Shown in pieces: positions 1 through 64,000 of a stretch of DNA of 64,000 bases (position 1 is its first letter; every line of letters begins with the position of its first letter). Origin of the DNA: an uncultured virus (IMG/VR IMGVR_UViG_3300030098_004604) (taxonomy: Duplodnaviria > Heunggongvirae > Uroviricota > Caudoviricetes). The notes under the pieces are model-generated. The model was not told the origin of the DNA. It was given only the letters and a program-made list of their open reading frames with translations, and did not search any database. The translations under genes were made by a program, and so were the position numbers. The DNA is taken from positions 1-64,000 of IMG/VR virus record IMGVR_UViG_3300030098_004604; one strand, 5' to 3'.

Positions 1-2584
1 TTTCCGAACTGCTAATGGCGGTTATTGGTACGAAGCGACTGTAGACGATGGAACAGAGGTAGCCTTTGAAACTACAACAATGATGAGTCCGCATAGTAGA
101 TTTTTCGATAGGATATTTTTATCTGGTGGACAATCAACCATCGACAGAAATTCTCTGATGCCAAGTCACAGAATAGCGGTCCGCACTGTGTCCGATGGCA
201 CAGGAATAAAAACTGACGATGAATGGAAGACCATATGGCTTGGTGGCGATTACGGACCAAGAAGCTATACAACGATTTATACCGAAGATCAATTCGAATA
301 TACAAACTTTAATTATGCTAAGCCGTACGATCAGCTGCAGGCGACGTTACTGACCACCGCATACGATCCGTCAGCAATACAAATATCTTATGATTATAGA
401 AACTATTTGATGGAATACGAAAACTATCAAAATAGCCAAACTAACATGTCCGAGTTGCTTTTACCGAATTATTACATAATGGCCGACATGACTCGTTGGG
501 ATCTTGAGGCGAGTGAGGAACCGCTAGACCTATACCCACCAGAAATGTTAGAATATCTTTCTCGTCACGATAACACTGCATTTTCGTTAAATCAGTTCTT
601 AGAGCCCGATCCCGCAAAGCTGCCAGAGGTGCCGGATTGGTCTGTACGTACTGAATTAACCGTCAAGAACAACAGATTGGCGATTGAATACCTGACATCA
701 TCTTACGTACAACATTCATTGTCTGCAAGTGCTCAAAGTTGGGCCACGACTAAGATGAAGAACATGCTATTTGATGCTGACGCAATGAAAAGAGTCCGCG
801 CCGACAGCGAGTACACGCCATCCCTTAGCGGCCGACTCCCGTACAACATGAAAATCAATTTTACTACTGAATATTCCGATACTTTCACCAAGGCGATAGT
901 TGATAATGAATATGACTCAGAGTTTATAAAGTCTATTTATCAAATCTTTTCGGATAAATCGGAGAACATACAACCAGCGCGGAAAGACTATAACAAGTCT
1001 TCTACGTACTATACGGCCTCTGTTAGTGATGGCTCAGTAGGTCATGTTGCCGCAATAGAGACCACAACCTATCGAGAAGTTGACTATCTCCAAATGCTAG
1101 TAAACTCGCATAATACATATACAGATACCGATGAGGACTACATGTTTGTTGGCCCTCGCAACATCCAAAGAGAGGCAGCCTCGACTGATTCGAAGGAATA
1201 TCGGTATGTAAAGACACAGCCGCCTCTTGCGTTGATTGGCAACTTGCTGGATTATATTAGAGAGAACCCGGACGAGACGACCGTTACCATGTGGGCTGAT
1301 TTGTATTCGGATATGCTAAGGCATACCGAAACCGTTGCCTATAGGGTTGAAAAAATTGGTGGGCCTGCATCTGGTGACTCAAATACGCAGTCAGCATTAC
1401 AAAATTATTGGTTTATAAACAGCCGCCCAGACCCAGATTCAGATCCGCGAGATGCGATGCCATTTAATTTTATAGATTCTCAAGTTAAATACGGCCAAGA
1501 GTACACATACAAAGTTTACGCATATATCCTTAACGTGGGCATTCGCTATAATTTTACAGACTTGGTATTATCGCGCCAAATTGGATGCGAAAACGAGGAT
1601 GCAGACAAAGAAGGTTTAGAATTTTATGATCCACTAACAGGAGAGCGAGTGAATCGACTGTTGTTGGACGATACAACGACATATCCAACCAGCTTCTCTT
1701 CGTTAGAAGGAACGTTTCTTACGGAGGCTAACGTGTTTTCCTCCTATCCTTATGCAGCAGATTTTTACTTAAACTATGAGCCGCAAGTTAAGATTATTGA
1801 GGTGCCACTTTATGCGAAGACGCTTAAAATCTTAGACAATCCGGTCAATGAGCCAGTGATAACGCCATATGGAATTGATTCATCTGCTAATGAGATTGGG
1901 TTTCAATTCATTCATGGTACTTATGCCTCACGACCTTATCCCACTCCGGTTACCGACGCAGACTCAACCTATAAAGATGACTATTTGCACGCAAACGATT
2001 TATCAATTTCTATGGATATTCCCAATGCTTCTGTTACAAATACGACAGAGATATTAATATATCGCAGTACCGTACGGCCACAGTCGATATCTGATATGCA
2101 ATACTCAGCTTATGACACTATCGACTTGAGAATGCCACAACAAAAGTATTCCACATTTGGCTCCGCCACGTATAATGACAAAGTGGCGCCTAATAAAAAG
2201 TATTACTACTTATTTAAGAGTGTAAATGAGCACGACACACAAGCTCATCTTTCACCGGTTTATGAGGCTCAAGTGGTAAACGATGGCGGTTACGCATATG
2301 CCATCTTTAATACTATTCTCGAATCGGAACTTGAGGAGAAAGTCTACACTAATCCTACAAAGCATTTTAAAAACCTGATACAATTACAACCGAACTTAAG
2401 TCAAATGCAACTAAATACAGATGACGCAGATTTTAGCAATAGTGCTGCCTCGGAGATGGACAATGTAAGTATTGGCTCTGCAGCCGATTCTATATGGGAC
2501 AAGACATTCAAGATCCGCCTGACTTCTAAAAAGACAGGCAAAAAAATCGATTTTAACATTACTTATAATTTGAGAAGCGAATAA
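1..2584 (+). CDS. Large hypothetical virion/baseplate-region protein (5'-truncated)
   Basis: Frame is open from position 2 through the 80..2584 ORF; lies directly upstream of baseplate-like genes; no recognisable catalytic motif. Confidence 0.55.
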   Translation, partial: FRTANGGYWYEATVDDGTEVAFETTTMMSPHSRFFDRIFLSGGQSTIDRNSLMPSHRIAVRTVSDGTGIKTDDEWKTIWLGGDYGPRSYTTIYTEDQFEYTNFNYAKPYDQLQATLLTTAYDPSAIQISYDYRNYLMEYENYQNSQTNMSELLLPNYYIMADMTRWDLEASEEPLDLYPPEMLEYLSRHDNTAFSLNQFLEPDPAKLPEVPDWSVRTELTVKNNRLAIEYLTSSYVQHSLSASAQSWATTKMKNMLFDADAMKRVRADSEYTPSLSGRLPYNMKINFTTEYSDTFTKAIVDNEYDSEFIKSIYQIFSDKSENIQPARKDYNKSSTYYTASVSDGSVGHVAAIETTTYREVDYLQMLVNSHNTYTDTDEDYMFVGPRNIQREAASTDSKEYRYVKTQPPLALIGNLLDYIRENPDETTVTMWADLYSDMLRHTETVAYRVEKIGGPASGDSNTQSALQNYWFINSRPDPDSDPRDAMPFNFIDSQVKYGQEYTYKVYAYILNVGIRYNFTDLVLSRQIGCENEDADKEGLEFYDPLTGERVNRLLLDDTTTYPTSFSSLEGTFLTEANVFSSYPYAADFYLNYEPQVKIIEVPLYAKTLKILDNPVNEPVITPYGIDSSANEIGFQFIHGTYASRPYPTPVTDADSTYKDDYLHANDLSISMDIPNASVTNTTEILIYRSTVRPQSISDMQYSAYDTIDLRMPQQKYSTFGSATYNDKVAPNKKYYYLFKSVNEHDTQAHLSPVYEAQVVNDGGYAYAIFNTILESELEEKVYTNPTKHFKNLIQLQPNLSQMQLNTDDADFSNSAASEMDNVSIGSAADSIWDKTFKIRLTSKKTGKKIDFNITYNLRSE

Positions 2585-2595
2585 GCAAAACCATA

Positions 2596-2605
2596 ACTAT
2601 TTATA
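2596..2605 (+). promoter_or_regulatory. Putative late promoter motif ACTATTTATA
   Basis: Same motif recurs upstream of many structural genes; followed by SD GAGGA and ATG at 2623. Confidence 0.55.
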
Positions 2606-2622
2606 CAAAGAGAGGAAGATAA

Positions 2623-3615
2623 ATGGCATTTTTAGATAACTCTGGCGACATCATCTTGGACGCCGTACTCACAGATACTGGCCGCAGAAAGATGGCTAAC
2701 GGGACATTTCGTATTTCAAAATTTGCATTGGGCGATGATGAGATCGACTACAGTCTTTATAACAAAAACCACCCATCTGGGTCGGCATATTATGATTTAG
2801 AGATTCTACAAACTCCTATTTTCGAGGCCACCACGCAAACACATGCCGGTATCAATTACGGCTTGCTGGCCACAACTGCGACTGATTTGTTGTATTTGCC
2901 AACTTTCCACGTAAATGCTTTGAGCATCATGCAGGACAAGGGCGCCATTACGGGCTCCAGCAGTGGCATGTATTATGTCAGAGATAGTTCAAATGACACA
3001 ACCGACAATACAATCCTCAAAATTTTGGACGGCGCAAACTTACAGTCAATGGCTGGTACGACGGCTGCATCAAAATTTGTTCTTGTGGAATCTGGCCTAA
3101 ACACAGGCTGGGATGCAGTGCCGGTTGGCTCTGAAGCAAATAGGAGCACATATTTAGTTGCTAATGATCTAATTGATTCTGGCGTTTATGTTTTTTACGA
3201 CAATCGATTCATTAGTGGAATTATGGGCTTTGGTACGGGGACGAAATTCGCAGCACAAGGAACGACCGACTCTATGAAACTTAGCTCACTTGCTGAGGGT
3301 TCAACTAGTACAATAACCACAGGGTTGGACAACTACAGCGCTGTTACGGTTGCTGCGATTGCCAATAAGGTGTATCGCTCAGCTAGCCCAAACACAGAGC
3401 AAGACTATTCTGTGATCGCCGGCCCGAGAGCAACTGCTATGGCTATTTCGCCGATTATCAAAAGTGGACTTGACGCTGAATACGCACGCTATGGGACGCT
3501 CAATCACACCATCGGCGGCAAAACAACGCGATATATTGATACCACCATTTATTTGCAGGGTGTGCTCACGCCGGGAACCCTACAGATCCCAATTAGAATT
3601 ATTAGGCGTGGATAG
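2623..3615 (+). CDS. Virion structural protein, baseplate/tail-fibre attachment-like
   Basis: N-terminus 'DAVLTDTGRRKMA...ISKFALGDDEIDY' resembles the N-terminal motif of tail-fibre collar/baseplate proteins; structural context. Confidence 0.5.
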   Translation: MAFLDNSGDIILDAVLTDTGRRKMANGTFRISKFALGDDEIDYSLYNKNHPSGSAYYDLEILQTPIFEATTQTHAGINYGLLATTATDLLYLPTFHVNALSIMQDKGAITGSSSGMYYVRDSSNDTTDNTILKILDGANLQSMAGTTAASKFVLVESGLNTGWDAVPVGSEANRSTYLVANDLIDSGVYVFYDNRFISGIMGFGTGTKFAAQGTTDSMKLSSLAEGSTSTITTGLDNYSAVTVAAIANKVYRSASPNTEQDYSVIAGPRATAMAISPIIKSGLDAEYARYGTLNHTIGGKTTRYIDTTIYLQGVLTPGTLQIPIRIIRRG

Positions 3616-3634
3616 AGAATAACGGAGAAATTAA

Positions 3635-4720
3635 ATGGCTATTACTGCTTTCGAATTATTTGGCGATGGAGATGTGACGACAACCAGAACACTGCTCCAT
3701 GAGTCAATCCCCCTGACGGGAACCATTGTCAGTGGCACGTATGGATCGTGGCTGAGTGAAGAAAACATCAAGAACTATTCCCATGGAATGTTTCAGAGTG
3801 TCTATGATTATCCTTATCTAAGCTCGTCTGCAAACCACATCTTTGATATTACAGTTGGATATGATGAATCGTCAGCCTTGTCTGGCACCGCAAACAGAGT
3901 ACAACAGGCAAAGAAGATCAACATGTACAATCAGTTCTCGCAAGTGTTACTGGGATATACAGGTTCCAATAACAGAGTGCGGATGTTTGAATTGGATCTT
4001 GGGTTGGATGAGACCGGTTCGTGGGGCGGAAGCCGCACTACAGTCTGCAGCGACGGTGTATTTTTAAACTTCTCTCGTTTGGTTACCAAAGATCAAATTA
4101 AGAAAGGAACGTTTAGCATCACTGTTGGCTATGGGCCTTTTGCTAGCCCGTTCACTAATTCGCAAAGAGTTCTGACAGATAGTCAGACGACTTCCAACAG
4201 TGGCTCTGCGGAGACGCTTGGTGGTGATTATGGCGTCCTTTATGACACTTCGTCCGCCCCACGTGGTCTCGTATTTTACGAGTCTGGTATTGTTCTTCTG
4301 AGTGGTTCAGCGTTTAAAACTAGCAATGCCTCCAGTTCCGTTGGCTTCTTTAAACACCCTACGCTGGGCTTTCAGACGTATGAACAGGCAATGACCGGCT
4401 CGTCAATCTCCGGCGCATGCGATGCTGTCCGACACCGCGTTGCCAACATCTCCTTCAACAATACCACAGAGATTAACTCTACAATTTACTTCTGTCGCGT
4501 CCCGCACAATAAATATAATCACAGTAGCAACCCGACATATCTGTCTTCGAGTACGATCCGAGTCAAGAACGTTGCCTCTGACCAGCCTATCTCTTACATC
4601 ACAACTATCGGCTTGTATGGCGCTGATTCAAGTCAGCTGTTGGCAGTCGCAAAGCTGTCAGAGCCGCTTAGGAAGGATCCGACTAACGAGCTTACGTTGA
4701 GAGTTAGATTGGATTACTAA
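3635..4720 (+). CDS. Putative baseplate wedge protein
   Basis: C-terminal 'YITTIGLY...LLAVAKLSEPLRKD...RVRLDY' motif typical of baseplate/fibre-attachment proteins of large myoviruses. Confidence 0.5.
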   Translation: MAITAFELFGDGDVTTTRTLLHESIPLTGTIVSGTYGSWLSEENIKNYSHGMFQSVYDYPYLSSSANHIFDITVGYDESSALSGTANRVQQAKKINMYNQFSQVLLGYTGSNNRVRMFELDLGLDETGSWGGSRTTVCSDGVFLNFSRLVTKDQIKKGTFSITVGYGPFASPFTNSQRVLTDSQTTSNSGSAETLGGDYGVLYDTSSAPRGLVFYESGIVLLSGSAFKTSNASSSVGFFKHPTLGFQTYEQAMTGSSISGACDAVRHRVANISFNNTTEINSTIYFCRVPHNKYNHSSNPTYLSSSTIRVKNVASDQPISYITTIGLYGADSSQLLAVAKLSEPLRKDPTNELTLRVRLDY

Positions 4721-4722
4721 AA

Positions 4723-5946
4723 ATGTCGCTCAAGGAATTTGGCGAAAACGATGTTGTTGTCAACACGATGGTTACCAACCCGCGTTGCCAATTCTTTATC
4801 TACAATGGTAGTATATATTACAACAATCAGCCGGCCCAATCAGGCGCGTTTGCTTCGAATGTAAAAAACACGCCTTCTGGCTTTGTTAGTTTATACGAAA
4901 TAAACATTGATCGCCATGCTGACAGAAACCCTCTGATTTATCCCTTTGTCACGAAGCAAAGCTCAGGCACAAACTGGAGAACAGTAAGCACAACGGCATA
5001 CTCGACCGAGTTTGCCTATGGCGACGTGATGACATCAAGTTATCCGATGTCAGCCTCAATTACCAGAGAGTTGATGGTCAACGCTGGCACGCGCAGCATG
5101 GACATCAATCCAGACACCGGCGAATACTTCGCCGGCGCACCAGTTTATCGACACTTCTACGCGCTAAAAAACACACTTAACTATTACGGCACAAAAAGCG
5201 AACATTATAAGGTGTCGTCTTCATATGGAGACAAGAGCAACCAGACCATTAACCTCATATCTATCCCATCCATCTTCTATGGGCAAAATATAAAGCCGGG
5301 AAGTATTTCGATGAAGTGGTATGTTTCGGGGACTCTTGCTGGCGAACTGCAGGACACGAAGCGCAATGGGGAACTGATCGAGGTTACCGGCTCTAGTACT
5401 GGCTCTGTTGCGGGTGTTGTGCTTTACAATGAAGGCTTTGTGTTGCTGACCGGCTCATGGAACCTATCTGCCGCCTCAATTCCGCTTGTGTCTGGAAGCG
5501 CTTCTGGCAAAAAACCATCATGGATTTACTGGGGAGCCGGCGCCCAAGACGGTGTTTCGGTGGCGTCAACGGCTGCGGGAAATGCATCTGCTTCGTTTGA
5601 CTTCTCATTCCAAGGTGTTAACGATGTGCAAGTTGTAACCATGTTCGCTCACGCGCGCAAAGGAGAAGTCAATTACTCCAACAACCCCACATTCTTAACT
5701 TATGGTGAGGACCAAACAGAACAAACTAGTTCGTACATCTATGAAGAAAATCCCAAGAGAACGATTCACAACACAGTTAGTTCTAGCTATCGAGACTATA
5801 ATGCGCCTTTCAAGCGGCAGGTGTATATTTCCAGAGTGGCCGTGTATGACGAAAACAAGAACTTGATTGGTATTGCAACGTTGGCTAATCCAATCCTGAA
5901 GAAAGAAGATCAAGATATTTCGTTTAAAATAAAGCTTGACATATAG
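4723..5946 (+). CDS. Putative baseplate wedge protein, paralogue of the upstream gene
   Basis: Shares 'N.S.NPT' and C-terminal 'YISRVAVYD...LIGIATLANPILK...KIKLDI' pattern with 3635..4720. Confidence 0.5.
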   Translation: MSLKEFGENDVVVNTMVTNPRCQFFIYNGSIYYNNQPAQSGAFASNVKNTPSGFVSLYEINIDRHADRNPLIYPFVTKQSSGTNWRTVSTTAYSTEFAYGDVMTSSYPMSASITRELMVNAGTRSMDINPDTGEYFAGAPVYRHFYALKNTLNYYGTKSEHYKVSSSYGDKSNQTINLISIPSIFYGQNIKPGSISMKWYVSGTLAGELQDTKRNGELIEVTGSSTGSVAGVVLYNEGFVLLTGSWNLSAASIPLVSGSASGKKPSWIYWGAGAQDGVSVASTAAGNASASFDFSFQGVNDVQVVTMFAHARKGEVNYSNNPTFLTYGEDQTEQTSSYIYEENPKRTIHNTVSSSYRDYNAPFKRQVYISRVAVYDENKNLIGIATLANPILKKEDQDISFKIKLDI

Positions 5947-5958
5947 TAAGATAGTAAT

Positions 5959-6516
5959 ATGATTCTAGGGTTAGATATATCGACAAGCATCACTGGCGTT
6001 GCCGTGGTGTCTGACGGAGAAATATTATACTATGATTCTATTGACTTGCGGAAACACAAAGACGTTTTTGCAAAAGCGATAGAGATGAAAGAAAAGATCA
6101 TGGACCTCTTTGAGATGTATCAGTGTGACAATGAATCGTTCATCGGCGATTCAAAGTTCCCAATTGAACATATTTTCATTGAGCAGCCGTTTGCGTTCTT
6201 TAATTCAGGTGGCTCATCAGCTAAAACTATGGCTGCACTACAAAAGTTTAATGGCATTGTGTCGTGGATGATTTACGAGCTATTCGAGATTAAGCCACAA
6301 TATGTTGGAGCCACACAAGCCCGCAAGCTCTGCGGCATAAAGGTCCCCAGAGGACAGAAGGCGAAGCAGGTAGTGCTGCAGCACTTACTTGAAACTGAAA
6401 AGGCTTTTAGTGTGGAATATACTCGCCATGGTAACCCAAAGCCCGAATCCTATGATCGTGCTGACGCAATTATTATTGCGAAGGCTGGTTGTGAAATAAT
6501 CAAAAATCAAAATTAG
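5959..6516 (+). CDS. RuvC-like Holliday junction resolvase
   Basis: ILGLDIS...IFIEQP...DRADA acidic catalytic residues of the RuvC/RNase H fold. Confidence 0.85.
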   Translation: MILGLDISTSITGVAVVSDGEILYYDSIDLRKHKDVFAKAIEMKEKIMDLFEMYQCDNESFIGDSKFPIEHIFIEQPFAFFNSGGSSAKTMAALQKFNGIVSWMIYELFEIKPQYVGATQARKLCGIKVPRGQKAKQVVLQHLLETEKAFSVEYTRHGNPKPESYDRADAIIIAKAGCEIIKNQN

Positions 6517-6547
6517 TCAATATTTAGGATAAGGAGCACAAATACCG

Positions 6548-6994
6548 ATGAGCTTTTTACTCTTCTGCATGGGCATTTTATACGCCAATGCCGTAGAATA
6601 TGTTGTCCATCGATACTTGTTCCACGGATTAGGCAGGAAAAAAGGCAGCATCTTTTCCTTCCACCTGCGTGAGCATCATACCACGGCCCGCCGTAATGGG
6701 TTCGAAGATCGGAAAGTGTCGGCAAATGAAGCGATTGGCTTGCCAGTGTTGATAGCCACCCATTTGCCGCTAAGTGTGATAGCGCCAACATTCTTTAGTG
6801 CATTGGTTGTGTATGCTGTAGCGTTTGGGGTACTCCACAACTACCAGCACAGACATCCAGAATTCACAAAGAAGTACTTCCCTTGGCATTGGGATCATCA
6901 CATGGGCAACCCAAATAAGAGTTGGGGGGTGGTATTGCCCATCATGGACTGGCTTACAGGAACTTTAGAAAAACCATTTGACTCGCAAGAGTGA
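6548..6994 (+). CDS. Fatty acid hydroxylase/sterol desaturase family membrane protein
   Basis: His boxes HRYLFH, HLREHH, HNYQH, HWDHH separated by hydrophobic segments. Confidence 0.8.
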   Translation: MSFLLFCMGILYANAVEYVVHRYLFHGLGRKKGSIFSFHLREHHTTARRNGFEDRKVSANEAIGLPVLIATHLPLSVIAPTFFSALVVYAVAFGVLHNYQHRHPEFTKKYFPWHWDHHMGNPNKSWGVVLPIMDWLTGTLEKPFDSQE

Positions 6995-7006
6995 TCGTGC
7001 TATATT
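6978..7006 (+). promoter_or_regulatory. Sigma70-type promoter for primase
   Basis: TTGACT-17 nt-TATATT with extended TG. Confidence 0.7.
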
Positions 7007-7023
7007 GTAGTACGAGGATAAAA

Positions 7024-7962
7024 ATGGATCGAACCGAAGCTAGAAGGATTTTAAATGAAGTTATTGGATACAGCAGAAACTCTGGATCGGAGCTTCTTTA
7101 CAAGTGTCCGTCGTGCAATCACCACAAAAATAAGCTCTCTGTTAATTTGGACAAAAATGCTTTTAAATGTTGGGTTTGTGATTATCGCGGTCGTAATATT
7201 AGGCGTCTTGTTAGACGTTTTGGTACGAATTCACAATTACAGAAATGGGACCAGATTACAAACCGGGTTGATCTTGAGAGATTCGCTGATCTTTTTATGG
7301 AACCGATCACTGAAGAAGACTATCCACGAGTCGAATTCCCGGGGCAATTCATAAGTCTCACAGCAAAGAATTTGCCGGCAACGGCCAAGTTTGCTTATCG
7401 CTATCTGCGAGAGCGCGGCTTGACTGATGTCGACATTCTACGCTGGAAGATAGGCTATTGTTTTGAGGGGGAGTATCGCAACCGTGTGGTTATCCCCTCT
7501 TTTGATGATGAAGGTGCCGTGAACTACTTCATTGCTCGCTCGTATAACGGAGACTCATATAAATATAAAAACCCGAGAGCGTCCAAGAATGTTGTATTCA
7601 ATGAGCTTTTCACAGATTGGAACGCCGATCTAGTTTTGGTGGAGGGGGTCTTTGATGCCATCGTGGCCGGCAATGCAGTCCCTATTTTGGGGTCCACCCT
7701 ACGAAGAGACTCAAGACTAGTGCGCAAAATTGTATATAATGACACGCCTGTATATCTTGCGCTTGATCCTGACGCAGCAGACAAGGAGCGCCGAATCATT
7801 AAGATGCTGCAGCAATATGATATCGAGCTTTACAAGATTGATGTGCGCGGCTACGAGGACGTTGGCTCCATGCCGAGAGGAGTGTTTGAAGAGAGAAAGA
7901 ATAACGCATCCTTTATCGATGCAGACAACTATTTACTGTTGAATTTGTTGTCAGCAATATGA
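7024..7962 (+). CDS. DNA primase (DnaG-type)
   Basis: Zn finger CPSC...CWVC; TOPRIM motifs EGVFDA and DPDA; start set at ATG 7024 (SD GAGGA, downstream of the promoter). Confidence 0.9.
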   Translation: MDRTEARRILNEVIGYSRNSGSELLYKCPSCNHHKNKLSVNLDKNAFKCWVCDYRGRNIRRLVRRFGTNSQLQKWDQITNRVDLERFADLFMEPITEEDYPRVEFPGQFISLTAKNLPATAKFAYRYLRERGLTDVDILRWKIGYCFEGEYRNRVVIPSFDDEGAVNYFIARSYNGDSYKYKNPRASKNVVFNELFTDWNADLVLVEGVFDAIVAGNAVPILGSTLRRDSRLVRKIVYNDTPVYLALDPDAADKERRIIKMLQQYDIELYKIDVRGYEDVGSMPRGVFEERKNNASFIDADNYLLLNLLSAI

Positions 7963-7968
7963 GGATTC

Positions 7969-8919
7969 GTGATGAGATTAAGTGAGCAACGCCTTAAGGA
8001 GGTTATCTTTGAGGAGGCATACGGCCGCATTTTAGATGATTTGATAGTTGAGGAACTTTTCCGCGTTCTGCTTGAGCAAGATGATGAGATAGACGAAGAC
8101 GAATACTTAGAGCAATGGAAAACGAACAGCAGCTTTCGTCAAAAGGTTAAAGACTTTTTTGCCGGGTTTGATGCACTACCATCTATAAAGAAGAAAGCTG
8201 CTATTGTTGCTTTAGGTATATTAGGGGCCGCCGGGACTGATTTTGCAGGTGAGCATGCGTCCCAAGCACAAGCAAGAGAGATAGCCTCTGAGTTGCGCGC
8301 AGACGCTCAGGATGCCAGAGAAAAGTATTTTGGCACTGCAGCCGACTGGTCACACTTTAGAGACGCCGCCACAGCAGAGGGTGCTTCACCAATCGCCCCA
8401 GAGGACGACGAGGGAATTCAACAGGCCAAGGCCAAATTTATGCGAATGGGTGTGGACCAAGCACCAATCATTGGCGATGTGGGCTTGGGAATGAGTACAG
8501 GCGAACAACAGTTTTATTATACACCAGCGGACCAGATTCCTGATGATGAGCAGATGCCGTTTGTGGGCATGAGCAAGGCTGATTGGGAGTCTACCATTCG
8601 CCGGTGGCTTACTGAGCCCGATGGCCGCGATAGGCTTGAAAAATTTATAGGCACTCAGGGTCGCGGCCAGTCTATATTCTGGGCATATGGTCCCAGAGAA
8701 AAGTTGTTTTACCATGCTGCAGATGAAGCCCCCGAAGGACAGCGAGGCATGTGGCTTCCACCAGAATGGTCAGTAGCCTATGATGTAGTTCAGAAGAACA
8801 AAGCCAGAGCAGGGAATCAACCCTCTCCCGAGGATGAAATAGGGATCCCGCTGGGTACAGATAGCTGGCTGCAAGAAAATTTAAGAAAGTACTTGCATTC
8901 TCTGGCCACTGTGTTATAA
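7969..8919 (+). CDS. Hypothetical protein with a divergent MKIT-type leader and one hydrophobic segment
   Basis: N-terminus MRLSEQRLKEVIFEE resembles the leader family; AAIVALGILGAAG segment. Confidence 0.6.
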   Translation: MMRLSEQRLKEVIFEEAYGRILDDLIVEELFRVLLEQDDEIDEDEYLEQWKTNSSFRQKVKDFFAGFDALPSIKKKAAIVALGILGAAGTDFAGEHASQAQAREIASELRADAQDAREKYFGTAADWSHFRDAATAEGASPIAPEDDEGIQQAKAKFMRMGVDQAPIIGDVGLGMSTGEQQFYYTPADQIPDDEQMPFVGMSKADWESTIRRWLTEPDGRDRLEKFIGTQGRGQSIFWAYGPREKLFYHAADEAPEGQRGMWLPPEWSVAYDVVQKNKARAGNQPSPEDEIGIPLGTDSWLQENLRKYLHSLATVL

Positions 8920-8920
8920 T
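8893..8920 (+). promoter_or_regulatory. Sigma70-type promoter
   Basis: TTGCAT-16 nt-TATAAT with extended TG. Confidence 0.6.
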
Positions 8921-8947
8921 AATATTATGAGCATCAGGAGGGCAACA

Positions 8948-9031
8948 ATGTTCGTACTTAATCTTATGGTGGACGCGGCACTACTCATCGTGTCATACTA
9001 CGGAACACTGTTTTTACTACAATCGATTTAA
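8948..9031 (+). CDS. 27-aa hydrophobic peptide (MFVLNLMVDAALLIVSYYGTLFLLQSI)
   Basis: SD AGGAGG, ATG 8948, TAA 9029-9031, own promoter; below the ORF track cutoff. Confidence 0.55.
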   Translation: MFVLNLMVDAALLIVSYYGTLFLLQSI

Positions 9032-9040
9032 ATTAAAAAC

Positions 9041-9069
9041 TTGACAGCCTTTATTAGTATTGCTATAAT
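9041..9069 (+). promoter_or_regulatory. Consensus sigma70 promoter
   Basis: TTGACA-17 nt-TATAAT with extended TG, upstream of the nuclease gene. Confidence 0.85.
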
Positions 9070-9101
9070 ACTTTTAAAGGCTTTATCTTTAAGGAGGATG
9101 C

Positions 9102-12100
9102 GTGAAGTTTGCACATATAGCAGATACTCATATTAAAAATCTGAAGTATCACTATGAATATAACATTATTTTTGAGCAGTTGTATGAGACACTGCGAGAA
9201 CAAGAGGTGGACTATATTGTCCACTGCGGGGACATAGCCCACACAAAGACACAAATCTCACCGGAATTTGTTGAGATGTGTTCACAATTCTTTAAGAATT
9301 TGGCAGAGATTGCACCGACATATATTATTTTGGGTAATCACGATGGCAACTTGAAGAACAGTAGTCGTCAAGATGCTTTGACACCAATTGTCGAAGCGCT
9401 TGATTTGGACGATCTGCATCTTCTTAAGGAGTCAGGAGAAACACATATTGATGATGATTTCTGCCTGAATGTGCTTTCGGTATTTGATCGAGACAACTGG
9501 ATTAAGCCGACTAACACAGACAAGATTAATATCGCCCTGTATCACGGATCGATTAGTCGCTGCAAGACAGACACCAATTGGACAATGACACATGGCGAAG
9601 ATGAGCTTAGTATTTTTAATGACTTTGATTTCTCTATGTTGGGAGACATTCACCGCCGTCAATTCTTGGATGAGGATGGCCGCGTTTGGTACGCGGGTTC
9701 TACTGTTCAGCAGAATCATGGCGAGACTAACGACAAGGGTATTCTGATTTGGGATATTAAATCTAAGGACGATTGGGAGATCGAACCCGTTGTCTTGAAG
9801 AATCCGCGACCCTTCTTTACGATTCCGCTGACGCTAACGGGCCGCATGCCACGCAACATTGACGTGCCAGAGAACGCACGCTTGCGTCTTGTTAGCACAA
9901 ACAATCTTCCGCTTGATTCTATGCGGCGTGCTATGGATATTGCTAAGCACCGCTTTAAGCCTGAAAGTATCTCGTTTTTGAATAGAGCAGCAGGCGAGCG
10001 CGGCAATGTTGAAGATATTACCGACACACTGCAGACGGAAAACCTTCGAGATATCAATATTCAAGAAGAATTGATTGATGAATATCTGTCAGACTTTCAA
10101 GTGGATCCGGATACGCTAGAAACTGTGTATGAACTCAACCGTAAATACAATAAAATTGTTGAGGACAATGAAGAAATTTCTAGAAATGTTAACTGGAAAA
10201 TAAAGAATTTTAAGTGGGACAACTTATTTAACTATGGAGAGGATAACTCAATTGATTTTCACAGCATGTCAGGGATTGTTGGAATCTTTGGAAAGAACTT
10301 TTCTGGGAAGAGTTCTATTATCGATGCTGCGCTTTACACTCTCTTTAACACAACCTCCAAAAACGAACGAAAAAACCTTAACGTCATCAATCAAAATAAG
10401 GACTTCGGAAGAGGAGAGTTAGAGATCCAAGTTGGAACAAGGCGCTACACGATTACCAGAGCTTCTGAGAAATATATCAAGCGCCTCAAGGGAGAGGAAA
10501 CCCAAGAGGCTAAGACCGATCTGAACTTCGAAGTATATGATGAGGTCACCGGCGAGACAACTTCGCTCAACGGCACCACGCGCAATCAGACCGATGCAAA
10601 TATTCGCAAGCACTTCGGGACTATAGAAGATTTTTCTGTGTCCTCTCTGGCGTCGCAGCACGGAGCATTCTCATTTGTTGATGAGGGCTCGACTCGTCGC
10701 AAGGAGATTATCGCTAAGTTCTTGGACTTGGAGGTGTTTGATAAGAAGTTTAGATTAGCAAAGGAAGATTCTGTCGACACCAAGGTTCTACTAAGAAAGA
10801 ACGAGGACCGCGAGTTTGATGCAGAAATCGAAGAAGTGCTCGCCGATCTTACTGCGGCAAGAAAAAAGTCAGAACGAAACCAAGCTACCTGCGCTCAGTT
10901 GACCGAAGCGATTGATGCTAGGAATATTGAGCTTGACTCGTTGAGCATGCAGATAAACTCTATTCCTGCAGAGTTCATTGATATCTCTGTTGCAACACAG
11001 AGCCGGCATAACAAACAACGAGATTTGAAATTGTTGACCGAGGAGATTGCTCAGCAGGATATTGATATTGATAAGAAGCAGGCGAAGTATGACAAGTCGT
11101 ATGNNNNNNNNNNCGTATGAGTTTGTTGCCTCTATTAATATCGATGAACTGAGAGAGAAGCAGGTTGTTGCAGAAAGTGTGCAGGCCAAGATTGACAAGC
11201 TGCAAAAAGAGATGGCCGAGATTGACAAGAAGCAGGAGCTTTTGAACAGCATTCCTTGTGGCGACTCGTTCCCCACCTGTCGCTTTATAAAAGACGCACA
11301 CATTGCCGTAGCCACGCAAGAGGTCACAGAGCATGAATTGTCCTCTGCAGTCGCCGCGCTTTCGGAAATGGGTGCTGATGATGTCAAGAGAAAAATCTCC
11401 CAGTTCGAAACGATTGAGGCTTTAGCTGAGTCGTTAGAAAGGCAAATCTCTACTCTGCAACTTAAGCGAGAGAGAAACAAGAATGCCAAGACAAACATAG
11501 AGTTTCAGCTAAGAGAAGTTGAATCAAAAATCGAAGAGTACAACGATAACAGGGATGTTATCGAGAACCTAGAAAAACTATTAAACGAAAAGGAAGAACA
11601 TGAAAAGGAAATCGAACTTTCGCAAGCTAAGATCAAACGCTGCGAGAAGAAGACGCTTGACTTATACAAACAAATTGGCTCTGAGGAGCAAAAACTACAA
11701 TCCCTTCGGGATGAGCGAGCCTCCCACCTTAGATTGCGACGAGAGTTTGCAGCCTACGATCTCTTCATGCGATGTATGCACGCAAACGGAATTGCCTACG
11801 ACGTAATCAAAAAGAAGATTCCAGTTATCAATCAGGAGATTGCAAAGATTCTTGCGAACATTGTTGACTTTGAGATCTTCTTTGAGAGCAATGGAAATAA
11901 GTTTGATATTTTTATCAAGCATCCGCTGCATGATGAAAGACCAATTGAAATGGCTTCTGGTGCGGAAAAGACAATGGCTGCGATGGCTATTCGATTGGCG
12001 CTTCTTAGCGTTTCGTCGTTGCCAAAGGCAGACTTGTTTATTCTTGACGAACCCGGAACTGCATTAGACGAAGAAAATATGGAGGGGTTTATTAGGATAT

Positions 12101-12225
12101 TGGAACTAATTAAAGTGTATTTTAAGAACGTTTTGCTGATCTCCCACCTTGACTCGCTCAAAGACTGTGTAGATATGCAGATTGTTATTGAGAAAAACAA
12201 AGGATTCGCAAGGGTAAACCAATGA
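9102..12225 (+). CDS. Fused Mre11/SbcD nuclease + Rad50/SbcC ATPase (T4 gp47-gp46-like), interrupted by an N gap
   Basis: Phosphoesterase motifs ADTH, GD, GNHD, HG, GDIH; Walker A GKNFSGKSS; signature ASGAE; Walker B FILDEP; ISH. Collapsing the duplicated CGTATG around the N run joins the two ORFs in frame. Confidence 0.9.
11104..11113. other. Assembly gap (10 N)
   Basis: N run flanked by duplicated CGTATG. Confidence 0.95.
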
Positions 12226-13376
12226 GTGACAACGATAACGAAAACAAAGATAACAAAAACGAATTTGACTTTCTGCCTCCCGCAGAGCCACCACCCTCCT
12301 TCAATCAGGAGAAAGACCACTATCACGAAGAAGTTGCAGCAGAGGATTTCGGTATGGTCGAGGATTTTGGGCTTCAAATGGAATATTCCGATGAAGACCT
12401 CCTCCCTGAAAATACCGCTCCATCTTCATTGAATGTGGGCTTTGTAGGCGTCGGCGGTGGAGGCAACAAAATGGCCAATGCTTTTATTGAGCTTGGTTTC
12501 AACAAGACCCTGTTGGTTAACACCACAGGCAAAGACATTCCAAAGAATGTCGAAGAGGAACACGTTGTCCTCATTCCCGATTCTGACGGAATCGGCAAAA
12601 ACACAGAATATGGAAAAGAGGTATTAAGTCAAAATGGCGCAATTGTTGAAGATGCTCTCCGCATCAAACTCGGTAAAGTTGATTGGTTATTCGTCCTTGC
12701 TGGCGGTGGTGGTGGCACCGGTAGTTCTGTTACCGCTCTTCACCCTGTCTTTGAGCGTTACATGCGCTCTGTGCAGTCAAGTGGTAAGGTCGTTTATATA
12801 GTTTCATGGCCAACGGCTCAAGAAAACCTTAACCCCACAATCGCTCGTAATGCGTTGACGCTGGCAAATGATGTTGCCAAGCACCCGCATATCATCTTAG
12901 ATAATGAACGAGCCACACGTTTACTTCGTGGTAGAATCGGCATGCTTGGCATGTATCCGGTCGCCAACACACAATTTGCTAAGTCGTTAGCCCAAGTGCT
13001 TAAACTCTCCACAGAGGACTCACCGATTCAATCTTTTGATTCGAAGGATTTGGAAACATGCTTGGGTAATGACGGTCGCGCCTTTATGGGCTCAACCATG
13101 ATAAAGGATCCAAATACTGGAAAGCTTGGATCGGTGATTCTCCACAACTGCATGAATCGTTCTGCATGCCCGCCCCCCAAGGGCAAGGCCGCAGCCGGCT
13201 CTCTAATTTTGGTTGTCTCTGAGGAGATGGCTTCTGATCCAAAAGTCAGCAAGAACATTGAGTCGGCAATCGCTTATGTCGGCGGTCGATGCGAGACACT
13301 TTTCTCTGGCGTTTATGTCAGAAAGAATGTACCCGGTCTGATTGCGATACTAAGTATGAATGGATTAGCGACATAG
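12222..13376 (+). CDS. FtsZ/tubulin-family GTPase (TubZ/PhuZ-like)
   Basis: GVGGGGNK, tubulin signature GGGGGTGSS, LDNE, T7-loop-like FDSKD; acidic N-terminal extension. Confidence 0.9.
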   Translation: MSDNDNENKDNKNEFDFLPPAEPPPSFNQEKDHYHEEVAAEDFGMVEDFGLQMEYSDEDLLPENTAPSSLNVGFVGVGGGGNKMANAFIELGFNKTLLVNTTGKDIPKNVEEEHVVLIPDSDGIGKNTEYGKEVLSQNGAIVEDALRIKLGKVDWLFVLAGGGGGTGSSVTALHPVFERYMRSVQSSGKVVYIVSWPTAQENLNPTIARNALTLANDVAKHPHIILDNERATRLLRGRIGMLGMYPVANTQFAKSLAQVLKLSTEDSPIQSFDSKDLETCLGNDGRAFMGSTMIKDPNTGKLGSVILHNCMNRSACPPPKGKAAAGSLILVVSEEMASDPKVSKNIESAIAYVGGRCETLFSGVYVRKNVPGLIAILSMNGLAT

Positions 13377-13777
13377 GAGATTATAATGGCTAGACGTAAA
13401 AACACAAGAAGAATTGATCCTCGTTATTTTATTGACGAGAAAATGCAGATACCAACACCGGTAATTAAAAAATGTTTGGCACTAGCAGACAAACTGGAAA
13501 GAGGCCCAGATACAACAGGTACACAAATATCTGGTGGTGGCGCAGGCGACTACCCAGAATTTCTGCCCCAAACTCCAGAACAGAAAAAACAAGCGCAAGC
13601 TGCATACGATGAAATTCAAAAACAATTCGACGATGCCCGATGCATGGATACTTTAGAGCGCGCTGAAGCATATGGAGATATTAAACATAACCCACTCACG
13701 AATGACCCCTTCGGCCCGTCATCGGAATCCCCCGGTAGAATGAGACTGAAAAGATAACTAAGTATGAATGGATTAGC
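13349..13777 (+). repeat. 21-bp direct repeat ACTAAGTATGAATGGATTAGC at 13349-13369 and 13757-13777
   Basis: Exact match read from the sequence; flanks the 13386..13757 gene. Confidence 0.9.
13386..13757 (+). CDS. Hypothetical protein, RKNTRRxDPRYF-leader family
   Basis: SD AGGAG; N-terminus shared with 19280..19738. Confidence 0.7.
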   Translation: MARRKNTRRIDPRYFIDEKMQIPTPVIKKCLALADKLERGPDTTGTQISGGGAGDYPEFLPQTPEQKKQAQAAYDEIQKQFDDARCMDTLERAEAYGDIKHNPLTNDPFGPSSESPGRMRLKR

Positions 13778-13798
13778 AACTTAAAAGGAATCTAAGCA

Positions 13799-14164
13799 AT
13801 GAAAATCACAAAATCACAACTTAAACAAATAATCAAGGAAGAACTTGAAGAAGGCTTTATGGATAAAGTAACTGGTATGCTAGGTTCCAAGAAAGAAGAA
13901 CTTCCTATGAGCGATAAGATTGCTGCTGTTCGTAGAATGTTTCTTGACGTTGGCGATGATCTCGACGAGAACGATAAACTCAATAATGCGATGGAAGCCT
14001 TGGACGCTCTCGAACTCAAGGATGAAGTTGGCGAAGACGATTCTATTGGAAAGAAACTTTGGGACGCATCTTCTAATCTTTATCAAGCCTTCAATGATTT
14101 GAATGCACTTTTGAGGGAAGCCGAGATTATGGCCTTGCGTTCCGAGTACAAGGAAGAAACATAA
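13799..14164 (+). CDS. MKIT-leader protein (putative internal head protein)
   Basis: MKITKSQLKQIIKEEL leader. Confidence 0.75.
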   Translation: MKITKSQLKQIIKEELEEGFMDKVTGMLGSKKEELPMSDKIAAVRRMFLDVGDDLDENDKLNNAMEALDALELKDEVGEDDSIGKKLWDASSNLYQAFNDLNALLREAEIMALRSEYKEET

Positions 14165-14523
14165 TGAAAATAACAAAATCACAACTTAAACAGATCATCA
14201 AGGAAGAGCTTGAAATTGTGTTAAGCGAGAATAGGCTAAACATGCAAGCGGTCGAAGATGCATTCACGATGGCGGTTGTTGAAAGACCTCCTAAACTGGG
14301 ATTACCAGTTGCGGTCACAATCGAAGTGGTAAACAAAAAGCTGGCTGAAACACTTGGATGGGTTCCCGATGAAAATCAGGTATCAATATTCTTAAGACAA
14401 ATATTGACGGATCAATCTGTACTAGAACGCCTTGGAATTGAAAAGGTGGATCTAGGATCAGAGATTACACAAACCACAGACGGCATGACTTATAGAAACA
14501 AAGAAGCCGCTGCGAGGGTATAA
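14164..14523 (+). CDS. MKIT-leader protein
   Basis: MKITKSQLKQIIKEEL leader; TAATG coupling. Confidence 0.75.
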   Translation: MKITKSQLKQIIKEELEIVLSENRLNMQAVEDAFTMAVVERPPKLGLPVAVTIEVVNKKLAETLGWVPDENQVSIFLRQILTDQSVLERLGIEKVDLGSEITQTTDGMTYRNKEAAARV

Positions 14524-14524
14524 A

Positions 14525-14902
14525 ATGAAAATCACAAAATCACAACTTAAACAGATTATTAAAGAAGAGCTATCAAACACTCTCAAGCTCAAAGAGAGCA
14601 TTTCTGTGGAAGCGTGGGATAATCTTCGATCCGTGCTGGAAAGCAATCAGGAAATCTTTCGCTTGGCATATCAAGACTTAATCAATTCTCATCGTCCCGA
14701 TCAAATCGACGCAGACACCGGAGAGCCTGTTGATTCCGACCCCCACACAGAAGCCATGAAACAGATTGTGAGCCTTATTGAACCTTATCTCACCGATGAA
14801 GAAGATCCTTGGGAGCGTGGAGCTTCTTGGGAAGATGACGAAAGCTGGCAAGAAGAAGAAAGAGACATTGAGGGCCGCTCCCCAAAAGGTACTGAACAAT
14901 GA
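14525..14902 (+). CDS. MKIT-leader protein
   Basis: MKITKSQLKQIIKEEL leader. Confidence 0.75.
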   Translation: MKITKSQLKQIIKEELSNTLKLKESISVEAWDNLRSVLESNQEIFRLAYQDLINSHRPDQIDADTGEPVDSDPHTEAMKQIVSLIEPYLTDEEDPWERGASWEDDESWQEEERDIEGRSPKGTEQ

Positions 14903-15219
14903 AAATTACAAAGAAACAGCTTAAACAGATCATTAAGGAAGAAATAGAGAGCACTTTAAAAGAGTACATCGGGCGACCTCTGCACAGGCCATACAGTGAC
15001 GCGGAGCAAAAAGAGCGCGACAAACAGGGCGCGCTTCGTCAAGCCGCAGTGGAGGAGCTTAATAACAACGAAGAAGCCGGCGCGCTTTGGGATAAGCTTC
15101 GAGACCACACGTATGGCTCCGAAGAAGAATACAACACGGATTTAAACGCATTTGCAGCGCTCTTCCCCAAGAACTTGCAAGCCATGGCGAAGAAACTTGT
15201 GGCCATGAACCAACATTAA
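14899..15219 (+). CDS. MKIT-leader protein
   Basis: MKITKKQLKQIIKEEI leader; ATGA overlap. Confidence 0.75.
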   Translation: MKITKKQLKQIIKEEIESTLKEYIGRPLHRPYSDAEQKERDKQGALRQAAVEELNNNEEAGALWDKLRDHTYGSEEEYNTDLNAFAALFPKNLQAMAKKLVAMNQH

Positions 15220-15230
15220 GGAACAGCACA

Positions 15231-15758
15231 ATGAAGATCACCAGAACACAACTTAAAGCTTTAATTCGCGAACAGGTCGCAGCAGTCATTAACGAAACAG
15301 ACTGGCGCGATGTTTCTGATCCGGACTATCACAAACCTCAAGGAGAAGCCGGCCCGTATGCTGACTTCAAGGAAGGTATGCCAGAAGTCGCCGGCCTCAT
15401 GTCTCAGGCAGGAGCATACGCGATGCCCCCCGCCGCCATGCAGAGGTTAATGCGAGTCATTAAAGAATTTGCGCCGCACCTTCCCGACGAAGAGTTGCTG
15501 AATTTTGCTCAACAGCTTATTGATGCTGGTGCCCTTGAAACTGCGCTATCGGCCCCCAAAGGCACATTGCAGGAGGACAAGGAGGGCAAAGGCAAGTGTC
15601 CTTCTGACGGCTGTGTTCAAGCTCGCGAAGGTCACTGGGTTGTAATCTCAAATAAGACTGGAGAGTGTTGGGGAAGAAGTAAGAAAGAAGGCGGCAAATG
15701 CACTCAGTATGATTCTCGTAAGGATGCCGAGGCAGCCTTGGATGCATATCACGCATAA
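15231..15758 (+). CDS. MKIT-leader protein with Cys-containing C-terminal domain
   Basis: MKITRTQLKALIREQV leader. Confidence 0.7.
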   Translation: MKITRTQLKALIREQVAAVINETDWRDVSDPDYHKPQGEAGPYADFKEGMPEVAGLMSQAGAYAMPPAAMQRLMRVIKEFAPHLPDEELLNFAQQLIDAGALETALSAPKGTLQEDKEGKGKCPSDGCVQAREGHWVVISNKTGECWGRSKKEGGKCTQYDSRKDAEAALDAYHA

Positions 15759-15769
15759 GGAACTAAACA

Positions 15770-16237
15770 ATGAACACAATATTTGAAAATTGGAGAATTG
15801 ACCTTCTATATGAAGAGTGGCTAAAGAATAGGTCGCTCAATGAGGGGCAGTCTAGGTTTACATTGGCACAGGCGGCCACCATTCTTGGTCTCCACCCCAA
15901 ACAAGCCAAAAAGAAGCCGCTCAATAAAGTCATGGCCATCAAAGCTAAAGAGAAATATCGGCAGTTGGCCTTGAAGTATCATCCGGATCGGAACCCGGAC
16001 AATCCCGAAGCGGAAGCCAAGTTTAAAGAGGTGTCCGAAGCATACGCCGTTCTTACGGACGATGATATCACCCCGGCCCCCGCGAAGGCGTCCGACTCCA
16101 GCGGCCAAGCACAAGGCTCAACCACCCCTGAGCCAAACAACGACAAGAGTGAATTGTACAACACGATTATACAAGCGATGGGTAAGGCGTTTGCCCGACC
16201 ACAAGCTGCGGTTGCAGAAGGAAAACAAAAGAAATGA
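15770..16237 (+). CDS. J-domain (DnaJ-like) co-chaperone protein
   Basis: [33 protein letters not shown]: canonical J-domain with HPD. Confidence 0.9.
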
Positions 16238-16530
16238 ATTTATTGAGCAGAATTACAGGGTGGTTCTCTAAACCTACTCCCGTCACAGTTGTTGAAGAAG
16301 CGGAAGAGGTTGTTGTAGCTGATGAAGCTGGCGAGTCCGCTGGTGAAATCTTCACTAGACTTTGCCGCACCGCCGGCGTTAAGAACAGAGAGCTAATCAA
16401 GGTAAGCGCCGCCGAAGTTTTTGAGGCGTGGTATGTTGGACCGGTGTCGGATGCAGCTATCTTAGAGGCAATTTCGACATTCAAGAACGAACACCCCGGC
16501 ATCAGCGCAAAACTATCAGGGAAGATTTAA
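16234..16530 (+). CDS. Hypothetical protein
   Basis: ATGA-coupled ORF in a tight operon. Confidence 0.6.
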
Positions 16531-16531
16531 A

Positions 16532-17368
16532 ATGAATATTACTAAAGCTAGATTAATTGAAATCATCAAAGAAGAGGTGATTAAAGAGGCAGGCGGAGTC
16601 GCCGGCAACTTTGGCGGTGTTGCTACAGAGTTGGGCGCCCAGCGCGCCGACGGCAACGATTTGCCAGACCACGACCTCTACGGCCCACAGCAGACAGCCG
16701 AAGACAATTTTGTTGGCATCTTAAATGAAATTGGTCACATGCTCGATGCATGGGAGAAGAAGAAGTATCCCTCTGACGAGGCCCGATACATGAGCTATTT
16801 TGAAGATCTTCAAGGGCTGCTTGAGCAGTACGATCCTTGCGCCCATGTTGGGCAGAAGTGCGAGGACGTTCATCCAAACCAAAGCCACGAAGAGTGTGTG
16901 GAGGTTACGATTAACAATGCGCTTTACGAGGCGGCTCAAAAAAGACTTAACGAAATGTACCCGCGCAGACGCGGACACTCAGCGCGATCTAATGTCGCGG
17001 GACCGGTCAACCCCAAGCGAAAATTAAAATACGGAGAGAAATGTCCGGCCGGCTACAAGTTAGGGCTTACGGATTATTGTGAGAAAATCGGCGCCCGCCC
17101 GAAGGACATCGAGAACGCAATTAACGACATTGAAAACCCTAACCGGTCCGGCGGCTATGGTGGACTTGAAGAGGAAAACAGCTGACCAGACAAAGAGGGC
17201 TCAGGTGAGCTTGGAGAAGTTTTAGGACCAGATGCGGAAGTTGGCGAATATATTGAAGATTTTCAAGATTCCGATGCTCCCCAGTTTAAGGGAAAGAGCA
17301 AGAAGAAAAAAGCCCAAATGGCCTACGCGGCCCACGCAGCAGCCAAAGAAAAAAGAGGTAAAAAATGA
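16532..17368 (+). CDS. MKIT-leader protein with in-frame UGA at 17183-17185 (217 aa, or 278 aa on readthrough)
   Basis: Frame stays open 60 codons past the UGA, encodes EYIEDFQDSDAPQFKGKSKKKKAQMAYAA and ends in an ATGA overlap with the next gene. Confidence 0.65.
17197..17212 (+). promoter_or_regulatory. SECIS-like hairpin GGGCUC-AGGU-GAGCUU
   Basis: Starts 11 nt after the in-frame UGA; loop G,U at +23/+24 counting U of UGA as +1. Confidence 0.45.
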
Positions 17369-17565
17369 TGGAAAAATCAAAAGCATTTGTTGATACATGG
17401 TTATCAAAACTGACATCGCGCAAGCTATTAGTGTGGGGTACAGCAACCGCACTTACGTTTGCAGGACACGTTACCAGCGAAGATTGGGTAATCATTTCCG
17501 CAATCTATATCGGAGGTCAAACTGTGATCGATGGTATTGCAAGGCTGCGGGGGCATAATGACTAA
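17365..17565 (+). CDS. Putative holin-like small membrane protein
   Basis: 66 aa, two hydrophobic segments, SRKLL motif. Confidence 0.5.
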   Translation: MMEKSKAFVDTWLSKLTSRKLLVWGTATALTFAGHVTSEDWVIISAIYIGGQTVIDGIARLRGHND

Positions 17566-17941
17566 TGAGGTCATTGTCAAGTTTGTTTTAAACAATTGGA
17601 AGCAGATTCTTTTCGGAGTACTTCTGCTGGCGCTGATGGCGAAGTTTCGCTACGATTACCACCAACTAGAGAAGGCATACGAAACAAGCCAGCAATCCTT
17701 AGAAGAGCAGATTGCAGGACTGAAGGATATTCATAAGCGCGAACTAGAGCGACGCGATGAGGCCATTGAGAAATATCGAGATGCCTTAGAACAACTGGAA
17801 GAGAGCTACTTAGACTCCCAAGTGGAACTTGAGCGAGAGCGTAACAAGTACAAGAAAGATCGTGTCAAAGATTTCAAAACCGACCCAGACGCACTGAGTA
17901 AAGATATTGAGGAGGCATTCGGCTTTATAAATGCTCGCTAG
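17558..17941 (+). CDS. N-terminally anchored coiled-coil protein (i-spanin-like)
   Basis: N-terminal TM (ILFGVLLLALMA) followed by a long coiled coil. Confidence 0.45.
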   Translation: MTNEVIVKFVLNNWKQILFGVLLLALMAKFRYDYHQLEKAYETSQQSLEEQIAGLKDIHKRELERRDEAIEKYRDALEQLEESYLDSQVELERERNKYKKDRVKDFKTDPDALSKDIEEAFGFINAR

Positions 17942-18353
17942 TTTACTATTGCTGTTCACAATGACCGCGCATGCCGAGGAGCCGGGGAAGTTTGTAATAC
18001 TTCGTCAGAATGAGTGCGCGCCTTTCGAAGGCGTATTGTTCGATCCCGTAGCCACAGCAGAGGTTCTCAATGTAAAAGTTTATGCTAAGCGCGAGTGTGA
18101 AATGACATTGGCGCATGAATTAGAAAAGAAAGAAATAGAATTCCAATTAGAAAGAGACAAATACAATATTCGATATGATGCACTTGTAGAAGAACACAAA
18201 CTTCTGGTTGAACAAAAAGATATAGAAATCACAAAACTTCGAGAATCGCTCTTGAAGCAGTCACCACGAAACAATTGGCTGTGGGCTGCCGGCGGAGTGG
18301 TTGTCGGCATGGCCGCCACATACGGCGCTTATAAGGTGTTTAATGACAACTAA
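17931..18353 (+). CDS. Exported coiled-coil protein with C-terminal TM helix (spanin-like partner)
   Basis: Signal peptide ending AHA, coiled coil, C-terminal WLWAAGGVVVGMAATYGAY. Confidence 0.45.
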   Translation: MLASLLLLFTMTAHAEEPGKFVILRQNECAPFEGVLFDPVATAEVLNVKVYAKRECEMTLAHELEKKEIEFQLERDKYNIRYDALVEEHKLLVEQKDIEITKLRESLLKQSPRNNWLWAAGGVVVGMAATYGAYKVFNDN

Positions 18354-18720
18354 AAATCCAGACCGCATCGCTGCAATAGAAAAAGCCATATCTAAGAAAT
18401 ATGGTGACGATGCAATTAAAAACCCTCGTGCTGAATGGGGGGAAGAAAAAGAAAAAGAGTACCTTGAGCAAATGAAAGAGTTCTACGCAAAGGTTAAACG
18501 CAATGAAGAGGCGCAGGAAAAAGTTGACATTAATGGTATAAAGGTTTCAAAAAAACTACTTAATAGAGAATCTTTAAAATGTTGTCCTGTCTGCGGATCT
18601 TTTCCAAGGAAATCAATGGATGATGTATGTCTTGCCAAGTTTGATTGTTGCAATAAATGCTACATTCAATATGTGGAAGGCAGAGAAGAAAGATGGCTAA
18701 AAGGATGGAGACCTGAATAA
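18343..18720 (+). CDS. Hypothetical protein with Zn-finger-like CPVC...CNKC
   Basis: Overlap-coupled ORF with Cys pairs. Confidence 0.6.
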   Translation: MTTKNPDRIAAIEKAISKKYGDDAIKNPRAEWGEEKEKEYLEQMKEFYAKVKRNEEAQEKVDINGIKVSKKLLNRESLKCCPVCGSFPRKSMDDVCLAKFDCCNKCYIQYVEGREERWLKGWRPE

Positions 18721-19283
18721 TGGCAACAGTTTATGAAATAGTACAAGGTTTGGCGCAAGCAGCCGCTAACGCATATGATGGCGCGCTTGGCGAAGATTAT
18801 GAGCCCGACAAGCCCGGCATTCTACGCAGAGAAGAGGGTAACGCCCTCATCGATCAGCGTGTGATGGACGGCTTTAACGTCCGGTTTTATGGCAACAAGA
18901 TGTGCTTGTCCTATCACTCGGAGATTAAGTTGAAGGAAGTTTATGCCTCCGGCTTTGAGACCGAGATGGAGCAGCGAATCGCTGACATCGCAGGCTGGCT
19001 CAAGAAAGAATACAAAAAGATTACAGGCAACTCGGTTAGCCTTACGGAATTGGGCGAAATCGACGTTCGCGTTGAGAACTCTTCTCGCGTTAGAACTTGG
19101 GTCACAGCCAAGATGAATTATACCGTTGGTGGGCTTGATGAGGATTTGGCAATTGAAAAGCCTTCGAAGGATCGCCTCGACAAGAATTGGAAAAGTTTCC
19201 TTGATCAGGGCGGCTGGAATGGTGAAGGTGGCAAGCGCCCCGACAACGATTCCCGCAAGAAAGACAAGGGACCACAATCATGA
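18720..19283 (+). CDS. Hypothetical protein
   Basis: TAATG-coupled 187-aa ORF. Confidence 0.6.
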   Translation: MATVYEIVQGLAQAAANAYDGALGEDYEPDKPGILRREEGNALIDQRVMDGFNVRFYGNKMCLSYHSEIKLKEVYASGFETEMEQRIADIAGWLKKEYKKITGNSVSLTELGEIDVRVENSSRVRTWVTAKMNYTVGGLDEDLAIEKPSKDRLDKNWKSFLDQGGWNGEGGKRPDNDSRKKDKGPQS

Positions 19284-19738
19284 AACGCAAAAATACAAGA
19301 CGCTTTGATCCTCGTTACTTTATGGACGAGAAGACCGAGAAGCCAAAAGTAATCAAAGAAGCAGCAGAAGAGACTGACTGGACTAGAGTGACAGGACTCG
19401 GCGACGACCCATCCTCCCACCCAGATAAACAAGAGATTGTGCAGAAATGCTGGCACAAAACTAAGCATCTGAAGAAGGGTGAGTTTGTTACAGCATTCAA
19501 TGCGTGCATGGAAGAAGCCCTGCTATCCATGGCAGAGGGTCTTGGTGACGTCGGAATGTACGACTTCAGTAGCGGCAAAGCTAAGCGTGTTACACCCACG
19601 TATATAGCCCGATCAACTGATAAACACGATTGGGTTCAAGAAGCAGCAAACGCATTATCAGAGGAACCGCCGAATGTCGAAGAGGCACTTGAAGCCCTCA
19701 ACAACGAACTCGAACTGCGCAGCCGCTCGCCCAAATAA
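19280..19738 (+). CDS. Hypothetical protein, RKNTRRxDPRYF-leader family
   Basis: MKRKNTRRFDPRYFMDEK shared with 13386. Confidence 0.7.
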   Translation: MKRKNTRRFDPRYFMDEKTEKPKVIKEAAEETDWTRVTGLGDDPSSHPDKQEIVQKCWHKTKHLKKGEFVTAFNACMEEALLSMAEGLGDVGMYDFSSGKAKRVTPTYIARSTDKHDWVQEAANALSEEPPNVEEALEALNNELELRSRSPK

Positions 19739-19751
19739 CTAACAAAAATGA

Positions 19752-21335
19752 ATGACTTTTCAATTAGACAAGAAACAAAGAGTAAAGGAAATATTAAAGT
19801 GCGGTAAGGATCCTGCTTACTTCTTGAAGACGTATGCCCGTATATCACACCCGATGCACGGGCTTATTCTTTTTAATACTTATGACTTTCAAGATGATCT
19901 CCTCACAGACTTTAATGACTATCGCTTTAATGTAATCCTCAAAGCGCGCCAGCTTGGTATCTCTACAATTACCGCTGGCTACATCGTATGGATGATGCTC
20001 TTCCATCGCGATAAAGCTGTACTTGTTATGGCCACCAAGTTTGCCACAGCAGGAAACTTAGTTAACAAGGTCAAGAAGATTATGAAGAATCTCCCTGATT
20101 GGATTCGTATTGCCGATATTGATATTGATAATAGAACGTCGTTTATCTTGTCTAATGGTTCTTCGATTAAGGCCGCCTCCACTTCTGGTGATGCCGGTCG
20201 TTCGGAAGCTTTGTCGCTTTTGGTTCTTGATGAGGCAGCCCACATTGAAGGTTTGGAAGAGTTGTGGACAGGTTTGTATCCAACACTTTCGACAGGTGGT
20301 CGCTGCATTGCGCTTTCGACCCCAAACGGCGTTGGTAACTGGTTCCACAAGACGTGCATGGATGCAGACGCAGGTGCCAACAATTTCAATTTGACAACAT
20401 TGATGTGGGATGTACACCCAGAACGGGATGAAGAGTGGTTTAAGAAAGAAACCAAGAACATGTCTAAGCGCCAGATTGCGCAGGAGCTAGAATGCAACTT
20501 CAACACATCCGGCGACACAGTTATAGATCCAGAAGATATGCAGTGGCTGCTAGCCAACGTAAAAGAGCCAAAGTACAGAACGGGGTTTGATAGAAACTTT
20601 TGGATTTGGGAGGAGTTCGATCCTTCATGCAATTATTTAATGGTTGCCGATGTCGCCCGGGGCGATGGTGAGGATTTTTCAACCTTCCATATTATCAAAT
20701 TAGAGACCTTGGAGGTTGTCGGAGAATACCAAGGGAAGCTAACACCAGATATGTTTGCTGCTATGTTAAACCAAACAGCACGAGAGTTTGGCAACTGCAT
20801 GCTGGTGGTAGAAAATAATAATATTGGCTACACAGTTTTGGATAAGCTGATAGAATATGAGTATCCCAACATATATTTTTCCATAAAGTCAACTCATGAA
20901 TATATTGAACAATATCAAGCGGAGCATCGCACGTCGGCGGTGCCGGGGTTTTCGACAAGCGTGAAGACCCGTCCGCTCATCATTGCGAAATTAGAAGAGT
21001 TTATAAGAAACAAACTAATTAAACTATATTCTGCTCGTACTATCAACGAAATGAAGACTTTTATATGGAGGAACGGCAAGCCTCAAGCTATGAAGGGGTA
21101 TCACGACGATCTTATTATGGCCTTGGCCATTGCGTGCTGGGTTAGAGACACGGCCCTGCAGGCAAATGCCCGAGACCTTAATTATCAAAAAGCATTTTCA
21201 GATGCCATCATAACTTCTAGAACAAGCATGAACACACAAATTAAAGGACAACACGGCTACAAGAAAGATAACATCTTAGATCAGATAAACGAGGCTCGTC
21301 AAACATACGACGAATTTAAATGGATTATAAAGTGA
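19752..21335 (+). CDS. terL: Terminase large subunit (T4 gp17-like)
   Basis: LKARQLGIST Walker A, LLVLDEAAH Walker B, STPNG, nuclease ADVARG and DDLIMA. Confidence 0.95.
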   Translation: MTFQLDKKQRVKEILKCGKDPAYFLKTYARISHPMHGLILFNTYDFQDDLLTDFNDYRFNVILKARQLGISTITAGYIVWMMLFHRDKAVLVMATKFATAGNLVNKVKKIMKNLPDWIRIADIDIDNRTSFILSNGSSIKAASTSGDAGRSEALSLLVLDEAAHIEGLEELWTGLYPTLSTGGRCIALSTPNGVGNWFHKTCMDADAGANNFNLTTLMWDVHPERDEEWFKKETKNMSKRQIAQELECNFNTSGDTVIDPEDMQWLLANVKEPKYRTGFDRNFWIWEEFDPSCNYLMVADVARGDGEDFSTFHIIKLETLEVVGEYQGKLTPDMFAAMLNQTAREFGNCMLVVENNNIGYTVLDKLIEYEYPNIYFSIKSTHEYIEQYQAEHRTSAVPGFSTSVKTRPLIIAKLEEFIRNKLIKLYSARTINEMKTFIWRNGKPQAMKGYHDDLIMALAIACWVRDTALQANARDLNYQKAFSDAIITSRTSMNTQIKGQHGYKKDNILDQINEARQTYDEFKWIIK

Positions 21336-21343
21336 GGAAATAG

Positions 21344-23365
21344 ATGGCACCACCCAATAGAAATGGAAGAAACCCAGCGAACGCACAATCAGAGCTTTTT
21401 AAGGCTCTAACAAGGTTGTTCTCTGGTCCGATTATTAATTATCGTTCGCAGTCTGGACGCCGTATTAGGCGCCAGCACCTTGATAAGTTTGGCTCGCGGT
21501 TTAAGTCAGCTTCGGGACAACAGTTTAAGAAGTCCCTGTACAACCCTTTAGATGTTGTAGCTACAGATGCCATTGCCAACCAGCGTAGAACTGAGCGCTA
21601 CGTGGATTTTGATCAGATGGAGTACATGCCTGAGATTGCCTCGACATTGGATATCTATTCTGATGAGATGACAACGTACTCGCAGTTGCGCCCAATGCTT
21701 AATATTGACTGCACAAACGAAGAGATTAAGGCCGTCCTCACAATCCTCTTTGACCAAGTTTTAAACCTTCAGTACAACTTATTCGGCTGGAGTCGAACCA
21801 TGTGCAAGTATGGCGACTTCTTCTTGTATCTGGACATTGATGACAAGTACGGTGTGAAGTCTGTTATTGCCCTTCCTCCACAAGAGATTGAGAGAATGGA
21901 AGGTAAGGATGCAACCAACCCCAATTACGTACAGTTCCAATGGAACTCAGCTGGCATGACCTTCGAGAACTGGCAGGTTTGCCACTTCCGTATTTTAGGA
22001 AACGACAAGTACCTTCCCTACGGCTCTTCTATTCTTGAGCCTGCACGACGCATTTGGCGCCAGCTTACACTGATGGAAGATGCCATGATGGCTTATCGTG
22101 TTGTTCGTTCGTCTGAACGCCGCGTCTTCAAGATTGATGTTGGTGCAATTCCACCGCAAGACGTCGAACAGTACATGCAAAAGATTGTGACACAACTTAA
22201 GCGACACTCTGTTGTTGATCCAACTACCGGCCGCATTGACCTTCGCTATAATCCAATGAGCATCGAAGAAGACTATTTCATCCCTGTCCGCGCCGGTTCT
22301 GCCACAGAGATTCAATCTCTCGCCGGCGCACAGAACATTACAGCGATTGACGACATTAAATATCTGCGCGATAAGCTGTTCTCTGCTCTTAAAATTCCTG
22401 CCGCATATCTTTCGATGGGTGAAGAAGCCGCAGAAGATAAGACAACCCTCGCACAGAAAGACATTCGTTTCGCGAGAACGGTACAAAGACTTCAGAGAGT
22501 TATCATCGCAGAACTTACAAAGATTGGTATTATCCACCTTTATACGCTTGGATTCCGTGGTGATGACTTGTTAAGCTTTAACCTTTCCCTTAATAACCCT
22601 TCTAAGATTGCCGAGCTTCAAGAGCTTGAGCACTGGAAGCAGAAGTTTGACATTGCCGCTTCTGCTACCGAGGGCTACTTCTCTCGCCGCTGGGTTATGG
22701 AGCATGTATTCGGAATGTCGAACGAAGACTTCCAGCGCAACCAGCGTGAGATGTATTATGATCGCAAGCACGATGCAGCATTGCAGGCCGTTGCCGAAGC
22801 TGCAGCCGCAGCAGGCGCTGGCATGGCCGGCGGTGGCATGGGCGGAGACTTAGGAGGCGATCTTGGAGGCGGCATGGGCGGTGATCTTGGAGGTCCCGCA
22901 GAGATGCCCGCTGGAGACACTGGTCCTGAGCCCGTCGGTGATGCTGGAGCAGAACCCGCTGGTGACGCCGGTGGTGGTGATGACTCGGCCCTTCTGGCAG
23001 TTCCCCCCGGAAGTCGTGATGTACGCAAGTATGAGAAGTCACAATACAAGGCGAAGAACGGCACCAACGACTATCGTCAAGGCCGAGGTCCTCGCAAACG
23101 CTCAAACGATGCGTCCGCCGGGAACCAGAAAGCCAGTGGTGGTACTCGCAATGTATTTCCCGGCGCCCGTGACATAACCAACCTAGCAAAGCCAATTGGC
23201 GTCAATGTGGGTATTTACGAACAGGAAGACCCTACTTATAAGTTGAGGGAAAGCTCAGAGGAAGATAAACTATTTGAAGTAAACGAATCAATCAGAACGT
23301 TACTTCAGGGCCTCGAAACCAAAGAAAGCATTTTAATGGAGCAAAAAGATGAAAACAAGGCATAA
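21344..23365 (+). CDS. Portal protein (T4 gp20-like) with Gly/Asp-rich C-terminal extension
   Basis: LMEDAMMAYRVVRSSERRVFKIDVG, EDYFIP, DDIKYLRDKLFSALKIP motifs; follows TerL. Confidence 0.93.
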   Translation: MAPPNRNGRNPANAQSELFKALTRLFSGPIINYRSQSGRRIRRQHLDKFGSRFKSASGQQFKKSLYNPLDVVATDAIANQRRTERYVDFDQMEYMPEIASTLDIYSDEMTTYSQLRPMLNIDCTNEEIKAVLTILFDQVLNLQYNLFGWSRTMCKYGDFFLYLDIDDKYGVKSVIALPPQEIERMEGKDATNPNYVQFQWNSAGMTFENWQVCHFRILGNDKYLPYGSSILEPARRIWRQLTLMEDAMMAYRVVRSSERRVFKIDVGAIPPQDVEQYMQKIVTQLKRHSVVDPTTGRIDLRYNPMSIEEDYFIPVRAGSATEIQSLAGAQNITAIDDIKYLRDKLFSALKIPAAYLSMGEEAAEDKTTLAQKDIRFARTVQRLQRVIIAELTKIGIIHLYTLGFRGDDLLSFNLSLNNPSKIAELQELEHWKQKFDIAASATEGYFSRRWVMEHVFGMSNEDFQRNQREMYYDRKHDAALQAVAEAAAAAGAGMAGGGMGGDLGGDLGGGMGGDLGGPAEMPAGDTGPEPVGDAGAEPAGDAGGGDDSALLAVPPGSRDVRKYEKSQYKAKNGTNDYRQGRGPRKRSNDASAGNQKASGGTRNVFPGARDITNLAKPIGVNVGIYEQEDPTYKLRESSEEDKLFEVNESIRTLLQGLETKESILMEQKDENKA

Positions 23366-24179
23366 TAAAAAGAGAAACACCGCGTTTGTTTACGAGGCTC
23401 TTGTCAGAGAAGTTACGGTTGCCGTCTTAAAAGAGAACTCTGACCGTCGAGATAAGGTTGTTACGATTATCAAAAAGCATTTTGCAGATGGTTCGCCACT
23501 TAGACAGCAGTTGGAGTGCTATCGTTCTTTGTATGAAGTGCGCGGCGTTTCCGAGAATACTGCCAAAAGAATCCTCAACGAGGCTAAGATGGCCAGCCGG
23601 CTACTTGACGCACACGGCCTTTTTATCAGCCAAAGCGACCTGATAGATGACGTCAATAAGGAAGTGGACCCGCAAGTTTTCAACAACTTTGTCCCGAACT
23701 ACAAGACACTGGCGACCATCTCTCAGATGTTTTCCCCTAAGACATCCCCAAGAGACAGGGTTATCTTGGAGAATCAGATTATCAAAGCTATGACATCTCC
23801 CCCTCCTCCGAAGGTTAATGTTGCGGGCATCGATAATGTCACATATAAGACATTTGTCGGCAAGTTTAACAACAAGTATGGCGACGAGTTATTGCAAGAG
23901 CAGAAAGAACTGCTGACTCGTTATATTTCGTCATTCAGCGATAACGCCTTGGAGCTTAAGATGTATCTTAACACTGAGATTGCACGCTTAAAAGAGAAGA
24001 TGGTTGAAGCAAAAGCCATTGAAGATATTAAAAATGATGAAGATATGCTTAAGAAGGCTGAAGCTGTTGTTGAGCGCCTTGCGTCATATGCCAAGAGCGA
24101 GATTACAGAGGAGGTTCTTATGACCGTCCTTAAGACCCAATCATTAGTTGAGGAAATTTACAATGGCAATAACGATTAG
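23349..24179 (+). CDS. Head-module hypothetical protein
   Basis: 276-aa helical ORF overlapping the portal gene end. Confidence 0.65.
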   Translation: MKTRHNKKRNTAFVYEALVREVTVAVLKENSDRRDKVVTIIKKHFADGSPLRQQLECYRSLYEVRGVSENTAKRILNEAKMASRLLDAHGLFISQSDLIDDVNKEVDPQVFNNFVPNYKTLATISQMFSPKTSPRDRVILENQIIKAMTSPPPPKVNVAGIDNVTYKTFVGKFNNKYGDELLQEQKELLTRYISSFSDNALELKMYLNTEIARLKEKMVEAKAIEDIKNDEDMLKKAEAVVERLASYAKSEITEEVLMTVLKTQSLVEEIYNGNND

Positions 24180-24705
24180 AGTTGGAGACAAGGCTAACAG
24201 AAAGTTAGTCACCCTTGAGATGGACATCCGCAAGAGCTTAAGCGGAGACTTGATGATTTTTGATCATGGTGATATTGACATTGTGCTTTCTGCTCAGCAG
24301 AACAAAGTTATTGCATTCCCCAAAGAGGTCATCTCAGATTATGTGTATGGAGCCCAGAACAGGCTCTTTACTTTTTTACGCAAGAGAGGGATCGTCGTGG
24401 CTGAATCTATTCAGGCAGGCGCCTTCTATGGTTCATTCGAAGCAACCATGCAACAGCCGAACATCGAAGGAATGAGTGCGGCCAAGATGGCACTTGTCAA
24501 TATTTCGAACTTTATTACAGAAGAGCGCCCCTACTTTGAGTCCACCGAGGCGATTGTGTCAATGGCTGATGATGAGTATATTGAGCCGGATAATGAGGAC
24601 TCCACCGAGTTGGGTGAGGTGCCGCAGGCCGTGAAGCAGGGCTCCATCCGCAAGGGTTTCGTGAGAGATCCTTACGCTATGAATTACCTTTATACATTAG
24701 AATAG
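24163..24705 (+). CDS. Hypothetical protein
   Basis: SD GAGGA before ATG 24163. Confidence 0.6.
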   Translation: MAITIRVGDKANRKLVTLEMDIRKSLSGDLMIFDHGDIDIVLSAQQNKVIAFPKEVISDYVYGAQNRLFTFLRKRGIVVAESIQAGAFYGSFEATMQQPNIEGMSAAKMALVNISNFITEERPYFESTEAIVSMADDEYIEPDNEDSTELGEVPQAVKQGSIRKGFVRDPYAMNYLYTLE

Positions 24706-24712
24706 GAAGCAA

Positions 24713-25048
24713 ATGGAACTTATAACCTTTACGCTCATAGCGTACGGACTAACGCAAATTTTAGTCTATAGTGATATGCCGCTCATAAAACGCTTACGCC
24801 CATCCAAAGAGGCAGGTCGCGGCTATGGGAAGGTGTTCCACTGCCCAATGTGCATGGGTTTTCATGTTGGTTGGTTTTTAATGCTTCTTTCTCCGTTTAC
24901 AGAACTATTTAATTTTGACATTACTGTAACTAATTTCTTTCTTCTTGGGTGGCTCTCGTCTGGGACATCGTATGTTTTGAACATGGTCTTCGGAGATAAG
25001 GGAATACAGTATTCACAAACTATGGAGATGACCGGTCATGAAGATTGA
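24713..25048 (+). CDS. Small membrane protein with CPMC motif (DUF1360-like)
   Basis: Hydrophobic segments with central CPMCMGFHVG. Confidence 0.55.
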   Translation: MELITFTLIAYGLTQILVYSDMPLIKRLRPSKEAGRGYGKVFHCPMCMGFHVGWFLMLLSPFTELFNFDITVTNFFLLGWLSSGTSYVLNMVFGDKGIQYSQTMEMTGHED

Positions 25049-25358
25049 CAAAAAGAGACTTAGACAGATTATAAAAGAAGAAATTCAGAAGTTTGAAGAG
25101 CGCGTCGGTGGCGGTGACCGCTATTCCACCCAAGATGCCAATACTGCTCTGCAGCAACAGCGCGGCAGCCAAGGCGTTGGTGCCGCCGGCATTAATGATG
25201 CAGAGCGTGGAGTTATGATGGGACTTATGAATGCCCTTAAGGCCGCTGCCGCAAAAGGTAACATCACTAGTGGCGCCGCAGCGGCACAGATTGAAAGGCT
25301 AATGGGTATGCTAGAGAAAGTGGCGGGCGCCCCCGCAGAACAGGAGCAAGGACAATGA
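25038..25358 (+). CDS. MKIT-leader protein
   Basis: MKIDKKRLRQIIKEEI leader. Confidence 0.7.
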   Translation: MKIDKKRLRQIIKEEIQKFEERVGGGDRYSTQDANTALQQQRGSQGVGAAGINDAERGVMMGLMNALKAAAAKGNITSGAAAAQIERLMGMLEKVAGAPAEQEQGQ

Positions 25359-25444
25359 ACACCACATGGATTAAGAAGTGGATGCTTCAACCTGTCAGAC
25401 TTTGTAAGTCTGGCTGTATAATCGCGCGGGTAACGCCCGCATAA
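25355..25444 (+). CDS. 29-aa peptide MNTTWIKKWMLQPVRLCKSGCIIARVTPA
   Basis: ATGA overlap with the upstream stop; fills the gap before 25463. Confidence 0.4.
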   Translation: MNTTWIKKWMLQPVRLCKSGCIIARVTPA

Positions 25445-25462
25445 GAACAAGGAACAAAAGAG

Positions 25463-25789
25463 ATGAAGATTAACAAATCACTATTGCAAAAGATCATACA
25501 AGAAGAGCTTGAGGCAGTCCTTGATGAATTTCTGGGACTTCCCAAGTTGAAGGGTCTCACTAAGCGTGTGCAGGGCACCACCCTCGCAAACAAAACTGCA
25601 GAAGAAGAATGCGAAGCATCGCGTGATTTTGCCATGCGCAAAAAGAAAGTTACTTACCCCGAGACCGGCACTGTTGAAGAGTTTGCTAATCAGCGCGCCG
25701 CTAAGGAGTGGCTGAAAAAATGCAAACCAGACGCCCACCGAAAAATGACACGCTCTCGGACCCATGACCCCGCCGATACGGATGAATAA
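25463..25789 (+). CDS. MKIT-leader protein
   Basis: MKINKSLLQKIIQEEL leader. Confidence 0.7.
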   Translation: MKINKSLLQKIIQEELEAVLDEFLGLPKLKGLTKRVQGTTLANKTAEEECEASRDFAMRKKKVTYPETGTVEEFANQRAAKEWLKKCKPDAHRKMTRSRTHDPADTDE

Positions 25790-25805
25790 AACAGAGGATT
25801 AACAA

Positions 25806-26411
25806 ATGAGCAAGAAAGTACTAAGAGAATATTACGCACTGTGTGAGGGAGGAGTTTGCCAAGACCTTCTTACCGAACAAGAGAAGCAGTTCATCGCCGA
25901 CGGAGGAATGATTCTGTCTGGTATTATGCAGAAGTCCGACACCGTTAACGGCAATGGCCGCGTGTATCCTCACAACGTTTTAATGAAAGAGATGAAGAAC
26001 TACCAAAAGCTTGTCAAAGAATGCCGAGCACTTGGAGAACTAGACCATCCAGAAGATTCTGTCATTAATCTTAAGAACGCATCCCACATGATTACAGAAG
26101 TGTGGTGGGACGGCAATGCAGTGATGGGAAAAGCTAAAGTGCTTGATACCCCATCTGGTAAAATTCTACGCTCTCTGGTGGACTCTGGCGTTACGCTAGG
26201 TATATCTTCGAGAGGTATGGGGTCTGTTACTGAGTCTAATGGGCAGACAACCGTAGAAGATGACTTCCAACTGATTTGTTTTGACTTTGTTTCGGAGCCA
26301 TCTACTCCGGGCGCCTTCATGATGAAAGAGGCCAAGGACCACACTAACCAAGTGTTCACCAAAGCTGATCGCATCAATCGCCTCTTAAACGAGGTGCTTG
26401 AGGATGAGTAA
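25806..26411 (+). CDS. Prohead maturation protease (T4 gp21-like)
   Basis: NGNGRVYP, ALGELDHP, GISSRGMGS, DFVSEPSTPGA. Confidence 0.95.
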   Translation: MSKKVLREYYALCEGGVCQDLLTEQEKQFIADGGMILSGIMQKSDTVNGNGRVYPHNVLMKEMKNYQKLVKECRALGELDHPEDSVINLKNASHMITEVWWDGNAVMGKAKVLDTPSGKILRSLVDSGVTLGISSRGMGSVTESNGQTTVEDDFQLICFDFVSEPSTPGAFMMKEAKDHTNQVFTKADRINRLLNEVLEDE

Positions 26412-28542
26412 CTGGTCGAGCTATAAAGGGCAAAAGCTTTTAACCGAAGGGTGGCGTTCCTACCTTAAGGGTGATTTGTATTCCGGCGAGAAAGTTGAAG
26501 AGCTTTTTGGCATGGGCAAGAAGAAGCCTCAAGTTCGAGGCTCAGTTTCCTTAAACATGCTGTCAGAGGCAACTGGTTGGGCATCCGAAGTCATTCAAGA
26601 TGTGAGGAAAGGGCCCGATCAGCAGCCCGAAGGAGGCAGAGACTGGCACGAAAGGAATGCACAACTAGCCCAGAATCCACAATTGATGGAATTGGCCCAA
26701 AATACCGATGAAGTGGCAATGATCACCGAGTTCGAAAATATGGTCACTGGCCAGCAATTTGAATTGATTAGTGAGCAATCTCCGTTCGAGCGCGACGATT
26801 ATCGCGGCGGAACAGCCCAAACAGGACATGTCCGCGATCCAGAAGCAGAAGAAGGCGAAGACCTTCCATTAACATTCGAGCCCGATGGTTACGAGAACAT
26901 TACCAACTTTATCGAGATTATCAAAGATAGTCCCGAACACGTAGAGAAGTTTGTTACAGAACTTAAGCGCGCCGGCTTCTCCAATTGCGTAGACACGCTT
27001 GGTTGTAAGAAGCCTGCTGTTGAGCCCGGTGCCACGGGACTTGTTCGCAAATTCAGAGGCCCCGGCGGCGTCAATGTCTCTGGTGTCGGCGGCGAAGATG
27101 GAGGGTTAAAAGGTGGCGCTAAGATTGACAAGAAGAAAGAGCCTGAAAAAGTCAAAACTCAGCAAGGCCAAGCTGCTATCTTGGTACAACGCGACGGCGC
27201 CGTCGTTGCCACCGATACAGATGGTGATGGAAAGATTGATGACGTTATACCCATGGTTGAAAGGGTGCTGGAGCTTTTACGCCAACTTTGTGCATACGTG
27301 GTGTTTCCCGAAGAGCAACGCGGCGAGGCAATGGAACAGCTTGAACGTGCTATCCGTCCAGCACTCGAAGATGCCGGCACAGATGAGCTTGGACAACTGA
27401 TTAAAGAACTGGAAGAAGAGATTGCACAACAGGGCGAGTGTGTGGTGCCGGCTCAAATTGGTGGCGACCCTTCCGCAGATCAGGTTGGCGGCCCCGGCGA
27501 CGTGAAGCAGCTTCAGGGCCCTGATGAGATTCTCATTGACTATCAAGATTCGTTGAATCGTGCTATGGAAATGGCTCGCACTGGCGGCATAGAAGACTTT
27601 GAGAAAGATGACTTCGATCTGATTTATATGGCGATGGCCGACTGTAACGATGAAAGTTATGTTAAATTCGGAGAACCGTCAGAATCATCCCCAATGGCCC
27701 GTGGAAAGTGGGTTAACGAGGCAGTAGATTACGATGGCAAGAAATGCAAGGATTTAAGAGAACTCGGGGCATCCCCGCAGTTTATCCACCTTGTTGCAAA
27801 AGCAATATCGGATGTTACTGATGGGATTGAGTATAAAGAGTTCTTCCTTAATCTTCCCGGCGCTGAGATCGATGATGACGGAGGAGGCAAAGGCGAAGAC
27901 GATGATCAAGGAAAGAAGAAAGGCGAAGACGATGATCAAGGCGGTGGCGAAGACGATGGTCAAGGCGGTGGTGAGGACGAAACAAAGCAGTCGAAATGCT
28001 CGCTGCCACAAAATTGGAAACCCGAAGGAGAGAAGGCCACCGACGCATGGGAGGAGCTTCAGGCGGCATACAAATTGGTGGGTGGTGAAAACTTTGAAGC
28101 TGATTGGCGAGATTTTGCTGAACAGCTTTGCGATGTCAAGAAGAAACTTGGCTCAGCCCAAGCCGAGGTTCAAGAGAACAAGGTGGACGCCAGAACCATC
28201 GCCGCTATACTGGTCGGCACCAGCAAAAAGAAGGCTCCCAAGCGCAAGGAGATGGAGAAAGCCTTCAAAGCCATCTTTAACAACGAGGGGACTGGTGGCT
28301 CTACGATCATGAAGGCGCTGCGCAAGATGACAATCAATCGCACGGCGCCGAGCGGTACCGACATAGCAAAACTGATCCACCAGACATGGAGCGCCGTCCG
28401 CATGGGCACTCCCGCCAAAGAATCCCCCGATCAGGCTGAACAGCCGGAAGAACCCCCAGTTCAACAAGCCGCAGAAAGTTTACTTAGAGAATCAACCATC
28501 GATAGATGGCAGCAACTTGCTGGAATTAAAAAGAGAGTATAA
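26404..28542 (+). CDS. Large acidic putative internal head protein
   Basis: N-terminal LLTEGWRSYL, GEDDDQG repeats, C-terminal RWQQLAGIK shared with the scaffold. Confidence 0.65.
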   Translation: MSNWSSYKGQKLLTEGWRSYLKGDLYSGEKVEELFGMGKKKPQVRGSVSLNMLSEATGWASEVIQDVRKGPDQQPEGGRDWHERNAQLAQNPQLMELAQNTDEVAMITEFENMVTGQQFELISEQSPFERDDYRGGTAQTGHVRDPEAEEGEDLPLTFEPDGYENITNFIEIIKDSPEHVEKFVTELKRAGFSNCVDTLGCKKPAVEPGATGLVRKFRGPGGVNVSGVGGEDGGLKGGAKIDKKKEPEKVKTQQGQAAILVQRDGAVVATDTDGDGKIDDVIPMVERVLELLRQLCAYVVFPEEQRGEAMEQLERAIRPALEDAGTDELGQLIKELEEEIAQQGECVVPAQIGGDPSADQVGGPGDVKQLQGPDEILIDYQDSLNRAMEMARTGGIEDFEKDDFDLIYMAMADCNDESYVKFGEPSESSPMARGKWVNEAVDYDGKKCKDLRELGASPQFIHLVAKAISDVTDGIEYKEFFLNLPGAEIDDDGGGKGEDDDQGKKKGEDDDQGGGEDDGQGGGEDETKQSKCSLPQNWKPEGEKATDAWEELQAAYKLVGGENFEADWRDFAEQLCDVKKKLGSAQAEVQENKVDARTIAAILVGTSKKKAPKRKEMEKAFKAIFNNEGTGGSTIMKALRKMTINRTAPSGTDIAKLIHQTWSAVRMGTPAKESPDQAEQPEEPPVQQAAESLLRESTIDRWQQLAGIKKRV

Positions 28543-28976
28543 TGAAAAAATCAGATTTAAAAGAATTAATTAAACCCATAGTGAAAGAGTGTATCCACGA
28601 GACCCTGATTGAAGAGGGTCTTCTGTCTAATATCGTCGCAGAGGTTGCAAAGGGGATGCAAGGCAACTTAGTTGTCGAGACCACCCAGAGTACAAAAAAC
28701 CCTGACGAAGCCCTATTTAATGAGCGCAAACAAATGAAGCGCAAGACTGAAGATACCCAAAAGAAACTTAAAGAGCATCGGAAGAAACTAATGGACTCTA
28801 TAGGCTCTGACGCATACGGCGGAGTAAACTTGTTCGAAGGCACTGAGCCTATGACAAACTATGACGTGGCCGATCAGAAGCCCGGTACCGTAGACTTGGG
28901 AGATCCGAGAGACGCCGGCGTTGACATCAGCAGCTTGATGGGTGGCGCATCACAAATCTGGAAGGCAATGAAATGA
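28542..28976 (+). CDS. Hypothetical head-module protein
   Basis: MKKSDLKELIKPIVKECIHE N-terminus, related to the leader family. Confidence 0.6.
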   Translation: MKKSDLKELIKPIVKECIHETLIEEGLLSNIVAEVAKGMQGNLVVETTQSTKNPDEALFNERKQMKRKTEDTQKKLKEHRKKLMDSIGSDAYGGVNLFEGTEPMTNYDVADQKPGTVDLGDPRDAGVDISSLMGGASQIWKAMK

Positions 28977-29221
28977 AGAAAAAAGCATCGAACGTCTCGG
29001 TTAAACTTAGGCACTGTGGGAACAACACAGAACGAATGATCCGTAGGTTTATTAAGAAGTGCAAGAAAGAAAAGATTATTGATCAAGTCAAGGACAGGCG
29101 CTATTATAAAAAGCCCTCTGAAGCTAAGCGAGAAAAGCAAAGAAGAGCCGAAAGACTCAGACTTCGCGAAGAAAGAAAAAGACAAAGAGCAATAGAAAGG
29201 CGTAATAGAAAAAATAGATGA
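28973..29221 (+). CDS. rpsU: Phage-encoded ribosomal protein bS21
   Basis: VSVKL...ERMIRRFIKK...IIDQVKDRRYYKKPSEAKR, the bS21 pattern, with a basic tail. Confidence 0.85.
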   Translation: MKKKASNVSVKLRHCGNNTERMIRRFIKKCKKEKIIDQVKDRRYYKKPSEAKREKQRRAERLRLREERKRQRAIERRNRKNR

Positions 29222-29258
29222 CTATTTATATTTGTAAACAAATTTTGGAGGTTTTATA

Positions 29259-29675
29259 ATGGCAATGTCATGGAAAGCTGAGGTTGGCATCAACCACACC
29301 CCGGCATATCAAGTAAGCGGAAGACCATTCGCTAGCGCAAGTGTCAAATATGACGACGGTGCCACCCCGCAAGTGGTTGAATTCCCGGCTGTGACTCGTT
29401 GGTGGCAAATACACAACAGAGGTGTTTCCGATTTAAGAGTTGGATTTTCGTCCCTCGGGGTGAAGGGTACCAATTATAATTATTACCTCACAGTACCGCC
29501 TAGTAGTTCTGCTGGTTTCGGTAAATCTGACATTTATGAAATGAAAGTTTCACAATTGTGGCTTTATGGTGCGACTGCCGGTACATGTGATGTAGTAGCT
29601 GGCCTGACCACAATACCTAATCGTAGAACATCTGGCAGCTTGGGGCTCAACTTCTCTGGTTCTACGGGAGTTTAA
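29259..29675 (+). CDS. Putative virion protein
   Basis: Preceded by ACTATTTATA (29221) and SD GGAGG. Confidence 0.6.
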   Translation: MAMSWKAEVGINHTPAYQVSGRPFASASVKYDDGATPQVVEFPAVTRWWQIHNRGVSDLRVGFSSLGVKGTNYNYYLTVPPSSSAGFGKSDIYEMKVSQLWLYGATAGTCDVVAGLTTIPNRRTSGSLGLNFSGSTGV

Positions 29676-29679
29676 TTAG

Positions 29680-30366
29680 ATGGCTAGGTTTGCATGGGCA
29701 TATGTAAACTGCTCCGGGTCTGGCACTGCAGATGGAGCATCGGCAGGTCCGACAGGATCTCTGCAGTTTATAAGTGGTTCTGGTGGTCACACTACCGGCT
29801 CAGCAAAACTTGTGTTCTACACAGGTTCGTCGGGTGGGTATACTGCCAATTCACTGGTTCTCTCTGGTAACTTCCATGTAAGTGGAACTATCAGTGCTAG
29901 TGTTTTCCATGTTAAAGATACGGCCATCATTGATGCCACTGGCTCAACTTACTTTGGCGACAGTAACGATGACGTTCACATGCGCACCGGTAGTTTGGTT
30001 GTCAGCACAGTTGCTGGAAACCTAATATTAAGCACTTCGTATGGACAACAGGCAACATACGTCAAGGGGTTTGGCGGTGGCTACACGCCGGTTGCAGCCG
30101 CCACATATACGATAGCTAATGGTGACTATATCCTCGGCGTACAGCGTGGCAACTATGTAACAATGTCGCTCCCGAGGCCCACCGCTGGCAATGCAGGTCG
30201 CGTTTTCTTAATTAAAGACGAATACGAAAATAGAGGGACTGGTAGTATTTATATCACCGGCGCCGCTTCGGGATTCACCATCGATCATTCGGACTCATAT
30301 GTGATGTCAGGTTCGAGCCCCGCAATAAGTTTGTACTCAAACGGTAGCAATTGGTTTGTCTTCTAA
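29680..30366 (+). CDS. Fibre/decoration-like structural protein
   Basis: GPTGSLQF motif; C-terminal 'LP...GRVFLIKDE...SISLY.NG.NW'-type domain shared with neighbours. Confidence 0.6.
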   Translation: MARFAWAYVNCSGSGTADGASAGPTGSLQFISGSGGHTTGSAKLVFYTGSSGGYTANSLVLSGNFHVSGTISASVFHVKDTAIIDATGSTYFGDSNDDVHMRTGSLVVSTVAGNLILSTSYGQQATYVKGFGGGYTPVAAATYTIANGDYILGVQRGNYVTMSLPRPTAGNAGRVFLIKDEYENRGTGSIYITGAASGFTIDHSDSYVMSGSSPAISLYSNGSNWFVF

Positions 30367-30388
30367 TTAACTCTAGGAGGCACATCAT

Positions 30389-31426
30389 ATGGCATATAAT
30401 GTTTTATCCGGTACCGTCATCGCGGCCGACAAATATCTTCCCGGCGATTTAGTAGTCAACATCGTATCGGGTAACCTTAGCACCTCTGATGCCTCTTCAG
30501 TACAAAACGTGCCGCGCGTTTCAAACGCTACTAACAATGCCGTCCTTACGAATGTGGGCGGAGATGCAAACACTCTTACGTGTGAAAGCAACTTAACTTT
30601 TGATGGTGACACCCTGAATGTTGTGGGGGAGATCACCGCTAGTACTGGTGTGTCCGCGTCCTTCTTTATGGGAGACGGCAGTCGACTAACCGGAATCACC
30701 GGTGGCGGCGGTGGAAATGCGAACGCTCAAGGCCCTACATATTCGTTACAGTTCACCACGGGTTCTGGAGGTTTAAGTGGATCCGCTGGCCTGCTTTACT
30801 CAGGAAGTGTTCTCACCCTCACAGGAACTTTTAATGTGAGCGGCACCCTCAATATGGATGGCGATATGATCCCAGCGGCAGCGAACTTGCATGACTTGGG
30901 AAGCTCCGCTAAACCATGGCGAGACCTGTATATCTCAGGCAGTTCTATTCATTTTGGCTCAGACATTTTAAGTGTTGGGGCTGACAACAATCTTAAGTTT
31001 GGTTCTGGGAGTGCCACTAAGGGCTTTGATGTTGGGTTCATGAATTTCAAAAACAATGGCATTTTTATGGATCCGGGCCGCATTTTCCAGTTGCGCGCTT
31101 ATCAAATGAGATTCTTCGGTGGCATCTCTTATATGCGAGTGGTAAAGGTCGCCAATTATAGCATTCAAACAATTGATTACCTAGTGGGCGCCCTGACCAA
31201 CGCTGCTTCTGCTTCTATTGTCTTAACTCTCCCAGCAGCCAATACGTGCATTAACGGCCAAACTTTCGTCATAAAGGACGAGGGAGGCGCCGCAAACGAC
31301 TCCCCAGTTAACATTACTGTAACTGGAGACGATACAATCGATGGTCAAAATACGATAGTTTTAGAATCGCCCTATGCATCCATCCAGCTTTATTGCAACG
31401 GAGTCAATAAATACTTTATTTGCTAA
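30389..31426 (+). CDS. Fibre/decoration-like structural protein
   Basis: MAYNVL N-terminus, GPTYSLQF, same C-terminal domain (LTLP...GQTFVIKDEGG). Confidence 0.6.
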   Translation: MAYNVLSGTVIAADKYLPGDLVVNIVSGNLSTSDASSVQNVPRVSNATNNAVLTNVGGDANTLTCESNLTFDGDTLNVVGEITASTGVSASFFMGDGSRLTGITGGGGGNANAQGPTYSLQFTTGSGGLSGSAGLLYSGSVLTLTGTFNVSGTLNMDGDMIPAAANLHDLGSSAKPWRDLYISGSSIHFGSDILSVGADNNLKFGSGSATKGFDVGFMNFKNNGIFMDPGRIFQLRAYQMRFFGGISYMRVVKVANYSIQTIDYLVGALTNAASASIVLTLPAANTCINGQTFVIKDEGGAANDSPVNITVTGDDTIDGQNTIVLESPYASIQLYCNGVNKYFIC

Positions 31427-31548
31427 TTTTAAAAGGCTTTTTTTTAACTATATATTAGCGTCGGGCGTGGTGTGTGTGCTTTCGGGTTTCATGCTTTGTG
31501 TTCGACTTTTAGCTTGTTTAAAAACAATTAATTTGGAGGGTTTTATAA

Positions 31549-33177
31549 ATGGCTTATAAATTTCAATTGGGAGATGCCGTAATCAGTGGTTCCTTGACTG
31601 CAAAGCAGGGTTCTGTTCAGGCTTCTGGTTCTCTCGTGGATATCGCACTTCGTGACAATGCTGGTGTTCGTCGCTTCGACGTCGATTATCAGGGTGCTAA
31701 CGTTCGTCTGCGTCTCAAAAACGCTGGAGGTCTCGCAAAGACTATTCTTGGCGAGTCCCTTATCTCTGGTTCGGGTGATCTCAAAACCACAGGCGCTCTT
31801 ATCGTCGGTGGACAGCAGTATGGTATTAATGCCAATGGTGCAGTTACTGGTTCTAGCGCTGCTTTGACCAGCCTTAGCGTCGGTGATGGTAACATTACTA
31901 ACGTTGGTGACATTGCTCTTGATAGCATTTCTGCTGATGGCTCTAGCTTCTCGTTCGCTTCGGACTGGACAGCTGCTGGCCGCACATGTGCCAATCTCGG
32001 TACTGTGACAACTGCCGATATTAACGGTGGCTCTATCGATGGTGCTACCATCGGTGCTGCTTCTCAGTCTTCTGGTAAGTTCACAACCATGTCCGGTTCC
32101 AGCACTTTGGAAGTTGGTGGTAACATGACCACCGCCGGTACGGTTAAGCTTCTTGGTGTTGCTGATACAGCTATTGCTGTTGCTAGTGACTCGATGTACT
32201 TCTTGGATGGTGATGGCCTCATGAAGTCTGAGCGTCTTACTGACTATGCTGCTGCATTGGTTGAGTCGGAGCCCGGCTTCGCGTCTACCGGTGGTAAGCT
32301 TCAGTACGATCCTAACAGTCTTACCGCTGCTGCAATCGCATCTGGTGACTCTATTTCGTTCGTTGATGCAAATGACAGCAACATTCCTAAGAAAGAGACT
32401 ATCGATGATGTCGCTACTCTTTTCGCTGGTGCTGGTCTTGCCGCTGCCTCCGCAGTCCTTGCTGTGCAGGTTTCTGGTGCAGTCCACGTCTCTTCGGACA
32501 AGGTTTCGCTTTCGGGCTCCTTGGCTGGTGACGGTCTCGGCTATTCCGGTGGTGTTGATAGCATTATGGATCTCAAAGTCAACGTTGACAACTCGTCCAT
32601 CGAGTTGAGCGGCGATGCACTTCGCGTGAAGGCTGCTGGTGTCACTGATGCTATGCTTAACGATGATGTTGCCACTGGTCTTGCTGGTGTCGGTCTGGGT
32701 GCTGCTTCTGGCGTCTTGGCTCTTGAGCTTAACGAGTTAGTCTCTGCTGCTGTTGACGTTTCCGCTGATAGCATTGCCATCATTGATGCTAACGACGGTA
32801 ACGGTTCGAGGAAAGAAAGCATTGCTGACCTTGTGTCCGCCATGGCTGGTGCCGGTCTTACCGCCACCAACGGTGTTCTTTCGACAGATGCTGGCGCTAC
32901 ACCTGTTGGTGTTGGTGACGCTAACGCTACGTTGACCGAGGGTACTACCTATGGTACGACCACCCTTACAGCCGACCGTACTTGGTCGCTTCCGGCTGCT
33001 CCGGATGCTGGTGATATGGTCCGCGTGAAAGCACCGCCTAGCTTGGGAGGCTTCAATCTTATCATTGCTAAGCAGGGTTCACACACTATTGACGGCTTGG
33101 GAACTATTTCTCTGCAGTCTGATAGTGCTTCTGTTACGCTCATCTACGTTGCTGCTAACTTGTGGAAGATTGTCTAA
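31549..33177 (+). CDS. Long Gly/Ala/Ser-rich fibre-like structural protein
   Basis: Repeated AGAGL/AGDGL motifs; related C-terminal domain; T-biased codon usage like the capsid gene. Confidence 0.65.
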   Translation: MAYKFQLGDAVISGSLTAKQGSVQASGSLVDIALRDNAGVRRFDVDYQGANVRLRLKNAGGLAKTILGESLISGSGDLKTTGALIVGGQQYGINANGAVTGSSAALTSLSVGDGNITNVGDIALDSISADGSSFSFASDWTAAGRTCANLGTVTTADINGGSIDGATIGAASQSSGKFTTMSGSSTLEVGGNMTTAGTVKLLGVADTAIAVASDSMYFLDGDGLMKSERLTDYAAALVESEPGFASTGGKLQYDPNSLTAAAIASGDSISFVDANDSNIPKKETIDDVATLFAGAGLAAASAVLAVQVSGAVHVSSDKVSLSGSLAGDGLGYSGGVDSIMDLKVNVDNSSIELSGDALRVKAAGVTDAMLNDDVATGLAGVGLGAASGVLALELNELVSAAVDVSADSIAIIDANDGNGSRKESIADLVSAMAGAGLTATNGVLSTDAGATPVGVGDANATLTEGTTYGTTTLTADRTWSLPAAPDAGDMVRVKAPPSLGGFNLIIAKQGSHTIDGLGTISLQSDSASVTLIYVAANLWKIV

Positions 33178-33216
33178 TCTAAAGCATTTGCTTGGGATAA
33201 GATATTCTTAATCTCT

Positions 33217-33249
33217 GGATGCCCTCCTTGTGGGGGCATCCTTTTTTTT
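33217..33249 (+). terminator. Intrinsic terminator
   Basis: GGATGCCCTC-cttgt-GGGGGCATCC followed by a T8 run. Confidence 0.9.
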
Positions 33250-33266
33250 AGAGACTATTTATTAGT

Positions 33267-33476
33267 ATGGAAACATTAGACTTACATGGCGTGCGCCATG
33301 AAGACGCAGAGTTCAAAGTGCATAGGTTTATTTATCGGGCGTCGCTCCCGTGTAAGATCATTACGGGGCATTCCGCTACTATGAAAGAGATAGTTAAAGA
33401 TGTTCTGCGAGAATATGATTTGAAATCCCACTACGAACACTATGTAAATAATGGATGTTTAGTCGTTACCGATTAG
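33267..33476 (+). CDS. Stand-alone Smr/MutS2-C domain protein
   Basis: TLDLHG...KIITGHS...NNG motifs of the Smr domain. Confidence 0.8.
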   Translation: METLDLHGVRHEDAEFKVHRFIYRASLPCKIITGHSATMKEIVKDVLREYDLKSHYEHYVNNGCLVVTD

Positions 33477-33500
33477 CAAATATAAAGGAACAGATAAAGT

Positions 33501-34646
33501 ATGGCATATAATGTACTTAAGGGCGTTGTCGAAGGTTCTGTCGATCAATACGGAGATCAGGAGATTGACGGAATAAAGGTGTTTAAAAACACGATTAGTG
33601 CAAGTGTCTTTTATGATACTGACGCGCAAAGCCCATGCGCCACAATGAAAGATGTGGCCATTAACGAAGTGGCAGGAGGTGTTAGCAACTCTGTCCTCAC
33701 CTTTCAGGGGGAGGGTAAAGCAAAAGCAGAACACAACCTAAGTTTTGATGGTCGTCGCTTGACCACCAAAGAGGTGTGCGCGACTGCCTTCATAGGTGCC
33801 GGTGAAGGACTGTACAATGTTCCCGCTGATAAACTAAGCGGAAAGGTGCCAGCCGACTCTATAAATATTGGGCCCGGCATTCGAAGTGTTCGAGGAAAGA
33901 TTCAAGTTCGCCCGGGCAAAGGTCTCGAAGTTAACGCGAATGGTGCCACTGTCGCTCTTGGTCCCCAAGGCGGCCTCTCCTTCAAAGATAGCAACCTTGT
34001 CGCATCCCCCAACGCATGCTTGGATGTCACACTTAAAGGCCAGAACCTTAGCGATGGCGACTTTTTGATGGTGCATGACACCTCGCGCAACGAAGTGCGC
34101 AAGACAACGTTGGCCAATCTCTACAACTCATATTTAAATGCAAAGCTCCCACATCCAGAGGGCCCCACCAACAGTGTCCAGCTTCGAGGCCGCAAGGGAT
34201 TCGTAGCCAGTGCCAATTTTACTTATGATCCTCAAGCAAATGTTCTGGGGGTCTTGGGAGAAACCAAAACGAACCTTTTGACTGCAACAGGGCAAGTCAC
34301 CTTTCAAGGGGCTGTAAACAATCGGTCGGCTGTCCATAATAATATAACGACTGTCACCAATGAAACATACGATGTCGCGGATTCTGACTATACGGTCTTG
34401 TGCGACACTACAAAAAATATAGTTCTTGTTACGTTGCCGCCGGCATGCAATCACGCTGGCCGAGTTATCGTCATAAAGAAAGTAAACAAAGATAAATATA
34501 AATTAAATTCTAACGTGTTAACCGTCCAAGTTAAGGAAGGGATGATAGATTATACCGAGCATATCACAGTTAAATATAATAATTCTTCCAGAGTCGTCCA
34601 ATCTGATGGTGAAAACTGGTGGATTATTGGGAAAGCCGGATCATAA
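33501..34646 (+). CDS. Fibre/decoration-like structural protein
   Basis: MAYNVL N-terminus, GPTNSVQL, C-terminal VTLPPA...GRVIVIKK...SDGENW domain. Confidence 0.6.
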   Translation: MAYNVLKGVVEGSVDQYGDQEIDGIKVFKNTISASVFYDTDAQSPCATMKDVAINEVAGGVSNSVLTFQGEGKAKAEHNLSFDGRRLTTKEVCATAFIGAGEGLYNVPADKLSGKVPADSINIGPGIRSVRGKIQVRPGKGLEVNANGATVALGPQGGLSFKDSNLVASPNACLDVTLKGQNLSDGDFLMVHDTSRNEVRKTTLANLYNSYLNAKLPHPEGPTNSVQLRGRKGFVASANFTYDPQANVLGVLGETKTNLLTATGQVTFQGAVNNRSAVHNNITTVTNETYDVADSDYTVLCDTTKNIVLVTLPPACNHAGRVIVIKKVNKDKYKLNSNVLTVQVKEGMIDYTEHITVKYNNSSRVVQSDGENWWIIGKAGS

Positions 34647-34710
34647 AATGGTTCTTTTCGGGCTCTGATACACTATTTAATTTTGCAAAACTAGTTTTTA
34701 GGAGAACTCC

Positions 34711-35958
34711 ATGTCAAATTTATTAAAAGAGGCAATTGTAGATGCGTCTGCATTGCGTGAAGCTGCGTTGAAAAACGCTGAAGCATCTGTGATCGATAAG
34801 TATTCGGATGAGGTTCGCGCCACTCTTAACCAACTGCTTGAGCAAGACGACCTTATGGGTATGGATCTTGATGCTGCAGTTGATGCCGACACACCAGACC
34901 CAATGGGCGCAGATCTCGGCGCTGATCCGCTTGCTGGTGCAGAAGACCCGGCTATGGGCGCCGCACCTGCTGCAGCCGATCCTGCCGCTGCTGCTGGTGG
35001 TGCTGATGAGTCTTTGGAAGAGGACGTAGAGGATGTGCCTGTTGCTGCCACTGACGATGTGGCCAAGATGGATGGAGAGAACGTTAAGAACATTCCCGGC
35101 GAAGGCGAGCCAGTTGAGGTGACCTTGGACCTTGGAACTCTTAAGGAGTCTGTCGCCGCGCTGCAGGCTGAGATTGATGAGGAATTGACCTTTGACGAGT
35201 ATACGCTTATCGACATGCTCTCGGAAGAGGGCGCCGGCCAATCGAGTGGTGCTGCCCTTGCTGGTTCTGCCGCTGCGGCTACTGCTGATGAAGAGCAGGA
35301 AGAGAACTTGGAGGGCGACGACGAAAAGCCAGAAGATCCGGGCTCTTTTGCTGGTGAAGAGGTTGGCGAATTAGGCGAAGAAATTGAACTTTCCGATGAC
35401 ATGATTGATGAAATCGTTGAGAGACTTACAGTAGATATGGGTGCTACCCTATCCGGTTGGGCAGGACGCTCATCCGAGAGCATCAAATACGAGCTTGCGC
35501 GAGCACTTGCTGCGCGCCGTAGCACCGATGTCCAAGATGAATTAGATATTATGAGAAAAGCCCAAGAGGAGCTAGTTTTCGAAAATAAACAGCTGAAGGG
35601 GCGACTTTCACAATACGAGCAAGTAACAGGCGAACTTAAGGAGACACTGCAAACAGTTAACCTTTCGAACGCCCGCTTGCTTTATACGAATCGGGTATTA
35701 AGAAATACCTCCCTTAATGAGCGGCAAAAAACAAGAATTGCCGAAGCTATTTCAAAGGCCGATTCTGTCACAGAAGCAAAGACAATTTTTAATACGCTTC
35801 AAAGCACAATGGAGGCAGCGCCTAAGCGCGGCCCGCAATCGTTGAGCGAAGCCATTAGCCGTCCCACTTCTGTAATTCGTGCAACTCGTAAAGAGTCAGC
35901 ACAACCCACTGACGTATTCGCACAGCGGATGCGTCGACTAGCAGGTATCAAAAATTAG
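34711..35958 (+). CDS. Prohead core/scaffolding protein
   Basis: Acidic, coiled-coil, many L-x-E sites, directly upstream of the MCP; C-terminal RMRRLAGIK. Confidence 0.8.
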   Translation: MSNLLKEAIVDASALREAALKNAEASVIDKYSDEVRATLNQLLEQDDLMGMDLDAAVDADTPDPMGADLGADPLAGAEDPAMGAAPAAADPAAAAGGADESLEEDVEDVPVAATDDVAKMDGENVKNIPGEGEPVEVTLDLGTLKESVAALQAEIDEELTFDEYTLIDMLSEEGAGQSSGAALAGSAAAATADEEQEENLEGDDEKPEDPGSFAGEEVGELGEEIELSDDMIDEIVERLTVDMGATLSGWAGRSSESIKYELARALAARRSTDVQDELDIMRKAQEELVFENKQLKGRLSQYEQVTGELKETLQTVNLSNARLLYTNRVLRNTSLNERQKTRIAEAISKADSVTEAKTIFNTLQSTMEAAPKRGPQSLSEAISRPTSVIRATRKESAQPTDVFAQRMRRLAGIKN

Positions 35959-35971
35959 GAGGTATATCTAA

Positions 35972-37786
35972 ATGTCTAGTATTATCGAAAGGTTGACCGA
36001 AGGTGTTGTCAACCGTGATATGCGCGCTGAAGGTAGTGCGCTTTTAAACAAGTGGGAGAAGACAGGTCTTTTAGAGGGTCTTGATAACGACCGTCATCGT
36101 TCCTCGATGGCACGTTTGCTCGAAAATCAGGCCAAGGAGCTTCTCCGCGAGTCCAGCAGCATGGCTGGTGGTGATGTCGAAGGTTTTGCAGCCGTCGCTT
36201 TCCCCATCGTCCGTCGTGTGTTTGCTGGCCTGATCGCTAACGATCTCGTTAGTGTTCAGCCGATGAGTCTCCCTTCGGGTCTCATCTTCTTCCTTGACTT
36301 CGTGTTCTCGCCGAACCTCGGCGCGTCCAGCAGTCAGCGTGATCGCATGGGTAACATTACCGATAAGTCGATTTATGGTACAAACCAAGTTGGTAGCCAA
36401 ATCACTGGTGGTGTGACTCTTGTGGGCGCGACCCTCAAAGAAGACCTTTCTGGTCCTCGCACTGTTGGTGCTCGCGGTTATGCTTACGCATCTCCGACTG
36501 GCTCTGGCGGTATTGAGACTGCTCAGTGGAGTCTTGCAGACAACTTCTCGCTCTCTGGGTCCACCGAGGCTCAGCGCCGTAAGTGGTTGCAGTATGATCC
36601 TGACATTATGGCCCTTTCCTCATCGGGAGAGGCTATCAGTGTCGCGGTCTTTGAGTGTGCCGGTAGCGCAATTACCGGCTCAACAGGCGGCCAGCCGGCT
36701 GACTTTAAGAACCTCGGTGCTTTCTCGGCATCGTTCAACGGTTCCGATGGTGGTACCGCCGCTACTCGCGTTGGCGCCGGCTCTCGACTTATTCGTCGTT
36801 TGACCATGCAGACTGGCTCTGGTGAGGAGTCAAATGTTCGCTTTGTCGTCCTTGGTGAAGACGGTACTGGTGGTGTTTGCGGCAATGGTGTTGCTGTGGG
36901 CTCGCTTGAGGCTGTTGTACAGTTCCCAATCCGTGATAACCTCACAACCAGCAATGCGCTTGGTTCTGTTGTTGGTACGGCTCTGTGGGGACTTGAGGGC
37001 AACGAAGAGATCCCCGAGATTGACATCAAGGTGGATAGCATCGCTGTTACCGCGCAGACCAAGAAGCTCAAGGCTAAGTGGACACCGGAGTTGGGGCAAG
37101 ACCTTAACGCCTACCACAACCTTGATGCCGAGGTTGAGCTTACCAGCATTCTCTCCGAGCAGATTGCTCTTGAGATTGACCGTGAGATCCTTGCGGACCT
37201 CGTTAACGGTGCAACCGCTGGTACTTACTACTGGTCGCGTTCGCCGGGTCTGTTCTTGAACCGTGAGACGGGTGTCGAAATCGGCGCTAGCTCTGCGGCT
37301 CCGGACTTCACCGGTACTGTGTCGGAGTGGTACGAGACTCTTTGTGAGACCATCAATGATGTGTCCGCTCAGATTCACCGTAAGACTCTGCGTGGTGGTG
37401 CTAACTTCATCGTCTGCGGACCCGAGGTTGCAAACATCCTTGAGTTCACGGCTGGTTTCCGCGCAAGCGTTACCGCTGATGACGAGACCGGCTCCATCGG
37501 TGCTGTCAAGGTTGGCTCGCTGAGCAAGAAGTTCGACGTTATCGTTGATCCTTACTTCCTCCGCAACGTCGTCCTCGTCGGCCGTAGAGGTTCCAGCTTC
37601 CTTGAATCTGGATACGTTTACGCTCCGTACGTGCCGCTGCAGACCACACCCACAATCTTCGGACCGGAAGACTTCGTGCCCCGTAAGGGAGTCATGACTC
37701 GTTACGCGAAGAAGATGGTGCGCCCTGACCTTTATGGTCTGGTCATCGTGTCTGGTCTTCTCGGACAGGCTGGTGCCACTGCTTAA
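35972..37786 (+). CDS. Major capsid protein (T4 gp23-like)
   Basis: LLENQ, VSVQPMSLPSGLIF, KLKAKWTPELGQDLNAYH, EIDREI, YAPYVPL, GVMTRYA. Confidence 0.97.
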   Translation: MSSIIERLTEGVVNRDMRAEGSALLNKWEKTGLLEGLDNDRHRSSMARLLENQAKELLRESSSMAGGDVEGFAAVAFPIVRRVFAGLIANDLVSVQPMSLPSGLIFFLDFVFSPNLGASSSQRDRMGNITDKSIYGTNQVGSQITGGVTLVGATLKEDLSGPRTVGARGYAYASPTGSGGIETAQWSLADNFSLSGSTEAQRRKWLQYDPDIMALSSSGEAISVAVFECAGSAITGSTGGQPADFKNLGAFSASFNGSDGGTAATRVGAGSRLIRRLTMQTGSGEESNVRFVVLGEDGTGGVCGNGVAVGSLEAVVQFPIRDNLTTSNALGSVVGTALWGLEGNEEIPEIDIKVDSIAVTAQTKKLKAKWTPELGQDLNAYHNLDAEVELTSILSEQIALEIDREILADLVNGATAGTYYWSRSPGLFLNRETGVEIGASSAAPDFTGTVSEWYETLCETINDVSAQIHRKTLRGGANFIVCGPEVANILEFTAGFRASVTADDETGSIGAVKVGSLSKKFDVIVDPYFLRNVVLVGRRGSSFLESGYVYAPYVPLQTTPTIFGPEDFVPRKGVMTRYAKKMVRPDLYGLVIVSGLLGQAGATA

Positions 37787-37810
37787 TAGCTAAACACCGC
37801 AATAAAACGC

Positions 37811-37845
37811 AAAGCCTCCGTTTTTTGAACGGGGGCTTTCGTTTG
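37811..37845 (+). terminator. Intrinsic terminator after MCP
   Basis: AAAGCCTCCGTT...AACGGGGGCTTT stem followed by a T-rich tract. Confidence 0.8.
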
Positions 37846-37925
37846 TTTGAAGCTACTTATAAGCGAAGGCTCAAAAGGGCTTTTTCCTATGTTTAATGAC
37901 ATGAATAAAAACGGAGGGTTATAAA

Positions 37926-38366
37926 ATGGGAACAAAAAGAGTAGGCTTGGCTAGAACCCAAGCACTAATTGAGGGACTAAAAAGAGAACTCACAATGGGA
38001 ACCACTGTCTTCAGAGGTAGAGGATTCCAAGCTGTTTCGACAGAAGTTACCGCCGCTGCAGCAGGCACCGACATCCCAGATGGAGCTTCACACGTCACAG
38101 TGACGTCTGGCAATTCCGATCACTGGGTAAACTTGCCGGCACCAGTTGTTGGTAACATTATTAATATTTTTGTTGGCGCTAATGGTTGCGAATTACGCAC
38201 CAGTACACCAGCATCGATTGCGATTAATGGTGGCACCGGTGCTGGCGCTGAATCGGCATTGCCGGCTAACTCATATTCAGTTATGATTTGTACTTCTGCT
38301 ACAACTTGGATTGGTTTTGAAGTATCAAGCGTTGGCGCTGTTACAGCTGTTGAGGTTGCTTCTTAA
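37926..38366 (+). CDS. Putative head decoration protein
   Basis: Follows MCP; SD GGAGG; VNLPAPVVG domain related to the fibre C-termini. Confidence 0.55.
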   Translation: MGTKRVGLARTQALIEGLKRELTMGTTVFRGRGFQAVSTEVTAAAAGTDIPDGASHVTVTSGNSDHWVNLPAPVVGNIINIFVGANGCELRTSTPASIAINGGTGAGAESALPANSYSVMICTSATTWIGFEVSSVGAVTAVEVAS

Positions 38367-38393
38367 TCTGAAGATTAAATAGGGTTTTACCTT

Positions 38394-38424
38394 GCCCCCT
38401 TCCCTTTCGGGTTGGGGGTTTTTT
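38394..38424 (+). terminator. Intrinsic terminator
   Basis: GCCCCC...TTCG...GGGGGT stem followed by a T run. Confidence 0.7.
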
Positions 38425-38460
38425 CTTGATTAAAAAGAAAAGCTACTTACTATTTATAGC

Positions 38461-38643
38461 ATGTCTTCTATAGAAAATATCGAACTCTTAAAGCGCATAG
38501 ATTATAACGAAAAGAGAATGGATGAAATCGAAGATCTGGTGAGGGCCAATAGCGAACTCCTAGAAGAGATAACGAAGCAGGTTATTGAAATAAAGGAAGC
38601 CATGTCGCAACCCCAACTGCCAAATCTATTAGGAATGGTTTAA
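38461..38643 (+). CDS. Small coiled-coil protein, possibly leaderless
   Basis: ATG directly after ACTATTTATAGC, no SD. Confidence 0.45.
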   Translation: MSSIENIELLKRIDYNEKRMDEIEDLVRANSELLEEITKQVIEIKEAMSQPQLPNLLGMV

Positions 38644-38742
38644 ACAAAAACCTCGATTCTCCAAATTTTTCCCCGGCAAATTTTTGAGATTTTCGTTTTG
38701 TTGTTTTGGAACTATTTACTTACATACCTTATAGGAGTTAAC

Positions 38743-39102
38743 ATGGGTAAAAAACGAAGATTAAACAGTTCGCAGGCAAAGTTTGGTTCTAAGTACCGCG
38801 CACATCCACGGATGGTGTTATTAAACAGTCAGGCAGAAACAGTCGCTGAGGTTACACCACCCGAGCCAGTTGTCGAGCTTGCCGCAAAAGTTGAGCCAGA
38901 GCCAGAAGTTGTAATTGCGCCAGTGGAGCCCGTAGTGGCTGCAGTGGAAGAAGTTGCAGCGAAACCAGTCGCCACAAAGCCAAAGGCCAAGGCTGCTACA
39001 ACGAAAAAGCGTACCACAACGACAAAGAAGCGCACAACTACGACGCGAACATCTCGCAAGAGTAGAACAAAAAAGAAGACTTCTACGGAAGCATCGGCAT
39101 AA
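38743..39102 (+). CDS. Low-complexity protein with Pro/Glu linker and Lys/Arg/Thr-rich histone-like tail
   Basis: SD AGGAG before ATG 38743; KKRTTTT repeats. Confidence 0.6.
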   Translation: MGKKRRLNSSQAKFGSKYRAHPRMVLLNSQAETVAEVTPPEPVVELAAKVEPEPEVVIAPVEPVVAAVEEVAAKPVATKPKAKAATTKKRTTTTKKRTTTTRTSRKSRTKKKTSTEASA

Positions 39103-39185
39103 AGGCTCCTGTTTATAACATAGCAGCCATTATAGGTGGGGTTTTGTCTCGCAGTTTACTAATTATTGCGAAGGAGACTATTTGA

Positions 39186-40466
39186 ATGCCCACTAATCTT
39201 AGTCCTAAGTCGCAAACTAGCGCAATTGTGCTCACATCAACCGGTTCGGCCGATCTCGTGTCAGCAGCGGTTCCTTATGGAATCTATACGGGGTCCACAG
39301 ATTTCTTAAGTGGCGCCGCACTCCAAGTAAATTACGTATATAAGAAGCTTGGAGGCGATGTTGTAGATATCGAGTTGACGCCGGCCAACGTTTATGCGGC
39401 ATATGAAGAGGCTGTGCTGGAATACTCGTATATTATCAACCTGCACCAAAGTGAGAACATCATGTCTGATGTCTTGGGCCAGCAGACGGGTACATTTGAT
39501 CACAGGGGTGAGCGCTTGACGGGCCCCGAGAACGTCAACCTTAAGTATCCCCGCTTCCAGTTTGCACAAGCTCGCAAGATAGGCGATGCTGTCGCAACAG
39601 CGGGTGGCTATGGTGGCACCGTGCCTATCTATTCGGCCTCTTTTGCGACTAAGCAGAATCAGCAAGATTACGATCTACAAAATATTATCTCTGGAGCATC
39701 CTCGACGGGTACAGATGATGCCGACAGGGCTGTGCCTTATGCAGGAAAAGTTGGCAACAAGCGAGTTGTCATTACAAAGGTTTTTTATAAGTCACCAAGA
39801 GCCATGTGGCGCTTCTATGGGTATTATGGCGGAATTGGTGTCGTTGGGAACTACTCAACGTATGGTCAGTTCTCAGATGATTCGACATTCGAGATTATTC
39901 CAACTTGGCAAAATAAGATGCAGGCGATTATGTATGAAGATTCCATTTATACACGCACATCCCACTATGCTTATGAAATAAAAGACAACAATTTGCGTCT
40001 TTTCCCCACTCCCGATCAGTATGGATTTGGAGATGGAGAAAATGATCGCATATGGGTGAACTTTTATATTGATAATGAGAATGCTTGGGAGAACAATAGT
40101 GATTATGATGACGGCCGAGACGGAATCAACAACCCGAACACGGTTCCGTTTGATAACTTGCCATATGCGAACATTAATGCCATCGGAAAGCAGTGGATTC
40201 GTAAATATGCCTTGGCGCTCTGTAAAGAAATGCTTGGGCAGATTCGAGGAAAGTTCACATCGGTGCCAATTCCGGGCGAAAGCGTGACTTTGAACCATTC
40301 CGAGCTTCTCTCTCAAGCAAAGGAAGAACAACAGCAGTTGAAAGACAAGTTGATGGAGATTCTTGACAGGGTTAACTACAACGAGTTGGCTAAGGCCGAT
40401 GCTGAGATGACTGATGCGGCCGTTCAGGCGCTCAAGAACTCCCCATTACCAATTTTTGTAGGATAA
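39186..40466 (+). CDS. Neck/head-tail adaptor (T4 gp13-like)
   Basis: KLGGDVVDIELT, WIRKYALALCKEMLGQIRGKF, VTLN motifs; position. Confidence 0.8.
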   Translation: MPTNLSPKSQTSAIVLTSTGSADLVSAAVPYGIYTGSTDFLSGAALQVNYVYKKLGGDVVDIELTPANVYAAYEEAVLEYSYIINLHQSENIMSDVLGQQTGTFDHRGERLTGPENVNLKYPRFQFAQARKIGDAVATAGGYGGTVPIYSASFATKQNQQDYDLQNIISGASSTGTDDADRAVPYAGKVGNKRVVITKVFYKSPRAMWRFYGYYGGIGVVGNYSTYGQFSDDSTFEIIPTWQNKMQAIMYEDSIYTRTSHYAYEIKDNNLRLFPTPDQYGFGDGENDRIWVNFYIDNENAWENNSDYDDGRDGINNPNTVPFDNLPYANINAIGKQWIRKYALALCKEMLGQIRGKFTSVPIPGESVTLNHSELLSQAKEEQQQLKDKLMEILDRVNYNELAKADAEMTDAAVQALKNSPLPIFVG

Positions 40467-40474
40467 CATGAACA

Positions 40475-40969
40475 ATGTCAGAAGACAACAAATGGAGTAG
40501 ACCAGCATCACCGCCCCCTCCTCTCTTTTTGGGGAAGAAGGAGCGTGATCTTGTTAAGCAAGTTAATGATGAGCTTATTGAGAAGGTCATTGGGCAACAG
40601 ATTTTGTATTATCCCATCGACATGGAGCGTACGAACTTCAATGACCTTTATGGCGAGGCCATAGAGAAGACGTACCTACCGCCAGTTCGCGTGTATGCTC
40701 TCGTCGAGTTCACAGATTTCTCCACAGATTACATGGAAGGCGCAGGCGTGGATAAAAGTTGGGAGATCAACGTCCATTTTCACAAGCGTAGACTTGAACA
40801 AGATCAGAACATGTATGTGCGTGAAGGTGACTTTGTGTTATATGGCGATAATTACTATGAGATAGTTAAGTTGGTAGAGCCGAAACTTTTGTTTGGCCAA
40901 GCCGAACACTCATTTGAGATCGCTGCTAGATGCCGTAGGGCAAGAAAGGGTTTATTCGATGCTTCCTGA
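40475..40969 (+). CDS. Neck/head closure protein (T4 gp14-like)
   Basis: DLYGEA, REGDFV motifs; position. Confidence 0.7.
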   Translation: MSEDNKWSRPASPPPPLFLGKKERDLVKQVNDELIEKVIGQQILYYPIDMERTNFNDLYGEAIEKTYLPPVRVYALVEFTDFSTDYMEGAGVDKSWEINVHFHKRRLEQDQNMYVREGDFVLYGDNYYEIVKLVEPKLLFGQAEHSFEIAARCRRARKGLFDAS

Positions 40970-41843
40970 TGATTTTGATTTTGCGATGATTCCAGCCGGA
41001 GAGGAACTGTCTCTCCGCGAGATAGGGATGCTCTCTTCCACTATAGAGACCATAGATCGTGCGCTTGTCACATGGCTTAAGAGCGATCTTGAATTGGGTG
41101 CTTTTACCAATGAGGGGTGGAAACGTGTTCCGGTCCTGTGGCAGGCTCCCGAACGCGCATATCAAGTTAAGCATGATAAATCTTTGAGAGATGACAATGG
41201 CGCTCTTATTCTACCCCTTATTAGTGTAGAGCGTACTCAAATTGTTAAAGACCCACAACGTAAGGGCTCCTTTCAAGCGCAGATATACTCTAAAAACAAG
41301 AATGGCCGCACTGGACGGTGGGTTATCGCTAAGCAGATCGTTCAAGACAAGACGCGCAACTTCGCTGTAGTGGGTAACGAGCGTCGAGGTAACTATACTG
41401 GTGGCTCCGAACAACGTTACTACCCTCGCGAAAACAAAAAGATAGTGGTCAGGAGCTTGTCCATTCCGATCCCGATCTATGTGAACGTAGAGTATAAGAT
41501 TCAAATCAAGACCGAATACCAGCAGCAAATGAATAGCCTGCTACAGCCCTTTATGACACGCACAGGGCAGATTAACTCGTTTATCCTTAAAGAGGCGGGC
41601 CATCGTTATGAGGTGTTCATTGATCAAACGTTTTCGAGTAATAACAATGTCAACAATCTGGGTGAGGAGATTCGCTTGTTCAGTTCCGATATATCCATTA
41701 GGGTTTTGGGCTATTTGATCGGCGAGGGCGAAAACGATGATAGACCCTTGGTTAGGGTGGACGAAAACGTGGTAGAGATAACATGGCCACAAGAAGGAAT
41801 TGTGCCAGAAGACGAAGAAGGCTACTTCAACATCAGTTCCTGA
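40959..41843 (+). CDS. Tail terminator/sheath stabiliser (T4 gp15-like)
   Basis: VPVLW..PER, LPLISVER, P.YVNVEYKI; position before sheath. Confidence 0.7.
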   Translation: MLPDDFDFAMIPAGEELSLREIGMLSSTIETIDRALVTWLKSDLELGAFTNEGWKRVPVLWQAPERAYQVKHDKSLRDDNGALILPLISVERTQIVKDPQRKGSFQAQIYSKNKNGRTGRWVIAKQIVQDKTRNFAVVGNERRGNYTGGSEQRYYPRENKKIVVRSLSIPIPIYVNVEYKIQIKTEYQQQMNSLLQPFMTRTGQINSFILKEAGHRYEVFIDQTFSSNNNVNNLGEEIRLFSSDISIRVLGYLIGEGENDDRPLVRVDENVVEITWPQEGIVPEDEEGYFNISS

Positions 41844-41953
41844 AGTCAAAGTTCGAATTTATTAGACTTCCTGAAGACTTTTGAATTCCAAAATACTATT
41901 TAAAGTATGATTGTGACACCAATTAATTCTATTTTTAAAGAGAGGAACCAATA

Positions 41954-44875
41954 ATGTCAGTAAAAAGTTTTAAATTTGTATCTCCCGGGGTGTTCATCCA
42001 CGAGATTGATAACTCGTTTATCCCGAAATCAGCAGATGCAATCGGACCGGTGGTCATCGGACGCGCACGTCGCGGTCTTGCTATGAAGCCGGTCACAGTA
42101 GAGTCTTATTCTCAATTTGTGGAGATGTTTGGCGATACAGTTCCCGGTAACGGCGGTGGTGACATTTACCGCGACGGCAACTACCAGTCCCCGATGTACG
42201 GCACCTATGCTGCCAAGGCATTCCTTCGCGCAAACGTAGCTCCTCTTACATATGTACGCCTTCTGGGCCAGCAGACCGCAACTAACGATGGCACTGCGGA
42301 TGCACAGTCAGGCTGGCAAACTACAGGTGTCCCCACCACTGGTTCTGACGGTGGCGCCTACGGGTTCTTCGTGGCGGCGGAGTCCTCTAACGGCATTCTT
42401 ACCGGAGACACAAACGGCCTTCATCTCGGGGCTGTGATTTATGTGCAAAGTGGCTCCGTCATGCTTTCTGGGACTATTGCTGGAACTGGTTCGGCAGCGG
42501 CACGAAATGTGGTCTGTGCTTCTTCGACGCTGGTCGAGAGCGACTCTAATGGCAACTTTAAATTGTGCCTGCGCAACCTCGCCCACGGAGAAAAGGTCTT
42601 CTCGGTGAACTTCAACGACACTTCAGACTTGTTCATTCGTAAGCGTTTGAACACCAACCCGCAGCTTTCATCTGATCAGGGCGCATTCTATCCGTCTGCC
42701 TCTTACGATTACTACTGGCTTGGTGAGTCTTTCGAGCAAGAGCTTCGTGAGCGCTCCCTTGTTGGCGGCGGAAGCTCCAAACTTGTTGGATTCATCGCTG
42801 GCTTGGCGAAGCAGTCAGATACGAGCATTGCCCCCTCTAAGATGAAGGGTGTTCCATCTCAGGAAGCTGTTGCTGGCTGGTTCATTGGTCAGGATCTTGG
42901 AAACTATGCATCCTACGATCCGGCTTCTGCAATTAAGTTGTTCCGCCTTATTGGCCGTGGCCATGGCGAATGGCTCAATAAGAACATTAAGGTCTCGATT
43001 GAGAAGATCCGCGCTTCTAACACAACCACCACCGATTACGGAACGTTCTCAGTTGTCCTTCGTCAGCTTTCTGACACTGACAGTAATGTGGTCGTTATGG
43101 AGCGCTTCGACAACTTGACGCTTGACCCCTCTTCGCCGAACTACATCGGCCGCAAGATTGGTGATAAGTTTGAGCGTTGGGATGCAACCAACCGCACACT
43201 TAAAACTTATGGCGATTTCGATAATCAGTCTAAGTTTGTTCGAGTGGAGATGAATGCTGATGTTGAGGCAGGAGCTACCGACCCGGTTCTTCTCCCATTC
43301 GGCTATTACGGACCTCCTAAGTTGCGAGATATTTCCGAAGCCATTCCCGGCCAAGGCACCAACCTTAGTCAGTTCGCTAATAGAATGTTTAAGATTGGAG
43401 CGGGTCTTCCCGGTTATAAGTCGGCCGGCCCCCGAATTTCCTCTTCGTTCCAGATGGGCTGCTGTACTGCTTCTTTCTACTTCCCCTCGGTGCGCTTGCG
43501 CGACAAGGCGACAGATGGAAGCCTCTCGGACCCCACTAAAGCTTATTTTGGTTTTGAGGTGACTCGAACAGCAACGTCCACGCGCCCCGACCGCAGTGTT
43601 GCGGATCCTCAACGTCTGTGGTATGCAGATTTGGGTCAGACCTCCGGAGTTCCAGTCGACACTACGGAATCCACCTATAATCTATCGGCTTCTTCGCTTA
43701 TCGAAGGCTACTCTTACATCTTTACGATGGACAACGTGAGTGCTTCCGCTGATAATGTATACACATACGCTTCCGGCTCCCGTAAAACGGGTAAGAGCAG
43801 CACCGCGCGCAGTACCAACACCTACGCCACGTTGTTGGATGCAGGCTACAACCGCTTCACGGCTCCGTTCTGGGGTGGTTTCGACGGCTTCGACATTACG
43901 AAGCCTGACCCGATGTACAACCGAGGTATCGCTGACGCAGCAACCGAGGATACATCGTACGCATTCCACACATATAAGCGTGCAATCGACACAATCGCCG
44001 ATCCAGAGTACATTAACATGAATCTTCTGGCAGTCCCGGGCCTCACACAGGACACTCTGACAACACACATGTTGAACGTGTGCTCCGAGCGCGCCGATGC
44101 AATGGCCATTATCGACTTGGCCAGCGTATACATTCCCTCTTCGGAGAGATATTACGCAGACAAGACAAGTCGTATTGGAACCACGCCGACAACGGCTGCC
44201 AGCGCCCTGAGAGACAGAAGGTTGGATACCAGCTATGGCGCCACCTACTATCCTTGGGTCCAGACCCGCGACGAAGACACCGGACGACTGCTTTGGGTTC
44301 CACCCAGCGTTGTCATGATGGGCGTTCTCGCAAGCTCTGAGGCTAAGTCGGCAGCTTGGTTTGCCCCCGCAGGCTTTAACCGAGGCGGATTGTCCGACGG
44401 TGCTGCAGGCATCCCGGTTACAAATGTGACCGAGCGACTTTCCTCCAAGGACCGTGACACACTGTACGAGGCGCGAATCAACCCGATTGCTTCGTTCCCC
44501 TCTAGCGGAATCGTTGTCTTCGGACAGAAAACCCTTCAAGAGCGCCAGTCTGCACTGGACCGCATCAACGTGCGACGACTCGTCATCTACCTTAAGAAGC
44601 AGATTTCGATTCTCTCCACACAGGTGCTGTTTGAGCAGAACGTTCAAGCCACTTGGAGCAGATTCAAGGGCCTCATTGACCCGTTCCTTGCCAACGTGGT
44701 GGTTGATTTCGGTATCACCGACTATCGTCTGATTCTGGACGAGAGCACAACCACTCCGGACTTGATTGATCAGAACATCTTGTATGCGAAGATCATGGTC
44801 AAGCCGGCTCGCGCCATCGAATATATCGCGATTGACTTCGTGATTATGTCCACCGGCGCATCCTTCGATGACTAA
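41954..44875 (+). CDS. Contractile tail sheath protein (gp18-like)
   Basis: FVSPGVFIHEID, YYPW, WFAPAGFNRG, FGQKTLQ, DRINVRRL, PARAIEYIAIDF. Confidence 0.95.
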   Translation: MSVKSFKFVSPGVFIHEIDNSFIPKSADAIGPVVIGRARRGLAMKPVTVESYSQFVEMFGDTVPGNGGGDIYRDGNYQSPMYGTYAAKAFLRANVAPLTYVRLLGQQTATNDGTADAQSGWQTTGVPTTGSDGGAYGFFVAAESSNGILTGDTNGLHLGAVIYVQSGSVMLSGTIAGTGSAAARNVVCASSTLVESDSNGNFKLCLRNLAHGEKVFSVNFNDTSDLFIRKRLNTNPQLSSDQGAFYPSASYDYYWLGESFEQELRERSLVGGGSSKLVGFIAGLAKQSDTSIAPSKMKGVPSQEAVAGWFIGQDLGNYASYDPASAIKLFRLIGRGHGEWLNKNIKVSIEKIRASNTTTTDYGTFSVVLRQLSDTDSNVVVMERFDNLTLDPSSPNYIGRKIGDKFERWDATNRTLKTYGDFDNQSKFVRVEMNADVEAGATDPVLLPFGYYGPPKLRDISEAIPGQGTNLSQFANRMFKIGAGLPGYKSAGPRISSSFQMGCCTASFYFPSVRLRDKATDGSLSDPTKAYFGFEVTRTATSTRPDRSVADPQRLWYADLGQTSGVPVDTTESTYNLSASSLIEGYSYIFTMDNVSASADNVYTYASGSRKTGKSSTARSTNTYATLLDAGYNRFTAPFWGGFDGFDITKPDPMYNRGIADAATEDTSYAFHTYKRAIDTIADPEYINMNLLAVPGLTQDTLTTHMLNVCSERADAMAIIDLASVYIPSSERYYADKTSRIGTTPTTAASALRDRRLDTSYGATYYPWVQTRDEDTGRLLWVPPSVVMMGVLASSEAKSAAWFAPAGFNRGGLSDGAAGIPVTNVTERLSSKDRDTLYEARINPIASFPSSGIVVFGQKTLQERQSALDRINVRRLVIYLKKQISILSTQVLFEQNVQATWSRFKGLIDPFLANVVVDFGITDYRLILDESTTTPDLIDQNILYAKIMVKPARAIEYIAIDFVIMSTGASFDD

Positions 44876-44943
44876 AAGAAAGGGGGGTGATTTCCCCCCG
44901 GCACACTAATTAAAGTTAGAAACACTATAGGAGTTCTCATACT

Positions 44944-45534
44944 ATGCCATTCTGGACAAAAAATCACAGCGAAGACGCTACCCTAAGAGATCCAAAAAGA
45001 AAGTTTAGATTTATGGTTTCCTTTGGAAACATTGGTACTGACGGCGGCGTGCTTTGGTACGCTAAGACAGCCACTAAGCCCTCTTTTCAGATCGGTGCTG
45101 CAGAGCACAAATATCTTAACCACACATTCTACTATCCGGGTTCTGTAACTTGGCAGGATGTGACAATTACTTTGGTGGATCCTGTGAGTCCCGATATGGC
45201 AGCGACTCTTTCGGACATCGTGGCAACTGGTGGCTACACAATTCCCGCCACATACACAGACATGCAGACGATTTCCAAAGCAAAGGCTTCTACGGCTCTT
45301 GGCTCCGTGACGGTCACGCAGCTGGATTCCGATGGCAACCCCTTGGAGACTTGGACGATGTACAACTCCTTCATTACCGAGGTTAAGTATGGTGACTTGG
45401 AGTATGGCGGTGACGATCTGACTGAGGTCAGCCTTACCATGAAGTACGACTGGGCGATGCTTGAGTCGTCGGCCGAAGGCAGTGTCTTGACAAACGGTAC
45501 AAGCACCAACAAGTACTTCAGCGTATCCAGCTAA
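44944..45534 (+). CDS. Tail tube protein (gp19-like)
   Basis: PKRKFRF, YYPGSVTWQDVTITLVDP, LTMKYDWA; follows sheath. Confidence 0.9.
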   Translation: MPFWTKNHSEDATLRDPKRKFRFMVSFGNIGTDGGVLWYAKTATKPSFQIGAAEHKYLNHTFYYPGSVTWQDVTITLVDPVSPDMAATLSDIVATGGYTIPATYTDMQTISKAKASTALGSVTVTQLDSDGNPLETWTMYNSFITEVKYGDLEYGGDDLTEVSLTMKYDWAMLESSAEGSVLTNGTSTNKYFSVSS

Positions 45535-45554
45535 ATATAATTCAAAACAACGTA

Positions 45555-45583
45555 TTAACATTATAGCAGATTTATTGTATAAT
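45555..45583 (+). promoter_or_regulatory. Sigma70-like promoter before the tail chaperone
   Basis: TTAACA-17 nt-TATAAT. Confidence 0.5.
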
Positions 45584-45611
45584 ACTTACATAGCAAAAAA
45601 CGAGGTGTACA

Positions 45612-46469
45612 TTGGCTAGAAACAAAGAGCGTCTGGGGACGCACAGCAAGACTGACAGCACTCCCCCTGCGCCACTTATGCAAGACAATGACTCTGGTGG
45701 GTTTTCGTTTGTTATCCCCACAGAGTTCGTTGAATTACCATCTGGGGGTAACTTTTACCCAGAAGGACACCCTCTTCATGGGGAGTCCACAATTGAAATC
45801 AAACAAATGACCGCGAAAGAAGAGGATTTGCTCACATCGCGCTCGCTGCTAAAGAAGGGGATTGTCCTTGATAGGCTTTTACAGAGCGTTATTGTGAATA
45901 AGGCCATCAACCCTGCTCACTTGCTTGTTGGCGATAGAAACGCTGTGCTTGTGGCTACACGTATCTCTGGCTACGGCAACGATTATGTGACCAAAATCGG
46001 ATGTCCTGCTTGTGGCGCGAATCAAGAGTATTCTTTTGATTTAAATCACATTGACGTGTATACAGGCTCTGGGTTATCCCCCGAAGATGCCACCAATAAC
46101 GGAGATGGGACGTTTACAACGATCCTTCCTCAAACAAAAGTTGAGGTAGTTTTCCGACTTCTCACTGGCGCTGACGAAAAGGCCCTATTGAGCCAAATGG
46201 AGACTGCTCGTAAAAACCGCCGAGATGAGAATGCGGTAACACGCCAACTTAAGCTCATTATCAACTCAGTTAATGGCGATGAAACACAAAAATCGATCAA
46301 TTATCTTGTAGAGAACATGCCGTCGCAGGATGCTCGTCACCTTCGGCTTGCCTTTAAACTGGCAGCGCCGAACTTGGACATGAACCAGCATTTTGAGTGC
46401 AACGAATGTGATTATGAGCAGGAATTGGAGGTGCCGCTTACGGCGGACTTTTTTTGGCCTGACCGATGA
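45612..46469 (+). CDS. Baseplate hub/tail assembly chaperone (T4 gp26-like)
   Basis: VELPSGG.FY, MTAKEEDLL, CPAC and CNEC, ends FFWP; between tube and tape measure. Confidence 0.75.
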   Translation: MARNKERLGTHSKTDSTPPAPLMQDNDSGGFSFVIPTEFVELPSGGNFYPEGHPLHGESTIEIKQMTAKEEDLLTSRSLLKKGIVLDRLLQSVIVNKAINPAHLLVGDRNAVLVATRISGYGNDYVTKIGCPACGANQEYSFDLNHIDVYTGSGLSPEDATNNGDGTFTTILPQTKVEVVFRLLTGADEKALLSQMETARKNRRDENAVTRQLKLIINSVNGDETQKSINYLVENMPSQDARHLRLAFKLAAPNLDMNQHFECNECDYEQELEVPLTADFFWPDR

Positions 46470-46716
46470 GTACTCGGAGCACATATATGAGCAGTTCTTC
46501 TTTCTGAAATACTCAGGAGGCTGGTCATTCTACGAGGCTTACAATCTTCCGATTGCATTGCGTGAGTGGTTTGTTAAGCGGCTTATGAAACAATTGAAAG
46601 AAGAGGCTGAAGCAGTTGAAAAGGCGTCTAAGGGTCGCGGCGGTGCAAACACGCAGACTTTATCGGCGCATAATCAGCCGGGAGCCCCTCCGGGGTGGCC
46701 CGGCGCTAAAGGGTAA
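46450..46716 (+). CDS. Probable frameshift extension of the tail chaperone
   Basis: Open +1 frame entered at the T7 run (46449-46455); no SD-led start; GWSFYEAYNLP..LR.WF motif; ends at a terminator. Confidence 0.6.
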   Translation, partial: FFGLTDEYSEHIYEQFFFLKYSGGWSFYEAYNLPIALREWFVKRLMKQLKEEAEAVEKASKGRGGANTQTLSAHNQPGAPPGWPGAKG

Positions 46717-46739
46717 GGTTTAAAAGCCTTACCTTTTTT
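46712..46739 (+). terminator. Intrinsic terminator
   Basis: GGTAAGG...CCTTACC followed by T6. Confidence 0.8.
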
Positions 46740-46779
46740 GGTACATAACTAATTATTTTTAGGAAAAGAGGGCACCCCT

Positions 46780-49488
46780 GTGGCTGACGACAATAAATAT
46801 TCGCCTGAAGAAATAAGAGAGGCTCAAGAAGAATTAGACAAGCTTAAAGCTAAATCCGAAGAACTTACTGAAGAAGACAAGAAGCGACGGAAAGAGCTAG
46901 AACTAATTATCGGCTTGATGAAAGAGCAAGATAAGTACCAGTCCAAGAGGCTTGACGATCTTAAGGGCGAAATAGAAATATTAGAAAGAGCCCTTGCAAC
47001 AGACAATGAAAGGTATGCATCGGCTGAACGCCATCGCGCCCTCCAACAAATTCGTCTAGAAAGAGATGAATTGATGTTGGAGAATATCCGACAAAAACTT
47101 ATTTCTCAAAAAGAATTGACCGAGGAAGAGCAAGAGGCTTACAAGGCCGCTGGCGGCACTAAAGAAGAGCTTGACAAGACGCTAAGCATCACCTCGGATC
47201 TCCTCGCAGCAAAGAGGAAATTTAACAAAGAAATTATCCAAGGCTCGCCGCTTTTAGCCAAAAGTAAAAAGATTGCAGCTGATATGCTTGTTGTCCTAGA
47301 TAGTCAGCATAAAATGCAGTATGCTATAAATAAAGCCAGTGCTGCCGGCGATGCCATCTTGACAAAAACCTTTGGATTAATGGTAGAAACCATGAAAGAA
47401 GCCGAAGAGGTATTCTCAGACTTCCGGCGCACTATGCAGCTGGGTGATGATTACGAGACACGAATCACACAAACAACACAAGCCCTGTCTGCATACGGAG
47501 TAACGGTCAAAGACGCCGCCGAAGCGCAGAATGCTTTAATTAAGACCACTACCGATTTTACATTGATGACCAAAAACGAGCAAGATGCTTTAGTGCATTC
47601 TGCTGCTCTCGCCGGCGAGCTTGGCGTGGCATACGGTGACTTTGCGCAGGGCATTCAAAATAGTACCAAGTTTTTTAATCAAGGCGCCACTCAAGCCATT
47701 CAAACTCAAGGCGAGCTAGCGGCAACAGCCCGCATGTTGGGTCGTGATCAGACAGAGTTTGCCGCTCAATTTGCAAAATCCGGTCACCAGTTCGCCAAGT
47801 TTGGTGCGCAGGGCGTGAAAGCTTTCAAAGATCTGGCTCACATTCAAAAGATTACAGGAATGGAAATGGAGAAAGTATTGGCGATTACAAATAAGTTTGA
47901 TACATTCGAAGGCGCCGCTGAGCAGGCCGGAAAACTTAATGCTGCGCTAGGTGGCAACATGGTCAACGCTATGGATTTGATGATGGCAACCGATCCCGCA
48001 GAGCGCTTTGGTATGATTCGCGACTCTATTCTTGACGCAGGATTAACCTTTGATGACATGTCATATTACCAAAAGCAGTTTTATGCAGAGTCATTAGGGC
48101 TGAGTGATGTGAGTGATTTAGCTCTCGTTCTTGCCGGCGACATGGACAACCTTGCCGGCGCCGCCAATCAAAGTTCGGAAGAAATTAGAGAACAAAAAAG
48201 ACGAGCAGCAGAAGCACAAAGTGTGATGGACTCATTTAAGAACATTTTAGTTGAGATGGGTACTGCCGCTCTTGGACTGTATCAGGGCTTAAGCACGTTG
48301 ACAGGAGGGCTGATCGAGAATAGAAGAGTTATACAAGTCTTGATTGGTGTATATGGTATTTACAAAACTATTTCTATCGCCTTGACTCTTGTTGAGATGG
48401 CTTCGAAAGCTGGAAAGATCCTTAGCACAGCCGCCACAGTTACGGACAGTCAACAGACCGCGTTAAATTCCGCAGCCAAAACTAAGCATACGGCTGCGTT
48501 AGCCGCCGATACAACCGCTCTCGGTGCAAACTCAACTGCTTTGGGTGTTAATTCTACCGCTCTAGGCACTAATTCGGGTGCCATGAAGAAGGCAGGAAAA
48601 GCCAAAGCCGGCATGGGACCCGCTCTTATAGCATTCGGCGCTGCGATATTGATGATCGGCGCCGGCGTCTACTTCGCCGCCACAGGAATGGCGAATTTGG
48701 CAGAATCAGTTAGCAATCTGGATTCAAACGAACTAGATGCTTTTAGCAATTCCCTTATTTTTCTAGGGGTTGCTTTGGGTACTGTTATGGCAATCATTGT
48801 TCTAATTGGCGTATTGGCAAGCGGACCACAAATATTAGGGATCATGGGTGTCGCTGCGGCGTTTATGATGATGGGCGTAGGCGTGGCTCTCGCAGCCGCC
48901 GGTATTGGATATATGGCAGAGGGATTTGCAAAGATGTTCCAGCACATCGATCTTGAGAAGGTTGCAGCAACGGCGGTTCTTTTTGGAGTTCTGTATCTGG
49001 GCGCTGGGCTGGGATACGCCGCTGCCCTCGGCATTGCTGCCATCGGGCTAGCACTCGGCGGTCTGACCATAGCCTTGAAATTCATGAATTTTAAAAAGCT
49101 TGAGCAAGTCACCGGATTTATGACCGCATTTACAGACTTTGAAGTAGCCTCCATCTATGCGGTAACAGAGGCGCTGTCTGATATGGCTAAAACCATCGAT
49201 GAGATGGACATGAAGAAAACGATAGCACTGGAAACTGTTCTGGCCACAACGGCCGTTGTCGGGGCTACTATGGGCCCAGCTTTGATGTTGCCCATGATGG
49301 TAGCCGGTGCAGTAGGGGGTGGCGTAACAGCGGCGATGCAGGCCACTGCTGCTCAGCCGGCTGCAGGTGGTGGGGGAACCACCACAACGCGGACACCGCT
49401 AATCATTAAACTGGGTGACACAGGCGATACGCTACAGAAGTTTATCATTGAAACCGTCGGCAACGAAGTAAAAGTGGTTAACAGCTAA
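46780..49488 (+). CDS. Tape measure protein
   Basis: 902 aa, helical, Ala/Gly-rich with hydrophobic C-terminal segments; follows tube and chaperone. Confidence 0.8.
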   Translation: MADDNKYSPEEIREAQEELDKLKAKSEELTEEDKKRRKELELIIGLMKEQDKYQSKRLDDLKGEIEILERALATDNERYASAERHRALQQIRLERDELMLENIRQKLISQKELTEEEQEAYKAAGGTKEELDKTLSITSDLLAAKRKFNKEIIQGSPLLAKSKKIAADMLVVLDSQHKMQYAINKASAAGDAILTKTFGLMVETMKEAEEVFSDFRRTMQLGDDYETRITQTTQALSAYGVTVKDAAEAQNALIKTTTDFTLMTKNEQDALVHSAALAGELGVAYGDFAQGIQNSTKFFNQGATQAIQTQGELAATARMLGRDQTEFAAQFAKSGHQFAKFGAQGVKAFKDLAHIQKITGMEMEKVLAITNKFDTFEGAAEQAGKLNAALGGNMVNAMDLMMATDPAERFGMIRDSILDAGLTFDDMSYYQKQFYAESLGLSDVSDLALVLAGDMDNLAGAANQSSEEIREQKRRAAEAQSVMDSFKNILVEMGTAALGLYQGLSTLTGGLIENRRVIQVLIGVYGIYKTISIALTLVEMASKAGKILSTAATVTDSQQTALNSAAKTKHTAALAADTTALGANSTALGVNSTALGTNSGAMKKAGKAKAGMGPALIAFGAAILMIGAGVYFAATGMANLAESVSNLDSNELDAFSNSLIFLGVALGTVMAIIVLIGVLASGPQILGIMGVAAAFMMMGVGVALAAAGIGYMAEGFAKMFQHIDLEKVAATAVLFGVLYLGAGLGYAAALGIAAIGLALGGLTIALKFMNFKKLEQVTGFMTAFTDFEVASIYAVTEALSDMAKTIDEMDMKKTIALETVLATTAVVGATMGPALMLPMMVAGAVGGGVTAAMQATAAQPAAGGGGTTTTRTPLIIKLGDTGDTLQKFIIETVGNEVKVVNS

Positions 49489-49509
49489 TTATCAACAGGG
49501 AGATAAAAA

Positions 49510-50550
49510 ATGGGCACAGATCCAAAAAGCTTTAATTACAAAGAGTATAGTGCTCCATCCAATAGCAACGTTGTTGATGGCTCAGATGCTCTTGCAAACC
49601 GGGGGATGGTTATCTCCTTTATGCACATGCCATCTGGCAAGGAATTGTTCTTTAAAGCCTTCATTAACACGTTTAACGAGACCTACTCATCTGATTGGGC
49701 AGGCGAAACCGTTTACGGCCGCGCAGATCCCATCTACATGTTCAAGAACACCCAGCGCAAGATTGCTTTGGGGTTTATGGTGCCTGCTGCATCGGCCGGA
49801 GAGGCTTACCAAAACTTAGCCAAGGCCCAACAGCTTGTACAATTTTTATATCCAATGTATACGGAAGTACAGAGCGCTACGACCATCGCACAATCGCCAT
49901 TAGTACGCTTAAAGTTCGCCAACCTTCTTCAGAAAGTGGACAGCGCCGCCGGCACCAACACAAAAACACCGAGTAGCACGTATGCTGACTATAAGTCTTC
50001 TAACGATGCGTCCCAAGGTTTGTTAGGGGTCATTACAAATTGCACGATCAACCACAATTTAGACAATTTAGACATCGGCTCCATTCAGAAAGGGAGCGGG
50101 GAGGCTTTGGAAGCTTTGATGTCGAAGGGTATTGAAATTATCATTGACTTTTCCCCGATTCATGAGCACACAGTAGGGTGGATTGGCAAAGACGGAAGTG
50201 CCACCCCAGAGTTCGCTGCACCAAACTTTCCGTATGGGGCACAGCTTTCTAGCACCGCAAATGCACCAGCAACCGCAACTTCTGGCTCAGCAAATGCCAC
50301 CGGCGGCGATGCCGATGCACCACTCCCAACAGGCGATGGAGGAACAACGACCGCAGCAGAAGCAGCAGCCGCAGCAGAGCCTGAGCCCGCAGCAACGCAG
50401 GCTGCTCAAGATTCAGCAGTTGCTGCTGTTGATGGGCTTGAGACTGCAGGGGATGGTCTGACCGATAACTGGAAAGGCGGCCGGAAACCTTCGATTGGTC
50501 ACCACGCCGGCAGCCGTCGGCGACATGTCGTTTGGGATCCCCAGACCTAA
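49510..50550 (+). CDS. Baseplate tube-initiator-like protein
   Basis: FNETYSSDW...YGRADPIYMFKNTQRKI motif; position after tape measure. Confidence 0.6.
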   Translation: MGTDPKSFNYKEYSAPSNSNVVDGSDALANRGMVISFMHMPSGKELFFKAFINTFNETYSSDWAGETVYGRADPIYMFKNTQRKIALGFMVPAASAGEAYQNLAKAQQLVQFLYPMYTEVQSATTIAQSPLVRLKFANLLQKVDSAAGTNTKTPSSTYADYKSSNDASQGLLGVITNCTINHNLDNLDIGSIQKGSGEALEALMSKGIEIIIDFSPIHEHTVGWIGKDGSATPEFAAPNFPYGAQLSSTANAPATATSGSANATGGDADAPLPTGDGGTTTAAEAAAAAEPEPAATQAAQDSAVAAVDGLETAGDGLTDNWKGGRKPSIGHHAGSRRRHVVWDPQT

Positions 50551-50568
50551 AAACAAGAGAAAACATTT

Positions 50569-50907
50569 ATGCCTTCAAGATACAACAAATCACGAAAAAT
50601 ATTCAACAATACCGAATACTATGAGCCATTGCGCAAGTCGCGTGATTTAAAAGAAGTTGAGCAGTACGCGACATTTCCTTTGGCCAACCCTACAGTTAGC
50701 CAACGCGCCAGCACAGTGACAAATACTCACATCTGGAAGTATGGTGATCGGTTGTATAATCTTGCTCACCAATACTATGGAGATACACGATATTGGTGGG
50801 TTATTGCGTGGTGGAATGGCTACTGTATGGAATCTCAAATAAAAACAGGAGCCGTCATTTATATTCCCCTTAACTTAGAAGAGGCGCTACCGGCGTTGGG
50901 GGTGTAG
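50569..50907 (+). CDS. LysM-like baseplate wedge protein (gp53/tail X-like)
   Basis: GDRLYNLAHQYYGDTRYWWVIAWWN...IYIP. Confidence 0.8.
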   Translation: MPSRYNKSRKIFNNTEYYEPLRKSRDLKEVEQYATFPLANPTVSQRASTVTNTHIWKYGDRLYNLAHQYYGDTRYWWVIAWWNGYCMESQIKTGAVIYIPLNLEEALPALGV

Positions 50908-50908
50908 A

Positions 50909-53900
50909 ATGAGCAAGGATTCGCATGCGTTTTTGCTTAGTTTGCAAGAGTACGCGCTGACTGATCGCGACCTCGCGGTCACCGCCACAACCACCATCGA
51001 GCAGGAAATAAGCACCGCTGCAGCAGCGGTCTTCGACGCAAATACCAGAGAAGGTGGGGCCATTGACGAGGAATCAGATCCACAGTATGACCCTGAAACA
51101 CATACGAGCTTTGAATTATGGACGGGCGATAAACACGGAACAGACGTTGCAAAAGAGGCATGGAAAACCACAAATACGGAATTAAGCAAATATCTTACTC
51201 CGGAGATAGTGTATGGGGGATGCAGTTCAAAGGCAATGATTGAAATTCTTGGCCCGCACACGCCTGAGATAGCAGACGATGAATATGCATGGCAGAATCT
51301 TCAAAGTAAATACGACGAAGAGGGTAGTATGTATGCCCTGATAGACACGTTATCTCAGAAAGACAGTAGCGACGCCGGTGAGGACACATACGGAAAGTCA
51401 TCGGTAGCGACCTTCGAAGAATATGGATTTGATCCCTGCGATCCTTCTAAATATGATTATGCTTCCTTCCAAAATTGGCTAGCTGACGTCACAGGAAAGG
51501 TTTATGGGTCTTCTTTAGGGAGATCTATAAATAAGAGCATACGAGATAAACAGTCTAAGTGGTACAATAATACTTTGCTGGCTAAGGCTACATATGCGAA
51601 AGATATTGTTGCCGAGACTGAAGCTGCCGCAGCACAGACGGGCAAGAAAATCGCAGCCTATTCCCGAGTAGATAACATCAAATTTAAAGAGCAGTGCTTT
51701 TTGTTATCAAATGTGCAGGCGCTCTCCATGATTAAGAAGAATCTTGAGGCTCAAGTTCCGAAAGCCAAGCCGAATAACACACCCGAAGGTAATGCTTGTG
51801 TCCTCCTGCAGGGAGATCCATTTGGGCTCATCAACAAGCTAACACAGAATGCCCACAAGGAAGAATTTTTTGAAATGCCATCGGCGGCACTTAGTTCCCT
51901 GCAGCCGATGATTAGATTGTATAAGGTGGTGGCTGATGAGACCGGCAAAAATGAGAGACAGGTGGAGATCAAATTTGACTCTCACTATAGTGTTGAGGAT
52001 GCCAAGGATCTTTTGACCAATAAAGCTAATCGTGGCCATGGAGTTGGTATATCAAGCTTCAATTTCTCATATGAAGCAAACAACCCTTACGCGATCAAAA
52101 AGAGTATTAAAGCTAAGCTTGTGATTCACGCGAACAACTTCTCAGAGTTGCTGCGGGATCGAAATGGCACCGTTGATCCATCTAAGAATGCTCCTTATGC
52201 ACCACCGGGTAAGCCAGTCCCTTATCGCTACATTGACTTGGCCATGAAAACATGGGATCCAGATGGCGCCACACGTGACATGAACAAGATCAACCCGCAA
52301 CAAAGAGAAGTGGTTCAGAAGAATATGGACAAGCTCACTTTTCGCCTTAAGGCGGTTATTGGCTGGGCGAACCCGTCAGCCAAGTCAACGAAGACCGCGA
52401 GAAACACTTGGGCCACAGCTACGGATGGCCGCATTACGCCCAATATTCTTGACGCGATATATGATTCGTGCATTACTTTGAATTTAACCCCAACAGTTCA
52501 TACGTTTGACATTGATGAGATGGGTCGCGTTAAGTTTACCTTAAACTACTTGGCATATGTGGAAGATTTTTTCGATGCCCCGAGCTTTAATATATTCACA
52601 GATCCAGTAATCGCCGTTAAGCAGGTGATTCGTAAATCTAGATACAAACAACTAAGTGAAGATTGCAATAGTAAAGAGGTTAATGAGATTAAAAACTCTG
52701 AAAGTGAAACAAAACAGATTGAACGAGAAAAAGTTCGCAACTTTAGATATCTTATGAATAGCATGCTCAAGAAAAAGAAGATGAGATTTATGGAAGTGCC
52801 ATTGGAGGAGTTGACCAAATATAGACAAGGGGGGCCTTTAAAGCAATTAGATGGCAAGCTTTTACAAAAGTTTGCTGAGGATATGCGCAAGGCAGACGCA
52901 AGTCAGATTGTCGGCACTGCTAGTAAAACAGACGCCGTGGGCAACAGTATCAATGCGGCCGTCGATGCAGCGGCCAAAGAGGCGACGCAGAATAAAAAGA
53001 CTACCGATCCGGCCGATCCCGGCGATGACTCCAAAGCAAAGTCTGGCTCAACAGGTAAAACGCCGACTGCCACCGAAGTAGAGAATGCCTTAAACCCCCT
53101 ACAGACAGTAGCGTTTTTCTATGTGTCCGATTTGATGGATGTGATGCTAGAAAACATAGGGACCACGCTCAAAGGGCTTCCGGATGGCATTAGGAATCAC
53201 AAAAAATATAAACTATACACTGAGCTAATGGAGCAGGAGGCCGTAGACTATACACGCTATGCTGAAAATTTTGCGAGATTTCGATTAGCGTTGGGTCCTG
53301 TAGAGCTTATTAATTCCAACAAGGAAGGCAAAGTGATGGAATCCTTTTTTGTAAACTTTGGCGATATTCCTATCTCGGCTAAGTACTTTATGGAATTTTT
53401 GACAACCAAAGTTTTGAAGACTGATCGACAAGCATACCCTCTCCCTAAATTTTTAAATGACTTTTTTAATGAACTTATTCGCGACTTTCTTAACAATGAC
53501 ACTTGCTATGGCAACAGGGCTAAACAAAAGACAAGAGTATCACAATCTTCAATTACTTCATATAAGAAAAAGGCCCCCTTGGACAATATTACGGCTGCGA
53601 TGGGCAACGCCTCCCGCTTGGACATCACAAACTACAGCGGTGAACAGCTGCCTATTCTCGACGTATATGGCGAGCGAGGAAGCCCGGTTTCCAGCAAGGA
53701 CATTAAAGATGAAACTAACTTTTTGATTTTCTTTGCGGCTCGTACACAGCCAACAGACATTATGCGCGGCTGCAAAGGCGGCATGAAGCACAAATGTTAT
53801 GATGACAATGGGGTAGAGATTTTGGGCGATCACGACCGAGGGCTTTGGCACTATCAAATCGGAAAGGACCGAGGAATTGTAAAAACTATTCAATTGGAGA

Positions 53901-54361
53901 AGACTGATTCCCCGGGTCTTGCCGAGGTGCGGTTTGAGCAAGAGGGGTATGATGGCCTTGCCCAGTTGCGCGTGCTATATGACGCAAAGATTAAAACTTA
54001 TTTGGATGTTAACGCCTTCCCCGGAAGTTATATTTATATAGAACCACGCGGCTTTGATCCCGGCGCTGTCTCAACAGACTTGACAAGGATGGGCGTCGGT
54101 GGTTATTATATGATCATACGCTCCTCACACACTCTCGGTGCAGGAATGGCTGAGACTGAGATAACGGCGAAATGGGTAGCTGAAGTGGACAAACACATTG
54201 AAGAGAAGGGCAAAGCAGACGAGAAGCCAACCAAAAAGAAAAGTAAGTGCTATAGCGATGGTGATCGAAAGAGCAAGTCGCAAGAGCAACCATTCAGTGA
54301 CTGGTTTGGATCGTTTTTTAGTGATTCAAAGGGCAAAGATGATGGCACAACAAAGAAATAG
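50909..54361 (+). CDS. Large baseplate hub-like protein
   Basis: C-terminal 'PGSYIYI...GGYYMIIRSSHTL...ETEITAKW' resembles hub (gp27/gpD) C-termini; position. Confidence 0.5.
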   Translation: MSKDSHAFLLSLQEYALTDRDLAVTATTTIEQEISTAAAAVFDANTREGGAIDEESDPQYDPETHTSFELWTGDKHGTDVAKEAWKTTNTELSKYLTPEIVYGGCSSKAMIEILGPHTPEIADDEYAWQNLQSKYDEEGSMYALIDTLSQKDSSDAGEDTYGKSSVATFEEYGFDPCDPSKYDYASFQNWLADVTGKVYGSSLGRSINKSIRDKQSKWYNNTLLAKATYAKDIVAETEAAAAQTGKKIAAYSRVDNIKFKEQCFLLSNVQALSMIKKNLEAQVPKAKPNNTPEGNACVLLQGDPFGLINKLTQNAHKEEFFEMPSAALSSLQPMIRLYKVVADETGKNERQVEIKFDSHYSVEDAKDLLTNKANRGHGVGISSFNFSYEANNPYAIKKSIKAKLVIHANNFSELLRDRNGTVDPSKNAPYAPPGKPVPYRYIDLAMKTWDPDGATRDMNKINPQQREVVQKNMDKLTFRLKAVIGWANPSAKSTKTARNTWATATDGRITPNILDAIYDSCITLNLTPTVHTFDIDEMGRVKFTLNYLAYVEDFFDAPSFNIFTDPVIAVKQVIRKSRYKQLSEDCNSKEVNEIKNSESETKQIEREKVRNFRYLMNSMLKKKKMRFMEVPLEELTKYRQGGPLKQLDGKLLQKFAEDMRKADASQIVGTASKTDAVGNSINAAVDAAAKEATQNKKTTDPADPGDDSKAKSGSTGKTPTATEVENALNPLQTVAFFYVSDLMDVMLENIGTTLKGLPDGIRNHKKYKLYTELMEQEAVDYTRYAENFARFRLALGPVELINSNKEGKVMESFFVNFGDIPISAKYFMEFLTTKVLKTDRQAYPLPKFLNDFFNELIRDFLNNDTCYGNRAKQKTRVSQSSITSYKKKAPLDNITAAMGNASRLDITNYSGEQLPILDVYGERGSPVSSKDIKDETNFLIFFAARTQPTDIMRGCKGGMKHKCYDDNGVEILGDHDRGLWHYQIGKDRGIVKTIQLEKTDSPGLAEVRFEQEGYDGLAQLRVLYDAKIKTYLDVNAFPGSYIYIEPRGFDPGAVSTDLTRMGVGGYYMIIRSSHTLGAGMAETEITAKWVAEVDKHIEEKGKADEKPTKKKSKCYSDGDRKSKSQEQPFSDWFGSFFSDSKGKDDGTTKK

Positions 54362-54399
54362 AAAGAAAGCTAATTAGAAGAGAGAGGGCAAAAAAAGAT

Positions 54400-55692
54400 A
54401 TGTCAGCAGAACACGCCAAAGGGAACACAGAGGGCGCCCGCGCACTTTTTAACAAGAGAATAAAGTATAGAGATGAAGCTCTATTGCCACAGGCATCCGG
54501 ATATCCGGATGGTTCAACATCCGCAGTGACTGCTTTTATGGCCGAAAAGTTTCTTTATGGGCGCGTAGACCGCGATTTCGTGCCGATGGCCATGAAACAG
54601 ACGCACCAAAAACGCCACCTTAAGGCGATCTCTAGCGCACAATCTCAAGAACAGAACATGCGCGCAATGCATTTTGTAGTGGATGCCTTTAATGCCATGG
54701 CACAACAGTTTGCCAAGTGCGCCATGATGGGAAAGATAGACAATACGGATCCATTTCTTTCTCAACTTAAGGTATATCGAGCTTTTGAAGATCCTAAATT
54801 GGCATACCAACAATATATGAGTCGATACATAGCCCTTCTCAAGGTTAATGCCAATTCCGACCCCTTAAATCAGATAGAAAACTTTGAACAATTTGAAAAG
54901 GTAATTGTTGAGTCGGTAACATTAACGGGCATTTCATCGCCCGTGACTTACCCCGGGTTTGTTAAGAGTCGTCGTTGCCCAATTACAGTTTCTGGACTTG
55001 TCATTGAAGTGGCCAATTCAGACGCTTCAGACGACGAGGCTAAAGTAGCTCAGTTTTTAAAAAGCAGGAACTGGGATTTTTTCGCCAATGCCGCAGCCAC
55101 ATATGGATTTATGATTGACATGAATGTCCCTTGGCGTCTAGTTGCGGACATCGGCTCATCGGCAATGCTCCAGTATGCTGCCAAGTACGGCATGGACACC
55201 ACAGATAAGGTGTTATCCATGTGCTATGCTCCTGTTGCCCCTGTTGCTGCTTCTACGCTGGACAAGCAATTGCTCAACATGTACAACAAGGTGAAGCCCG
55301 AAGTCATTCTTCATAGTGAAGAGTGTGGGGGCAATGCAGTAATGCGACAACGAACTCCGGCTCAATATAACTCTCGCAAGCGACTCAAGGAAGAGTTGGG
55401 GTTCGAACGATTTCTATCACTTTACTGCAATATGCGATTTTTAGAGGAAGAAAGCATGTATACAGAAAACGAGAAACACCTTCTTATTGACGACACCGTA
55501 GAGATGGCTAGGTTACGCGGTCTTAGCATTGCCATTGGCAAGTTCGAAAGAATTTTAAATAAACCATTTGACTATTCTGGCTCTTTGAGTTATTATGTTA
55601 ACTATGCCAAGTTAGCTGACGAGCAGAAGGAGGCTGACGCCTCCGAACGCGATGCATACGAGGCTTATGGCAGTATCCCGCAGGAGAGGTAA
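54400..55692 (+). CDS. Hypothetical protein
   Basis: 430-aa ORF, no recognised motif. Confidence 0.6.
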   Translation: MSAEHAKGNTEGARALFNKRIKYRDEALLPQASGYPDGSTSAVTAFMAEKFLYGRVDRDFVPMAMKQTHQKRHLKAISSAQSQEQNMRAMHFVVDAFNAMAQQFAKCAMMGKIDNTDPFLSQLKVYRAFEDPKLAYQQYMSRYIALLKVNANSDPLNQIENFEQFEKVIVESVTLTGISSPVTYPGFVKSRRCPITVSGLVIEVANSDASDDEAKVAQFLKSRNWDFFANAAATYGFMIDMNVPWRLVADIGSSAMLQYAAKYGMDTTDKVLSMCYAPVAPVAASTLDKQLLNMYNKVKPEVILHSEECGGNAVMRQRTPAQYNSRKRLKEELGFERFLSLYCNMRFLEEESMYTENEKHLLIDDTVEMARLRGLSIAIGKFERILNKPFDYSGSLSYYVNYAKLADEQKEADASERDAYEAYGSIPQER

Positions 55693-56868
55693 GTGCTTTT
55701 TCAAACTCTGGATGACAAGAGCGAATGTGTGGGAGTCTACGCTGACGGTAGCTTGCACTTCGACACCATCCCCACAGGTCTGACTAAAACATGGAAATAC
55801 ACAGGATCGATTAAAGATCCGGCCGTGGAGTACGCTTGGATTTATGCCGGCGGTGGCACACTGGAGCAAAGCTGCCCGGATGAACTGAAGGAAGATTGGC
55901 AACGATGCCAGAAGCGCTTCGCGGCATACCGTCGGGCATTTGAGATTGGTAAGATTGATCTTCGGGAACACTGCTTTTTTGATCTTGTGCCCTCAACCTT
56001 TTTGGAAGACTTCTGCGACGTTAAGAATAAGATCACCGAGCACGTGTTCGCCAACACAGAGCGCCCGGAAAACTATGACATGCTCGATGGCTTTCAGAAG
56101 CTGATCCACAAGATTAAATACCAGAACCTGAACCTGAATAAGGAAGGTTGTCGACAGCTGTATCATAGCACCGTTGGCAGGCGCAAGGCCAATGAGCTTA
56201 TGAAGAGTCATTATTATATCGACTACAACCTCTTCGGGACCGTCACAGGGCGCCTTACTACACGTCGAAATTCGTTTCCTATACTGACACTCAAGAAAGA
56301 ATTTCGGAAGCTTGTGAAGCCGCATAACGACTGGTTCGTGTCATTGGATTACAACGGGGCGGAGGTCAGAACGCTGCTCCATCTCTCTGGATATGATCAG
56401 CCCAAGACCGACATCCACAGCTGGAATGTTAAGCACTTATTTAATCAAGACGTCGACCGAGATACCGCCAAGACGCTCTTCTTTGCATGGCTTTATAACC
56501 CTGATTCGGACGCTATCGAAACAAAGTATTATGATCGTAAAAAAGTGCTTGACAAATGGTACGATGGGGATTATATTAGTACACCATACAAGAGAAAGAT
56601 CAAAGTTGATGAGCGTCGCGCACTCAATTACCTCATTCAGAGTTCAACCTCTGATCGAGTGATGAGTCGAGCGGTCGAGATTGATAGATTTCTTGAGGGC
56701 AAGAAGTCTTTTGTGTCTCACATAGTCCATGATGAGATTGTGATTGACTTTTGTGATGAGGACCGGGAGCACTTAAAAGAAATGAAACAGATTTTTGAAG
56801 TTGATGATTTCTCTGCTAATCTCCGCGCTGGCAAGAATTACCTAGAGTTGGAGGAGTTGAAAGTATGA
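55693..56868 (+). CDS. Family A DNA polymerase, short form without recognisable exonuclease domains
   Basis: TVTGRL, motif A LDYNGAEVR, motif B RDTAKTLFFAWLY, NYLIQS, motif C VHDEIV. Confidence 0.85.
   Translation: MLFQTLDDKSECVGVYADGSLHFDTIPTGLTKTWKYTGSIKDPAVEYAWIYAGGGTLEQSCPDELKEDWQRCQKRFAAYRRAFEIGKIDLREHCFFDLVPSTFLEDFCDVKNKITEHVFANTERPENYDMLDGFQKLIHKIKYQNLNLNKEGCRQLYHSTVGRRKANELMKSHYYIDYNLFGTVTGRLTTRRNSFPILTLKKEFRKLVKPHNDWFVSLDYNGAEVRTLLHLSGYDQPKTDIHSWNVKHLFNQDVDRDTAKTLFFAWLYNPDSDAIETKYYDRKKVLDKWYDGDYISTPYKRKIKVDERRALNYLIQSSTSDRVMSRAVEIDRFLEGKKSFVSHIVHDEIVIDFCDEDREHLKEMKQIFEVDDFSANLRAGKNYLELEELKV
56549..56577 (+). promoter_or_regulatory. Intragenic sigma70 promoter
   Basis: TTGACA-17 nt-TATATT inside the polymerase gene. 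Confidence 0.5.
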
Positions 56869-57707
56869 TCTCCATCATTGGTTTGGGCACCGGAGGCTCC
56901 AACATAGCGACCATGTTCAAGGAACTGCCACAGTATAATGTATATTGCATTAACGACAAGGTAAAGCGTACGTCGAAGTATAACTTCAAACTTAAGACTC
57001 AAGCAACCCCCGAAGAGTGCGAGAGGGATATCCCAGACATGTCCAAGTTCTTTAGTGCTGTCGATGACCATGTTCAGTTTTTTGTCATTGGCTCAACAAT
57101 GAGCAGCAACTATTCTCTCGGTATTCTGGAACAGATCAAGGACAAAAAGATAGACTTGTTCTATGTGAAGCCAGATACAGAGTTGCTTTCGGGTGTGCCT
57201 CGCTTGATGGAGAACGCAGCCTTTGGAATACTTCAAGAGTATGCACGCTCTGGCCTTCTGAATAGCATCACTTTGATTTCCAATTTGAAGATGGAAGAGA
57301 CGCTAGCATCAGTACCAGTTAAGCAATACTATCAGTCGTTGAATAGCTTGATTAAGTCGAGCGTACATTATATTAATTACTTCAATCACAACGAGCCAGA
57401 AATCGGAATCACCACGACTCCCTCTGAGGTTTGTCGAATTAGAACCTTGGGTATGGTTGATATGCAGAAACTTCAAGAAAAGTGGTTTTTTGAGCTTGAC
57501 ATCCCCCGTGAGGTGTGCTATTATTTATGTATAAATGAGGAAAAACTTGCAAATGATGGCTCTCTTCACAAACGCTATGTGGACATTCTTAAAGAAAAGC
57601 CGAGGAACGCTTTCAGAAATGTGTCATATGCTATTTACGAGACCCCATCGGGTAGAGACTTTGGCTTTTGCGTGGCCAGAACGAACGCAATACAAGAAAA
57701 CTCTTGA
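56865..57707 (+). CDS. Divergent FtsZ/tubulin-like protein
   Basis: IIGLGTGGSNIA first loop, V.PD, LISN, and R...G spacing match the FtsZ fold; GGGTG signature is degenerate (IGSTMSS). Confidence 0.65.
   Translation: MISIIGLGTGGSNIATMFKELPQYNVYCINDKVKRTSKYNFKLKTQATPEECERDIPDMSKFFSAVDDHVQFFVIGSTMSSNYSLGILEQIKDKKIDLFYVKPDTELLSGVPRLMENAAFGILQEYARSGLLNSITLISNLKMEETLASVPVKQYYQSLNSLIKSSVHYINYFNHNEPEIGITTTPSEVCRIRTLGMVDMQKLQEKWFFELDIPREVCYYLCINEEKLANDGSLHKRYVDILKEKPRNAFRNVSYAIYETPSGRDFGFCVARTNAIQENS
57496..57524 (+). promoter_or_regulatory. Intragenic sigma70 promoter
   Basis: TTGACA-17 nt-TATTAT with extended TG. Confidence 0.55.
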
Positions 57708-57732
57708 CAGGCTAAGTCAAGTGTGTTACATT
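57704..57732 (+). promoter_or_regulatory. Sigma70 promoter for ssb
   Basis: TTGACA-17 nt-TACATT with extended TG. Confidence 0.7.
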
Positions 57733-57789
57733 AGATACTAAGGAACGCTTAGTATACTTTATCTAAACAGAAAAAGGAGAAAATAGATA

Positions 57790-58563
57790 ATGCCAATTGA
57801 TATGGAACTTATGCGACGTAAGCTCGCAACCCTTCGCGGAGAAGGAAACAAGGACAACGGAAACTCTCCGTGGTTCAAGCCCGATGAGGGCGATACTGAT
57901 ATTCGGATCGTGCCAAGTAACGACGGCGATCCGCTCAAGGAAATGTTTTTCCACTACAATGTAGGAAATCACAAGGGTGGCGTGCTTTGCCCCAAGCGTA
58001 ACTTTGGAGAGCACTGCCCAATTTGTGAATTTGCTTCCTCACTTTGGCGAGAGGGAGTTGACAACAACGACGAGGAGAGCAAGAAGCTCGCCAAGTCCCT
58101 TTTCGTTCGCACCCGCTACTTCTCACCAGTTGTAGTTCGTGGTCGCGAGGACGAGGGAATCAAGGTATACGGCTACGGTAAGACCGCATACGAATTGCTT
58201 CTCGGCTACATCCTCGATCCGGAGTATGGCGACATCACAGACGCTGATGAAGGCACCGACATTACTCTGACATACACCAAGCCCACTAAACCGGGTGCCT
58301 ACCCCCAGACGAGTCTCAAGATGCGTCGTAACACGTCCACCCTTCTGGACGACCCTGAAGCGATCCCTGCCCTTCTTGATCGCATGCCAGACTTTGACTC
58401 TCTTTTTGAGCGTTTGTCGTCTGCTCAGGTCGATGCCATCCTCGATGAACAACTTTCAAACGATGGTTCCGCAGAAAGTCGTTCGTCTGAGACAGCCAAA
58501 TATGGTCCCGCCAACGGTAAGAGCGATGTTGACCGTGCATTTGATGAGCTAATGAGCGGCTAG
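57790..58563 (+). CDS. Single-stranded DNA-binding protein (T4 gp32-like)
   Basis: WFKP...IRIVP, H/CP...CPIC Zn site, YGDITD...G.DI, acidic tail DRAFDELM. Confidence 0.85.
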   Translation: MPIDMELMRRKLATLRGEGNKDNGNSPWFKPDEGDTDIRIVPSNDGDPLKEMFFHYNVGNHKGGVLCPKRNFGEHCPICEFASSLWREGVDNNDEESKKLAKSLFVRTRYFSPVVVRGREDEGIKVYGYGKTAYELLLGYILDPEYGDITDADEGTDITLTYTKPTKPGAYPQTSLKMRRNTSTLLDDPEAIPALLDRMPDFDSLFERLSSAQVDAILDEQLSNDGSAESRSSETAKYGPANGKSDVDRAFDELMSG

Positions 58564-58574
58564 TATAAGTAGGC

Positions 58575-58584
58575 NNNNNNNNNN
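58575..58584. other. Assembly gap (10 N)
   Basis: N run flanked by duplicated AGGC. Confidence 0.95.
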
Positions 58585-58597
58585 AGGCTCTAGGGGC

Positions 58598-58630
58598 GCC
58601 GATGGCAGACCGGTCAGCAAATAGTCTGCC
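58598..58630 (+). promoter_or_regulatory. Putative H-type RNA pseudoknot, copy 1
   Basis: GCCG-AT-GGCAGAC-CGGT-cagcaaata-GTCTGCC. Confidence 0.55.
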
Positions 58631-58715
58631 CCCTTTTAAACTTTAGGTTGGTAGTGCCTAGCATAAGTCCGATGGCTGCAAAACTACAACAGACATAACA
58701 AAAAAGGAGAAAATT

Positions 58716-59630
58716 ATGTCAACTACAATAACCGGTAATGTTAAATTACCAAAAACAGACGATATCATTGTCATAGGCCGGCCCGGTAAGTATGCTGACG
58801 TTTCGGTTAATATTCAAGGTGATATTAACCGAGATACGGACAGCGGCAGAGTAAAGAAAAACCTCAAAGAAGGCTGGAAGTGGACCTTATATAGTCCTAT
58901 CATTGTTGCAGTTTTTCCCAATGAGAAAAAGCTGCTTCTAGATGGCGATCACCGCCGACATATGTATCGTTTGACTTTTCCAGATGCGAAAACTATTCCG
59001 GCATATCTGATTGAAGTTGAGAGCTTGGAAGACTACCATAGGCTTTTCTATGAGGTCAACTGGGAGAAGCGTAAAAACGCCACCAAAGAAGAGGTGTTTG
59101 TTCACCAAGTTAAGGCTAAGATTCCAGCCGCTCTCGCTTTAAATTTGGAGCTAATCCGTTGTGGTGTTAGTATCTATGGCTCTTCAGACAAGGGTGGCGT
59201 TGTCGGCTTTGTCGGGGGACCTAACGTGAGTGTGGGCGCCTTTCGGCGTACACTAAAGCGCGGTTCTGATGAGGCAAAGATGTCTATTAATATTTTGAGG
59301 AATGCGTGGCCCAACGACACCAAGCTTCAAGGAGAATTGATGGAAGCAGTTGCTTTACTGTATAATGTTTATCCAATTCTGGCCGATCAACAGTCCAAAA
59401 TCTCAAAAGATTTTGATAACTGGTTTGTGAGGCATTTAGGCATGTATTCGCAACACAATGCTGCGGCAGACTATAAGTCTCGCGGCGGTAGAGTCCACCA
59501 CCGGCATGCAGAAAGTATTGCTCGCGGCTTAATCACTGATTATCGTCGCGCCCAACTTACTAACGGGGTGACCGCAAAATACAAGCAGAAGAAATTGAGC
59601 CTTAAGTTGATCAACAACCTTATTGATTGA
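58716..59630 (+). CDS. ParB/Srx-like domain protein
   Basis: PIIVA...LLDGDHR motif of ParB-N-like domains. Confidence 0.6.
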   Translation: MSTTITGNVKLPKTDDIIVIGRPGKYADVSVNIQGDINRDTDSGRVKKNLKEGWKWTLYSPIIVAVFPNEKKLLLDGDHRRHMYRLTFPDAKTIPAYLIEVESLEDYHRLFYEVNWEKRKNATKEEVFVHQVKAKIPAALALNLELIRCGVSIYGSSDKGGVVGFVGGPNVSVGAFRRTLKRGSDEAKMSINILRNAWPNDTKLQGELMEAVALLYNVYPILADQQSKISKDFDNWFVRHLGMYSQHNAAADYKSRGGRVHHRHAESIARGLITDYRRAQLTNGVTAKYKQKKLSLKLINNLID

Positions 59631-59638
59631 CACATAAA

Positions 59639-59666
59639 GCCGCTGGCACACCGGTTAAAGTGTGCC
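59639..59666 (+). promoter_or_regulatory. Putative H-type RNA pseudoknot, copy 2
   Basis: GCCG-CT-GGCACAC-CGGT-taaa-GTGTGCC, just upstream of the recA SD. Confidence 0.55.
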
Positions 59667-59688
59667 GCACTTATTTTAAGGAGAATAA

Positions 59689-60849
59689 ATGGCTAGAAAA
59701 GCTAAGCAGGATAAACAAACTAAAGCCGGTCGAGTGTCAATGCAAGATTTAATGAAGCTTGTAAACAAAAAAGCAGGTAGAAACGTTGCTCACGATCTGA
59801 CGGGTGACAATCCTACTGAAGTCAAAGAATGGATTCCAACCGGCTCTCGCTGGCTTGACTCCATCATATGTAAGGGACAAGTCTCTGGCATTCCAGTCGG
59901 CAAGGTCACCGAGATCGCCGGCTTGGAATCCACAGGCAAATCTTACATGGCCGCACAAGTGGCCGCAAATGCACAGAAACAAGGGAAGATGGTGGTATAT
60001 TTCGATTCGGAGTCTGCCATTGACCCTGCGTTTTTGGAGCGTTCTGGATGCGATTTAGAGCGCTTAATGTACATTCAAGCATCCTCTGTCGAGTTCGTAT
60101 TGGAAACGATTGAGGAACTTTTGGGAGCGACGGATGAACAACTATTGTTTGTTTGGGACTCTCTGGCTTTCACGCCGTCCGTGTCTGACGTAGAAGGAGA
60201 CTTCAACCCACAGTCATCGATGGCGATGAAGGCACGCATTCTCGCCAAGGGAATGTCCAAGCTGGTTATCCCGATTGCGGATAAGAAAGCCACATTGTTG
60301 GTTCTCAATCAGCTTAAAACAAATATTCCTCAAGGACCAAATGCACGAATTGTTGCGATGACAACTCCTTATATCACCCCGGGTGGCAAGGCCATGCACT
60401 ATTCGTACTCTTTGCGCATTTGGCTGACTGGTCGCAAGGCAAAGTCAGCATTCATTGAGGATGAAAAGGGATTCCGAATTGGTTCCGAAGTGAAGTGCAG
60501 GCTTGAGAAGTCTCGCTTTGGAACCCAAGGAAGATCTTGCGCTTTCAGAATCTTATGGGGCACCGAAGAAATTGGTATCCGAGATGAAGAAAGTTGGTTT
60601 GACGCTATTAAGGGATCTGACTGTCTCACGTCGGCTGGTGCATGGTATACGTTAACTATGCCAGATGGATACACGAAGAAATTTCAACCCTCCAAGTGGA
60701 CTGAATTAATTACAACTGATATTGAATTTAAAGAGCAGGTCGTGCGTCTAATGGATGAGGAGATTATTCAGAAATTCCAACGTCGAGAAGGAGATGCTGA
60801 AGCATTTTATTCTGATCCGGAAGATCTGACTGTTCCTTTAAAAGAATAA
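59689..60849 (+). CDS. recA: RecA/UvsX recombinase
   Basis: IPTGS..LD, EIAGLESTGKS, FDSE, VWDS, LNQL, TPGGKA. Confidence 0.93.
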   Translation: MARKAKQDKQTKAGRVSMQDLMKLVNKKAGRNVAHDLTGDNPTEVKEWIPTGSRWLDSIICKGQVSGIPVGKVTEIAGLESTGKSYMAAQVAANAQKQGKMVVYFDSESAIDPAFLERSGCDLERLMYIQASSVEFVLETIEELLGATDEQLLFVWDSLAFTPSVSDVEGDFNPQSSMAMKARILAKGMSKLVIPIADKKATLLVLNQLKTNIPQGPNARIVAMTTPYITPGGKAMHYSYSLRIWLTGRKAKSAFIEDEKGFRIGSEVKCRLEKSRFGTQGRSCAFRILWGTEEIGIRDEESWFDAIKGSDCLTSAGAWYTLTMPDGYTKKFQPSKWTELITTDIEFKEQVVRLMDEEIIQKFQRREGDAEAFYSDPEDLTVPLKE

Positions 60850-60867
60850 CAACAGGAGAAATTAGTC

Positions 60868-61131
60868 ATGACAAGTTTATTCACCTTACTGATGGTGGCA
60901 ATGGTAGGCACCGCAGATGCGGGCCCACATCACCATCATCAGAAGCCGCATGTTAAGCATCACGCTGCAGCGCACCATTCACACGTTCACAAACCTAAGC
61001 ACGTGCGCGCTTATCGCCATGCTGGGTACAAATACTATCGCCACGCTAACGTAGTGTGGAGATGGGTGCCGGGTCACTGGCTTGGCGTACGCTGGGTAAG
61101 AGGACACTGGGAATTTAGTTACAGAATCTGA
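60868..61131 (+). CDS. Small secreted His-rich protein with WxxGHW repeats
   Basis: Signal peptide ending ADA, His-rich stretch, WVPGHW and WVRGHW. Confidence 0.65.
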   Translation: MTSLFTLLMVAMVGTADAGPHHHHQKPHVKHHAAAHHSHVHKPKHVRAYRHAGYKYYRHANVVWRWVPGHWLGVRWVRGHWEFSYRI

Positions 61132-61140
61132 AAATAGTTG

Positions 61141-61191
61141 TTGACTTTGACCTCCTGATCGGCTATACTAATAATCGATCAGGAGGTTTTT
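61141..61191 (+). promoter_or_regulatory. Sigma70 promoter embedded in an SD-sequestering/terminator hairpin
   Basis: TTGACT-17 nt-TATACT; 12-bp perfect inverted repeat 61150-61161/61176-61187 covering AGGAGG, then T run. Confidence 0.75.
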
Positions 61192-61192
61192 G

Positions 61193-61654
61193 TTGAACAT
61201 ATTCGTATTACATAAGGATCCTGCTATCGCTGCTACTATGGCATGTGATAAGCATGTGGTCAAGATGATTTTGGAGACAGCACAGATGTTGTGTACTGCA
61301 GCACGCGCGCTGGGTTCCGACGCGCCATATGGTGCTACACATAAAAAGCACCCATGCACTATTTGGGCAGGTGCTTCGCAAGGTAATTGGGATTGGCTCA
61401 TTGCACACGGTATAGCACTGTGTGCAGAGTATACCAAACGCTATGGCAAGGTGCATAAAAGTCAGGCAGTTATTGAGCATTGCGCAAAGCTATCATTAGA
61501 CTTTCCAAGCACGCAGCAGACGCCCTTCGCGCAGGCAATGCCACCACAATACAAAAATGAGTGTGTGGTCACTGCTTATCGCGCGTATTACCATGGAGAG
61601 AAAGCACGTTTTGCCACGTGGAAAACTAAACAGCCAGACTGGTGGAGAGGATAA
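61193..61654 (+). CDS. Pyrimidine dimer DNA glycosylase (DenV-like) family protein
   Basis: NIFVL..DP..AA...CDKHVVKMILETAQML, HPCTIW, EY..RYGK.H. Confidence 0.75.
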   Translation: MNIFVLHKDPAIAATMACDKHVVKMILETAQMLCTAARALGSDAPYGATHKKHPCTIWAGASQGNWDWLIAHGIALCAEYTKRYGKVHKSQAVIEHCAKLSLDFPSTQQTPFAQAMPPQYKNECVVTAYRAYYHGEKARFATWKTKQPDWWRG

Positions 61655-61657
61655 AAA

Positions 61658-62626
61658 ATGAAAAGAGTATTAATTTTTGATGCACTGAATGCATATTTGA
61701 GGGCCTACATCGTAGACCCGTCGCTGTCGTCCAACGGACAACCTATCGGAGGAATCAAGGGTTTCATCAAGATCCTCCAGAAGCACGTTAGGGAAGCCAA
61801 CCCTGATGAGATTGTAGTTTGTTGGGACGGCCCTAACGGCTCAGCCAAACGTAAGATTATGGACAAGGGCTATAAGGAAGGTCGAAAGCCATTGCGACTT
61901 AACCGAGCGTTCCATAACCTTTCAGAACTTGAAGAGTCAGAAAACAAGGTGTGGCAACAGGGTCGCATTATGGAATATCTCAATCAGATGCCCATTGTGC
62001 AGACTATCATTCCAGAGATTGAAGCTGACGATGTGATCGCTTATCTCACCCAGATGGAGTATTACAAGGGCTGGCAGAAGATTATTGTCTCTAATGACAA
62101 GGATTTCATGCAATTGTGCGATGATGAGACTGTTCTTTATCGCCCGACCAAGAAGGAGATCTTAAACAAACAGAGGATCGTAGAACAGACCGGCGTGCAT
62201 CCGACGAATATGGCGCTAGCACGTGCTATAATTGGAGATGCTTCAGATAACCTGCCGGGAATCAGAGGTGCGGGCTTTGCTACGGTTGCAAAAAGACTCA
62301 ATTTTTTGTCCGCCGAAAAAACCTATACAATCCAAGAAGTTATAGATTTCTGCGAGAAGACAAACAGCAAATTAAAGTTCTTTTCCAACATTGTTGAGGG
62401 AAAGGAAATCGTCGAACATAATTATAAAATGATGCAGTTGTACGCACCCCAGATGTCAATTCAATCTAAGATGGTTGTAAAAAACGCGATAGAGAACTTT
62501 GAATGTACCTTTAATAAAACTGAGATCATTCGTATGATGAGAGAAGATGGATTCGGAGAGTTAAACTGGGAAGACTTGCGCACTAATTTGAATCGAATTA
62601 CCTATAGCTGCACACAAGAGACTTGA
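61658..62626 (+). CDS. 5'-3' exonuclease/flap endonuclease (T4 RNase H-like)
   Basis: FDALN, WDG, YKEGR, EADDVIA, SNDKDFMQL, GDASDNLPGIRGAG. Confidence 0.92.
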   Translation: MKRVLIFDALNAYLRAYIVDPSLSSNGQPIGGIKGFIKILQKHVREANPDEIVVCWDGPNGSAKRKIMDKGYKEGRKPLRLNRAFHNLSELEESENKVWQQGRIMEYLNQMPIVQTIIPEIEADDVIAYLTQMEYYKGWQKIIVSNDKDFMQLCDDETVLYRPTKKEILNKQRIVEQTGVHPTNMALARAIIGDASDNLPGIRGAGFATVAKRLNFLSAEKTYTIQEVIDFCEKTNSKLKFFSNIVEGKEIVEHNYKMMQLYAPQMSIQSKMVVKNAIENFECTFNKTEIIRMMREDGFGELNWEDLRTNLNRITYSCTQET

Positions 62627-62650
62627 CATTCTGTATATGGATGTTATAAT
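62623..62650 (+). promoter_or_regulatory. Sigma70 promoter for helicase
   Basis: TTGACA-16 nt-TATAAT with extended TG. Confidence 0.75.
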
Positions 62651-62673
62651 ATAAACACACGAGAGGGGCAAAT

Positions 62674-64000
62674 ATGTTAGCAACGGCGGAGAGCGTCAAT
62701 TTTAGTAGATACGGAAAAGCATTTCAAGAGGGATTGGTACAGCTGATCTTTGAGGATCGGCCTTTTGCCGACCAGATCACTGAAGTGTTGGACATTAATT
62801 TCTTAGACTTACAATACCTACGGGTGTTTGTTCACAAGATTGTAACGTATCGGGCAAAGTATAATAAGCATCCGTCTGTTGAAGCCATGATGACGATTGT
62901 CCAGACGGACATCGGTCACGAAGACGAAGTAGTTCAGAAGCAGCTTCGCGAATACTTCCATCGGATTCACAATCGAGAACTAAATGACATTGAATATATC
63001 AAGGAACAATCGCTAGACTTCTGCAGAAAGCAAAAGTTGAAAGAGGCTATGCTGAAGTCAGTCGGGCTGCTGCAGAATTGCTCCTTTGATGAGATCTCCA
63101 GTGTTATTAATGAAGCCCTCAAACTTGGGTCTGAGAACAACTTTGGTTATGATTACCTCGCAGATTTTGAAGAGAGGTTTCTCCCCAAGCATCGACACCC
63201 TGTTAGCACTGGCTGGTCAGACATTGATAAGATTAGTGGCGGCGGATTGGGTAAGAGCGAACTTGGTGTTGTCATAGCCCCCACGGGAGCCGGCAAGTCA
63301 ATGGTGCTTGTACACCTTGGCACCGAAGCCTTGAGGGAGGGTAAGACAGTTGTCCACTATACACTGGAGCTACAGGATACGGTCATTGCAAATCGTTATG
63401 ATTCCTGTTTGACAGGCTATCCTCTGTCTGACATTATTAATTTTAAAGACGAAGTGTACGAGGAGGTCAAGAACCTCGATGGCTCTCTAATTATTAAAGA
63501 ATACCCAACCAAGTCTGCGTCGACGAATACAATTCGTTCGCACCTTGCGCGCCTCGTGAAGAGGGGGATAAAGCCCGGTACGATCATCGTAGACTATGGA
63601 GATCTCTTGCGTCCGGTTACAGTTAGGAAAGAGAAAAGGAACGAACTTGAATCGATTTATGAAGAGTTGCGTGCTATTTCAACCGAGTTTCAGTGTCCTG
63701 TTTGGACTGCTTCGCAAACCAACCGCTCTGGACTCAACGCAGAGGTCATCACAATGGAGCAGATTTCCGAAGCATTCAACAAGTGCTTTGTGGCTGACTT
63801 TATTTTCTCAGTCTCGCGAACTATCGAAGATAAGCAGAAGAATCTAGGAAAGATCTTCATCGCTAAGAACAGAAATGGGCCAGATGGCATTGTTTACCCC
63901 ATTCATATGGACACATCAAATGTCAACATTAAGATATTGCCACCGAACAATCCCCATATGCAAAACGGCAAGGTTCCCCTCAATCCGGTAACCTTAGATG
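62674..64000 (+). CDS. Replicative DnaB/gp41-like helicase (3'-truncated)
   Basis: Manual translation from ATG 62674: STGW..ID, APTGAGKS Walker A, YTLEL, IIVDYGD, WTASQTNR, AKNRNG; no stop before the window end. Confidence 0.92.
   Translation, partial: MLATAESVNFSRYGKAFQEGLVQLIFEDRPFADQITEVLDINFLDLQYLRVFVHKIVTYRAKYNKHPSVEAMMTIVQTDIGHEDEVVQKQLREYFHRIHNRELNDIEYIKEQSLDFCRKQKLKEAMLKSVGLLQNCSFDEISSVINEALKLGSENNFGYDYLADFEERFLPKHRHPVSTGWSDIDKISGGGLGKSELGVVIAPTGAGKSMVLVHLGTEALREGKTVVHYTLELQDTVIANRYDSCLTGYPLSDIINFKDEVYEEVKNLDGSLIIKEYPTKSASTNTIRSHLARLVKRGIKPGTIIVDYGDLLRPVTVRKEKRNELESIYEELRAISTEFQCPVWTASQTNRSGLNAEVITMEQISEAFNKCFVADFIFSVSRTIEDKQKNLGKIFIAKNRNGPDGIVYPIHMDTSNVNIKILPPNNPHMQNGKVPLNPVTLD

Follow-up and report, generated by a model that had tools for sequence, protein, structure and literature searches.

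A portable linker with a conserved in-frame UGA-C in marine myophage accessory genes is a candidate for stop-codon readthrough

Programmed stop-codon readthrough is textbook knowledge for the RNA phage Qbeta and for eukaryotic viruses. Other phages produce long and short isoforms by programmed frameshifting, as in 10A/10B of T7 and G/GT of lambda, and some recode TAG or TGA as sense genome-wide in their late genes. In bacterial selenoprotein genes an in-frame UGA is paired with a small stem-loop directly downstream; the SECIS of Escherichia coli fdhF starts 11 nt past the UGA, has G23/U24 in its loop and contains a bulged U.

The locus described here lies in a window of 64,000 nucleotides (positions 1 to 64,000 of the IMG/VR virus record IMGVR_UViG_3300030098_004604), where an ORF ending in UGA is followed by an open stretch of the same frame. 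Read through, it would resemble T7 10A/10B and lambda G/GT in yielding a minor, C-terminally extended form from one gene. Those extensions depend on a frameshift at a slippery site, whereas the present one follows a stop codon without change of frame, and no slippery site was seen. With genome-wide phage recoding the locus would share a stop read as sense near lysis or late genes, but here the event would concern a single site, TGA being the terminator of 28 of 85 ORFs in the record, and the fragments contain no recognised suppressor tRNA. Like fdhF and other bacterial selenoprotein genes, the locus has an in-frame UGA with a small stem-loop immediately downstream; unlike them, it has no Cys homologue, no redox context, no Rfam match and no bulged U, and the arrangement also occurs ahead of very short tails. 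With the coat/A1 readthrough protein of the single-stranded RNA phage Qbeta, the subject of a paper cited in PMC7026636, the locus would share a phage gene that closes in a leaky UGA, where near-cognate tRNA-Trp would give a minor C-terminally extended isoform beside a major short one; that tRNA-Trp misreads UGA is stated in PMC5289835. The present candidate differs in that it concerns a double-stranded DNA myophage and an accessory gene other than the coat, with the stop in a conserved linker that moves between different upstream and downstream modules. Alphavirus opal readthrough, as outlined in PMC13105319 and PMC7615711, combines UGA-C with a nearby 3′ structure and gives a fixed ratio of two products. 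That system, however, operates in eukaryotic translation at one fixed genomic site, whereas the present element is portable and would act in a bacterium.

The gene and its in-frame UGA

A marine myophage is the source of the record, a 73-kb fragment that CheckV puts at about 40% completeness, and all genes point in the + direction. Among their products are terminase, portal, prohead protease, major head protein, sheath, tube and baseplate proteins, and its recognised head genes occupy 21344-37786. The closest cultured TerL matches are from a Flavobacterium phage (48% identity) and a Microcystis phage (45%). The ORF of interest (16532..17185, + strand) starts with the ATG at 16532 and encodes 217 aa before its TGA. 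The product carries the motif MNITKARLIEIIKEE at its N-terminus, a core of ~135 aa that is conserved and rich in Cys and His, and a middle module that ends in GGYGGLEEENS. It belongs to a family of 104 proteins in which this core is conserved and the C-termini are mosaic.

The gene is the last in a run of small paralogues starting MKITKSQLKQIIKEE, and is followed in order by a 66-aa small hydrophobic protein (17365..17565, + strand), an ORF with PHROG matches to Rz-like spanins, and terminase. From its position only, the 66-aa product is presumed to be holin-like, and the genes downstream form a putative lysis cassette. The sequence-only reading had proposed a probable head protein. This assignment finds no backing, as the ORF, its tail and the read-through product have zero Pfam or PHROG matches and the gene sits beside small paralogues, the putative lysis cassette and terminase. 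A tblastn search against cultured phage records likewise returned zero matches, and the protein atlas gave no usable match and no feature match.

The surrounding genes show some further features. Eight ORFs (13799, 14164, 14525, 14899, 15231, 16532, 25038 and 25463) share the ~15-aa N-terminal motif MKITKSQLKQIIKEE or close variants of it; six are consecutive up to the gene described here and two fall between the genes for portal and prohead protease. The same type of motif also starts many unrelated proteins of related contigs, and one may speculate that it is a shared targeting or propeptide signal. Amid the small paralogues lies a DnaJ (J-domain) protein (15770-16237; Pfam PF00226, E=7e-16), and in relatives a DnaJ gene is kept just upstream of the family gene. 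Further upstream, a DnaG-type primase ORF (6991-7962) ends in TGA-G, and an unassigned 316-aa ORF (7969-8919) continues in the same frame two codons on, possibly starting MRLSEQRLKE, which resembles the N-terminal motif. This arrangement could be due to chance, since one adjacent pair in three falls in a shared frame. A 672-aa ORF (9102-11120) matches SbcD-like (residues 1-491) and SbcC-like (328-664) PHROGs and may be a fused nuclease.

The TGA at 17183..17185 (+ strand) is followed by C, and this UGA-C is the candidate recoding site. Beyond it the same frame is open for 60 codons (17186..17365, + strand; PDKEGSGELGEVLGPDAEVGEYIEDFQDSDAPQFKGKSKKKKAQMAYAAHAAAKEKRGKK), starting PDKEGSGELG and finishing KEKRGKK. 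The extension closes at a second TGA (17366-17368) that forms an ATGA overlap with the start codon of the next gene (17365); with the GAGG ribosome-binding site this end region spans 17355..17368 on the + strand. Most family members close with the same ...KRGKK/ATGATGG junction, in an ATGA overlap with a small hydrophobic gene, so the endpoint at 17368 represents the usual architecture of the family. The earliest in-frame ATG, GTG or TTG past the TGA is tail codon 45 (Met). The coordinates, the 60-codon open frame, the missing early start and the ATGA overlap are letter for letter as first reported. The gap behind the ORF had also been called atypical, which is true locally, as it measures 179 nt and the other gaps among ORFs 13799-19752 are at most 13 nt, but not of the record as a whole, where more than ten gaps elsewhere exceed 100 nt. 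Barring one extension that enters the next gene and one behind a spurious ORF, the 60 codons are the longest extension behind the 28 TGA-terminated ORFs. The +1 frame of the window around the TGA closes after 13 codons. A +1/-1 frameshift or a hop at the TGA was considered and rejected, as the tails are in the zero frame.

The stop codon itself is unchanged across independent runs and assemblies. It is present without difference in contigs from four runs and four studies, with stretches uncovered by some runs left out of the evidence and low-depth variants of one contig set (X3) within the tail, at 17329, 17336 and 17341, excluded from the count, and the exact 217-aa product is found on four contigs, all members of its cluster ending ...EEENS. 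A 502-nt contig from a metatranscriptomic library covers ORF, TGA and tail without differences, but shows co-occurrence only, because such libraries may contain DNA. TGA-C and the linker that follows it occur together in 17 of 17 linker-bearing contigs (the window, L085-L087, L089, L090, L092-L094, L098, L153-L156 and L158-L160), eight of these loci having been added by a linker pattern search of viral contigs. When the pattern was searched without requiring a stop, six linkers were found and TGA precedes all six. In L090 the TGA occupies the same aligned codon despite an upstream module of only 67% identity. Neither an error of sequencing or assembly nor a recent nonsense mutation private to this genome is therefore a credible explanation: independent runs and assemblies carry the TGA, and it is conserved in diverged contexts. 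The possibility of a recent nonsense mutation, raised when the locus was first noted, can be set aside on these grounds.

No protein in a collection of 5.8 billion spans the junction by a sense codon, and only P0055, P0110 and P0111 span it at all. These three were rejected as sense (W) versions, as in each the W is a called TGA and not TGG; P0110 is L093 with both TGAs translated as W. All three are public predictions from short contigs in which both TGAs are taken as Trp, with fusions that enter the frame of the next gene, and they were probably called with code 4.

A different way of decoding the UGA would be an opal suppressor tRNA of phage or host, or a change of termination late in infection, either of which would make decoding efficient, as a restricted version of the recoding known from some phages. 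Such a tRNA could lie elsewhere, given that the record is only ~40% complete, and relatives do have tRNA genes. However, the record itself (G000) has zero tRNAs and the relative G001 has only tRNA-Asn, tRNA-Thr and tRNA-Ala. There is a single in-frame TGA site, and TGA is the ordinary stop of 28 of the 85 ORFs, some also followed by C and many in ATGA overlaps. The ordinary use of TGA and the lack of a tRNA on the record argue against a changed code or a suppressor, though all records are fragments, and we consider this explanation very unlikely.

The linker, its tails and the coding signal

The TGA and the 32 nt that follow it form an island of 35 nt (17183..17217, + strand; TGA CCN GAY AAA GAR RRC TCA GGT GAG CTT G), encoding the stop and then PDKE[GSDN]SGEL, which is kept while both flanks vary. 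Upstream modules are of at least six kinds, with ends ..EEENS, ..EEKES, ..ARE[ED]T, ..[NR]EEET, ..LQEET and ..EEDG, and variant contigs join at 17183 and at 17217-17219. Behind the linker stand four unrelated long tails, all in frame: DAPQ (DAPQFKGKSKKK; 60-61 codons), NNPWAIC (47 codons), DDRVSKK (DDRVSKKISHLK; 59 codons) and ENCFSEKY (ENCFSEKYTTFKGKSKC; 57 codons), the last with its own TAA 10 nt ahead of the next ATG. Four further contigs have short tails of 15-17 codons that end exactly in the ATGA. In 16 of 17 contigs the frame past the TGA thus reaches the next gene or ends no more than 10 nt short of it; the sole exception is L089, with a stop 13 codons past the TGA. Variants within the sample also keep the frame, with deletions of 132 and 147 nt and a replacement of 137 nt by 98 nt. 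In L090 the post-stop linker is identical at 24 of 33 nt.

The DAPQ tail recurs behind TGA with 98-99% nucleotide identity to the window in L086, L092, L093 and L094, found by a metagenome scan, and the upstream modules of these contigs are unrelated to that of the window. The first 200 nt of the small hydrophobic gene, in contrast, are only 79-83% identical between the window and L092-L094. Independent samples display the same pattern, with a near-invariant tail cassette (17186-17365) and a hydrophobic gene (17365-17600) that differs by ~10-20%. A near-invariant cassette beside a diverged gene suggests recent transfer of the cassette among genomes that had already diverged. A search of 596 Gb of bacterial genomes for the linker pattern gave five matches, all in unrelated contexts and without the 3′ arm, where the chance estimate is ~4. 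In L094 (~1690-1705), an in-frame AAA insertion creates a stretch of nine consecutive A immediately ahead of the ribosome-binding site that serves the next gene, and this stretch is prone to slippage.

The DAPQ tail is built around a module (DAPQFKGKSKKK; 17207..17350, + strand) predicted by AlphaFold2 to form a helix-loop-helix (pLDDT 88). Tblastn found 192 relatives of it in viral contigs, where it is N-terminal, central or C-terminal in ordinary ORFs of 65 to >1,100 codons (loci including L004-L083), with partner domains that include DUF5824, a cytidylyltransferase-like domain, Zeta-toxin/AAA_33 and DUF5710. A profile built from 34 copies matches 3,451 representative proteins at E<=1e-3, of which 2,254 also reach E<=1e-10. 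No Pfam family matches the module, and Foldseek of the model against the PDB returned nothing at E<=0.001. Among 66 distinct copies APQFKGKSK is invariant, although all synonymous codons are used, both serine codon families included, so selection acts on the peptide. The DF..SDAPQFKGKSK motif singled out in the sequence-only reading is therefore real and widespread, but its attribution to head proteins of T4-like phages has no support. In P0058-P0061, similar tails with the KRGKK end are fused to the body through sense codons, which makes the long form a normal architecture.

Whether the tail is under selection as protein when it lies behind the TGA can be read from its variation. The TGA-linked copies of this tail contain 13 variable sites, a small sample, distributed 10:3:0 over codon positions 3:1:2 (binomial p=0.0016). 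All ten third-position changes are synonymous, and the sole indel among these tails is 3 nt long and in frame. As the closest sense-linked DAPQ tails are only ~70-81% identical, this variation arose within the TGA-linked lineage. The codon-position bias is the sole direct evidence for selection past the stop. In the NNPWAIC tail of L098, lineage-specific changes are two synonymous and two non-synonymous, an uninformative split. The overlapping +1-frame ORF at 17232-17393 was rejected as an alternative, since the third-position bias in frame 0 argues against it.

The tail could in principle be expressed as a small gene of its own, with initiation at a non-canonical codon or re-initiation once ribosomes have terminated at the UGA. 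The module does occur elsewhere as short stand-alone proteins and at N-termini starting MPLGK, and the linker contains an AAGAGG-like stretch. Against this, none of the four long tails has an in-frame ATG, GTG or TTG at or near its start, and the GTG behind the AAGAGG stretch belongs to another frame, where its ORF has only six codons. We regard a separate gene as highly improbable.

The most substantial competitor is a plain stop, with the 217-aa protein as sole product and the tail as untranslated remnant of a former C-terminal module. The tail would then serve as a spacer and might also provide the holin-like gene with its translation-initiation region, and the linker would be kept by a role at the RNA level or in recombination, or by recent common descent. 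This reading draws on the normal use of TGA as a stop in the phage, on the near-identity of the DAPQ cassette between contigs, which implies recent spread, and on the deletion or replacement of tails in L089, L090 and L153-L155. Homology-driven exchange at Leu-Glu-Glu junctions would, moreover, preserve the frame without selection. Yet it leaves unexplained the 10:3:0 codon-position bias past the stop, the four different long tails that stay open and intact in compact genomes, the three independent deletions, all in frame, and the post-stop linker of L090, which is conserved about as well as the coding flank. A plain stop is the less probable reading, yet a serious one.

The hairpin and the selenocysteine question

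The linker contains a hairpin, GGGCUC-AGGU-GAGCUU (17197..17212, + strand), whose stem of 6 bp follows the UGA after a spacer of 11 nt (17186-17196). The arms are GGGCTC (17197-17202) and GAGCTT (17207-17212), the loop AGGT (17203-17206), so that hairpin, spacing and AGGU loop lie where the sequence-only reading had placed them. A hairpin is present in every linker variant with the spacing fixed at 11 nt, and the loop is AGGU in four of five hairpin variants. The stem register is shifted in L153 and L155, and L090 carries one double change from G-C to A-U.

The structure is weak. In isolation the hairpin folds at -6.1 kcal/mol, and it is missing from the minimum-energy fold of its 76-nt context, which is no more stable than shuffled sequences (z=+0.88). 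Across 11 distinct hairpin sequences 92% of cells are paired with one compensatory pair, a level reached by 44 of 500 shuffles. An Rfam scan of 16000-18500 gave no family that matches the linker region at E<=10; two matches, to a snoRNA and to a Neisseria frameshift element, were discarded as chance level, both with E>2. An intrinsic terminator was rejected too, as a U-run is absent after the stem in most variants.

With its 11-nt spacing and a GGU in the loop, the hairpin would resemble the fdhF SECIS with its G23/U24. Accordingly, the locus had been proposed as a site of selenocysteine insertion, in which the hairpin would act as a bacterial SECIS, host SelB would deliver Sec-tRNA and the level of the long form would follow selenium supply. 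The fixed spacing in all variants and the recurrent AGGU loop are in line with this, and an in-frame UGA with an immediate downstream stem-loop matches the bacterial arrangement as described in PMC7026636. Several observations point the other way. Cys is found at the site in no homologue, linkers and protein searches included, and the check for a Cys aligned to the UGA instead turned up Trp (TGG), in L001 and L088. The codon is embedded in an acidic linker (EEET|PDKE) devoid of nearby Cys, not in a redox motif, and no Rfam family matches the region. The hairpin lacks the bulged U of the fdhF SECIS, and in L153 and L155 the stem is formed in a shifted register. The same linker ahead of remnants of 15-17 codons would give pointless selenopeptides. 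A search for the Sec genes found tRNA-Sec and selB absent from the phage fragments G000, G001 and G002, which are 17-40% complete. Selenocysteine is thus unlikely here, and the proposal is not upheld.

The corresponding claim for the element as a whole, that the 35 nt are a portable SelB/SECIS-type cassette moved between modular accessory proteins, is at least as unlikely. If it were true, the share of the long isoform, and perhaps the flow of ribosomes into the lysis gene, would track host selenium or SelB status, and phages would for the first time be seen to employ the machinery for selenocysteine.

Readthrough as the leading explanation

Sequence comparison shows conservation of the stop and its linker, an intact frame beyond them, and tails that vary in the manner of coding sequence. 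With a TGA that is real, old and conserved and an extension that is in frame, coding-like and without a start, some recoding of the UGA is the best reading. In bacteria UGA-C is an inefficient terminator, and tRNA-Trp misreads UGA, according to PMC5289835. The one relative with the upstream module of the window has TGG (Trp) at the aligned codon (GCTGGCCA versus GCTGACCA; L001/L088/P0003). The weak UGA-C, misreading by tRNA-Trp and the aligned TGG make near-cognate readthrough with Trp the simplest mechanism. Leaky readthrough at UGA-C, originally listed as an alternative only, becomes the leading explanation.

We therefore favour a model in which a portable 35-nt linker of UGA-C, 11-nt spacer and small hairpin, set between interchangeable modules in a group of marine myophages, would yield a short major and a long minor isoform. 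Most ribosomes would terminate at UGA 17183 and release the 217-aa short form. A minority would insert an amino acid there, most likely Trp by way of near-cognate tRNA-Trp, add the 60 codons with their basic helix-loop-helix module (DAPQFKGKSKKK) and terminate in the ATGA overlap with the holin-like gene. The long form would be recognised by a junction peptide of the predicted pattern ..EEET-X-PDKE[GS]SGELGEVLGPDAEVGEYIEDFQDSDAPQFK. The resulting ratio of long to short isoform would be low and fixed, either isoform may be functional, and a possible side effect is some translational coupling into the lysis gene. We judge the evidence from sequence to leave this model about evenly poised between right and wrong. 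More tentatively, and with doubt on our part, the hairpin may stimulate the event, making the linker a portable near-cognate readthrough cassette in bacteria. This would be new; we know of no bacterial stimulator of near-cognate readthrough of such a kind.

Several points weigh against readthrough. The DAPQ cassette is 98-99% identical between contigs, which leaves little time for decay, and the periodicity test comprises 13 sites only. In-frame joins could be automatic if recombination uses the coding microhomology CTTGARGAG (Leu-Glu-Glu). As L089 stops early and four contigs have lost the long tail, the phage can evidently dispense with the extension. The weak hairpin shows covariation no better than in shuffled controls.

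Full-text literature searches, judged largely from abstracts, found neither programmed readthrough in a tailed DNA phage nor a phage selenoprotein, and in the same material no linker that contains a stop and is exchanged as a unit among protein modules. The novelty of the locus lies in a stop within such a portable linker. If the readthrough reading is true, gene callers systematically truncate such proteins or misread them with code 4, as with P0055, P0110 and P0111, and phages would own a simple portable device that sets isoform ratios.
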